Shown piece by piece: positions 1 through 41,335 of a stretch of 41,335 bases of DNA. Below the pieces are notes generated by a model. That model was not told the origin of the DNA, ran no database searches, and saw only the letters and a program-made list of their open reading frames with translations. Numbering within the stretch: position 1 is the first letter of the stretch; each line of letters starts with the position of its first letter. A program made the position numbers and the translations under genes. Source of the stretch: an uncultured Ruminococcus sp. (lineage in GTDB: Bacteria; Bacillota; Clostridia; Oscillospirales; CAG-272); NCBI GenBank assembly GCA_902803255.1, contig CADCPG010000048.1:1-41335 (forward strand), given 5' to 3'.

Positions 1-585
1 AAGCTGGTGCTCACCGGCATCCTTGCCGCTATAGTGGTGGTGCTCCAGTACTTTTCGAGTTACATAAAATTCGGCCCCTTCTCGATCACGCTCGCGCTGG
101 TTCCCATTATCGTGGGGGCGGCGATCTGCGGGCCGCTCTCAGGGGCTTTTCTGGGACTCGTCTTCAGTGTTATAGTGCTCATATTCGATGCCGCGGCGTT
201 TCTGGCCATAGATCCGTTCGGGACCGTTCTCACGGTACTTCTCAAAGGAACTCTTGCCGGACTTGCCTCCGGTCTGATCTACCGCGCGCTGAAGGTGATC
301 CCCGGCACCGAATCGGTCGGAAAATGGAAAACGATGCTCAGGGTCTTTATCTCGGGCATAGCGTGTCCCATAGTCAACACCGGTATCTTCACAGCCGGCT
401 GCTTCCTTTTCTTCATGCCCACAATAAACGAATGGGCTGCTGCCGCCGGTTTTGAAAGCGGGACCAGATACATCTTTATCGGAATGATCGGTATAAACTT
501 CCTCGTCGAGTTCGCGACCGTCGTTCTCTTAAGCCCGCTGGTCGTAAGACTCATCGGGATCGCAGCCAACCGCAGAAAGGTCTGA
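1..585 (+). CDS. Polytopic membrane protein resembling an ECF-transporter S component (substrate-capture subunit). The 5' end may lie outside the window.
   Basis: The frame is open from nt 1, with no stop before the GTG at 7. It encodes about 190 aa with 5-6 hydrophobic helices and Gly/Ala-rich packing (FGPFSITLALVPIIVGAAICGPLSGAFLGL). Stop is TGA 583-585. GC3 is high. The next gene starts 4 nt downstream. Confidence 0.55.
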   Translation, partial: KLVLTGILAAIVVVLQYFSSYIKFGPFSITLALVPIIVGAAICGPLSGAFLGLVFSVIVLIFDAAAFLAIDPFGTVLTVLLKGTLAGLASGLIYRALKVIPGTESVGKWKTMLRVFISGIACPIVNTGIFTAGCFLFFMPTINEWAAAAGFESGTRYIFIGMIGINFLVEFATVVLLSPLVVRLIGIAANRRKV

Positions 586-588
586 CCG

Positions 589-1326
589 GTGGAGCGGCGC
601 CGCCCCGTTATAGCGATCTGCGCCTCGATGAACGATACGGAGTCGCAGATCCGTCTGAACAGGTCTTATTTCCACGCCGTTTTTTCCGCCGGCGGACTTC
701 CGGTCGGTCTCCCCTTTTCAGGTACCGAAAAGGAAGCCCGCGAGTTTTTCGCTTCACGTTTCTATGACGGAGTTCTCTTCGCCGGCGGCGTTGACGTCGA
801 CCCGCACAGGTACGGCGAGGAGATCACGGGCGAGGGCGTCGAGATCTGCGAAGACCGCGACCGCTTCGAGCTTGAATTCGCGGAACTCCTGAAGAACACC
901 GAAGTTCCGGTCCTCGGCATCTGCCGGGGGATCCAGCTCATCAACGTCGCTTACGGCGGGACGCTCCACCAGAACATCGCCGGACACCGACAGGATGAGC
1001 CCGGGATCGAGACCCCTTTCTCGAACAGGGTCGCGCCGGGAAGTTTTCTTGAAGAGCTCGTCAGGAGCGGAAGCACTCCCGTCAACAGCTTTCACCACCA
1101 GGCGGTGAAGGATCCGGCCCCCGGTTTTTCGATTTCGGCGGTCTCAGAAGACGGGATAATCGAGGCCATCGAGCCCTCCGTCAGGAACGGAAGGTTCCTC
1201 CTCGGGGTCCAGTGGCACCCCGAACTCTTCTGCGACCGGCTCGCGAGCTCGAGGGCGATCTTCGAAGCTTTCGTCGACGCCGCACGCAGGTACGGCGAAA
1301 AGACCGCCGCGGGACAACTGATCTGA
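589..1326 (+). CDS. Class I glutamine amidotransferase-like, peptidase C26 / gamma-glutamyl hydrolase family (PuuD-like)
   Basis: GTG start has SD AGAAAGG 8 nt upstream. The nucleophile elbow GICRGIQLIN, then SFHHQAV, and a His/Glu end motif GVQWHPE are all present. Confidence 0.85.
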   Translation: MERRRPVIAICASMNDTESQIRLNRSYFHAVFSAGGLPVGLPFSGTEKEAREFFASRFYDGVLFAGGVDVDPHRYGEEITGEGVEICEDRDRFELEFAELLKNTEVPVLGICRGIQLINVAYGGTLHQNIAGHRQDEPGIETPFSNRVAPGSFLEELVRSGSTPVNSFHHQAVKDPAPGFSISAVSEDGIIEAIEPSVRNGRFLLGVQWHPELFCDRLASSRAIFEAFVDAARRYGEKTAAGQLI

Positions 1327-1343
1327 AAGGACGGAAACCGAAA

Positions 1344-1871
1344 ATGGACAGCATCACCGAAGTAGTCGTAATGAACGTAGTGATGGTCTACGACATGAAT
1401 ACCGACAGCGTCCTCCTTCAGAACCGCACTCGCAAGTGGAAGGGCGGGTGTTTTCCCGGAGGCCATCTCGAAAACGGAGAGACGGTAATGAATTCAGCCG
1501 TAAGAGAGGTGAAGGAGGAGACCGGTCTCGACGTGACGGATCTGGTCCCCTGCGGACTCGTCCACTGGAACAAGAGCGGCGGACGCCACGAGCTCATCTT
1601 CTGCTACAGGACCTCTCATTTTTCCGGGACGCTCACTCAGTGCGACGAGGGAGTGAACTACTGGGTAAAGCGCACCGACCTCGTTTCCGAACCGCTCGCC
1701 GGATGGTTCAGACAGCAGCTGCCGGTCTTCTTCGGCCGGAGCTTCGCCGAACTGTCGCACATATATGACGAAACGACGGGCGGCCACCCGATGACGCTCC
1801 ACACACAGTTTCCGCTGCCGTCTTCCGACGCCCTTCCGGGCTTCGACAGCTTCCCCGAGAACTCCGACTGA
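1344..1871 (+). CDS. NUDIX hydrolase
   Basis: Nudix box GGHLENGETVMNSAVREVKEETGL. I chose the ATG at 1344, which has AAGGACGG upstream. The track start at 1212 would overlap the previous gene with an Arg-rich artefactual N-terminus. Confidence 0.85.
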   Translation: MDSITEVVVMNVVMVYDMNTDSVLLQNRTRKWKGGCFPGGHLENGETVMNSAVREVKEETGLDVTDLVPCGLVHWNKSGGRHELIFCYRTSHFSGTLTQCDEGVNYWVKRTDLVSEPLAGWFRQQLPVFFGRSFAELSHIYDETTGGHPMTLHTQFPLPSSDALPGFDSFPENSD

Positions 1872-1900
1872 CGGCTCTGCCGGCCCTACCATCTCAGCTC

Positions 1901-2320
1901 ATGGACTTCATAAAAAAGACATTATTCAGGGCTGCGGTGATCTTCACCGTTATCGTGTCCGTCTTCAGCCTCGTCATCATGCTGATCTATTCGGGCAACG
2001 AGGAAGGCGCGAACCTTTCCGCCCTCAGGGTATTCCTGATACTTCCCTTTTCGCTGCTCCTCGGAGCCGCGGAGACGGTCAGACGGGACACGAAGCTGTC
2101 CGCGCCGCTCAGGCTGCTCATACACGCTCTGCTCACGGTACCGTCGGCCTATCTTCTGCTGGTGCTTCCGGCCGATTCCGACTCCGGCGCGAAGAGTTCC
2201 GACAGATTCATGCATTTTATCTTCACCGCTCTGATCTACGCGGTCGCTGTGCTCGCCGTTTTCCTCATCGGAAAAGCCGTAAGGAAGACGGTCGAGGAAG
2301 ACAGAAAGTACAGGAAATAA
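1901..2320 (+). CDS. Hypothetical integral membrane protein (about 4 TM)
   Basis: 139 aa, with hydrophobic helices, high GC3 and a basic C-terminal tail. A strong terminator follows. No clear SD and no recognisable family. Confidence 0.55.
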   Translation: MDFIKKTLFRAAVIFTVIVSVFSLVIMLIYSGNEEGANLSALRVFLILPFSLLLGAAETVRRDTKLSAPLRLLIHALLTVPSAYLLLVLPADSDSGAKSSDRFMHFIFTALIYAVAVLAVFLIGKAVRKTVEEDRKYRK

Positions 2321-2400
2321 AGCAGGGCGGACATCGAACGCCGCGCGGTCCCCGGCACGACGCCGCGGCCTCGCCTTATCCGCGTTCATATCCCGCCCGC

Positions 2401-2456
2401 AAAAACGATATCCGGGCGGCCCGAATAGAACGGGCCGCCCGGATATCGTTTTTTAA
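2401..2456. terminator. Bidirectional intrinsic terminator between convergent genes
   Basis: Perfect 22-bp inverted repeat, aaaaacgatatccgggcggccc / gggccgcccggatatcgttttt, with a 9-nt loop. An A-tract on one side and a T-tract on the other give a U-run in both orientations. Confidence 0.8.
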
Positions 2457-2466
2457 TATCAGATCA

Positions 2467-2772
2467 TCATTGTCCGGCAGCCGCTTTCCGGTCGAGCCTC
2501 CGGTTGCGGAACCAGAGGCAGAGGTCTGCGCCGACCATGCAGAAATTCAGCACATAGAAGAAGAGCACATACCACTTTTCGGAAAAAGACGCCATGTATA
2601 CGGGATTCGTGAGCTTCGCTGTGATCCCCGCGGCGTATCCGATCAGGATAAGGCAGATGAATACCGCGCTCTTTCCTTTCGCGGTGCGCGCCCTGTATGA
2701 CTTTATCACGCTCAGCGGCCACGAGGCCCCGAAGCTTACTATCATCGCTATCTCAAGTATTTCCGGCAGCAT
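2467..2772 (-). CDS. Small 3-TM membrane protein, PQ-loop/SemiSWEET-like (tentative)
   Basis: 101 aa. Strong SD GGAGGTG lies 4-6 nt before the ATG, inside the 3' end of cpsB (20-nt overlap). The motif SWPLSVIKSYRARTAKGKS sits after TM1 where PQ-loop proteins carry PQxxK. The family call is from memory only. Confidence 0.6.
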   Translation of the reverse strand: MLPEILEIAMIVSFGASWPLSVIKSYRARTAKGKSAVFICLILIGYAAGITAKLTNPVYMASFSEKWYVLFFYVLNFCMVGADLCLWFRNRRLDRKAAAGQ

Positions 2773-3493
2773 GAGACACCTCCGACCATATCCGTTCCGC
2801 TCCGGCTTTCAGGCCCTCGGCGGCTTTCTCAAGTCCCGACGACCCGAGTATCCCGAATGCCTCTCCGAGGTTCGGAGCTCTGCTCCTCAGGTCGTGTGAA
2901 TCCGACCCCAGCAGAGCGACGTTCCCCGACTTTATGAGTCTGAGAGCATGACGCCGCGTCTTTTTGTCGATGACGTATTCGGCGTTCATCTGCACCATGA
3001 CCGGCATGCGGCGTATCATTTTGATGTTTGCGGCCGACGTCATCGGGTCATATCTCTCGAGATGGGCTATGACCGGACGTATGCCGCGGGTCTCGATGAG
3101 TCCGTCGATATCCTGGAAGACGCGAACGCTCCAGTCGCGCCACGGAAGTTCGAGCAGCAGATAGTGAGTCCCCTCGTAGCACAGCTCGCGGATGAGCTTT
3201 TCGTGCTGTATGCCGATGTGATAATACACCTCGGCGCCGAGGCATGTCTCCGGGAGCTTTTTTCCGGTCTCGGCCGTGTATTTTTCGACCGCGCGGAGGA
3301 GCTTCTCGTAAGCGGCGGCGCGCCTTGAGATGAAATCCCCGGCGGGTTCCGAGGGATAGTAGTGAGGAGTCAGGCATACCCGCGTGACCCCGGCTTCGGC
3401 TGAGGCGGCGAGCATCCCGATCGACATTCCGGCGTCACTGCTGCCGTCGTCGATCCCCGGAAGCATATGGCAGTGTACATCAATGAGATCCAT
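2753..3493 (-). CDS. cpsB: PHP-family protein-tyrosine phosphatase, CpsB/YwqE type
   Basis: N-terminal signature MDLIDVHCHMLPGIDDG, downstream HxH/Asp metal ligands (TPHY, IAHLERY, LGSDSHD), 246 aa. SD AAGGAGGT lies 9 nt upstream. Confidence 0.9.
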   Translation of the reverse strand: MDLIDVHCHMLPGIDDGSSDAGMSIGMLAASAEAGVTRVCLTPHYYPSEPAGDFISRRAAAYEKLLRAVEKYTAETGKKLPETCLGAEVYYHIGIQHEKLIRELCYEGTHYLLLELPWRDWSVRVFQDIDGLIETRGIRPVIAHLERYDPMTSAANIKMIRRMPVMVQMNAEYVIDKKTRRHALRLIKSGNVALLGSDSHDLRSRAPNLGEAFGILGSSGLEKAAEGLKAGAERIWSEVSHAAGNT

Positions 3494-3537
3494 CGTCGTT
3501 CAACCTCCTTGCCGGCGTTTCCCGGGGAAAGCGGACG

Positions 3538-4341
3538 TCAGTCCTGGCCTTCTTCTCCTCCGTATCTGTCGCCGGACTCGGCGTATCTGCCGTATTTGCC
3601 GGCTCTCCCGTATTTTCCGTACTTTCCGTATTTTCCGTATTTGCCGTATTTTCCGATACTGTCGCGGTCGTTGTTGATCATCACGAAGCCGAGGATCTCG
3701 GTATTGGTGAACTGAAGCTTCTGGACCGCCTGTCTGACGAGAGCCTTGCCCGACTGGCCGGACATGACGACGAACACGATCCCGTCGAGCGCGCGGCTGA
3801 CGTTCAGCGCGTCGGAGACCTCGTTCACGGGCGGAAGGTCCATGATTATGTAGTCGAGCATCTTGCCGAGCGAGGATATTATCCCGGCGGTCTTGTCGTC
3901 GCCCAGCAGTTCCGACGGATGCGCCGGCAGGCTGCCGCTCGTGATGACCATGAAGTTCGGATGGATCTCCGACTTCTGGATGACGCTCTCGGTCTGACCC
4001 ATCAGCAGTTCGGAGAGTCCGGGGGCCTTGTTGAGGCCGAGCCTCTTCGCGATTGTGGGAAGGCGGAGGTCGGCGTCTATCAGCAGGACTTTCGAGCCCT
4101 GGAGCGCGAGAGTGTAGGCGAGATTAATTGCGCAGAGGGATTTTCCCTCGGAGCCGTTGGCGCTCGTTACGCCGATCGTCTTGCAGCCCTTCACCGACGC
4201 CAGGGCGAAACCTATGCTCGTCCTGAGCATCTTGTACGCCTCGGCGGCGTTGAAGTTAAGATTCTCGCAGATGTATTCCCGGTCGCGAAGGTAGTCGGCC
4301 GTGACGTCCGTCTGTATGTTCTTACTGTTTTTCTTCTTCAT
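3538..4341 (-). CDS. cpsD: BY-kinase catalytic subunit (CpsD/CapB/YwqD type tyrosine autokinase)
   Basis: Walker A GVTSANGSEGKS, Walker A' VLLIDADLRLP, Walker B YIIMDLPP. The C-terminal Tyr cluster is GKYGKYGKYGKYGKYGRAGKYGRY. Overlaps cpsC by 20 nt. Confidence 0.9.
   Translation of the reverse strand: MKKKNSKNIQTDVTADYLRDREYICENLNFNAAEAYKMLRTSIGFALASVKGCKTIGVTSANGSEGKSLCAINLAYTLALQGSKVLLIDADLRLPTIAKRLGLNKAPGLSELLMGQTESVIQKSEIHPNFMVITSGSLPAHPSELLGDDKTAGIISSLGKMLDYIIMDLPPVNEVSDALNVSRALDGIVFVVMSGQSGKALVRQAVQKLQFTNTEILGFVMINNDRDSIGKYGKYGKYGKYGKYGRAGKYGRYAESGDRYGGEEGQD
3608..3652 (-). repeat. Tandem 9-bp repeat x5 (ccgtatttt on the + strand) encoding (GKY)5 of the BY-kinase tyrosine cluster
   Basis: The units are ccgtatttt, ccgtacttt, ccgtatttt, ccgtatttg and ccgtatttt, head to tail. 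An extra copy lies at 3590-3598 and a degenerate one at 3653-3661. Confidence 0.9.
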
Positions 4342-5056
4342 AGTGGGAGCCTCCGGCGTTCTTTACGTAGATGTTCGGGATGACGGCGAGCACTGGATAC
4401 TTGTAATTCTCGGTGATGTATTTTTCGTCGTGGATCTTGTCGTCGAGGATATCGAAGACGATCACGATCGCAGCCATCACAACGAATCCGAGCAGGGCGC
4501 CTATGATCACGTATTTCGATACCGACGGACTGCTCTTCTCGCCCGAGGCAAAAGGCTCGTCCACGAGCTTGACGCGTGCGCCGTCGACCACGTCGGCGAT
4601 CTTTTCGGGAAGCACCGCGGTCAGTCCCCTGGCGATGAGCTCCGCGTCCTCGGGAGACCCGGCCGTGACCGTTATCTTGAATATCTCGGTCGATTCGACG
4701 CTCGCCGCGCTGATCATCTTCGCGAGCTGCCTGTAGGTGTAGTCGACTCCGGTGTAGTCGATGACCTGCTCGAGCGTCGAGCGCGTCTTCATGATGACTG
4801 AGTATGTCGAAACCAGGCTCTTTGCCGCCGAGATCTCGGTGGTGGAATATGACGTGGACCCGCTCTCGCTCTTGTTGTTGACGTACATCATCGCCGTCGC
4901 CTGATAGCTCGGGGAGATGATGAATTTCGCGTAAACGAACGCGATGAGCGCTCCTGCCACCGCCACCACGAGAATGATGGCGATATTCTTCCACAGGACC
5001 TTTAACAGGTGGACGATGTCGATCTCGACTTCGGTATTCCCTTTTTCGTTATTCAT
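4322..5056 (-). CDS. cpsC: Wzz/CpsC/YwqC-type chain-length determinant, the transmembrane modulator of the BY-kinase
   Basis: The N-terminal segment IDIVHLLKVLWKNIAIILVVAVAGALIAF is followed by PSYQATAMMYVNN. There is a second TM near the C-terminus (YVIIGALLGFVVMAAIVIVF). 244 aa. Confidence 0.88.
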   Translation of the reverse strand: MNNEKGNTEVEIDIVHLLKVLWKNIAIILVVAVAGALIAFVYAKFIISPSYQATAMMYVNNKSESGSTSYSTTEISAAKSLVSTYSVIMKTRSTLEQVIDYTGVDYTYRQLAKMISAASVESTEIFKITVTAGSPEDAELIARGLTAVLPEKIADVVDGARVKLVDEPFASGEKSSPSVSKYVIIGALLGFVVMAAIVIVFDILDDKIHDEKYITENYKYPVLAVIPNIYVKNAGGSHYEEEKQ

Positions 5057-5141
5057 CTTGTGCTGAATGCCTTTCTTAGGAATCTTTTTTTATTTCTTTT
5101 GTTAATGTTTGCGGAAACAGTGAGGTCTTCGTGTGCCCGGA

Positions 5142-6566
5142 TCATTTCTTCGCATCCAGAGCGAGGTCGGTATAAATCGGAGTATGATCGCTCCCGGTCT
5201 GCACGGCGGGGGTCCTTATGACGTCGTAGGTGAGGAACCGTACTCCGTTCTTTCCGAATATGTGATCGATGCTCGCCCCTGTCCCGGGGATGCCCGAAGC
5301 GTATGAATAGGATGTCTTGTACCCGGCCTTGATCTTTTTCTCCGCCGTGGCCTCGGAATCCGCGAAGCCGGCGTCGGTGAGTCTGGCGAAGGGAGCCGAC
5401 GACGCCGTGAAGTTGCAGTCGCCGTTGACCGTCATCGGGATCTCCCCGTATTTTGCGGTTATCCTCGCGGCGACCTCGAGGATCTGGCGCACGTTGTCGA
5501 GCCTCCACCCGGCGGCTATCGCGGCGCGCTCGTCGTCGGTCATGTTCTCGTATCCCGAGTATTTGGCGCTGCAGACCGCTCCGTGGAAGTTGATCATCGC
5601 GAATCTGCCGTCCTTCGTGTCGAAAACGGCCCAGCAGAGCGACTTCGTGTTCGTACCGGTGTACCGGCCGTCGAGCCACTCGACGTCGGCCTCGACGAGT
5701 TCGAGTTTCGTCGAATCGTAGATGATCGGGGTGTAGTTGTATGTCGACGTTCCGGTGTGCATCTGCTTCGCGTACCTGTAGTTCGTGAACTTCGACATGA
5801 AAGGCTTTATGATGTTCAGATGGACGGTCTTGTCGCTCTCCTGGAGCGAGAGGACCTCCGGCCTGTACTCCTCGATGACCGCGAGGGCGTCGGCGGCGAC
5901 TCCCACCGAGCAGCCGAGGTTCCAGCTGAACAGACGGAGCAGCGCCCCGTCGGCGAGCGGCGGACGGTTGTCGTCGAACCTGCCGTCGAATCGCAGCGAG
6001 CTGTCGACGGAAAGCGTCCCGCCGGAACTGCCCGCGACGAAGGTATCGACGAAATAATCGGCCGCGGCGCACGTAGCGTAGTCTGTGATCCCCAAAATGA
6101 CTATCTTCCTTCCCACGGTTCTCACGGTGTAGAGCGAAGGATCTCCGCCCGCCTCGAGTTCGGCAAAGGCGTCGCGGCTCTCCTTCCGGTTGGTGTATCC
6201 CACGAGTATCTCGGGGTCGTCGTTCTCGATGATCTGCCCTTTCAGCTCGCGGCTCACGAAATCCTCTTTGATGCTGTTTTCCCAGGTGTCGGGGCAGGCG
6301 GCCTTCAGCGCCTTGTTTACCGTCACCGCGGCTTTGACGGCGTATTCGCCGGCATCGGACGGCCTGATTATGGAATAGGCGTCGGCACCGCCGACGATCA
6401 CGAGCCCGGGAGGCGCGGTGTCAGGGACTGACGTATCGCCGGGCGGATCGGACGTGAGATCCGGATATCCGCCTCCTCCCGCGCATGAAACGCACTGGAG
6501 CAGCATGAGTATCATCAGCGCCAGCGATGCCGCGGACGCGGTCAGTGAGTGCTTGCGAAAAAACAA
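5142..6566 (-). CDS. Endonuclease/exonuclease/phosphatase (EEP) family lipoprotein with an N-terminal domain of about 190 aa and unknown function
   Basis: EEP motifs are LFSWNLG, VLSLQES and GSDHTPIY at the C-terminus. I place the start at the in-frame TTG 6566, with SD GGAGGA 7 nt upstream. That gives a signal peptide FFRKHSLTASAASLALMILMLLQC with a lipobox-like Cys. The track start at 6830 adds an Arg/Pro-rich artefact that overlaps the upstream gene. Confidence 0.8.
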   Translation of the reverse strand: MFFRKHSLTASAASLALMILMLLQCVSCAGGGGYPDLTSDPPGDTSVPDTAPPGLVIVGGADAYSIIRPSDAGEYAVKAAVTVNKALKAACPDTWENSIKEDFVSRELKGQIIENDDPEILVGYTNRKESRDAFAELEAGGDPSLYTVRTVGRKIVILGITDYATCAAADYFVDTFVAGSSGGTLSVDSSLRFDGRFDDNRPPLADGALLRLFSWNLGCSVGVAADALAVIEEYRPEVLSLQESDKTVHLNIIKPFMSKFTNYRYAKQMHTGTSTYNYTPIIYDSTKLELVEADVEWLDGRYTGTNTKSLCWAVFDTKDGRFAMINFHGAVCSAKYSGYENMTDDERAAIAAGWRLDNVRQILEVAARITAKYGEIPMTVNGDCNFTASSAPFARLTDAGFADSEATAEKKIKAGYKTSYSYASGIPGTGASIDHIFGKNGVRFLTYDVIRTPAVQTGSDHTPIYTDLALDAKK

Positions 6567-6621
6567 TTGCGGGTCCTCCGATATGATTCGAATTGTGAAC
6601 GGCCGGAAAGGCGCGTCCCGG

Positions 6622-7005
6622 TCACCCGGCGTCCTTTCCGCCGCAGACTGCGCACACGCGCGTCTTCCCGTCGGCCTCGGCCTCTTCGACGGTCCCGCAC
6701 GACAGCGGCGAGGACGATGAGATCCTGCCGCATCCGGGGTCGATGTGCCATACAGTTCCTCCGGACGTCCAGTAGCATTTCGGCGAGCCGTCGGCGAACG
6801 TCTCGGGCCGGAAGGCGGTCTCTTCCGCACCGTCGGCGATCATGGCCTCGATCTCCGATATCTCTTCGGGAGATACCGGTCTTCCGGCGTAAAAATCGTC
6901 GCCGGAATATGGGGAGCACGAAACGAATCCCGGGAAGATCAGCGATAATATCAGCGCCGCGAAAAGCGGGGCGGGATTAAAATTGCGGGAGTGTCTTGCC
7001 CACAT
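6622..7005 (-). CDS. Small secreted lipoprotein with a C-terminal Cys/His-rich putative metal-binding motif
   Basis: Signal peptide with lipobox LIFPGFVSC. The C-terminus is YWTSGGTVWHIDPGCGRISSSSPLSCGTVEEAEADGKTRVCAVCGG (H-x4-C ... C-x2-C). SD AAAGGA lies 6 nt upstream of the ATG. Confidence 0.6.
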   Translation of the reverse strand: MWARHSRNFNPAPLFAALILSLIFPGFVSCSPYSGDDFYAGRPVSPEEISEIEAMIADGAEETAFRPETFADGSPKCYWTSGGTVWHIDPGCGRISSSSPLSCGTVEEAEADGKTRVCAVCGGKDAG

Positions 7006-7097
7006 ACCTTGTCCTTTCTTTTTTCAGACAGTTTGCGGCCGTGCGGGAACTGTCCCGGCGGCCATGCCCTCCCTGTGGGCGCGGAAGGCTTTTGGAT

Positions 7098-7106
7098 ATT
7101 ATATCA
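7098..7106 (-). promoter_or_regulatory. Candidate extended -10 element (TGaTATAAT) upstream of the small lipoprotein gene
   Basis: The minus strand reads TGATATAAT. No convincing -35. A GC hairpin cggcgg/ccgccg (7111-7126) lies just upstream. Confidence 0.4.
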
Positions 7107-7132
7107 GCACGGCGGCACGCCGCCGCCCGGGG

Positions 7133-8035
7133 TCAGCTGTTTTCCTGATATTCCCCCGAGAAGAGCTCGAAGAGCTCCCTCCTCCGGGCGGAATATTCGT
7201 AGGCGCCTTTGTAGTCGGCGCCGTCGCGGCAGAGCGCCTCGAGGTCGTGGAAGAGGAAATATCTCATCGGAGCGGGCAGCCGGTCGCTGGCGGCGTCGAG
7301 CTCGGACAGTATCGCGGCGGCTTCCTTCCGCTTCCCGGAACGCAGCATAAGGCGCGCGGTTATGTGCCTGCGGTAGGCGTCGGGGCGTCCGCTGTTCAGA
7401 TATCCCGAGGAGATCCCCGCCGGGACCGGATCCTTCCCCTCGGCGGTCAGACGCAGAAAGAAGTAGTAGAGCGTGAAGGGATCGTCGAGTCCGGCGGGCG
7501 TGTCGCCGCCGTTCGGCGCCGCGTTGTCCAGTGACGGGACAATATCGGCTATGCAGGAGGAATAAGCCGCGCTGACGGCAGCTTCCCGGCTGTCGGGTCT
7601 CTGCGTGTATACCGATCCGAAGAGATCGGAAGCGAGGCGCAGACTGCCTTCAGAAAACGCGTCCTTCGCCTGCTCGAAATCGCACAGGCGGAGCTCCTCG
7701 TCTATATCGGGGTCTGACTCCCCGGCGCAGACCGATTCGGTGAAGTCGTGACAGATATCCCTGCACTCGGAGTATCCGCCTTCCTTTCTCGCGGTCTTGA
7801 TGAGCGGAAGTATGTCGGCTTTTTTGAGCAGCCTGCGCTCCGCGTCGTCCGCAAGAAGATATCCGGGCGAGACGCCGAGCCTTCCCGCTATGTATGTCAG
7901 CGTCTGGAGCGACGGGACCGCCGCCCCGTGCTCGATCCTGCTGATCATGTTTCTGGTGACGCTGCCTCCGGCGAGCTCCTTCTGCGTGAGCCGGTTCTTT
8001 ATCCTGAGCTCGCGTATCAGATCGCCTGCGCTCAT
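7133..8035 (-). CDS. XRE-family HTH transcriptional regulator with a long helical-repeat (TPR-like) C-terminal domain
   Basis: The N-terminus LIRELRIKNRLTQKELAGGSVTRNMISRIEHGAAVPSLQTLTYIAGRLGVSPGYLL is a Cro/C1 HTH. About 230 aa of predicted helical C-terminal domain follow. The ATG overlaps the stop of the upstream gene (ATGA at 8032-8035). Confidence 0.85.
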   Translation of the reverse strand: MSAGDLIRELRIKNRLTQKELAGGSVTRNMISRIEHGAAVPSLQTLTYIAGRLGVSPGYLLADDAERRLLKKADILPLIKTARKEGGYSECRDICHDFTESVCAGESDPDIDEELRLCDFEQAKDAFSEGSLRLASDLFGSVYTQRPDSREAAVSAAYSSCIADIVPSLDNAAPNGGDTPAGLDDPFTLYYFFLRLTAEGKDPVPAGISSGYLNSGRPDAYRRHITARLMLRSGKRKEAAAILSELDAASDRLPAPMRYFLFHDLEALCRDGADYKGAYEYSARRRELFELFSGEYQENS

Positions 8036-8868
8036 TTCTTGTTCTGGGAAAAGATCGAGAAGAGTCCCTGCGGCTGTTTCTGTCTGCCGCCCGTATTCAG
8101 AGAATTGCGGAGACGTCTGTTTTCCGCTCTCAGGCTCTCGATGGTGTCGAGGAGCTCCTTTTCGCGCCTTGCGCTCTGCTCCGACGCCAGTTCGGCCCGC
8201 GTTTCGTTCAGCTGCCGCTCGAGCTCAGCCTTTTCTGAGGCGATGCTCATTCGGTCCGACAGTTCTGAATTCCGCCCCGACATCTCCGCGGCGAGGCGCT
8301 CGACGCTCTCACGGAGCTCAGACTGTTTTCTCGCCGACTCCGCTGCGAGACGCCCGAGTTCAGAGCCGGCATTTTCGGCCTCGGCCTCCGCCTCTCTCAG
8401 CTTCTCGAGAAGGTCCGCTTTCTCTTTTTCCGCGGTCTCGGTCACCGACTTCAGCCGGTCCTCAAGTGCTTTTTCCCTGGCGGCGGCCTCCGACGCGGCA
8501 GATTCCAGTTTTTCCTTCAGCCCGGCGTTTTCAGAGTTAACACCGTTCAGCGCCGACGTCAGTCTTTCGTTCTTCCCGCGCTCGAGCTTCAGCAGCGACT
8601 CGGCCTTTTCGCGTCCCGCTTTTTCGGCCTCGAGGGCGGAGCGGAGCGAGGCGAGCTTCTCGGACTCGTCCTTAAGGCTCTTCCTGTAGAAGGCGGCGTC
8701 GTCTTCGGCCTCGGAGATCCTCCCGGAGAAGGCGGCGTCCGACTCGGCTATAAAGCGGTTTACCGACGATACGCGGTATCCGAACAGCTGTCTGCCGAAC
8801 CCCGACGCGTCGGTCGTGCCGTGTTCTTTTTCCTTTTCGGGCCTTCTGTCCCGACGCTTGTCGGACAT
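8032..8868 (-). CDS. DivIVA-domain coiled-coil protein
   Basis: The DivIVA-type N-terminal motif FGRQLFGYRVSSVNRFI is followed by about 200 aa of E/K/A/L-rich heptad-like sequence. The C-terminal tail is QGLFSIFSQNKK. I chose the ATG at 8868, with SD GGAGGTG 6 nt upstream, rather than 8886. Confidence 0.75.
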   Translation of the reverse strand: MSDKRRDRRPEKEKEHGTTDASGFGRQLFGYRVSSVNRFIAESDAAFSGRISEAEDDAAFYRKSLKDESEKLASLRSALEAEKAGREKAESLLKLERGKNERLTSALNGVNSENAGLKEKLESAASEAAAREKALEDRLKSVTETAEKEKADLLEKLREAEAEAENAGSELGRLAAESARKQSELRESVERLAAEMSGRNSELSDRMSIASEKAELERQLNETRAELASEQSARREKELLDTIESLRAENRRLRNSLNTGGRQKQPQGLFSIFSQNKK

Positions 8869-8899
8869 CGCACACACCTCCATCATGAACTATAGGGAT

Positions 8900-8928
8900 A
8901 TTATATATCAAATATACTGCTTTGTCAA
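8900..8928 (-). promoter_or_regulatory. Sigma-A-type promoter for the DivIVA-like/XRE operon
   Basis: The minus strand reads TTGACA-17 nt-TATAAT. The -35 is at 8923-8928 and the -10 at 8900-8905, about 32 nt upstream of the ATG. Confidence 0.7.
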
Positions 8929-9006
8929 GAAAAACCGGCGCTACGGCTCATTTTCCCGGCGACCTCCCGCCGCCCGGAAGTACCCGCTTCCCGGCCGGTT
9001 TTTTTA

Positions 9007-9035
9007 TTTACAATCACTTTGAAATAGTGTATAAT
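9007..9035 (+). promoter_or_regulatory. Sigma-A-type promoter for xpt
   Basis: TTTACA (9007-9012), a 17-nt spacer, then TATAAT (9030-9035). The leader is about 55 nt. Confidence 0.7.
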
Positions 9036-9094
9036 AAAATAGCGGCGGGGAGACCCGGCGCGGCAATGTCAGACGACGGAGGTCGAGTGTAAAG

Positions 9095-9673
9095 ATGAAG
9101 GAACTTGTCGAAAAAATCAAGAAGGAAGCGGTGATGATGCCGGGAGGGGTCGTCATAGTATCCGGATTCCTGAACCACCGCATGGATACCCGGCTGATCG
9201 ACGCCGTGGGCGCCGAATTCTACCGCATATTCAGGGACACTGAGCCCACGATTATCCTCACGGTGGAGGCGTCGGGCATCGGGATAGCGTGCATGACAGC
9301 CCGGTATTTCGGCGTCGACGTCCTCTTCGCCAAGAAATCGCAGTCGAGGAATCTCAGCTCCGAAACGTACTCGTCGATGGTCAGGTCATTCACAAAAGGA
9401 ATGGTATTCGAGGTCAAGGTCGACAAGGCGCTGATAAGCAGCTCCGACCGAGTCCTTCTTATCGATGATTTTCTCGCCGACGGCGAAGCCCTGAGCGGCC
9501 TTACCGACATTTGCCGAAAAGCCGGCGCGACGGTCGTCGGGGCGGGCGTGTGCATCGAGAAGTCCTTCCAGCCGGGCGGACGCAAGATCCGCGGCGAGGG
9601 CATAAATCTCCACTCTCTGGCCGTCGTCGGACTCGACGAAGCCGGAAGAACGCTCGTTTCAGAGGGAGATTAA
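9095..9673 (+). CDS. xpt: Xanthine phosphoribosyltransferase
   Basis: Collinear with B. subtilis Xpt as I recall it: SGFLNHRMD, TVEASGIGIA, FAKK, SFTKG, the PRPP loop VLLIDDFLADGEA, and IEKSFQPGG. Confidence 0.92.
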   Translation: MKELVEKIKKEAVMMPGGVVIVSGFLNHRMDTRLIDAVGAEFYRIFRDTEPTIILTVEASGIGIACMTARYFGVDVLFAKKSQSRNLSSETYSSMVRSFTKGMVFEVKVDKALISSSDRVLLIDDFLADGEALSGLTDICRKAGATVVGAGVCIEKSFQPGGRKIRGEGINLHSLAVVGLDEAGRTLVSEGD

Positions 9674-9676
9674 GCC

Positions 9677-10483
9677 TTGAGCGCGCTGATCCTGAAGGTC
9701 GTCGCTTCGCTGACGATGCTTTTAGACCACATCGGATACTGCTTCTGGAACAGGTTCCCCGCGGATGAGGAGTTCAGGATAATAGGCAGGATCGCTTTTC
9801 CGATATTCGCCTATATGATCGCCTCGGGATACCGCCGCAGCAGGAGGCCGGCAGTCTATCTCGCAAGGCTCGCTGCCTTTGCGGTGATTACCGAACCGTT
9901 TTACAATTACTGCTTTTTCGGTCACTGGATACACACGGGCGGGATCAATGTGCTTTTCACCCTCGGCACCGGTCTTCTGGCGCTGATGGCCGGCGATCTG
10001 CTCAGAGAAAGATATACGAAGGACAGGTTCGGCCTGCTGCCGCTTGCCTCCGCCCTTCTCTTTTCCCTTGCCGCCGAGAAGCTCGGCACCGACTACGGGA
10101 TGTACGGAGTGATGCTGATCTTTCTCTTCGACCTCGCCGAGCGGGCGTTCGGGAGCGCGGAGGAGGTGCGGGGCGACCCGAAGAGAACCGCAGCCCGGGC
10201 GGCGGTGATCGCGGCGGTCTGCGCGGCGTTCGGAGCCAGGTTCATCCTGATCAGTCTTCCGCCGGCTCTATTTGCCCGTATCGCGGGAGACGCGGCGCCG
10301 AAGCTCCCCGGCTCATGGGAGATGACGCAGATGTGGAGCGCTCTTTCCGCCCTTTTCATCATACCCTACAGCGGAAGGCGCGGCGTCACTATCAACAACA
10401 GATTCCTTCGTGCGGTCTATCAGTATTCATTTTACGCCTTCTATCCGGTGCATCTGCTCGTGCTCGGGCTGATATGCCGCTGA
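9677..10483 (+). CDS. TraX-family membrane protein
   Basis: TTG start 3 nt after the xpt stop. The N-terminal signature LKVVASLTMLLDHIGY and the polytopic profile fit the family. 268 aa. Confidence 0.75.
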   Translation: MSALILKVVASLTMLLDHIGYCFWNRFPADEEFRIIGRIAFPIFAYMIASGYRRSRRPAVYLARLAAFAVITEPFYNYCFFGHWIHTGGINVLFTLGTGLLALMAGDLLRERYTKDRFGLLPLASALLFSLAAEKLGTDYGMYGVMLIFLFDLAERAFGSAEEVRGDPKRTAARAAVIAAVCAAFGARFILISLPPALFARIAGDAAPKLPGSWEMTQMWSALSALFIIPYSGRRGVTINNRFLRAVYQYSFYAFYPVHLLVLGLICR

Positions 10484-10491
10484 ACATTTTC

Positions 10492-10532
10492 AAAAAAAGA
10501 CCTCCGGCATTATCTGCCGTGAGGTCTTTTTC
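10492..10532. terminator. Bidirectional intrinsic terminator between convergent genes
   Basis: aaagacctc-cggca-ttatc-tgccg-t-gaggtcttt, flanked by A7 on the left and T-runs on the right. Confidence 0.8.
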
Positions 10533-10544
10533 TTCGTCGGATCG

Positions 10545-11285
10545 TCAGGCTTCATTCCTGAACTTTATGAATACGAGCTCGGGACGGTTGCCGAATCTCG
10601 GCGCGGGTCCGTTGTTCGCGAGACCCCGGCTGACTATCAGCCTGCCGTCGGTGATGCCCTGCGCGTATTTCGGGAAGAATCCCTGCCCCGGCGCGAAGAA
10701 GGGGTGCCCGAATATCCTCCACTGCCCTCCGTGAGCGTGCCCTGAGATGACGAGGTCGATATCGAGATCCCGTAAATATGCGGGATAGTATTCCGGGTGG
10801 TGCGAGAGCAGCACTTTGAATCCCGGAAGCGCGGCAAATCTCTCCGCCCAGAGAAGATCGGGCGGAGGCGTCTTTCGCAGGTGCGCCTGCTTCATCGGTC
10901 CCTCCTCGTACACGTAGCCCGACGTGAGGCCGCCGACCGTAAGCCCGCGGAATTCAGCCGAGGAGTCGTCGAGGATCGTGACGCCCGATGCGGCCGCCGC
11001 CTCCTTCACCCGCGCGTGCGACATCCGCTCGTGGTTCCCGAGCGACATAAAAACGGGGGCCGCCGCCGCGGCCGCGGCGAAGAAGGCTCGGGTTCCGGGC
11101 GCATCGGGCATGTGGCCCTTCGTCACGTCTCCGGGGATCAGTATGACGTCTGTTCCGGCCTCCTTCACGGCGGAGATCAGATGCTCCCAGGGTGAGCCGT
11201 GTATGTCCGCGATCACCGCCGCGGTGATCTCCCCGTCGACGGGAGCCTTTATCCTGTATTCGGTGATATCCGTCTTTCTTTCCAA
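10545..11285 (-). CDS. Metallophosphoesterase (calcineurin-like)
   Basis: Motifs DIHG, GDVTKG, GNHE, SHHP and GHAHGG appear in the canonical order. The TTG start has SD AAAGG 7 nt upstream, overlapping the coaD stop. Confidence 0.85.
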   Translation of the reverse strand: MERKTDITEYRIKAPVDGEITAAVIADIHGSPWEHLISAVKEAGTDVILIPGDVTKGHMPDAPGTRAFFAAAAAAAPVFMSLGNHERMSHARVKEAAAASGVTILDDSSAEFRGLTVGGLTSGYVYEEGPMKQAHLRKTPPPDLLWAERFAALPGFKVLLSHHPEYYPAYLRDLDIDLVISGHAHGGQWRIFGHPFFAPGQGFFPKYAQGITDGRLIVSRGLANNGPAPRFGNRPELVFIKFRNEA

Positions 11286-11295
11286 TCCGGCGCCT

Positions 11296-11832
11296 TTACC
11301 TTTCCGAATCTCTCAGCTCGAAAGGCGCCGCGATGCGCGGAAACCTTCCGAGAGAGGCGATATACGCGCACGCAGACGCGTCCATTCGCCGGAGAAGCGC
11401 CCCGCGGGAAACACGGCGCCCTTCGCCCTGCAGCATATTCCGGACGCCGGTAGAGCTGAGCCCGGAGAACTCCGGGTCGGACGGAAGGAATACCGTCTCG
11501 CAGCCGCCGGCTTCTCTGTTGAATTCGTATTGAGGAATCTCGTATCTGAGATCGGACGCGTTCCGTATCCCCTTCACTATCGCGCACGCTCCGGTCTCCC
11601 GGAAGAGCTCGTACGTCATGCCGGGGCAATAGATGACCTTTACCCGACGGAGTCCGGAAAGAGTGAGCTTCGCTATCTTCACTCTCTCCTCAGCTGAGAA
11701 CATGTATTCCTTTCCGCTGTTGTTCATAACGGCGACGACGACCCTGTCGAACAGCGTCAGCGCGCGCGTGACGACGTTTTTGTGCCCCAGGGTGAACGGG
11801 TCGAAGCTGCCGGGGATCAGCGCAGTCTTCAT
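11296..11832 (-). CDS. coaD: Pantetheine-phosphate adenylyltransferase
   Basis: N-terminus ALIPGSFDPFTLGHKNVV (the T/HxGH nucleotidyltransferase motif). ATGA overlap with the rsmD stop. 178 aa, about 15-20 aa longer at the C-terminus than typical. Confidence 0.9.
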   Translation of the reverse strand: MKTALIPGSFDPFTLGHKNVVTRALTLFDRVVVAVMNNSGKEYMFSAEERVKIAKLTLSGLRRVKVIYCPGMTYELFRETGACAIVKGIRNASDLRYEIPQYEFNREAGGCETVFLPSDPEFSGLSSTGVRNMLQGEGRRVSRGALLRRMDASACAYIASLGRFPRIAAPFELRDSER

Positions 11833-12656
11833 TCTGCCTCCTCCACTTTTTCCGTTTTCGCTTCAGCTTTCGATTCAGTTTTCGCTTTAGCCTCTGCTTC
11901 AGCTTCCGCTTCTGCTTCCGCTTCCGCTTCTGCTTCTGCTTCTGCTCCTGCTTCTGCTTCTGCTTTTGCTTCAGCTTCTGCTTCTGCTTCTGCTCCTGCT
12001 TCAGCTTCTGCTCCTGCTTCCGCTTCTGCTCCTGCCCCCGCGAGCGCGCGGCCGGCCGGGCCTGCGTCAGCGTCTCCGGTCACGTCCTCCGGATGCGAAG
12101 CGGGAGTGAGGAACACGGTATATGCCTTCCCGTACTTCGCCTCGCGCACGACGTCGTACAGCCGCAGGATATCCCCGCCGTCCAGTATGTCGTCCCGCCC
12201 GGCGGCTTCGCATACGATCAGCGCTCCGGGAGCCGCGATGCCGCTCTCAGCCACCGCCAGGAGCGTCTTCCGCATGAGTCCCGCGGCGTACGGAGGATCG
12301 ATGAATATCAGCCCGAAGGCGCCGTTTCCTCCGCGGCGGCGCGACAGCCACTCGGGGACGTCCGCCCTTATCACGTCGATCCGCTCTCCGACTCTCGCCC
12401 CGGCGGCGTTCTTTTTTATCACCGCGGCGCACTCGGGTGAGATGTCGACCGCGGCGGCGTACGCGGCGCCGCGTGACAGAGCCTCGACGGCCAGCTGCCC
12501 CGACCCCGCGTAGAGATCGAGCGCCCTTGCCCCGCGGACCCTGTCTCCGACGGCCGAGAACACGGCTTCCTTGGCCCGGTCCGACGTCGGTCTCGTTCCG
12601 GTCCCCGCCGGCGCCTCAAGCTTCTTGCCCCTGGCGCTTCCGGTAATAACTCTCAT
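11829..12656 (-). CDS. rsmD: 16S rRNA (guanine966-N2)-methyltransferase RsmD with an approximately 85-aa Glu/Ala repeat C-terminal tail
   Basis: MRVITGSARGKKLEAPAGTGTRPTSDRAKEAVF, the SAM motif LDLYAGSGQLAVEALSRGA, and the catalytic motif IFIDPPY are present. The same frame continues through (EA)n to a stop that overlaps the coaD ATG. Confidence 0.88.
   Translation of the reverse strand: MRVITGSARGKKLEAPAGTGTRPTSDRAKEAVFSAVGDRVRGARALDLYAGSGQLAVEALSRGAAYAAAVDISPECAAVIKKNAAGARVGERIDVIRADVPEWLSRRRGGNGAFGLIFIDPPYAAGLMRKTLLAVAESGIAAPGALIVCEAAGRDDILDGGDILRLYDVVREAKYGKAYTVFLTPASHPEDVTGDADAGPAGRALAGAGAEAEAGAEAEAGAEAEAEAEAKAEAEAGAEAEAEAEAEAEAEAEAEAKAKTESKAEAKTEKVEEAE
11850..12036 (-). repeat. Tandem hexanucleotide array (GCTTCN on the + strand, about 24 units at 11890-12033), preceded by three degenerate 12-mers
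   Basis: Direct reading gives gcctct gcttca gcttcc gcttct gcttcc gcttcc gcttct ... gctcct gccccc. On the minus strand it encodes AEAEAG/AEAEAK repeats. Confidence 0.95.
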
Positions 12657-14602
12657 TTTGTCTTTCTCCGCTTTTCTTCTTCCTGTTCCTCAGGGCCGTC
12701 CGTCCCGTGGAAATACGCGAAGACCGACGCCGCGTCAGACGCCGACATGCCCCGTACTCCGGCCAGCTCCTTTTCGCCGGCCGCCCTGACGCCCGCAAGT
12801 CCTCCGAAGGCGGCAAGCAGCGCCGCTGCCTTCGCGGGTCCTATCCCGTCTATCTTTTCGAGCGACGACCGCCTCAGCGTCTTCCGCTTGCCGGCCGTCA
12901 TTTTGCTCACTGTGAAGCGGTGTATCTCTTCCTGTATCCTGTATATGAACACGAAAAGGTCGCGGTCGCCGGCGATGTCGCACTCGCCGTCCGGGGTGAC
13001 CAGCGTCCTTGTGCGGTGGTTCCCGTCCTTGACCATTCCGGCGCAGGGAATGTCGAGCCCGGCCTCGCTCAGCGCCTCAAGCGCGACCGCGAGGTGACCC
13101 GCTCCGCCGTCGACCAGTATCAGGTCGGGCATGACGCAGAGCGATGTGTCGCCCTGTTTTTCGCCGCGGAGATACGCGAGCCTGCGAGAGAGCGCCTGCT
13201 TCATCGCGGCGTAGTCGTCGGGGCCGTCCAGGTCTTTTATCGAGAAGACCCTGTAGTCTCTCTTGCGGAACGCTCCGTCCTCGGTGACGATCATCCCGGC
13301 GGTGATCTGCTCGCTGCCGAAGTTCGAGATGTCGTACGCCTCGATCCTCGACGGCAGAGTCTCAAGCGCCAGGACCGAAGCGAGTCCCGCGGCGACTCTC
13401 TCGTCCCTGCCCCGCCGCCTGCTCTCGCGCTCGGCCGCCAGCGCCGCGTTCTCCTCCGCCATGACGCACAGCTTTTTCTTTTCGCCGCGCTGCGGCAGCG
13501 CGACCGGGATCTGCGCCGGCTTCTTTCCTCCGCCCGGCGCCGCGTTCTCACCGGCAAGTCCACTCAGGTAGTCCGAGAGGAGCGCGGCGTCGTCTTCGCA
13601 GAAGCCGGTGCCGAGAAGGAGCTCGGGCGGTATGTCGGTCGAGCCGGAGTAGTGCTCGGCAAGCAGGCTCATCGCGGCGCTCCTTATGTCGGGCACCGAC
13701 GAATCGATGATATAGTCCACGGCGTCGGTCAGCGCGCCGCCTCTTATCCTCAGCACCGAGAGCGCGGAGAGGCCGCTCTTTTCTCCCGTCGCCGCCACGT
13801 CGCGCGAGATATCGGGCGAGGCGACGGTCTTCTGCCGTTCGACAAGGCTGTCGAGCGCCCGCAGGGTGTCCCTGCAGACGGCCGCCGCCTCGTACCGCTC
13901 GGCTTCAGCGTATTCGTACATCTTCCGCTCGGCCGTCTTTCTCACCTCGCCGATGCCCCCGCGGAGCATCGCCCCCGCAGACTTCACACGCTCGGCGTAG
14001 TCGGAGGAATCGACGTTCCCGGTGCAGAGTCCGCAGCAGCGCCCCATCTGGTAGTAGATGCACGGCCTGCCGCGGCCGATGTCATCGGGAAACTTCCGTC
14101 TGCACGACGGCAGACCGAAGGTCCTGCACACGACCGACAGCAGCGAATAGGCGGCAGAAGTCCCGGAAAAGGGGCCGTAGTAGCTTCCTCCGTCGTTCAG
14201 CCTTTTGCGCGTGACCGCCGGGACCGGGTATTCCCCGGCGGTGAGCTTGATGTACGGATATGATTTGCAGTCCTTGAGCTTGATGTTGTATTTCGGGGAA
14301 TAGCGCTTGATAAGGGTGTTCTCGAGGGTCAGAGCCTCGATCTCGCTGTCGCACACCATGCACTCGAACGACCTCACCGAGGAGACCATCCTCTCGGTCT
14401 TGCCGTTCTTTTTCCCGTCTCTGAAATACTGCGAAACGCGGTCGCGCAGGTGTCTTGACTTGCCCACGTAGATGATCCGCCCGCCCGCGTCCTTCATGAG
14501 ATAGACTCCGGGCGTGAGCGGGAGCCTCAGCGCCTCCTCGAGGAGCCCGCCGCGTATTCCGTTTCTGTTTTCGATTTTTTCCGTTCCCGTATCGGATGAC
14601 AA
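12653..14602 (-). CDS. uvrC: Excinuclease ABC subunit C
   Basis: GIY-YIG N-terminus PGVYLMKDAGGRIIYVGKSRHLRDRVSQYF, a UvrBC-interaction region, and C-terminal (HhH)2 IDGIGPAKAAALLAAFG. The TTG start has SD GAGGGGGG 7 nt upstream. ATGA overlap with rsmD. Confidence 0.92.
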   Translation of the reverse strand: MSSDTGTEKIENRNGIRGGLLEEALRLPLTPGVYLMKDAGGRIIYVGKSRHLRDRVSQYFRDGKKNGKTERMVSSVRSFECMVCDSEIEALTLENTLIKRYSPKYNIKLKDCKSYPYIKLTAGEYPVPAVTRKRLNDGGSYYGPFSGTSAAYSLLSVVCRTFGLPSCRRKFPDDIGRGRPCIYYQMGRCCGLCTGNVDSSDYAERVKSAGAMLRGGIGEVRKTAERKMYEYAEAERYEAAAVCRDTLRALDSLVERQKTVASPDISRDVAATGEKSGLSALSVLRIRGGALTDAVDYIIDSSVPDIRSAAMSLLAEHYSGSTDIPPELLLGTGFCEDDAALLSDYLSGLAGENAAPGGGKKPAQIPVALPQRGEKKKLCVMAEENAALAAERESRRRGRDERVAAGLASVLALETLPSRIEAYDISNFGSEQITAGMIVTEDGAFRKRDYRVFSIKDLDGPDDYAAMKQALSRRLAYLRGEKQGDTSLCVMPDLILVDGGAGHLAVALEALSEAGLDIPCAGMVKDGNHRTRTLVTPDGECDIAGDRDLFVFIYRIQEEIHRFTVSKMTAGKRKTLRRSSLEKIDGIGPAKAAALLAAFGGLAGVRAAGEKELAGVRGMSASDAASVFAYFHGTDGPEEQEEEKRRKTK

Positions 14603-14639
14603 CCGCCGGCCCCCCTCTCGCTCATGATGCTTTCATCAT

Positions 14640-14665
14640 AAAAGGCGGATATCAACCCGCCTTTT
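14640..14665 (-). terminator. Intrinsic terminator after ptsH
   Basis: The minus-strand RNA reads aaaaggcgg-guugauau-ccgccuuuu, a 9-bp stem with a U-run. Confidence 0.7.
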
Positions 14666-14683
14666 ACGAACCCGTTTTTCCTT

Positions 14684-14947
14684 TTATTCCGACAGTCCGC
14701 CGGAAATCAGTTTTTCGAGCCCGTCCACGGCTGCCTTTTCGTCGTCGCCGTCCGCCACGAGCGTGATCGTCATGCCCTGGGCTATCCCTATCGAGAGCAC
14801 TCCGAGCAGGCTCTTGGCGTTGACCTTTCTCTCGTCCTTAACCACCCAGATCGAGCTCTTGTAGGAATTCGCCTTCTGGATGAAGAATGTGGCGGGTCTT
14901 GCGTGCAGACCGCCTTCGTTGACAACTGTTACATCGCGCTGGATCAT
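14684..14947 (-). CDS. ptsH: Phosphocarrier protein HPr
   Basis: 87 aa. The His15 site is GLHARPA and the Ser46 regulatory site is NAKSLLGVLSIG. Confidence 0.92.
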   Translation of the reverse strand: MIQRDVTVVNEGGLHARPATFFIQKANSYKSSIWVVKDERKVNAKSLLGVLSIGIAQGMTITLVADGDDEKAAVDGLEKLISGGLSE

Positions 14948-14965
14948 TTTTTATGCCTTTCTGAC

Positions 14966-14994
14966 TTGATAAAAATATTTTTCTTTGATGTTTA
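14966..14994 (-). promoter_or_regulatory. Weak candidate promoter for ptsH
   Basis: The minus strand reads TAAACA-17 nt-TATCAA in an AT-rich gap. Each hexamer matches only 4/6. Confidence 0.3.
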
Positions 14995-15000
14995 CTGTTT

Positions 15001-15531
15001 TCAGCCCGCGGCCTGGAGCGGACTCACCGTCTTCACTTTGCCGTCGAACTGCGCGAGCCGGGTGTGGAGCGACATCTCCCTGCCGACCGCCACCGGTTCC
15101 CCGCCGGCGTCGAGCCTGCCCGCCGCCGAATCGGTGAGGACGCACTTCATGACGATGGTTATGTCGACATAGGTGTCGGCGGGATACGGGATCCCGACGA
15201 TGCTCTCGCCCGCGACGCTCTCGATCCGCGACGGCACCACGTTGCAGCTCAGAACGGTTCCGATCACGTCGCCGTCGCCGTTGCGAAGCTCGGTCCCCTC
15301 GGCGAGGCCGCCGACGGTCAGCTGAGCGACGTCAGCCTTTTCGACCGACAGCTCAACCCGGAAGTCGTGCCTGTTTCCCGCCATCTTCTCGAGCGGGATG
15401 AACCGCAGCGCCGCGGCGAGGACTATCGCGGCGAGCGCGACGATCACGAAGACGTCGAGCACTCCGAAGCCGCGCCCCCTCAGCGCCGAGCGTCTGCCGT
15501 TCTTTTCTTCTCTCTCTTTGAACGTACCCAT
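15001..15531 (-). CDS. DUF4330-like single-pass membrane protein (paralog 2)
   Basis: N-terminal anchor GFGVLDVFVIVALAAIVLAA, then a beta-rich domain. It shares NGDGDVIGTVLS with DPDGRVLGTVVS in the neighbouring gene. I chose the ATG at 15531, with SD GAAGGTGG upstream. Confidence 0.65.
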   Translation of the reverse strand: MGTFKEREEKNGRRSALRGRGFGVLDVFVIVALAAIVLAAALRFIPLEKMAGNRHDFRVELSVEKADVAQLTVGGLAEGTELRNGDGDVIGTVLSCNVVPSRIESVAGESIVGIPYPADTYVDITIVMKCVLTDSAAGRLDAGGEPVAVGREMSLHTRLAQFDGKVKTVSPLQAAG

Positions 15532-15547
15532 TTCCGTCCCCACCTTC

Positions 15548-16168
15548 TCAGTCAGCGACTGTCAGCGAGCGGCAGCGTCCCTGCCCTTCGAAATCGGGCG
15601 TGATCACCGAATAGACGGCTCCGACCGAGATCCTGACGCCGTCGGTCTCGAGCGCTCCGCGCGTCTGCCGGGCGTCGGCCGATATCGTGAGCGTGAGGTC
15701 GGACAGGTCATCCGAATAGGCGGCCACGACGGCTCCGGAGGTCTCGGAATAGACGTACTCGCGGTGCTTTTCCTCGGCGGCTGACACGACGGTCCCGAGC
15801 ACCCTGCCGTCGGGATCGGTGACTTTGCCTCCCGCCGCGATGTGCCCGGCCGTGCCGGCGGGCACCTTCTCGAAGGTCACCCGGTATTCGATGAGAGCGT
15901 TCGCCGCCCGGCCGCTCCGGCCCGAGAACAGGCCGGGAAAATACGCGTAGACTATCATAGCGGCTGCTGCGACGAGAAGTATGATGATCGAAAGATCGAT
16001 TATGTTGAACTTTCCGCGGCTCTTCTTTTTCCGGGCGGGCGGCGCCTGCGCGAGATCGGAAAGGGCTGGATCGGGCTCGGCGCTCCGCACCGTCACGATC
16101 TCATCCCCGTATCCGGGATACGCGCCGCCGGACATGCCGGATGCGTTTATTCTATCCTCATTTTCCAT
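15548..16168 (-). CDS. DUF4330-like single-pass membrane protein (paralog 1)
   Basis: KFNIIDLSIIILLVAAAAMIVYAYF matches my recollection of the DUF4330 N-terminal signature (kiNiiDllvill). SD GAAAGGT lies 8 nt upstream. Confidence 0.65.
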   Translation of the reverse strand: MENEDRINASGMSGGAYPGYGDEIVTVRSAEPDPALSDLAQAPPARKKKSRGKFNIIDLSIIILLVAAAAMIVYAYFPGLFSGRSGRAANALIEYRVTFEKVPAGTAGHIAAGGKVTDPDGRVLGTVVSAAEEKHREYVYSETSGAVVAAYSDDLSDLTLTISADARQTRGALETDGVRISVGAVYSVITPDFEGQGRCRSLTVAD

Positions 16169-16231
16169 CGGTAGGGACCTTTCTGTAGGTGTCTTTTGCG
16201 CCGGTCACTCTTCTTCCGTTTCCCGGCTTCG

Positions 16232-18160
16232 TCAGGAATAGTCGCTCATCTTTTCCCTGTCCTTGGTCTCGAAGATCAGGTCCGCGGACGCCGAGGCGAG
16301 CCCGGCGACGCAGCAGAACAGGAAGAAGACCCTGTAATTGTAAAGCGTATAGTCGAAGACTCCCGAGACGAGCAGCGCCGCCACCGAGGCCGCGAACGAG
16401 GCGCACATGCCACCCTGACCGCGCTTGAGAGTCGGGCCGTTCGAACAGGCGAGCAGGGCTCCGGCGCATTTGCGGAAGAGCGCGATCCCCGAGAGCACGA
16501 GCATGACGAGCGCCGGAAGTCCGGCGGTGAGAAGCAATTGAAGATATATGCTGTGTGAATGCGGGGCTCCCGTGGTTCCCGGAAGCGAATAGTTGAGATA
16601 AACGTTCCGAAACGCGATGTCGCCGGCTCCTCCCCCTGTGAAAAGGAAGTCGCGGAGCGCGGACACGCAGGCGTTCCAGATCCTTACGCGGTATCCGTTG
16701 GCGGTGTCGGCGGCTGAAAACATGTACGATAGTCTTTTTCCCACCGTCTGCGGGAAGGCGGCGGCGCACAGGCAGCCGGCCCCCAGCGCGGCCGGGACCG
16801 CGGCGAGTCCGCGCGCAGACACGCATACGCACAGCACGACCGCTCCGGCGGCTAGGCCGGCCCAGCCGCTTCGCGACCAGGTGAGGACGGAGCATACCGC
16901 GACCGCGGCCGACGACAGCAGCGACAGCGTCTTCAGCCCGGCGCCCTCCCCGGAGACGAGGGGACGCAGGACTACGGGAAACGCCAGCGCGAGATATGCC
17001 GCCAGCATGTTCGGATTCTCAAATACCGAAGTTACCCGTCCCGGTATCGCCGAAAACAGCGACTCGTCGAGCCAGTCGAAGGCAGCAGTTCCGGCGACGA
17101 ACTGGGCGATGCCGATGAGCGATATCACGGTGGCGGGGACGGCTATGGCGGTCGAAGCGTGACGGAGCCTCTTTTCGCTTCCGGCCATACTGTGAGTCAG
17201 GAAATATCCCGACGCCAGCGCGCACATGAGCAGCGCCGTCCTCATTGAATAAGCGCTGCCGTAGGATATCCCCGAGAGCAGTATCGCGAACATCAGAAGC
17301 AGAACGGGCACTTCCGAAGGGGTAAGGCGTAACACCCTCCGCCCTCTTATGAGCTTCCCGAGCCATCCGACGAAGACCGCGACGAGCAGCACTCCCAGGG
17401 TGAGCGAGGGCGAGCGGAAGAGCGACATGAACGGGGCCGCCGCGATGAGCAGTACGATCCCCGAATCGGGGAATTTCAGCAGGAAGACCACGGCGAGGAA
17501 GGAGAGCCACAGCTCTAGGACCTCCCCGGGCGGTATGAACAGCGTCGCGGCCCCGCTGAGGAGACCGGCAAGCACCGCGAAGGGCACCGGACGGCCGCCC
17601 GCCGGCGGAAGTCCGAGCTTTTCGGGGAGCAGCCCCATCCCGTCGGTCAGGATCTCCCTGAAGAGACGGCTGCCGTCGAGCAGTTCAGATACCGATCTGT
17701 CGGTGAAAAACAGCGGAATGAAGCACGCCGTGAGCAGGAGCGGAAGAGCCATCGATCTCACCGCCGGCGCGACCGAGAAACCGCTCGCCGAAAAGAACCG
17801 GGGGATCATCACGGCGGCCGACGAGGCCGAGAACGAAAGGACGAACGCGGCGTATGCCTTGGCCGGAAGTCTGACGAGTCCCGTTCCGACGCGCTCGCCG
17901 AGTCCGGCAAGGCACGAGGTCTCATAGGCTTCCGACAGAGTCCGGAGCAGCTTCATGCGAAGTCCCCCGAGACCGGTGAAGAGCCTGTAGAAGAATGAGC
18001 CCTCCAGCCGCTCGAGGCTTTTTCCGTACGACATGGCCGCCGCGGCGGTCTTTCCGCGTCTGAACGCCCTTCCGGCGGCGTCGAAAATACTGCCGAAGAA
18101 ACCGGGAGAGCGCCCTGCCGTCCTGCCCGCCGTATTGTCCGTATTCGATTTTTTCTTCAT
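16232..18160 (-). CDS. O-antigen ligase / Wzy_C-family polytopic membrane protein
   Basis: 642 aa with more than 10 TM segments. The characteristic loop is VLTWSRSGWAGLAAGAVVL. No clear SD at the annotated ATG, so the start is uncertain. Confidence 0.75.
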   Translation of the reverse strand: MKKKSNTDNTAGRTAGRSPGFFGSIFDAAGRAFRRGKTAAAAMSYGKSLERLEGSFFYRLFTGLGGLRMKLLRTLSEAYETSCLAGLGERVGTGLVRLPAKAYAAFVLSFSASSAAVMIPRFFSASGFSVAPAVRSMALPLLLTACFIPLFFTDRSVSELLDGSRLFREILTDGMGLLPEKLGLPPAGGRPVPFAVLAGLLSGAATLFIPPGEVLELWLSFLAVVFLLKFPDSGIVLLIAAAPFMSLFRSPSLTLGVLLVAVFVGWLGKLIRGRRVLRLTPSEVPVLLLMFAILLSGISYGSAYSMRTALLMCALASGYFLTHSMAGSEKRLRHASTAIAVPATVISLIGIAQFVAGTAAFDWLDESLFSAIPGRVTSVFENPNMLAAYLALAFPVVLRPLVSGEGAGLKTLSLLSSAAVAVCSVLTWSRSGWAGLAAGAVVLCVCVSARGLAAVPAALGAGCLCAAAFPQTVGKRLSYMFSAADTANGYRVRIWNACVSALRDFLFTGGGAGDIAFRNVYLNYSLPGTTGAPHSHSIYLQLLLTAGLPALVMLVLSGIALFRKCAGALLACSNGPTLKRGQGGMCASFAASVAALLVSGVFDYTLYNYRVFFLFCCVAGLASASADLIFETKDREKMSDYS

Positions 18161-18227
18161 TTACAGTAAATGCGGCGCGGCGGGAAAGCATCGCAGACTG
18201 CGCTGCGCGTCCCGGCAGAGTCCTGTG

Positions 18228-18950
18228 TCAGTCCCTGCCTTTTTCTCCGCCTGTCTCGCGCTTCCTCCTTTCGGTGAGGTCCGGCCTGCGCTCTTCGGTA
18301 AGCCGCAGGGCGGCTTCGGCGCGCCATCTGTCAACGGCGGCGTGGTCGCCTGAAAGCAGTATATCGGGGACCTTCAGTCCCCTGAACTCGTAAGGTCTCG
18401 TATATTGGGGATACTCGAGCAGGCCGTCCGAAAAGCTTTCCACGAGATGGCACTCCGGAGCCGAGAGCACTCCGGGGACGGTCCTCGCGACGGCGTCGAC
18501 GAGTATGCAGGCGGGGATCTCGCCTCCGGTGAGCACGTAGTCGCCGATCGAGATCTCCTCGTCGACGGCGAGTTCCAGCGCGCGTTCGTCGATGCCCTCG
18601 TAATGCCCGCACAGGAGTATGAGCCTGCCGTATTCCTCCGACAGCTCCGCGGCGCGCTTCTGGGTCAGCAGGGCTCCCTTCGGGGAGAGATAGATGACTC
18701 TCGTCGGGACGCCGGGGTCCTCGTCCCTCACGGCCTCGACCGCCTTCACCACGGGAGGGGCGGCGATCAGCATCCCCTTCCCTCCGCCGTACGGGGTGTC
18801 GTCCACCCTGCCGGTGCGGTTCCCGCTGAAATCGCGGAGGTTGTGCATACGCACATCGATCGCTCCGCTCCTTCTCGCCCGCCCGATTATGCTCTCGGAG
18901 AGGACATAGTCGACGAGGTCGGGGAAAAGGGTTATGATGTCGAATCTCAT
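18228..18950 (-). CDS. trmD: tRNA (guanine37-N1)-methyltransferase
   Basis: MRFDIITLFPDL, VDDTPYGGGKGML and LLCGHYEGIDERA. The start shares 1 nt with the rimM stop. Confidence 0.93.
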   Translation of the reverse strand: MRFDIITLFPDLVDYVLSESIIGRARRSGAIDVRMHNLRDFSGNRTGRVDDTPYGGGKGMLIAAPPVVKAVEAVRDEDPGVPTRVIYLSPKGALLTQKRAAELSEEYGRLILLCGHYEGIDERALELAVDEEISIGDYVLTGGEIPACILVDAVARTVPGVLSAPECHLVESFSDGLLEYPQYTRPYEFRGLKVPDILLSGDHAAVDRWRAEAALRLTEERRPDLTERRKRETGGEKGRD

Positions 18951-19516
18951 CAGTCAAACATTCCTTCGATGGGTCTTACGTAGATGCCGCTTCCGGGGTC
19001 GATCCTGATCACGAACTCCTTCACGGCCGGCATCATGCGCTGGCCCGACGGGGTGTCGACGGTATAGACGTCCGACGCTCCCGCGTTGAATACGTCCGCG
19101 AGGCGCCCGTATTCCTTCCCGGTGTCGGCGTCGACGACCGGCAGGCCGATCAGGTCGGCGATGAAGAATGCCCCGTCGTCGAGCGGCAGATCGCTCTTCG
19201 CGGCATACGCGACGGCCCCTCTCATTGCCTCGGCGGCGTCGATGCCGTCGATGTCCGAGAGCTTCATGAAAACGTGGTTCCTGCTGACTTTCGCCGAGAG
19301 CACCCGGCGGCCGCGAAGCTCCCTGCCGTCGGCGAAATATATGACCTCCAGCGACGCGAGCACCGCGGGGGAGTCGCACCACGATTCGAGCTTGACCTCT
19401 CCGTCGAGTCCGCGCGTGTTAACTATTTTCCCGCATTCGAGGAACCCGTTCTCCGGGCGTCGCGAAGCGCTGTTCCGGTCCTGTCCCCGGACCTGTTTTC
19501 CGTCTTCTCCGGACAT
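18950..19516 (-). CDS. rimM: Ribosome maturation factor RimM
   Basis: GKIVNTRGLDGEVKLESWCDSP and a C-terminal PRC-barrel region. I chose the ATG at 19516, with SD GGAGAGGTG 9 nt upstream. Confidence 0.88.
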   Translation of the reverse strand: MSGEDGKQVRGQDRNSASRRPENGFLECGKIVNTRGLDGEVKLESWCDSPAVLASLEVIYFADGRELRGRRVLSAKVSRNHVFMKLSDIDGIDAAEAMRGAVAYAAKSDLPLDDGAFFIADLIGLPVVDADTGKEYGRLADVFNAGASDVYTVDTPSGQRMMPAVKEFVIRIDPGSGIYVRPIEGMFD

Positions 19517-19557
19517 GGCAGGCCGCACCTCTCCAAACTAAAGATTTACTCAACATA

Positions 19558-19586
19558 ATTATAGCACATTACTGTTTTTTTTTCAA
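19558..19586 (-). promoter_or_regulatory. Sigma-A-type promoter with extended -10 for rimM-trmD
   Basis: The minus strand reads TTGAAA-17 nt-TATAAT, and the spacer ends in TGc (TGnTATAAT). Confidence 0.7.
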
Positions 19587-19625
19587 GATGTAACGCGATT
19601 TTTGGGGCACACGCACAAATAACTC

Positions 19626-19654
19626 TTGATTAATCACGCCGATTATTGTATAAT
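19626..19654 (+). promoter_or_regulatory. Sigma-A-type promoter for yajC
   Basis: TTGATT (19626-19631), a 17-nt spacer, then TATAAT (19649-19654). Confidence 0.7.
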
Positions 19655-19672
19655 AAGTGATAAAGTTCAATG

Positions 19673-19708
19673 GCCGTCCCTGCCCGCGGGAAAAGCGCGG
19701 GGGACGGC
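19673..19708 (+). other. GC-rich stem-loop in the yajC 5' leader
   Basis: GCCGTCCC-(tgc)-CCGCG-ggaaaag-CGCGG-GGGACGGC, 13 bp with a 3-nt bulge. It is followed directly by AGGAAAGG, not by a U-run. Confidence 0.55.
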
Positions 19709-19729
19709 AGGAAAGGCACGGACATACAA

Positions 19730-20185
19730 ATGCGATTCGTTTCACTACTGACCGCCTCCACCGCCCCGTCGGGCGCGGCGGGATTCTTCCAGCAGTACGG
19801 CATGATAATCCTCATCGTCGTGATGGTGGTCCTCCTCTATTTCGTCATGATACGTCCCCAGCGCAAGCAGGAGAAGGAGACCCGCGAGATGAGGAACAAC
19901 CTCGCCATCGGCGACGAGATCGTCACCATCGGCGGCATCGTCGGGATAATCATATCGATCAGCGGCGAGGACACCGTCACCATCGTCTCCTCGCGCGACC
20001 GCACGAGACTTCAGATCCTCCGCAGCTCGGTATCCAGAGTGCAGGTGCACGCCGGCGGCGGACAGCAGGCACAGTCTTCCGACCAGAAGGACGCGGGCGA
20101 CAAAAAGGACAACTCCGACAAAAAGAAGAATGCAGCCGGGGATGAGAGCAAACCCGCCGACAAACCGGAAAACGAAAAAAAATAA
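19730..20185 (+). CDS. yajC: Preprotein translocase subunit YajC with a Lys/Asp-rich C-terminal tail
   Basis: MIILIVVMVVLLYFVMIRPQRKQEKE and GDEIVTIGGIVG. The ATG at 19730 is preferred. The track start at 19670 lacks an SD and lies inside the leader hairpin. Confidence 0.85.
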   Translation: MRFVSLLTASTAPSGAAGFFQQYGMIILIVVMVVLLYFVMIRPQRKQEKETREMRNNLAIGDEIVTIGGIVGIIISISGEDTVTIVSSRDRTRLQILRSSVSRVQVHAGGGQQAQSSDQKDAGDKKDNSDKKKNAAGDESKPADKPENEKK

Positions 20186-20207
20186 TCTCCCGCGTGCGCA
20201 AAACCGG

Positions 20208-20236
20208 TTGCAAAACGCGGCTGATAATGGTATAAT
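20208..20236 (+). promoter_or_regulatory. Sigma-A-type promoter for the family-5 SBP gene
   Basis: TTGCAA (20208-20213), a 17-nt spacer, then TATAAT (20231-20236). Confidence 0.7.
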
Positions 20237-20292
20237 AATATTATAATCTTTTTTCTCCGTAAAGAAACACCTGCAAGGAGGACTTCCCCACC

Positions 20293-22149
20293 ATGTCAAA
20301 GCGCATTACCGCTTTATTACTCACAGCGCTGGTTCTCGTCGGCTGTCTGGCAGGATGCTATGACAGGAAGATCGACGGCGAAAACGTCTTCGGCGCCGAG
20401 ATCACGCTGTACCTGACCGATCCGGTCTACGAGCTCGACCCGGCGCTCTGCCTGAACAATGACTCGGCATACCAGCTCTGTTCACTGCTCTACGATACGC
20501 TCTTCAAGATCGACGCGAACGGAAAGCTCGTCCCCTCGATCGCCGAGAGTTACGAGATAATCAAGAACGAGAAGAAACACGAATACAAAATGAACATCAC
20601 CCTCCGCAGCGGGAACAGCTGGTCCGACGGCATCTATGTGTCGGCCGAAGACTGCATCTACGCGTGGAAGAGAGTTCTCGACCCCGAATTCAACAGTGAG
20701 GCCTGCTGCCTGCTCTACGACATACTCAACGCCAGAGAGGCCAAGCAGGGCGACTGCTCGATCGACGACGTCGGCATCTACGCGATCGACGAGCTGGTGC
20801 TCCAGATCACATTCGTCGGTGACATCGACTACAACGCCTTCCTTCTCAACCTCACCAGCGTCGCGCTGGCCCCGCTGCGCGAACGCATCGTCGAAAAGAA
20901 CGGCGACTGGGCAAAGAAGCCGGCCACCACGGTCAACTCCGGCCCCTTCATGCTCCGCCGCGTCAACTACGGCTTCGACACCGCCAACACTCCCGATTCC
21001 TCGTACGCCTCGATGACGCTCGAGCGCAACTCGTTCTACCGCCGCGGCAAGGACTCAAAGCACCTTGACGAGAGCGTCACCCCCTACAGACTGATCGTCG
21101 ACTTCTCGAGGACCAAGGAGGAACAGCTCGCCGACTTCGCCGAAGGAAAGATCTTCTACGTCGGCGATATCGCGCTGAGCGCCCGCGCCAACTACAAAGA
21201 CACCGCCGTCATCAACGATCTCCTTTCCACCCATACATATTACCTCAACGAAAAGGCTGACATCGCAAAGGCCGACGGCACGACCGAGAAGCTCTTCGCC
21301 GACAGGAACATCCGCCTTGCCCTCTCGGCCGCGATCGACCGCGAGGCAATAGCGGCGCAGGTCGTATTCGCGAAGGCGGCTTCCGCCATCGTTCCCGGCA
21401 AGGTATTCGAGGCCGGAAGCGTCAAGACGCTGTTCCGGAGCGTCGGCGGCGATCTGATAAAGACTACCGCCGATACTTCCGCCGCGGCCGGATTCATCTC
21501 CGCCTCCGGAAAGAACCCCGCCGACTACACCTTCTCGATCAGCGTCCGCGCCGACGACGAGGTCCACGTCGCGATAGCCGATGCGGTCTGCGAGTCCTGG
21601 AAGCAGCTCGGGTTCAACGTCTCGGTCAACAAGGTCCAGCTCTCTGTCAACGACGAGAAGCTCGCCGGTGAAGACGTCAAGGATATCTACGACGACAACT
21701 TCTGCGAGAGGTTCTACGACGGCAGATTCGAAGTCGCCGCGATCGACCTCATCGCCAACACGCCCGACGCCTACTCCGTCCTCGCGCCCTTCGCCACCGA
21801 CTATTCCGGCCAGGGTCAGGCCATGACATCGGACGAATACATCGACGTCCCGCACAAGACCGGCTATTCCGACGAAGCCTACGATGCCATCATAGACAAG
21901 GCGTTCGGCGCCGCGAACTCCGCCGACAGGGCGGCCGCGCTGCATGAAGCCGAAGCCAAGCTCATGGAAGACATGCCCGTCATCCCGATCCTCTTCAACC
22001 AGGATGCGTACCTCATCTCCGGCGATCTTTCGAAAGTCAAAGTCGACTACTTCGGCGGCAAGATATTCACAAAGGCCAAACTCAAGAACTACATCGACTA
22101 CATCGTGATCACGACCGAAGAGGAAGAGGAGAAAAAAGAGGCTGAATAA
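20293..22149 (+). CDS. ABC-transporter substrate-binding lipoprotein, family 5 (peptide/oligosaccharide, OppA/DppA-like)
   Basis: Lipoprotein signal LLLTALVLVGCLAGC. The family-5 core is LVPSIAESYEI...ITLRSGNSWSDGIYVSAEDCIYAWKRVLDP. SD AAGGAGGA upstream. 618 aa. Confidence 0.85.
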   Translation: MSKRITALLLTALVLVGCLAGCYDRKIDGENVFGAEITLYLTDPVYELDPALCLNNDSAYQLCSLLYDTLFKIDANGKLVPSIAESYEIIKNEKKHEYKMNITLRSGNSWSDGIYVSAEDCIYAWKRVLDPEFNSEACCLLYDILNAREAKQGDCSIDDVGIYAIDELVLQITFVGDIDYNAFLLNLTSVALAPLRERIVEKNGDWAKKPATTVNSGPFMLRRVNYGFDTANTPDSSYASMTLERNSFYRRGKDSKHLDESVTPYRLIVDFSRTKEEQLADFAEGKIFYVGDIALSARANYKDTAVINDLLSTHTYYLNEKADIAKADGTTEKLFADRNIRLALSAAIDREAIAAQVVFAKAASAIVPGKVFEAGSVKTLFRSVGGDLIKTTADTSAAAGFISASGKNPADYTFSISVRADDEVHVAIADAVCESWKQLGFNVSVNKVQLSVNDEKLAGEDVKDIYDDNFCERFYDGRFEVAAIDLIANTPDAYSVLAPFATDYSGQGQAMTSDEYIDVPHKTGYSDEAYDAIIDKAFGAANSADRAAALHEAEAKLMEDMPVIPILFNQDAYLISGDLSKVKVDYFGGKIFTKAKLKNYIDYIVITTEEEEEKKEAE

Positions 22150-22253
22150 AGCCCCGTCTCCGGCACTCCGCCGCCCTTTCCGCTCCTCATCCCCCCACCC
22201 CGCTGCTATGCCATCCCGCCGAGGGTGACGGCAGACGGGCTATGATGAGCAAA

Positions 22254-22300
22254 CATACGCACAGACGCATATACGCATATACGCACAGACACACAAACAG
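22254..22300 (+). repeat. Irregular short direct repeats (ATACGCA x3, ATACGCACAGAC x2) in the intergenic region
   Basis: The sequence is catacgcacagacgcatatacgcatatacgcacagacacacaaacag. The 12-mer occurs at 22255 and 22279, 24 bp apart. Confidence 0.8.
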
Positions 22301-22373
22301 AAGAAACCGGGACGGACATCCGGTCCCGGGCGAATGAGCCTTAATTACAAATATTGAAAGGAATCAAACGAAG

Positions 22374-23876
22374 ATGATGAAAAAGCATTCCGTTGCCATT
22401 CTTTCCATTCTCCTCGCCGCGATGTTCGCTATCTCCCTGCTTTCGTCCTGCGCGGCCCCGGGCGGAACCGACAGCAAGACGGATGAAGTATCCGGAGCCG
22501 CCGGATCATCAGCGGATATCACCACGGCATCGATGTACGACGATGAGGGTTACCTGCTTGACGACCTGCCGGCAGACCTGAAATTCGGCGACACCCTCTC
22601 TATCCTCCGCTGGGAGGACGTCGAGCACCCCGAATTCGACGTTGAGGAGCAGACCGGCGACCTCATACTCGACCAGCTCTTCTCCAGAAACCAGACCGTC
22701 GAGACGAGACTCGGCCTGACGATCGAATGGCACGCGATAAAGGGCAACAGCGATAACAGATCGAACTGGAACAACCACCTTATCAACAAGGCCAAGAGCG
22801 GCGACGCCGACTACGACGTCCTCGCCAGCTATTCCCTTTCCATTGCGATGAACGCGAGCAGCGGACTGCTCACCGACATGCTCAACACCTCGACCTGCCC
22901 CTACCTCAACTTCTCGCAGCCCTGGTGGTCCGATCTCCTCGTCGAACAGGCCACGATCCTCGGCAAACTCTACTTCGCTTCGGGAGACATCTCGAGGAAC
23001 GCCCTCGAGATGATGTACGTCTGCTTCGTGAACAACGAGCTGCTCTCCAAGTACAACCTGGAGAACCCGCAGAAGTACGTCGAATCGGGCGACTGGACAT
23101 ATGACAAGTTCATCGAGATGTGCCAGGGCGTCTACGAAGGCGCCGGCACCAAGGACGCCGATGCCGACACGTTCGGCTATATGTGCTCGGGAATCCACAA
23201 CGACCCGTGGTTCTACGGTTCGGGAGCCACGATCTGCGAAAAGGATGAGAACGGCTATATCGTTTCCTCCGAGTCGATGTTCGGCGAGCGCGTCGTCGAC
23301 ACCCTCGACAAGATGATAGGCCTCTTCGGCTCGCCGTACGGCATATACACCGACAGCGTCAAGCATCAGAAAGCCTTCCGCGACAACCGTATCCTCTTCT
23401 GCACCGACAGGTGCCGCTGCTCTCACAAGGTCTTTGCCGAGAACGCCGACTGCAAGTACGTCGTCGTTCCCTGCCCGAAGTACAACAAGGACCAGGACCG
23501 CTTCTACACCGTGATGGGCAACCCCTTCACCCTCTACGCGATCGCGGCCAACTGCGAGGACAAGGCGAAAGCCTCCGCCTTCGTCGAGTGCATGGCTTCC
23601 GAGGGATACCGCAAGGTCACCCCGGCCGTCTTTGAGCTCTCCCTCAAGACAAAATACGTCGACGACCCGACATCGGGCGAGATGTATGACATAATCCGCG
23701 AGAGCCTCACCTACGACCTCGGCAGGATCTTCTCCAACGACCTCATCGGTCAGGGCGACTTCCGCAGCGCCATATCGATGGCCTCCAACAGCTGGATGAC
23801 GAGAAAAGTCGGCATCGAGAAGAGGCTCGACTCGCTCACCAAGAAGCTTATGCAGTCCTTTGAGTCGCTCGGCTGA
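22374..23876 (+). CDS. Extracellular solute-binding lipoprotein, family 1 (large sugar-binding type, LplA/LipO-like)
   Basis: Lipoprotein signal ILLAAMFAISLLSSCAAPGG. About 500 aa with a W/Y/D-rich periplasmic-binding-fold profile. The substrate call is tentative. Confidence 0.75.
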   Translation: MMKKHSVAILSILLAAMFAISLLSSCAAPGGTDSKTDEVSGAAGSSADITTASMYDDEGYLLDDLPADLKFGDTLSILRWEDVEHPEFDVEEQTGDLILDQLFSRNQTVETRLGLTIEWHAIKGNSDNRSNWNNHLINKAKSGDADYDVLASYSLSIAMNASSGLLTDMLNTSTCPYLNFSQPWWSDLLVEQATILGKLYFASGDISRNALEMMYVCFVNNELLSKYNLENPQKYVESGDWTYDKFIEMCQGVYEGAGTKDADADTFGYMCSGIHNDPWFYGSGATICEKDENGYIVSSESMFGERVVDTLDKMIGLFGSPYGIYTDSVKHQKAFRDNRILFCTDRCRCSHKVFAENADCKYVVVPCPKYNKDQDRFYTVMGNPFTLYAIAANCEDKAKASAFVECMASEGYRKVTPAVFELSLKTKYVDDPTSGEMYDIIRESLTYDLGRIFSNDLIGQGDFRSAISMASNSWMTRKVGIEKRLDSLTKKLMQSFESLG

Positions 23877-23913
23877 AATGCCGGCCTCTGAAACTGAAAG
23901 CAGATCATATCCT

Positions 23914-23950
23914 CCCCGCCGCGGACTTTCCGCGGCGGGGCCTTTTATTT
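23914..23950 (+). terminator. Intrinsic terminator after the family-1 SBP gene
   Basis: ccccgccgcgg-actttc-cgcggcgggg, followed by ccttttattt. Confidence 0.85.
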
Positions 23951-23954
23951 ACTA

Positions 23955-23984
23955 TTGACATAACTGATTAAAACGTGATATAAT
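23955..23984 (+). promoter_or_regulatory. Sigma-A-type promoter with extended -10 for the glnS operon
   Basis: TTGACA (23955-23960), an 18-nt spacer ending in TGa, then TATAAT (23979-23984). Only about 35 nt separate it from the glnS ATG. Confidence 0.75.
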
Positions 23985-24018
23985 ATTATATATTTTTTCA
24001 CTCAGAGGTCAGCTTTTC

Positions 24019-25773
24019 ATGTCATTCAGAAACAACTGTGAAAACACGCTGCCGGACGGCTCTCCCGTTTCACTTCATGCCGCGGACGGGGCGGCGCCGG
24101 AGCCCGAAGCTCCGGATACGGTAGGCGCCGGCAATTTCATACACGACATAATAGAGGAGGACCTTCGCGCCGATCCGGAGCTGAAGATCCACACTCGCTT
24201 TCCGCCTGAGCCGAACGGATACCTTCATATCGGTTCGGCCAAGGCCATACGCATAAACAGCCGCGCCGCGGCGAAATACGGGGGCCTTTTCAACCTCCGC
24301 TATGACGACACCAACCCCGTGAAGGAAGGCGACGAGTATGTGAAGTCGATCTACGAGGATCTGCTCTGGCTCGGATGCGAACCGACGGGCGGCGTCTATT
24401 ACGGCTCCGACTACTTTGACAAGTGCTACGAGTTCGCCGTTAAGCTGATAAAGGACGGGAAGGCGTACGTCGATGACCTCACTGCCGACGAGATGCGCGA
24501 ATACCGCGGCACGCTCACCGAGCCCGGAAAGGAATCTCCGTACCGCGGCAGGAGCGTCGAAGAGAACCTCGACCTCTTCGAGAGAATGAAAAACGGCGAG
24601 TTTCCCGACGGCAGCAGGACGCTCCGTGCGAAGATAGACATGGCGAGCCCCAACATGAACATGCGCGACCCCGCCATCTACCGCATCCTTCACACCTCTC
24701 ATCACCGCCAGGGCGACAAGTGGTGCATCTATCCCCTTTACGACTTCGCGCATCCGATCCAGGATGCCCTGGAGGGGATCACGCACTCGCTCTGCTCGAT
24801 CGAGTTCGAAAACCACCGGCCGCTCTACGAATGGGTGGTCGACAGCATAGGCTTCGAGAAGAAGCCGAAGCAGCGCGAGTTCGCAAGGCTCAACGTCACG
24901 CACACCGTAATGAGCAAGAGATATCTGCGTCAGCTCGTCGAGACCGGTCTCGTCGACGGCTGGGACGACCCCCGTATGCCCACTCTGTGCGGGCTCCGCA
25001 GAAGAGGATATACTCCTTCCGCAATCTTCGACTTCGTCGACAGAGCCGGTGTCGCCAAGGCATACAGCGTCGTGGGGATAGAGCTGCTCGAGCACTGCAT
25101 CAGGGAGGAGCTGAACCGCACGGCTCCGCGCCGCGTCGCGGTGACCTCCCCTCTCAAGCTCATCATAGACAATTACCCAGAAGACAGAACCGAGTGGTTC
25201 GAGCTTCCGAACAACCCGGGAGACCCGGACGCCGGAACCCGCAGTCTGCCTTTCACCCGCGAGCTCCTCATCGAGTCCGACGACTTCGCCGAGGTCCCGC
25301 CTCCCAGGTTCTTCAGACTGAAGCCGGGCGGCGAGGTGAGACTGATGGGGGCCTACATAGTCAAATTCGTCTCGCTCGAAAAGAACGCCGACGGTACTGT
25401 GAAGGCGATCCACGCCGAGGCGGACCTGGTCTCGGGGAACGGCAGCCCCTCCGACGGAAGAAAGATAAAGGGCACGATACACTGGCTGTCTGAAAAATAC
25501 GCCGCGCGCCGCGACGTCATGGTATACGACCACCTCTTTACCCTCGAGAACGTCGACGACATCCCCGAGGGAAAGACCTACGGCGACTATCTGAACCCCG
25601 AATCGGTGAAGAAGCTGGAAGGCTGCGCCGTCGAGCCGTCGCTGGCCGGCGCGAAGCCGGGCGAACGGTTCCAGTTCGTCCGCAACGGCTATTACGTCGC
25701 CGATTCGAAGCACCCCGGCGTCTTCAACCGGATCGTCGGGCTTAAGGACAGCTTCCCGAAAGCGGGAAAATGA
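24019..25773 (+). CDS. glnS: Glutamine--tRNA ligase
   Basis: [11 protein letters not shown], the HIGH motif [16 protein letters not shown], and the KMSKS motif VMSKR. An N-terminal extension of about 28 aa relative to E. coli GlnRS as I recall it. Confidence 0.93.
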
Positions 25774-25819
25774 ACACAGGGTGCACTATACAGCATACGA
25801 AAAGGACGGGATCCATTCG

Positions 25820-26842
25820 ATGAACGAACTAAAGAAAAAACTGGCCGAGATCCAGGCGCAGGCCGAAAAGAAGATAAACGAGGACGGCATAGACCCCGAG
25901 AAGGTCAGGATCGAATACCTCGGCAAGAAGGGCGACCTCACCGCCGTGCTCAGGAGCATGGGCAGCCTGTCGCCCGAGGAAAGACCGCAGATCGGCCAGC
26001 TCGCGAACAAGGTCCGGGCGGCCATCGAGGCGGCCATCGAGGCCAGAAAACAGTATCTGAAGACATCGCAGCTGGAGCACAGGCTCATGAGCGAAAAGCT
26101 CGACGTGACCATGCCCGGCGAGAGATTCGAGATCGGGCACAGACATCCGCTGACCAAGATCAGGCGCGAACTCGAGGACATCTTCCTCGGTCTCGGCTTC
26201 AGCATAGCCGAGGGACCGGAGGTCGAATATGACTATTACAACTTTCAGGCCCTGAACATCCCGCCCAACCATCCCGCCAGAGACACGCAGGATACCTTCT
26301 ACATCACCGACAGCGTCCTTCTCCGCTCCCAGACGTCTCCCGTACAGGTGCGCGTCATGGAAAAGCAGAAGCCGCCGATCAGGATAATATCCCCCGGAAG
26401 AGTCTACCGGGCCGACGACGTCGACGCCACCCATTCACCGCTCTTCCACCAGCTCGAAGGTCTCGTGGTCGACCGCGGGATCACGATGGGCGACCTCAAG
26501 GGCGTCCTTGAGCTCTTCGCGAAGAACACATTCGGCGAAGGGACGAAGATCAGGTTCAGGCCTCATCACTTCCCCTTCACCGAACCGTCCGCAGAAGTCG
26601 ACGTATCGTGCTTCGCGTGCGGCGGAAAAGGCTGCCGTCTGTGCAAGGGAGAGGGCTGGATCGAGATCCTCGGCGCCGGAATGGTGCACCCGAAGGTGCT
26701 CTCGGGCTGCGGGATAGATCCGAACGAATACTCCGGATTCGCCTTCGGGTTCGGGATCGAGCGCATAGCGATGCTGAAATACCACATCGACGACATGCGC
26801 CTGCTCTACGAGAACGACATGCGCTTCCTCTCGCAGTTCTGA
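25820..26842 (+). CDS. pheS: Phenylalanine--tRNA ligase alpha subunit
   Basis: Class II motifs are [27 protein letters not shown] and [15 protein letters not shown] chose the ATG at 25820 (340 aa) over the GTG at 25781. Confidence 0.92.
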
Positions 26843-26896
26843 GCGGCGCCCGGACCGGAACAACTGAAGATTACAGGAGCAGGAGTTGATCGTAAA

Positions 26897-29290
26897 ATGA
26901 TTTTATCACTTGAATGGCTGAACGAGTTCACCGATATAACCGGAATGGGTCCCAAGGAATTCTGCGACAGGATGACCGACACCGGATCCAAGGTCGAAAA
27001 CTACAGGGTGCTCGGCGAAAACATAATAAACGTCAAAGTCGGAAAGATCCTCTCGGTCGAAAAGCACGAAAACAGCGACAGGCTGCAGATCTGCATGACC
27101 GACGCGGGCGGAGAAAAGCCGCTGCAGATAGTCACCGCCGCGACGAACGTGTTTCCCGGGGCGGTGGTCCCGGTGGCGGTCGCAGACGCCAGGCTCCCCG
27201 GCGGGGAGATAAAGAAAAGCAAGCTCCGCGGAGTTCTCTCCGAGGGCATGTTCTGCTCGATAGCCGAGCTCGAGCTGACGACGCACGACATGCCGGGAGC
27301 CGCCGAGGACGGGATACTGATCCTCGGTGAGGAATTCGGGAAGTTCGTCGGCGCCGACATCCGCGACGTCCTGAAGCTCTCCGACACCGCCGTAGAGTTT
27401 GAGATAACCCCCAACCGCCCCGACTGCCTGTCGGTCATCGGACTCGCCAGAGAGGCCTCGGTCTCCTTCGGCAGACCGCTGAAACTGCACACCCCCTCGG
27501 TGCGCGGGTCGTCGGACGGCGACATCATCGAGAACTACCTCACCGTGACCGACAGCGCCCCCGGGCTCTGCCCGAGATACACGGCGAGAGTCGTGAAGGA
27601 CGTGAAGATCGCGCCCTCTCCGCTCTGGATGAGAGCACGTCTGCGCGCGTCCGGCGTGCGCCCGATCAACAATATCGTCGATATAACCAATTACGTCATG
27701 CTTGAATACGGACAGCCGATGCACGCGTTCGACTACAAGTGCCTCGACGGTTCGTCGATCACAGTGCGGACAGCGGCCGAAGGCGAGAAGTTCGTCTCGC
27801 TCGACGGAAAGGAACACATCCTCGACGGCGGCACGCTCGTAATCGCCGACGCGAAGAAGCCGGTCGCTCTGGCCGGCGTCATGGGCGGCGAGAACAGCGA
27901 GATAACCGGATCGACCTCGACCGTCGTGTTCGAGTCGGCGAACTTCCTCGGAGCCTGCGTCAGGATCGGAGCCCGCAAGCAGGGCATGCGCACCGAGAGC
28001 TCGTCGAGATTCGAGAAGGGCCTCGACCCCGAAAACACCCTCCCCGCGATCGAGAGAGCCTGCGAACTGGTCGAGATGCTGGGCGCCGGGACCGTCGTCG
28101 ACGGCATCACCGACGTCTTCCCCGGACGGACCGCCGCCCGCAGGACGCCGCTCCGTCCCGACGTAATCAACCGCTTCCTCGGCACATCGATCGACGAGGC
28201 ATTCATGCGCAGGACGCTCGCCGAGCTCGGATTCGGCTTCGACGGAGGAGACGTCATCATCCCCTCCTGGAGAGCGGACGTCGAAGAGATGGCCGACCTC
28301 GCCGAGGAGATCATCCGCATCAGGGGCTACAACACCATAGAATCGGCTGCGATCTGCGCAAGCACCACCGAGGGAATGAGGACCCCGAGGCAGAACTTCG
28401 ACCTTGGGATCGAGCAGACCCTCATCGGGCTCGGACTGTCCGAGATACAGACGTTCTCGTTCATCAGTCCCAAATACTACGACAGGATCGGTCTTCCCGC
28501 CGGCGACCCGAGAAGGCGCTCGGTGAAGATCCGCAATCCCCTCGGAGAGGACACCGGCATCATGCGCACCACCGCGCTTCCCTCGATGCTCGAGGTGATC
28601 GCGAGGAACATCAACTTCAGCAACGAAAACGCCAGGCTGTTCGAGATGGCGACTGTATATATCCCGGGCGACGACCCCGATGCGCTCCCCGAGGAGCCGG
28701 TATCGCTGACGCTGGGAATGTACGGAGGCTGCACTTTTTATACCGTCAAGGGCATAGTCGAGGCGCTGCTGAGGTCGTGCGGCGTCAGGGGCGCATCGTT
28801 CACCGCCGCCGCGGCACCCGGATTCCATCCCGGAAGATGCGCGGAATTCCGGAGCGCGAAAGGCGAACTACTCGGCACATTCGGACAGATCCACCCGAAC
28901 GTCGCCGCCGCTTACGGGACCGATCAGCAGATCTTCGCCGCCGAGATCAGCGTTCCCGGGCTCTTCGCCGCCTCCGACAGGACGATCGAATACCGCCCGC
29001 TCCCGAAGTACCCCGCCGTGACGCGCGATTTCTCGTTCGTCTGCGACGACGGCCTCGAGGTCGGAAAGATCGAGGACGTGATGAAGAAGGCCGGAGGCGA
29101 CCTGCTCGAGGATATAAAGGTCTTCGACGTCTACCGCGGGCTTCAGCTCGGCGCCGGCCGGAAGAGCGTCTCGCTCAGGGCGGTGCTCAGAGCGGCCGAC
29201 CGCACGCTCACACAGGACGATTCAGACAAAGTCTGCGCGGGAATGCTCGACGCCCTGAAGAAGGAACTGGGACTTGCCCTCCGCGGCTGA
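26897..29290 (+). CDS. pheT: Phenylalanine--tRNA ligase beta subunit
   Basis: N-terminal tRNA-binding domain VKVGKILSVEKHENSDRLQIC, B3/4 and B5 regions, and a C-terminal FDX-ACB domain. 797 aa. Confidence 0.93.
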   Translation: MILSLEWLNEFTDITGMGPKEFCDRMTDTGSKVENYRVLGENIINVKVGKILSVEKHENSDRLQICMTDAGGEKPLQIVTAATNVFPGAVVPVAVADARLPGGEIKKSKLRGVLSEGMFCSIAELELTTHDMPGAAEDGILILGEEFGKFVGADIRDVLKLSDTAVEFEITPNRPDCLSVIGLAREASVSFGRPLKLHTPSVRGSSDGDIIENYLTVTDSAPGLCPRYTARVVKDVKIAPSPLWMRARLRASGVRPINNIVDITNYVMLEYGQPMHAFDYKCLDGSSITVRTAAEGEKFVSLDGKEHILDGGTLVIADAKKPVALAGVMGGENSEITGSTSTVVFESANFLGACVRIGARKQGMRTESSSRFEKGLDPENTLPAIERACELVEMLGAGTVVDGITDVFPGRTAARRTPLRPDVINRFLGTSIDEAFMRRTLAELGFGFDGGDVIIPSWRADVEEMADLAEEIIRIRGYNTIESAAICASTTEGMRTPRQNFDLGIEQTLIGLGLSEIQTFSFISPKYYDRIGLPAGDPRRRSVKIRNPLGEDTGIMRTTALPSMLEVIARNINFSNENARLFEMATVYIPGDDPDALPEEPVSLTLGMYGGCTFYTVKGIVEALLRSCGVRGASFTAAAAPGFHPGRCAEFRSAKGELLGTFGQIHPNVAAAYGTDQQIFAAEISVPGLFAASDRTIEYRPLPKYPAVTRDFSFVCDDGLEVGKIEDVMKKAGGDLLEDIKVFDVYRGLQLGAGRKSVSLRAVLRAADRTLTQDDSDKVCAGMLDALKKELGLALRG

Positions 29291-29291
29291 G

Positions 29292-29783
29292 ATGTCTGGT
29301 ACCGTCACACTTTTTGAGACCGTATCGGAGAACGTCCGGGACACCGGGCTCGCAGGCGCGAAGCTCGCCGGAATGATACGCGACGACCCGTCGATGCCGT
29401 CCTTCGTCTGCCTGAGAGGAGACCTCGGCGCAGGCAAGACCGTCTTCGCACGCGGCTTCATCGGAGCTCTCTGCCCCGGGGTCCGCGTCCGCTCTCCCTC
29501 ATATACACTCATCAACGAATACCCGTGCCGTATCGGCGGACGACGGATCCGCGTATGCCACATGGACGCCTACCGGATAAACGGATACGACGATCTCTTT
29601 TCGACCGGATTCTACGACATCCCAGAAGGAAGAGATTCGGCCGTGCTCTGCGAATGGCCGGAGAAGATATACTTCGCCCTGCCGGAGCGCAGGATCGAAG
29701 CCGTCATCTCGCCCGTGCCGGCGGACGCGCCGGCCGGCACCCCCGAAGGCCGGAAAATCACAGTATCGGTGGTAAACGAATGA
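29292..29783 (+). CDS. tsaE: tRNA t6A37 biosynthesis ATPase TsaE
   Basis: P-loop LRGDLGAGKT and SPSYTLINEY. The ATG lies 1 nt after the pheT stop. Confidence 0.85.
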   Translation: MSGTVTLFETVSENVRDTGLAGAKLAGMIRDDPSMPSFVCLRGDLGAGKTVFARGFIGALCPGVRVRSPSYTLINEYPCRIGGRRIRVCHMDAYRINGYDDLFSTGFYDIPEGRDSAVLCEWPEKIYFALPERRIEAVISPVPADAPAGTPEGRKITVSVVNE

Positions 29784-30571
29784 CAGTACTTGCCTGCGAC
29801 AGCTGTTCCGGGACCGCCTCCGCCGCCCTATGCGACGGCAGCCGGCTGATCTCCGAAGCCTCTGTCACCAACGGAAACACTCATACCGAGACTCTCATGC
29901 CGCTGATAGAAACGGTGCTCCGGACCGGAGGCGTCTCCGTCTCAGAGATAGACCTTTTCGCCTGTACGAGCGGTCCCGGTTCATTCACCGGAGTACGCAT
30001 AGGTGTCGCGACTGTCAAGGGCCTCGCCCTGGGCCGCGGCGTGCCCTGCGCCGGAGTCTCGTCGCTCGAGGCCCTAGCGTACGCGGCGGCCGCGGAGGCG
30101 GCGGCCTCTGCCGCGGCCGGCTGCCTGCCGCCGCTCATTCTTCCGCTGCTCGACGCGAGAAGGGGCCAGTTCTACACCGCTCTCTTCGAGCCTGACGGGG
30201 GGCTCCCGCTCAGGCTCACGGACGACGAAGCCCTCGACATCGGTAAGATATCGTCGATGCTGGCGGAAGACGGAAGATACGCGGGCAGGCCGGTCCTGCT
30301 CTGCGGAGACGGCGCCGCGGCGGCGCTGCCCGGCCTTCCCGCCGGAAGATGCGTCATGCCGCCGCCCCACCGCTCGTTCATATCACCCTATTACGTCGCC
30401 CAGGCCGCTCTGGCGGCGCACTCGCGCGGACAGAGCGTCACCGACGCGGCACTGCTGCCGTCGTACCTGCGGATCCCGCAGGCCGAACGCGACAGACTGG
30501 AAAAACTCAAAGGCCCCGGCACCGCCGGCACGAACACCGAAGGAACGACATCAACGGAGGCGAATAAATGA
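29780..30571 (+). CDS. tsaB: tRNA t6A37 biosynthesis protein TsaB
   Basis: LACDSCSGTASAAL and GPGSFTGVRIGVATVKGLA. ATGA overlap with the tsaE stop. Ala-rich insert and Thr-rich C-terminal tail. Confidence 0.85.
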   Translation: MTVLACDSCSGTASAALCDGSRLISEASVTNGNTHTETLMPLIETVLRTGGVSVSEIDLFACTSGPGSFTGVRIGVATVKGLALGRGVPCAGVSSLEALAYAAAAEAAASAAAGCLPPLILPLLDARRGQFYTALFEPDGGLPLRLTDDEALDIGKISSMLAEDGRYAGRPVLLCGDGAAAALPGLPAGRCVMPPPHRSFISPYYVAQAALAAHSRGQSVTDAALLPSYLRIPQAERDRLEKLKGPGTAGTNTEGTTSTEANK

Positions 30572-31056
30572 AAAAGATCCTCATAGGAAGCGACCACGCC
30601 GGATTCGACGCGAAGAAGAAGATCGCGGAGCACCTCCGCTCGCTCGGTCACGAAGTCACCGACTGCGGAACATATTCAACTGTCAGCTGCGACTACCCCA
30701 TCATCGCCCACAGGACCTGCGCGAAATTCGCGGAGGGCGGATATGACTTTGCCGTACTCATCTGCGGGACAGGGATCGGAGTTTCGATCGCCGCCAACAA
30801 GCACGCCGGGATCAGAGCCGCGCTCTGCAACGACATCTTCTCCACCGAGATGGCGCGCCAGCACAATGACGCCAACGTCCTCTGCCTCGGAGCCCGTGTC
30901 CTCGACATATCGCTTATGAACGACATCGCCGACACTTTCATCGCCACTCCGGCTCTCGAAGAGGAGAGACACGTGCGCAGACAGGCCGAGATGAAGGCGC
31001 TTGACGACGGCAACTTCGACGAGCTGTTCGGGACGGGAGCCGTCCCGGGCAAATGA
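30568..31056 (+). CDS. rpiB: Ribose-5-phosphate isomerase B
   Basis: KILIGSDHAGF, LICGTGIGVSIAANK and NDANVLCLGARV. ATGA overlap with tsaB. Confidence 0.9.
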   Translation: MKKILIGSDHAGFDAKKKIAEHLRSLGHEVTDCGTYSTVSCDYPIIAHRTCAKFAEGGYDFAVLICGTGIGVSIAANKHAGIRAALCNDIFSTEMARQHNDANVLCLGARVLDISLMNDIADTFIATPALEEERHVRRQAEMKALDDGNFDELFGTGAVPGK

Positions 31057-31075
31057 CCGGGGAACTCTCAAAAAG

Positions 31076-31945
31076 TTGGAAAAGAACAGCAGAAAACTGC
31101 TCCGCGGGATAGCGGCCGCCCTGAGAGAGGCGTCCGGCAGCCCTAAGAAGAACAGATTCACGACCGCCGTGATCGTCGCGGCAGGCCGTTCGGAGCGTAT
31201 GGGCGGGGATATCCCCAAGCAGTTCATCACGCTCGACGGCATACCTGCCGCGGCGGCGTCGCTCCGGGCATACAACGAATCGGCATACATAGACGCGATA
31301 GTGGCGGTCGTGAGGCCCGAAGACGTCGAGTCGGGCATATACGCCGAATTCAGGGAAAAATACGCTCTCGGAAAGCTCGTATCGGTGGTCGCCGGCGGAA
31401 GCACGCGCCAGGAGTCGGTGCTTCGCGGGATAGAGGAGATAGCGTCGCCGTCGTCGCCCGGCGCTTCGGTCTTGAAAAAGACCGAATATGTCGCCATAGC
31501 CGACGCCGCGAGGCCGCTTACGACCCCGGAGGACATCGACAGGGTCTGCATCGCCGCCTGCCGCTTCGAAGCCGCAACGGCGGCCTGCCGTGCGGTCGAC
31601 AGCGTAAAGGTGGCGGACAGTCACGGATTCATCGATTCGTCTATCGACAGAAAGACGGTCTGGCTCGCCGCGACTCCCCAGGTGTTCAGCCTGCCCCTCT
31701 ACCGCGCGGCGGCATATTCCGCGCTCGAGGAGGGGTTCGAGGGCAGCGACGACAACGAGCTTGTCGAGCACATGGGGCACGCGGTAAAGATCGTCGAGAT
31801 CGGAAGGTACAATATCAAACTCACGCGTCCGGAGGACCCGTACGTCGCCGCGGCTCTTGCCGGGTATCTGAAAAAGAAGGCAGCTGAGGAATACGAACAG
31901 TCGCATACCGCCGCCGTGAAAAAGACAGGACCCGATAATAAATAA
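31076..31945 (+). CDS. ispD: 2-C-methyl-D-erythritol 4-phosphate cytidylyltransferase
   Basis: AVIVAAGRSERMGGDIPKQF, VADAARP and a conserved KLTRPED-type C-terminus. The start is uncertain. The in-frame TTG at 31076 avoids overlap with rpiB. The ATG at 31001 would overlap rpiB by 56 nt. Confidence 0.8.
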   Translation: MEKNSRKLLRGIAAALREASGSPKKNRFTTAVIVAAGRSERMGGDIPKQFITLDGIPAAAASLRAYNESAYIDAIVAVVRPEDVESGIYAEFREKYALGKLVSVVAGGSTRQESVLRGIEEIASPSSPGASVLKKTEYVAIADAARPLTTPEDIDRVCIAACRFEAATAACRAVDSVKVADSHGFIDSSIDRKTVWLAATPQVFSLPLYRAAAYSALEEGFEGSDDNELVEHMGHAVKIVEIGRYNIKLTRPEDPYVAAALAGYLKKKAAEEYEQSHTAAVKKTGPDNK

Positions 31946-31975
31946 TAACAGTTGTTCCGCGCTGCGGAAGAACGG

Positions 31976-32500
31976 ATGAGAAGAAAATTGAACAATAATT
32001 GCGGAAATGATCCCCGCGCGATCAGGATCGGACACGGATACGACGTCCACCGCTTCGCCGAAGGGCGGCGGCTGATCATTGGCGGGGCCGAAATAGAATA
32101 TCCGTACGGGCTGCTCGGGCACTCCGACGCCGACGTCCTGACGCACGCCGTCATCGACGCTCTCTTCGGCGCGGCGGCGCTGGGTGACATCGGTTCCCAT
32201 TTCCCCGACACCGACCCCGCGTACAAGGACGCCGACAGTATCGCGCTTCTGCGCAGAGCCGGCGAGATTATACAGGGTGCGGGCTGGCGAGCCGTCAATA
32301 TCGACTCGACCGTGATCGCGGAGCGTCCGAAGCTCGCACCCTACATCGATGAAATGAGACAGAACATCGCCTCGGCGCTGGGTATGCCGGCCGGCTGCGT
32401 CAGCGTCAAGGCGACGACCGAGGAAGGCCTCGGATTCACCGGCAGACGCGAGGGCATTTCAGCCCACGCCGTTTGTCTTATAGAAAAAAACGGAGACTGA
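31976..32500 (+). CDS. ispF: 2-C-methyl-D-erythritol 2,4-cyclodiphosphate synthase
   Basis: [45 protein letters not shown] and [15 protein letters not shown] 31976 is preferred over TTG 31952. Confidence 0.9.
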
Positions 32501-32507
32501 TCTTACA

Positions 32508-33188
32508 ATGAAAGATACGATACTTATATCCCCATCCCTGCTGGCAGCGGATTTTTCAAGGCTGGCTGAAGAGATAGCCGGGATCGAATCTGCCGCGGAC
32601 TACCTCCATCTCGACGTCATGGACGGTCATTTCGTCCCAAATATGTCGATAGGCCCCGCGGTGATATCCTCGCTCCGCAGCGTCTCCGATCTGATCTTCG
32701 ACGTCCATCTGATGATCAGCGACCCCGAAAAGTACACCGACGCGTTCATTGACGCCGGCGCCGACATCGTCACCTTCCATATCGAAGCTTGTCCCGACCC
32801 GCGCCCCGTCATAGAAAAGATACGCGGCCGCGGGCGTCACGCCGGACTGGCGATCTCCCCCGATACCCCCGCGGAAGCGGTGTTTCCCTATCTCGGGGAG
32901 GTAGACATGATACTCGTCATGACAGTCTATCCCGGCTTCGGAGGACAGAAGCTGATAGGTGACACGATCCCCAAGATCACAGAGATCCGGCGCGAGGCGG
33001 AGGCCCGCGGACTCGATACTGACATCGAGGTCGACGGCGGGATCGGCGACGGAAACGTCGCGCTGCTCAGTGCCGCCGGAGCGAACGTGATCGTGGCGGG
33101 GTCGTCGGTATTCAGGTCGCATGATCCGTCGGATGCCGTCGACAGACTGCGCGAGGCAGCCGAATCGGCGCCTTACGTCCACTATTGA
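32508..33188 (+). CDS. rpe: Ribulose-phosphate 3-epimerase
   Basis: ISPSLLAADFSRL, LHLDVMDGHFVPN, PGFGGQKLI and VDGGI. Confidence 0.92.
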   Translation: MKDTILISPSLLAADFSRLAEEIAGIESAADYLHLDVMDGHFVPNMSIGPAVISSLRSVSDLIFDVHLMISDPEKYTDAFIDAGADIVTFHIEACPDPRPVIEKIRGRGRHAGLAISPDTPAEAVFPYLGEVDMILVMTVYPGFGGQKLIGDTIPKITEIRREAEARGLDTDIEVDGGIGDGNVALLSAAGANVIVAGSSVFRSHDPSDAVDRLREAAESAPYVHY

Positions 33189-33207
33189 AAAAGGGAGAAT
33201 CATTATA

Positions 33208-35535
33208 ATGATGACAAAAGAAATAAGCGAAGTGGCCTCCCGTATAAGGACTCTTCGCGAAGTTGCCGGCATGAGCCAGCAGGAGGCGGCCAGCCGCACC
33301 GAAGTATCGCTCTCCGAATACCGTTCTCTGGAACAGGGCGAGAAGGACTTCCCCTTCACGTTCATATACAAGGCCGCGGCGACCTTCGGGGTCGAGATGC
33401 GCGACATACTCGAAGGAACGAGCCCGAATCTCAAACTCTATACAGTGACGAGAAAAGGCGAGGGGATGCCCATCGCCCGCAACACCGGATTCACCTACCA
33501 CAACCTTGCGCCGTCGTTCAAGCACAAGTCGGCCGAACCCTTCTGGGTCAGCATCCCGGCCGAATCGGAGAACGAGCCGCCCGTCTTCACCAAGCACAAC
33601 GGCCAGGAGATCGACATCGTCATAAAGGGCAAACTCGAGATCAGGATCCACGACCGGATGGAGATACTGAACGAGGGCGACACCATCTACTACAACAGTT
33701 CCTATCCGCACGCCCTGCGTGCGATGGGAGGCAGGGTCTGCGAGGTCTACGCCATAGTCCTCAAGCCCTCCGAGACCGACAGCTCGTTCGATCAGAACGC
33801 CGTCGATCCCGAGAACGCCGTCGCGCCGGAGGAGATCACCGAGAGGACGGTCGCCGACGACTTCGTATCGCTTTCGTTCGACGACAAGGGCGTCGTGAAC
33901 GGCATATCGTTCAAAAACGAGGACAGATTCAACTTCGCCTTCGACGTTGTCGACAGGATCGCGGCGAAAACGCCCGACAGGCGCGCGATGCTCTGGGTCG
34001 GGGCCGACAAGCGCGACCACTCCTTCACATTCGGCGACATGTCGAGATACTCGAACATGACGGCCAACTACTTCCAGTCGGTCGGAATAAAGCGGGGCGA
34101 CAGGGTGATGCTGGTGCTCAAGCGCCACTATCAGTTCTGGTTCTGCATGCTCGCGCTCCACAAGATCGGAGCTATAGCCATCCCCGCCACGAACCAGCTG
34201 GTGCTGCACGACTTTGAATACCGCTTCGACGCCGCCGGCGTCAGCGCCATCGTATGCACGGCCGACGGAGAGACACATCTGCACGCCGAAAAGGCCGCCG
34301 AGGCCCACCCCGGCATGATAAAGATACTCGTAGGCGGAAAGCGCGAGGGCTGGCTCGACTACAACAGCGAGATGTCGCTCTGCAGCGACTCGTTCATGCG
34401 CACCGCCAACTCCCCCTGCGGCGACGACAAGATGCTCATGCTCTTCACGTCGGGCACCTCGGGATACCCCAGGATCGCCGCGCATTCGTACAAATACCCG
34501 CTGGGGCACTACATCACCGCCAGATGCTGGCATTCGGTCCATCCCGACGGCCTTCACTTCACCGTATCCGATACCGGATGGGGCAAGGCGCTCTGGGGAA
34601 AGCTCTACGGACAGTGGCTCTGCGAGGCCCCCGTATTCACATACGACTTCGACCGCTTCAACCCGGCCGACATACTTCCCCTCTTCGAGAAATACCGCAT
34701 AACCACCTTCTGCGCGCCGCCCACGATCTACCGCTATCTGATCAGAGAAGACCTGTCGAAGTACAACCTCTCGTCGATCGAATACGCGACGACCGCGGGA
34801 GAGGCGCTCAACCCCGAGGTCTCGAACATCTTCTACTCCGCCACCGGCCTTCGCATCATGGAGGCCTTCGGTCAGACCGAGACGACGCTCGTCATAGGCA
34901 ATTTCGTCGGTTCCGTCCCGAAGACCGGCTCGATGGGCAAACCGTCGCCGCTCTACAAGGTCGAGCTGCTCGGCGCCGACGGCAAAAAGTGCGCCCCCGG
35001 CGAGACCGGCGAGATCTGCATCGACGTATCCGGAGGCCGCCCCTGCGGGCTGTTCCTCGGCTACTATAACGACCCCGACACCACCGCGAAGGTCCTGCAC
35101 GACGGCTACTACCACACCGGCGACACCGCGACGGTGGACGAGGACGGCTACTACTGGTACATCGGCCGCGTCGACGACGTCATCAAGTCATCGGGCTACC
35201 GCATAGGGCCGTTCGAGATCGAGAGCGTCATAATGGAGCTCCCGTATGTCCTCGAGTGCGCGATCACGGCGGTCCCCGACGAAGTCAGAGGCCAGATAGT
35301 CAAGGCCACCATTGTCCTCACCCGCGGCACGAAGCCGTCCGAGGAGCTGAAGAAGGAGATCCAGGGATACGTCAAGACGCACACCGCGCCGTACAAGTAC
35401 CCGAGGGTCGTCGAATTCACCGACGAGCTCCCCAAGACGATAAGCGGAAAGGTCAGGCGCTTCGTGATCAGGAGCAGAGACATTGAGAAGCTCGGAGCCG
35501 AACCCGGGACGCCGGTGAAGACCGAAAACAGATAA
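33208..35535 (+). CDS. Fusion protein: XRE-type HTH, cupin domain, acidic linker, and an ANL-superfamily acyl-CoA synthetase (medium-chain/ACSM-like)
   Basis: ATG 33208 has SD AAGGGAGA upstream. The HTH is IRTLREVAGMSQQEAASRTEVSLSEYRSLEQGE. The cupin is HNGQEIDIVIKGKLEIRIHDRMEILNEGDTIYYNSSYPHAL. ANL motifs are LMLFTSGTSGYPR, EAFGQTE, YYHTGD, GRVDDVIKSSGYRIGPFEIE and PKTISGKVRR. No stop or frame break occurs across the junction. Confidence 0.85.
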   Translation: MMTKEISEVASRIRTLREVAGMSQQEAASRTEVSLSEYRSLEQGEKDFPFTFIYKAAATFGVEMRDILEGTSPNLKLYTVTRKGEGMPIARNTGFTYHNLAPSFKHKSAEPFWVSIPAESENEPPVFTKHNGQEIDIVIKGKLEIRIHDRMEILNEGDTIYYNSSYPHALRAMGGRVCEVYAIVLKPSETDSSFDQNAVDPENAVAPEEITERTVADDFVSLSFDDKGVVNGISFKNEDRFNFAFDVVDRIAAKTPDRRAMLWVGADKRDHSFTFGDMSRYSNMTANYFQSVGIKRGDRVMLVLKRHYQFWFCMLALHKIGAIAIPATNQLVLHDFEYRFDAAGVSAIVCTADGETHLHAEKAAEAHPGMIKILVGGKREGWLDYNSEMSLCSDSFMRTANSPCGDDKMLMLFTSGTSGYPRIAAHSYKYPLGHYITARCWHSVHPDGLHFTVSDTGWGKALWGKLYGQWLCEAPVFTYDFDRFNPADILPLFEKYRITTFCAPPTIYRYLIREDLSKYNLSSIEYATTAGEALNPEVSNIFYSATGLRIMEAFGQTETTLVIGNFVGSVPKTGSMGKPSPLYKVELLGADGKKCAPGETGEICIDVSGGRPCGLFLGYYNDPDTTAKVLHDGYYHTGDTATVDEDGYYWYIGRVDDVIKSSGYRIGPFEIESVIMELPYVLECAITAVPDEVRGQIVKATIVLTRGTKPSEELKKEIQGYVKTHTAPYKYPRVVEFTDELPKTISGKVRRFVIRSRDIEKLGAEPGTPVKTENR

Positions 35536-35551
35536 AAAAGGAGACGCCGCC

Positions 35552-36859
35552 ATGACGCTCGACTACAGAAGAGAATTTGAGATCCGGCACCGCTATGACG
35601 TTGCGGTGATAGGCGGAGGACCCGCCGGAGTCGCCGCGGCCGTCGAGGCGGCCCGTAACGGGGCTGACACGCTGCTTGCGGAATCGTCGGGACTCCTGGG
35701 CGGTATGGCGGCGTCGGCCCTCGTAGGGCCCTTTATGACGTGCTACGACAGGGACGGCGAGCGAAAGGTCGTCGGCGGCATCTTCGACGAGATAGTCGAA
35801 CGCACGGCGGCCCTGGGCGGGGCGATACCGCCGTCGGAGACAGACTCCCCCTCGCGCTACACCTCATTCATCTCGAAATACCACAGGCATGTGACTCCCT
35901 TCGATTCATTCGCACTTGAGACCGCGCTCGACGGAATGGTCAAAGAGGCGGGTGTCGACCTTATGCTCTACACCTCATTCTGCGACGCCGTCGTGAATGA
36001 GGAGAACGGAAAGATAGACGCGCTCATCTTCTCATCACTCGAGGGCCTCTGGGCCGCTCAGGCGGACGTCGTGGTCGACTGCACCGGCACCGCCGCCGTG
36101 GCGGCCGCCGCCGGTGCGCCGACCTGGAAGGGCGGCGAGGACGGCGCGCCTCCGCAGCCCGGGACCTATTTCTTCGAGGTCGACGGCGTGAACGACGAGG
36201 GATACGTCGCGCGCCCCAAGGCGCCGGTGAAGGCGTACATGCTCCCCGGAGGCGGCGCGTACAAAATAAACAGCTACCGCGTCTTCGGCGTCGATGCGGC
36301 GGACTCCGCAAGCATGACGGAAGGAACGGTAGCGGGAAGAAAACAGGTATTCAAAGCACTCGACGTCCTGCACGGCACGCCCGGCTTCGAGAACGCGAGG
36401 CTCTCTCAGGCGGCGTCGATGCTCGGCGTGCGCGAGAGCAGACACATCCGCGGGAAATACATCCTGAAGGTGAGCGACCTCACCGGGGGGACCGTGTTCG
36501 ACGATTCGATCTGCTGCTTCGGATACGGGATGGACGTGCATCCGCGCGACCCCGGCCTCGAGGGCAAGGGCAATTTCAAGATAGAGGTGGCGCCGGTATA
36601 TACGATACCCTACCGCTGCCTCGTTACGGAAACGGTAGGGAATCTGCTTGCCGCGGGCAAGTGTATCAGCGCCGAATCTCAGGCGGCCGGGAGCATACGC
36701 GTCATGCCTGCCTGCGTGGCGACGGGACAGGCCGCGGGCGCGGCTGCCGCGATGGCATCCCTGTCCGGAACATCTCCGTCCCGGATCGACACGGAAAAGC
36801 TCATATCGCTGCTCCGCTCTCACGGCGCGGTGACCTGCCCCGCCGACATTGCCGGCTGA
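35552..36859 (+). CDS. FAD-dependent oxidoreductase (FAD_oxidored-like, no signal peptide)
   Basis: Dinucleotide fold YDVAVIGGGPAGVAAAVEAARNGADTLLAE. The C-terminus AAGKCISAESQAAGSIRVMPACVATGQAAG is typical of this flavoprotein family. SD AAGGAGA lies 7 nt upstream, 16 nt after the previous stop. Confidence 0.8.
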   Translation: MTLDYRREFEIRHRYDVAVIGGGPAGVAAAVEAARNGADTLLAESSGLLGGMAASALVGPFMTCYDRDGERKVVGGIFDEIVERTAALGGAIPPSETDSPSRYTSFISKYHRHVTPFDSFALETALDGMVKEAGVDLMLYTSFCDAVVNEENGKIDALIFSSLEGLWAAQADVVVDCTGTAAVAAAAGAPTWKGGEDGAPPQPGTYFFEVDGVNDEGYVARPKAPVKAYMLPGGGAYKINSYRVFGVDAADSASMTEGTVAGRKQVFKALDVLHGTPGFENARLSQAASMLGVRESRHIRGKYILKVSDLTGGTVFDDSICCFGYGMDVHPRDPGLEGKGNFKIEVAPVYTIPYRCLVTETVGNLLAAGKCISAESQAAGSIRVMPACVATGQAAGAAAAMASLSGTSPSRIDTEKLISLLRSHGAVTCPADIAG

Positions 36860-36865
36860 GGAGGC

Positions 36866-37141
36866 TCAGAGACTGCTCAGAGCCTCTTTGATTGCGTCGA
36901 TAAGCTTGGTACCGGCACCTGAAAGTACCGATATTGTAAGCACGACAAGGAAGATCACCAAAGCCACTAACAGAACGCAGAAATAGGATCTGGCGAAGTT
37001 CCGGCGGTTGATATTGGCCGACGAGATGCTGAAAACGATGAGAAAGATGAACCCTACGACCGGGATGGAAAACAGTATCTGAAGCCCGAAATATGACCAG
37101 GGAGACAGCGGCCTCAGCTGTTCTGAAGAATACTGATTCAC
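36866..37141 (-). CDS. Small 2-TM membrane protein, hypothetical
   Basis: 91 aa. The GTG start has SD AGAGAGGT 7 nt upstream. WSYFGLQILFSIPVVGFIFLIVF and SYFCVLLVALVIFLVVLTISVL are hydrophobic helices. Confidence 0.6.
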   Translation of the reverse strand: MNQYSSEQLRPLSPWSYFGLQILFSIPVVGFIFLIVFSISSANINRRNFARSYFCVLLVALVIFLVVLTISVLSGAGTKLIDAIKEALSSL

Positions 37142-37178
37142 GGCGTGTACCTCTCTTTTGACAGTTTATTTTTTTGCC

Positions 37179-37211
37179 GGCCGGCGGAGTTCTCCGCCGG
37201 CCAGCTGTTTT
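37179..37211 (+). terminator. GC-rich hairpin whose U-run lies on the plus-strand transcript. Candidate terminator of the long plus-strand operon.
   Basis: GGCCGGCGGA-gttc-TCCGCCGGCC (10 bp), followed by agctgtttt on the + strand. On the minus-strand RNA the stem is followed by an A-run instead. Confidence 0.45.
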
Positions 37212-37231
37212 ACTGTACGCTGGACCGGATG

Positions 37232-38659
37232 TCAGAACTCGATCCTTTTTTCGATATACTCGCGGAGCCCGGATACCGGGATCCTGACCTGCTCCATGCT
37301 GTCCCTCTCCCTGACCGTGACGCAGCCGTCGGTCTCGGAGTCGAAATCGTACGTGACGCAGAAGGGGGTCCCGATCTCGTCCTGTCTGCGGTATCTCTTG
37401 CCGATAGACCCGGTCTCGTCGTATTCGACGGCAAAGTATTTGCAGAGAGTGTCGGCGATCTTCCCCGCTCCCTCGGCAAGCTTCTTTGAGAGCGGCAGTA
37501 CGGCCGCCTTTACGGGAGCAAGCGCGGGATGGAGCCTCATTACGGTGCGGACGTCGTTCTTCGCCGGATCGACAACCTCTTCGTCGTAGGCGTCGCAGAG
37601 CACTGCCAGCACAGACCGCTCGACGCCGAGCGACGGCTCGATGACGTACGGGATGTAATGCTCGTTCTTCTCCTGGTCGAAATAGGTGAGGTCCTTTCCC
37701 GACACCGTCTGGTGCTGGGTGAGGTCGTAGTCGGTCCTGTCGGCGACGCCCCAGAGTTCGCCCCATCCGAACGGGAAGAGGTACTCGAAGTCCGTCGTGG
37801 CCTTGGAATAGAACACCAGCTCCTCGGGATCGTGGTCGCGGAGCCTGATGTGATCCTCCTTAAGGCCGATCGACAGCAGCCAGTCGCGGCAGAAGCCGCG
37901 CCAGTAGTCGAACCATTCGAGGTCGGTGCCGGGCTCGCAGAAGAACTCGAGCTCCATCTGTTCGAACTCGCGGACTCTGAATATGAAGTTGCCGGGAGTT
38001 ATCTCGTTTCTGAAGGACTTCCCTATCTGGCCTATGCCGAAGGGGAGTTTTTTTCTTGTGGTGCGCTGGACGTTCACGAAGTTGACGAATATGCCCTGCG
38101 CCGTCTCGGGACGGAGATACACGGTGTTCTTGGTGTCCTCGGTGACGCCCTGGAAGGTCTTGAACATCAGGTTGAACTGTCTGATGTCGGTGAAGTTGTG
38201 CTTTCCGCAGCTCGGGCAGGGGATCGCCTTTTCCTCTATGAATGCCTTCATCTCGGGCTGAGTGAAGGCGTCGATGGGTTTGTCGAGGACAAATCCGGTC
38301 TCAGCGCACCAGTCCTCGATAAGTTTGTCAGCTCTGAAGCGCTCGTGGCATTCGCGGCAGTCCATGAGTGGATCCGAGAATCCGGACAGATGGCCGGAGG
38401 CCACCCAGGTCTGCGGATTCATGAGTATGGCGGCGTCGAGGCCGACGTTGTATTTGTTCTCCTGGACGAATTTCTTCCACCAGGCGCGCTTGATGTTGTT
38501 CTTGAGCTCGACTCCCAGCGGGCCGTAGTCCCAGGTGTTGGCGAGTCCGCCGTAGATCTCGGAGCCGGGGAAAATGAAGCCGCGCGTCTTGCACAGCGCC
38601 ACGATCTTGTCCATGTCCCGCAGCGCGGGATTGCCCTGAATGCTGTTTTCGTTGTCCAT
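37232..38659 (-). CDS. glyQS: Glycine--tRNA ligase (alpha2 homodimeric type)
   Basis: [23 protein letters not shown], the class II motifs, and the C-terminal anticodon-binding region [16 protein letters not shown] lies 7 nt upstream. Confidence 0.93.
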
Positions 38660-38716
38660 TGACGTATCCTTTGTATATCTTTTTTTCTGTTTGGATTGCT
38701 GTTTCGTCGGGGGAGG

Positions 38717-39868
38717 TCAGCCGTTCTTCTTTTCGTAGAGCTTCTTGTATTTCGAGAAGGCGTTTATCGTCGCGTTCTCGTCGTAGACAGAGGCCTCGGG
38801 GTCGCCGGGCACCGGTTTTTTCACCGTGACCGTCGAGATCTCGACCGTCGTGCCGCCGCATGTGAAGAGCAGCTCGGCGTTCGACACGAGGTCCTTCGTC
38901 GTGATGTCGGTATCGAGCATTCCGTCGACAGCCTTGATGAACTCGTCCGTCCTTGCCCTTCCGCCGAGCGACGTGAGGTCTGAGATGAACGACTGCACGA
39001 AGTTGACCGTCGTGCGCTTGCGGCTGTTCACGCCGTCGGTATAGCTGTTGAACATCAGCAGCTGCAGGGCCTTGTCGCCGTTAAGCTTCTGGCTCCCTGC
39101 CTTGAGATCGATATGCACGTTTCCCGAGACGTCGTCGTATTTCATATTGCAGGGCACGTATACGCTGACTCCGCCGATCGCGTCGATGACCTTCGGGAAC
39201 GACTCCATGGTGGCGAGCGCGTACCTGTCGACCAGGATACCGGTGAGCGCGTGGATCTTGTCGCGCAGCGCGACGATCCCGTATCTGGAGAAGACCTCAC
39301 CCAGTCTGCAGTATCCGCCGTTGACGGTCACGTAGGCTTTGGGGTCGAACACGGTGTAGCTTATGTGCCCGCGCTCCTTGTCGAAGCGGAGCAGCATGAG
39401 GGTATCGGTCTCGACGGTCCGGTACGAGACCCTGTAGAAGCCGTTCCGGAAGGCGAGCCTGTCGTCCGAGATCTTTACGCCGTCGAGCGGTTCTACGCCG
39501 GAGTCGCTTATCACTCCCGATGGGGCCGGCATGCCGAGATCGTTCGGAACGGGGCGCATCACCGGGTACTCACGCACCACTCCGAAGCGCTCCTCTATGA
39601 CCTTGCTGTCGTAGTCGGCGAAGACTCCGCCCCTGTAATCGCACCCGACGATCAGTATGTTGACCGATTCGCCGTCGGACTCATCGTCGGTACCGGGGAC
39701 CGGTTCGGCCCTGCCGGGGCCTGCCGTCGTGACGGCCTCGGTGGTCTTGCTGTCGAGAGCGCCGTTTATGTTGTTGATGACCAGGTTCACCGCGAGATAC
39801 GCCACGAGCGAAAAGATCAGCAGCGCGATGATGAAGGTCAGAAAGAAATTCTTTATTGCCGACAGCAT
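38717..39868 (-). CDS. LytR-CpsA-Psr (LCP) family cell-wall glycopolymer transferase
   Basis: N-terminal TM IKNFFLTFIIALLIFSLVAYLAV. The LCP core is VNILIVGCDYRG ... DTLMLLRFDK ... VIDAIGGVSVYVP ... LNGDKALQLLMF. I chose the ATG at 39868, with SD GGAGGA 10 nt upstream. Confidence 0.8.
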   Translation of the reverse strand: MLSAIKNFFLTFIIALLIFSLVAYLAVNLVINNINGALDSKTTEAVTTAGPGRAEPVPGTDDESDGESVNILIVGCDYRGGVFADYDSKVIEERFGVVREYPVMRPVPNDLGMPAPSGVISDSGVEPLDGVKISDDRLAFRNGFYRVSYRTVETDTLMLLRFDKERGHISYTVFDPKAYVTVNGGYCRLGEVFSRYGIVALRDKIHALTGILVDRYALATMESFPKVIDAIGGVSVYVPCNMKYDDVSGNVHIDLKAGSQKLNGDKALQLLMFNSYTDGVNSRKRTTVNFVQSFISDLTSLGGRARTDEFIKAVDGMLDTDITTKDLVSNAELLFTCGGTTVEISTVTVKKPVPGDPEASVYDENATINAFSKYKKLYEKKNG

Positions 39869-39932
39869 GATCGCCTTATCCTCCTCCCCTCTTCCGGACA
39901 CCGTCCGTGTTAAAGCAAAATGTGATTATATT

Positions 39933-39961
39933 ATTATATAACTAATCCGCCGATTTTGCAA
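39933..39961 (-). promoter_or_regulatory. Sigma-A-type promoter for the LCP-glyQS transcription unit
   Basis: The minus strand reads TTGCAA-17 nt-TATAAT. The -35 is at 39956-39961 and the -10 at 39933-39938. A second TATAAT lies 2 nt downstream. Confidence 0.7.
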
Positions 39962-39974
39962 GTTAATTCTTCGT

Positions 39975-40024
39975 CTGTGCTACGCCTGTGCTCTGCCTGT
40001 GCTACTCCTGTGCTCCGTCTGAGC
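39975..40024 (-). repeat. 11-bp phased direct repeats, 4.5 copies (minus strand GAGCACAGGAG TAGCACAGGCA GAGCACAGGCG TAGCACAGACG)
   Basis: The + strand core ctgtgct begins at 39975, 39986, 39997 and 40008, exactly 11 bp apart. A partial fifth copy is at 40019. The array lies 8 nt after the tgt stop and 14 nt upstream of the -35 hexamer. Confidence 0.9.
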
Positions 40025-40032
40025 CATGACGG

Positions 40033-41169
40033 TCAGTCGCTGCACCGTTCTGCCAGGGCCGTCCTGAAGCGGCGGTAGAACTCCCCGTATGCGCCGGCGT
40101 CGAGGGCCGCTCTGATCTTTGACATCAGCTCGTTGTAGAAATACAGGTTGTGGAGCACCGCCAGCCTCATGCCCAGCATCTCCTCGGCCTTGAGCAGATG
40201 ACGGATGTACGCCCTGCTGTGAGCGCGGCAGGCCGGGCATCCGCAGCCCGGGTCGATCGGTCTGCCGTCGGTCGCGTACTTCTCGTTGAGTATGTTCATC
40301 TTCCCGTTCCAGGTGAAGAGGTTGCCGTGCCTCGCGTTGCGGCTGGGCATGACGCAGTCGAAGAAATCGACTCCCCGGTACACCCCTTCGAGTATGTTCA
40401 CCGGAGTCCCGACGCCCATGAGGTAGCGCGGTCTGTCTTCCGGCATGAAGGGCTCGACGGCATCAATGATGCGGTACATCTCCTCCGTCTCCTCTCCCAC
40501 GGCAAGACCTCCGATCGCGTAGCCGTCGAGGCCGTACTTCGCGATCTCCTTCATGTGCCGGATGCGGAGGTCCTCGTATGTGCCTCCCTGGTTTATGCCG
40601 AAGAGCAGCTGCGAGGGGTTGACCGTATCGGGAAGCGAATTGAGCCTTGCCATCTCCTCGCGGCACCGCAGCAGCCACCGGGCAGTCCGTTCAGTCGACT
40701 CCCTGACGTAGTCGTACGGCGAGGGATTGGCGACGCATTCGTCGAAGGCCATCGCGATCGTCGAGCCGAGGTTCGACTGGATACGCATGCTCTCCTCGGG
40801 TCCCATGAAGATGCGCCTGCCGTCGATGTGAGAGGCGAAATGCACTCCCTCCTCGGTGATCTTGCGCAGCGACGACAGCGAGAATACCTGAAAGCCTCCG
40901 CTGTCGGTGAGTATCGGGCCGTCCCAGTTCATGAACCGGTGAAGGCCTCCCAGACCCTTTATAAGGGCGTCTCCGGGCCGGAGATGCAGGTGGTAGGTAT
41001 TTGACAGCTCGACCTGGCATCCGACCTCACGGAGGTCCTCGGCGGCGATCCCGCCCTTAACGGCGGCGCAGGTCCCGACGTTCATGAACACAGGCGTCTG
41101 CACCGTCCCGTGTACCGTCTCGAAACTGCCGCGCCTCGCGCGGCCTTCCTTCAAATGCAGCTTGAACAT
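40033..41169 (-). CDS. tgt: tRNA-guanine transglycosylase (queuine tRNA-ribosyltransferase)
   Basis: RARRGSFETVHGTVQTPVFMNVGT, ILTDSGGFQVFS, the Zn site CxCxxC (CGCPACRAHSRAYIRHL), and SD GGAGGGA upstream. Confidence 0.93.
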   Translation of the reverse strand: MFKLHLKEGRARRGSFETVHGTVQTPVFMNVGTCAAVKGGIAAEDLREVGCQVELSNTYHLHLRPGDALIKGLGGLHRFMNWDGPILTDSGGFQVFSLSSLRKITEEGVHFASHIDGRRIFMGPEESMRIQSNLGSTIAMAFDECVANPSPYDYVRESTERTARWLLRCREEMARLNSLPDTVNPSQLLFGINQGGTYEDLRIRHMKEIAKYGLDGYAIGGLAVGEETEEMYRIIDAVEPFMPEDRPRYLMGVGTPVNILEGVYRGVDFFDCVMPSRNARHGNLFTWNGKMNILNEKYATDGRPIDPGCGCPACRAHSRAYIRHLLKAEEMLGMRLAVLHNLYFYNELMSKIRAALDAGAYGEFYRRFRTALAERCSD

Positions 41170-41290
41170 TTATCCCTCCGCGCCTTCATGCGGACATGCA
41201 GGCGCGGTCTCCTTTCGCGCCGCGTCTGCCGCGGCGTCTGTCATTTTTACGCTTTTCGGGCGCAGCTTCGATCTTCTCCGGTGCGGCGGG

Positions 41291-41335
41291 TCAGTTCCTG
41301 CCGAACCTGCGGTCGAGGTCCGCTTTGCGTATCCT
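41291..41335 (-). CDS. 3' end (14 codons plus stop) of an unidentified gene that continues beyond the window
   Basis: The open frame from the window edge ends at TGA and encodes ...RIRKADLDRRFGRN. High GC3. Too short to identify. Confidence 0.25.
   Translation of the reverse strand, partial: RIRKADLDRRFGRN

Follow-up and report, generated by a model that had tools for sequence, protein, structure and literature searches.

Gene Organization and Domain Architecture

The window (the whole analyzed stretch, 41,335 nt of contig CADCPG010000048.1 from an uncultured Ruminococcus sp.) carries the housekeeping cluster tsaE-tsaB-rpiB-ispD-ispF-rpe, and behind its last gene, rpe (stop codon at 33186–33188), a fusion gene is appended (33208–35535, forward strand; Table 1). 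This single uninterrupted gene of 775 codons encodes a protein of 775 aa, in which an XRE-type helix-turn-helix (HTH) domain and a cupin precede a complete acyl-CoA synthetase. Translation starts at an ATG-ATG at 33208; the earliest in-frame ATG after the upstream stop (33121) was rejected as start codon, as it falls inside rpe. The next ORF follows after 16 nt. The reading frame and the distances to rpe and to the FAD gene agree with a preliminary description made from the sequence. A scan of the rpe/fusion spacer revealed neither a sigma-70-like promoter nor a terminator, in line with the earlier remark that the fusion has no promoter of its own. The gene order of the cluster including rpe (PF00834) is common to loci L007, L009, L010, L098, and L099.

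Table 1. Position of the fusion gene's domains and of the neighboring features in the window.
Feature	Position	Strand	Basis
rpe (ribulose-phosphate 3-epimerase)	32508–33188	+	ORF list; PF00834 in the same gene order of relatives
19-nt spacer rpe/fusion	33189–33207	+	GGGAG ribosome-binding site at 33193–33197
XRE-type HTH domain, residues 1–70	33208–33417	+	Pfam HTH_31/HTH_3; AF2 helices
Cupin barrel, residues 76–187	33433–33768	+	Pfam Cupin_2; HppE/1Y9Q fold matches
Acidic low-complexity flexible linker, residues 188–213	33769–33846	+	Entropy; pLDDT
Synthetase large N-terminal domain, residues 214–660	33847–35187	+	Pfam AMP-binding; 3ETC; invariant residues
Synthetase small C-terminal domain, residues 661–775 and stop	35188–35535	+	Pfam AMP-binding_C; 3ETC alignment
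FAD-dependent oxidoreductase	35552–36859	+	Pfam PF12831 FAD_oxidored, 344 bits

Pfam supported the proposed domain architecture, with all domains above the curated cut-offs: HTH_31 (residues 10–62, 31.2 bits, cut-off 27), HTH_3 (residues 13–66, 29 bits, cut-off 23), Cupin_2 (residues 125–183, 35.6 bits, cut-off 27.2), AMP-binding (residues 249–620, 179 bits), and AMP-binding_C (residues 670–748, 76 bits). Among species-level genomes of gut and rumen Clostridia, at least 598 carry this fusion; the best 80 of these matches, from species-representative genomes, all span residues ~1–760 in one frame. As, in addition, more than 120 full-length homologs (754–775 aa, 66–99% identity) come from independent assemblies, neither misassembly nor a frameshift explains the fusion; it is a real, widespread and unstudied enzyme of gut Clostridia. 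No paper on the HTH-cupin-synthetase architecture was found in a literature search, as expected from the preliminary description, whose author knew of no characterized member.

The Ligase Module Resembles MacsMa

The large domain contains the A3 P-loop TSGTSGYPR, a pocket tryptophan (W463), G555 within FGQTE, and YHTGD, and the small domain the A8 motif GRxDDVIKSSGYR, the CoA-pocket residues R694, Y729, and Y731, and the A10 lysine K748. The earlier claim of a complete ANL ligase is borne out. The ligase matched the medium-chain acyl-CoA synthetase of Methanosarcina acetivorans (MacsMa, PDB 3ETC) with 647 bits and ~60% identity over 520 residues, across the whole ligase and including all ANL core motifs. 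With residue roles in MacsMa as given in PMC10455477, we assigned W259, G459/Y460, R490, K519, Y525, and Y527 to W463, G663/Y664, R694, K723, Y729, and Y731 of the window protein. Five of these six positions are invariant in 93 homologs, and Y664 is conserved in at least 90%; the pocket Trp, the Gly that replaces the Trp of Acs, and the CoA-pocket Arg and Tyr are all retained. In contrast, MacsMa K461 is Arg throughout the family (R665 in the window), and the P-loop, which ends in FPK in MacsMa, ends in Arg (or Lys, Asn, Gly) in the family. MacsMa has no HTH-cupin and, being archaeal, no T-box.

The best NCBIfam match was MbcS, the methylbutyryl-CoA synthetase of S. aureus (NF047394), which shares the enzyme class and the likely substrates 2-methylbutyrate and isobutyrate; however, the score of 422 bits stayed below the equivalog cut-off of 850. 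MbcS feeds fatty-acid synthesis and is not known to have an N-terminal module or a T-box.

By these similarities, the module is a MacsMa-type short/branched-chain acyl-CoA synthetase, although ~60% identity to MacsMa is insufficient to fix the substrate. MacsMa prefers 2-methylbutyrate and completes both half-reactions with that acid only (PMC10455477). For the Ile-type group (see below) the substrate is most likely 2-methylbutyrate, which would be converted to 2-methylbutyryl-CoA; propionate is less likely. Rumen organisms use 2-methylbutyrate for isoleucine synthesis (PMC10658910), and Clostridium sporogenes reportedly forms isoleucine from propionate or alpha-methylbutyrate (work cited in PMC7476758). 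Propionate would also serve isoleucine, via propionyl-CoA and 2-ketobutyrate.

The HTH-Cupin Module

Five helices were predicted by AF2 for the HTH domain (residues 4–19, 24–30, 35–42, 50–60, and 64–69). The domain is under purifying selection. The motif D47-F48-x-F50-x-F52 is invariant, as are R12 and R17 of helix 1 among relatives, while helix 3 is variable (per-position entropy). Positions 35, 36, 39, 40, and 43, which we matched to the base contacts of the 434 repressor by our own alignment, are the most variable of the domain (entropy, 93 homologs) and are mostly occupied by Glu, Asp or hydrophobic residues. With a net charge of −3 in the window protein and −1 to −9 across the family, the HTH is acidic. 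No operator or palindrome was conserved across 68 aligned promoter regions, among which a TTTG-N7-CAAA stretch is common only to one closely related sub-clade.

In fused and stand-alone relatives alike, the cupin residues H130, E134, and H168 (nt 33595–33597, 33607–33609, and 33709–33711) do not vary, and they align with the segments GHAGNEF and VPHAF of hydroxypropylphosphonate epoxidase (HppE), which contain its iron ligands. By this alignment, the 2-His-1-Glu metal triad of HppE is kept in the window cupin. HppE, itself an HTH-cupin enzyme and only 17–20% identical, ranked first in the PDB in both the fold search (E = 4e-14) and the profile search (E = 5e-11, full length), and it matched as strongly as any regulator in sequence and fold. 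The best overall geometric match was 1Y9Q (TM 0.71–0.77), named a transcriptional regulator by its depositors. Like the window module, HppE, which we compared together with HEPD/MPnS, combines an HTH-like domain with a cupin and has the H-x3-E…H ligand pattern; unlike it, HppE performs oxidative chemistry on phosphonates, of which there is no sign in the context of the fusion, and comes without a linked ANL enzyme.

The linker behind the cupin is the most variable stretch of the protein (3.1 bits entropy, 93 homologs); pLDDT falls below 50 for residues 188–207, and both length and sequence differ among homologs, which fits the acidic low-complexity linker described earlier. The full-length structure model reached only moderate confidence (pTM 0.62), and its inter-module contacts are not reliable.

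Split forms of the protein also occur. Stand-alone HTH-cupin genes (~185 aa, 41–47% identical to the window N-terminus) are followed directly by a separate Macs gene (51–54% identical to the window ligase), and in L093 an Ile T-box precedes this gene pair. To the earlier question of whether the two parts are fused or adjacent in orthologs, the answer is both, and the HTH-cupin is a genuine partner of the ligase.

T-Box Control in the Family and Its Loss in the Window's Clade

When 91 related loci were searched with a leader profile, 79 had a T-box leader immediately before the fusion; the 12 loci without a match include six truncated contigs and four members of the window's clade. The leaders (270–290 nt) occupy the position of the window's 19-nt spacer and are canonical, with a Stem I specifier loop, a GGTGGTACCGCG-like T-box sequence and a terminator; the L001 leader scored 94.1 bits in Rfam (gathering threshold 93). 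Aligning 34 leaders recovered Stem I, specifier loop and terminator; 31 of the 52 pairs show compensatory changes, and the specifier position is invariantly ATC. Of the 79 leaders, 71 have the specifier AUC (Ile; ATC in DNA); our script did not parse the remaining eight. In L004–L006, ileS lies directly 3′ of the fusion gene. The relatives' leaders resemble those of Firmicutes T-box regulons, which comprise aminoacyl-tRNA synthetases and genes of amino-acid biosynthesis and transport, whereas the window copy has no leader. No report on T-box regulation of an acyl-CoA synthetase was found in the literature search. The T-box control of the family, which points to the physiological role, was missing from the preliminary description because it is not visible in the window.

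Tandem fused paralogs were found with Val T-boxes (GTA or GTC; L076, L083, L087, L088, L089, and L091) and with a Leu T-box (CTG; L072). Val- and Ile-type paralogs differ at 23 fixed positions, of which 16 fall within the ligase's large domain; two of these, G459A and L462M, adjoin the pocket Trp. The cupin contains two Ile- versus Val-specific changes, both conservative; the amino-acid or acyl side chain is therefore probably not what it reads.

In the window itself, Rfam (E ≤ 1) gave no T-box within 26000–41335, and nhmmer with the family leader profile gave no match. The T-box was lost in the window's clade (at least 79% identity), in which the gene lies directly behind rpe; it is absent in L007, L098, and L099, and kept in L009 and L012. 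The link to tRNA-Ile is therefore inherited from relatives and not observed in the window.

The Downstream Flavoprotein Gene

The oxidoreductase had been proposed as a functional partner of the ligase, a proposal that the survey did not sustain. The FAD gene follows the fusion only in a 99%-identical genome (L010/L011) and was not downstream of it in the 82 other loci surveyed. Four close relatives carry other genes at this place, namely convergent ABC transporter genes (L007), a protease (L009), an Exo_endo_phos protein (L098), and GFO_IDH_MocA genes (L099), and homologs of the flavoprotein occur in unrelated contexts without the ligase. The FAD oxidoreductase is a lineage-specific, unrelated neighbor and not a conserved partner.

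Putative Role of the Fusion Protein

Taking these results together, we consider it fairly probable that the gene encodes a 2-methylbutyryl-CoA synthetase serving isoleucine synthesis, from a T-box-controlled family and with a metal-dependent HTH-cupin module, next to which the FAD gene is unrelated. Residues ~214–775 would act as an ATP-dependent synthetase forming 2-methylbutyryl-CoA from 2-methylbutyrate, and a ferredoxin-dependent 2-oxoacid oxidoreductase would convert the product to the isoleucine keto-acid by reductive carboxylation. This is how rumen and gut anaerobes classically obtain branched-chain amino acids, with branched-chain volatile fatty acids as the starting material. As none of the loci surveyed has a 2-oxoacid:ferredoxin oxidoreductase gene linked to the fusion, the carboxylation step is assumed, not seen. 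In the family at large, uncharged tRNA-Ile would turn on the gene through the T-box leader; for sister paralogs with a Val or Leu T-box, isobutyrate or isovalerate is the presumed substrate. The window's clade has lost the T-box, and there the fusion would be transcribed by read-through from the tsaE-rpe housekeeping operon. Residues 1–187 form an obligate companion of the ligase, either fused or encoded immediately upstream in the same T-box unit, and most likely modulate the enzyme as an HppE-like, 2-His-1-Glu metal-dependent ligand-sensing or accessory domain. On the sequence evidence we favor such a module over a classical operator-binding repressor.

The preliminary description had instead suggested a DNA-binding sensor with BirA-like co-repression. 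Its HTH and cupin calls were upheld by Pfam, but DNA binding became doubtful with the T-box upstream, the acidic HTH, and the missing operator. BirA, whose own adenylate is the co-repressor, NadR and PutA are likewise enzymes fused to an HTH; the HTH of the window family, however, is of another class, no operator was found for it, and transcription in the family is already under a T-box. According to this alternative, the HTH would bind an operator with an affinity set by the cupin and/or by acyl-AMP occupancy of the ligase, making the protein a transcription factor responsive to carboxylate supply; it might repress uptake or oxidoreductase genes, or supplement the T-box signal "Ile scarce" with a gate for "substrate present". 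Both HTH profiles above threshold, the five-helix XRE fold predicted at high confidence, the likeness to 1Y9Q, and the invariant R12 and R17 would fit. XRE-cupin factors such as PuuR, PauR, ErfA, and PsdR have the same two domains in the same order, stand-alone relatives of the window module are similar to them in size, and these factors are stand-alone local repressors, established in Pseudomonas, that bind near their own or neighboring genes (PMC7901475); P. aeruginosa FadD1 (PMC12754631) provides a precedent for an ANL enzyme as regulator. Nevertheless, the family module differs from these factors in being joined to a ligase, by fusion or co-transcription, downstream of a riboswitch, in its acidity and in its full metal triad. 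In fused and split forms alike it lies downstream of the T-box and is therefore not needed for induction. Further points against a regulator are the 68 promoter regions without a conserved palindrome, the variability at the 434 repressor-equivalent positions, and the negative charge of the HTH, although acidic or variable recognition helices are only suggestive as an argument against DNA binding. HppE, with the same two-domain fold and metal triad, is to our knowledge not a DNA-binding protein. Altogether we regard a BirA-like function as unlikely.

The cupin might also be catalytic, the fusion then being a bifunctional enzyme in which an isomerase, epimerase, decarboxylase or similar metal-dependent activity acts on the acid, acyl-CoA or keto-acid of the same pathway while the HTH-like domain covers the active site, as in HppE. 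The invariance of the triad in all fused and stand-alone relatives is consistent with this, as are the top fold and profile matches, HppE, HEPD, and MPnS, all of which are enzymes; a stand-alone relative in L095 is paired with a RimK/ATP-grasp protein, another ATP-dependent carboxylate ligase. However, the route from acid over acyl-CoA and keto-acid to amino acid requires no additional reaction, and the module is kept in the Val-type, whose substrate isobutyrate is achiral, so that an epimerase would be pointless there. Oxygen-dependent chemistry is unlikely because the hosts, going by their taxonomy, presumably are strict gut anaerobes, and identity to HppE is merely 17–20%. We consider a catalytic cupin improbable.

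Less probable still is a role in membrane lipid synthesis or acid catabolism like that of MbcS, by which 2-methylbutyrate and isobutyrate are activated as branched acyl-CoA primers of branched-chain fatty acids (PMC10026030, PMC11167679): MbcS is the top NCBIfam match and the window gene is expressed with housekeeping genes without amino-acid control, but the score lies far under the model cut-off, ileS neighbors the fusion in three loci, and tRNA-Ile, -Val and -Leu T-boxes on matching separate paralogs are expected for amino-acid supply, not for lipid primers.

The T-box specifiers, the tandem paralogs, and the likeness to MacsMa therefore make it most likely that this family activates branched-chain fatty acids as precursors of branched-chain amino acids, to be made by reductive carboxylation.

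Integrity and spread of the fusion gene

The preliminary description had placed a single 775-codon ORF 19 nt after rpe, with an FAD-dependent oxidoreductase gene 16 nt further on, and had assigned an HTH, a cupin and a complete ANL ligase to its product; the coordinates agree, and HTH, cupin, AMP-binding and AMP-binding_C domains were all recovered in HMM searches above the curated Pfam cut-offs (see table). The plus-strand ORF of the window is uninterrupted. A mechanical ORF list puts its start at 33121, inside rpe; in the window sequence the rpe stop is the TGA at 33186-33188, followed by GGGAG at 33193-33197 and an ATG-ATG from 33208. A scan found no promoter-like or terminator-like site between rpe and the fusion ORF, in agreement with the earlier claim that the gene has no promoter of its own. 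The acidic linker (residues 188-213), which joins the N-terminal HTH-cupin module (the head, residues 1-187) to the ligase (residues ~214-775), varies more among family members than any other segment, and the structure model shows it as disordered.

Coordinates of the features discussed (window or locus positions in nt, protein positions in residues)
Feature	Position	Strand	Remarks
Fusion gene	window 33208-35535	+	775 codons; 19 nt 3' of rpe, 16 nt 5' of the next ORF
Flavoprotein gene	window 35552-36859	+	435 codons; PF12831 FAD_oxidored, 344 bits (Pfam)
HTH_31 and HTH_3	fusion protein 10-66		Pfam, above curated cut-off
Cupin_2	fusion protein 125-183		Pfam, above curated cut-off
AMP-binding	fusion protein 249-620		Pfam, 179 bits, above curated cut-off
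AMP-binding_C	fusion protein 670-748		Pfam, 76 bits, above curated cut-off
91-aa ORF	window 36866-37141	-	Between flavoprotein gene and glyQS
Synthetase genes	window 24019-29290, 37232-38659		Glu/Gln-type, pheS, pheT, glyQS
ileS	L004 8400-11525		
Other synthetase gene	L001 8391-10421		
Second paralog with T-box	L072 7368-9964		Specifier CTG; following ORF 7682-9964
Second paralog with T-box	L076 7361-9953		Specifier GTA
Second paralog with T-box	L083 2599-		Specifier GTA
Second paralog with T-box	L087 7372-9946		Specifier GTA
Second paralog with T-box	L088 4575-		Specifier GTA
Second paralog with T-box	L089 7345-9930		Specifier GTA
Second paralog with T-box	L091 7727-10400		Specifier GTC
HMGL/LeuA-like T-box operon	L024 457-4596		
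HMGL/LeuA-like T-box operon	L068 9720-6865	-	
HMGL/LeuA-like T-box operon	L030, L036, L037, L045, L046, L048, L049, L050, L077		
Symporter-family gene	L021 9166-7346 (with T-box)	-	Convergent with fusion
Symporter-family gene	L043 9185-7343 (with T-box)	-	Convergent with fusion
Region without detectable T-box	L061 1-630		Ample sequence upstream of fusion
Region without detectable T-box	L086 1-4985		Ample sequence upstream of fusion
Stand-alone head relative	L095 5001-6477		With RimK/ATP-grasp ligase gene, 13 nt downstream

Among about 5.8 billion proteins searched, more than 120 homologs share all four domains over their full length of 754-775 aa and are 66-99% identical. Their sources are NCBI, JGI, ENA and Logan assemblies, where their names go no further than "AMP-binding protein", "cupin domain-containing protein" or "acetyl-CoA synthetase". 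In GTDB, with one genome per species, at least 598 stretches encode a relative, and the best 80 of these matches all span residues ~1-760 in one frame. They come from uncultured Clostridia of ruminant, other animal and human guts, with labels such as Oscillospiraceae, Acutalibacteraceae and Ruminococcaceae. A frameshift or missed stop, which the preliminary description had named as a possible artefact, or a mis-assembly is excluded for practical purposes because the same fusion recurs in hundreds of independent assemblies.

The ligase and its acyl pocket

The best PDB match to the ligase was 3ETC, the medium-chain acyl-CoA synthetase of Methanosarcina acetivorans (MacsMa), with which the C-terminal 540 residues align at 647 bits and ~60% identity; a 4-hydroxybutyrate-CoA ligase and human ACSM2A came next. 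The best NCBIfam model was MbcS (NF047394), the staphylococcal methylbutyryl-CoA synthetase, at 421.8 bits, far below the equivalog cut-off of 850. All ANL core motifs are present: A3, A5, A7, A8 and A10 (TSGTSGYPR, GQTE, YHTGD, GRVDDVIKSSGYR and PKTISGK) align with 3ETC, and the A10 lysine is K748. The last residue of the A3 P-loop (residues 414-422), a Lys in MacsMa and most ANL enzymes, is Arg in most of the family; some members have Lys, and two have Asn or Gly. Within the ANL enzymes, the ligase belongs to the MacsMa-type branch.

MacsMa prefers 2-methylbutyrate and completes both half-reactions only with that acid (PMC10455477), and the roles of its pocket residues were taken from the same study. 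For the mapping, the published numbering was taken to differ from the 3ETC chain index by 23, a shift that was checked on R490, Y525 and Y527. The pocket tryptophan W259 corresponds to W463 of the window protein (in GKALWGK), the Gly that replaces Trp416 of Acs to G555 (in FGQTE), G459 and Y460 to G663 and Y664, R490 to R694, K519 to K723, and Y525 and Y527 to Y729 and Y731. Across 93 homologs none of these window residues varies, apart from Y664 with a conservation of at least 90%. Both features of a medium- or branched-chain acyl pocket, the Gly in place of Acs Trp416 and the alternative pocket Trp, are therefore fixed in these homologs. In contrast to K461 of MacsMa, the corresponding residue R665 is Arg throughout the fusion family.

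The flavoprotein and the gene neighborhood

It had been suggested that the flavoprotein, the FAD-dependent oxidoreductase encoded downstream of the fusion, may act on the acyl-CoA product of the ligase or on the carboxylate precursor. This did not hold up: the pair was found only in L010/L011 (L001-L099 denote DNA stretches around homologs of the fusion or its modules in other genomes), whose fusion protein is 99% identical to that of the window, while homologs of the flavoprotein lie in unrelated contexts. As a partner it was rejected, being absent from the 82 other loci, where it forms part of no recurrent neighbor cluster; the four nearest other relatives have four different genes downstream of the fusion. 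The flavoprotein family is large (3506 matches, typically 55-65% identical), and its members adjoin an AraC regulator and a paralog or sit among glycoside hydrolases, without the ligase. Compared with solved structures, no sequence resemblance was found beyond the Rossmann motif. We treat the flavoprotein as an unrelated, uncharacterised neighbor that should not be annotated as part of the system.

No conserved neighborhood of the fusion emerged either, the largest cluster (13 of 82 loci) being a spurious antisense ORF over the leader. Next to the flavoprotein gene the window carries an ORF of 91 aa that has hydrophobic stretches and matches nothing in Pfam; L010/L011 have an equally long gene at the equivalent site, and L007 has one of 90 aa in this region.

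T-box leaders of the relatives

As the flavoprotein proved not to be conserved, the DNA around the homologs was examined. Most homologs are stand-alone genes behind 350-550 nt of non-coding DNA, which holds AATTTGAGTGGTACCGCGG and then a terminator. In L001 this region matched the Rfam T-box leader at 94.1 bits (gathering threshold 93). Thirty-four aligned leaders fold into a Stem I with specifier loop, a stem III and a terminator, with compensatory changes in 31 of 52 pairs, and a profile built from this alignment located a leader directly upstream of the fusion in 79 of 91 loci. The 12 others comprise six contigs ending within 126 nt of the start, four members of the window's clade (relatives at least 79% identical) and two further loci, L061 and L086. 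These two lie outside the window's clade and may represent further independent losses.

The specifier was read as the triplet that lies 5' of the 3' strand of the lower Stem I helix, one base away from it. By script it was ATC in 71 of the 79 leaders, that is wherever it was readable, and the column is invariant in the alignment; AUC codes for isoleucine. In L004-L006 the fusion is directly followed by ileS. Fusion genes often lie near aminoacyl-tRNA synthetase genes, in the window as well as in L001; only the ileS case looks functionally meaningful, and the other cases may be coincidence.

At several loci the fusion is directly followed by another fused gene, which has a promoter and a T-box of its own. 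The specifier of this second paralog is GTA in five loci and GTC in one, both valine codons, and CTG (Leu) in L072, where the following ORF encodes a 760-aa HTH-cupin-ligase protein. The four translated Val-type proteins (L076, L087, L089, L091) form a group of their own: identity is 75-81% within the group and ~65% to the Ile-type copy of the same genome. Val-type (n = 4) and Ile-type proteins are separated by 23 fixed differences, 16 of which fall in the large domain of the ligase, among them G459A and L462M adjacent to the pocket tryptophan W463.

Other genes nearby also have such leaders. A second T-box precedes a ~462-aa HMGL/LeuA-like gene, followed by a ~830-aa fusion of a xylose-isomerase-like TIM barrel and an AMP-binding ligase; its specifier, read by eye, is CTC (Leu), and the operon lies directly upstream of the Ile-T-box fusion gene in 10-12 loci. 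The TIM barrel-AMP-binding protein is another uncharacterised ANL fusion under amino-acid control. In L021 and L043 a sodium:solute symporter-family gene (511-516 aa) stands behind a T-box with an apparent ATC (Ile) specifier, by eye, and could be an uptake system for 2-methylbutyrate or isoleucine. Similar leaders with CTC or CTT (Leu) precede other genes in L039, L048 and L064.

Loss of the riboswitch in the window's clade

For the window copy, no T-box was found at the Rfam gathering threshold, none in 26000-41335 even at E<=1, and none with the nhmmer leader profile of the family; only 19 nt separate rpe from the gene. The site after tsaE-tsaB-rpiB-ispD-ispF-rpe is common to the window and to relatives at 75-83% identity. 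While L009 and L012 (75% identical) keep a ~360-nt leader with an ATC specifier at this site, L007 (83%) has a 133-nt spacer without T-box, L099 (79%) a 19-nt gap, and in L098 (79%) the fusion gene overlaps the rpe stop by 4 nt. From this distribution, the riboswitch was lost in the clade at least 79% identical to the window, where the fusion gene became the tail of a housekeeping operon.

The HTH-cupin head

The partnership of head and ligase is genuine. When the N-terminal 240 residues were searched against 1.84 billion representatives, further fused proteins came up at 33-48% identity, together with many of 182-195 aa that stand alone (30-41%). Two of three stand-alone relatives examined are encoded directly upstream of a separate Macs gene; in these split pairs identity to the window protein is 41-47% for the heads and 51-54% for the ligases, and in L093 an Ile T-box precedes the pair. 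The third relative (L095) stands before a RimK/ATP-grasp ligase, not an ANL enzyme, which suggests that the module can pair with other ATP-dependent carboxylate-activating enzymes. Whereas XRE-cupin transcription factors are products of stand-alone genes that are autoregulated or divergent from their targets, the module is here fused to an enzyme or, in the split forms, encoded by the first gene of a T-box-controlled HTH-cupin/ligase pair. Its position behind the riboswitch in the transcript means that the head is not the primary switch.

Pfam, the AF2 model of the head (pLDDT 88.9; five helices and a barrel) and a fold match to 1Y9Q agree on an XRE-type HTH followed by a cupin. When the N-terminal sequence itself was compared with the PDB, only a 65-aa PbsX-family HTH came up; to reach HppE and 1Y9Q took a profile. 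The best PDB match of the model was HppE (E = 4e-14), then HEPD/MPnS, and its best geometric match was the Vibrio "HTH_3 regulator" 1Y9Q (TM 0.71-0.77); the family profile matches HppE over its full length (E = 5e-11). Structurally, the head belongs to the XRE-cupin/HppE fold. The cupin residues H130, E134 and H168 (H-x3-E ... H) are invariant in fused and stand-alone relatives and match a 2-His-1-carboxylate facial triad in sequence; in the family profile they align with GHAGNEF and VPHAF of HppE, whose triad residues we take to be its iron ligands, whereas 1Y9Q is without the first His.

Only two conservative fixed differences (K107R, F112L) distinguish the cupins of Ile-type and Val-type proteins, which gives no support to the cupin as a reader of the acyl or amino-acid side chain. 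Because the cupin barely differs between the types, its ligand is probably common to the Ile, Val and Leu systems. We prefer to read the head as a putative metal-dependent sensor or accessory module acting on the enzyme. The full-length AlphaFold model was unusable for head-ligase contacts because of its pTM of 0.62, its disordered linker and the lack of an error map.

Second to this we place a DNA-binding trigger enzyme of the BirA kind, in which adenylate-dependent DNA binding would repress the cognate operon. The hydrophobic core of the HTH and a D47-F48-x-F50-x-F52 motif are invariant in 93 orthologs. Indirect sequence arguments lean against DNA binding. The 68 aligned promoter-proximal regions share -35/-10 boxes and A/T tracts and no common operator-like palindrome; the HTH has a net charge of -1 to -9 in all 22 sequences examined; and positions 35, 36, 39, 40 and 43, which form the base-contacting face of helix 3 in our own alignment to 434 repressor, vary most among the 93 orthologs, at 1.9-3.1 bits, with Glu, Asp or hydrophobic residues prevailing. 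To our knowledge, the helical domain of HppE does not bind DNA. One closely related sub-clade also shares ATTTGAATATCACAAA at the leader's 5' end; its dyad symmetry is weak (TTTG-N7-CAAA), and it was discarded as an operator. A catalytic cupin, with HppE as the best PDB match, ranks third, behind both the preferred metal-dependent module and the trigger enzyme.

Proposed physiological role and significance

Because three paralog specificities are each wired to the matching tRNA sensor, the comparison points to paralogs that would activate 2-methylbutyrate, isobutyrate and isovalerate for the synthesis of Ile, Val and Leu, respectively. Incorporation of such acids is established physiology, with work going back to the Allison-Bryant era. 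Rumen organisms incorporate branched acids into the corresponding amino acids (PMC10658910), and an entry in the reference list of PMC7476758 indicates the same for Clostridium sporogenes. The acyl-CoA product would then undergo reductive carboxylation by a ferredoxin-dependent 2-oxoacid oxidoreductase, a step that we infer, since no 2-oxoacid:ferredoxin oxidoreductase gene is linked at the loci surveyed. For the Ile-type enzyme, propionate, via 2-ketobutyrate, would be an alternative substrate. The proposed role rests on comparative evidence, and the window's own flanks do not show it.

Tentatively, and with rather less than even confidence, we propose an undescribed salvage regulon gated by tRNA charging in gut and rumen Clostridia, in which each branched-chain volatile fatty acid would be activated for reductive carboxylation by its own HTH-cupin-ligase paralog, under the T-box for the matching amino acid (Ile, Val or Leu), and the head would be a novel type of metal-dependent regulatory subunit on an adenylate-forming enzyme. 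The head would gate catalysis allosterically or couple the state of the enzyme to DNA binding.

In 8 million full texts, no paper was found on the HTH-cupin-ligase architecture, for which the preliminary description likewise knew of no characterised member, and none on a T-box-controlled acyl-CoA synthetase. T-boxes as such are textbook elements. What appears to be new is the fusion (or operon) of HTH-cupin and ligase modules as a conserved unit, an acyl-CoA synthetase as T-box target, which adds one to the T-box regulon, the set of Ile, Val and Leu paralogs, and the riboswitch loss in the window's clade, a case of a riboswitch-controlled gene captured by a housekeeping operon.

Since the 1960s, branched-chain volatile fatty acids have been recognised as growth factors of fiber degraders in rumen and gut, and they serve as feed additives. 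In the literature, no report was found that names the enzyme activating them in these bacteria. If our proposal is true, the family would be the missing activating enzyme behind the classical branched-chain fatty-acid requirement of fiber-degrading anaerobes. With at least 598 species and paralogs on Ile, Val and Leu T-boxes, it offers a concrete, testable candidate for this enzyme and a genomic marker for uncultured Clostridia that depend on cross-fed branched acids. The family is of interest in two fields, the physiology of rumen and gut and the enzymology of regulated ANL enzymes; in the latter it raises the question of what job a conserved, predicted metal-binding HTH-cupin does on an adenylate-forming enzyme.
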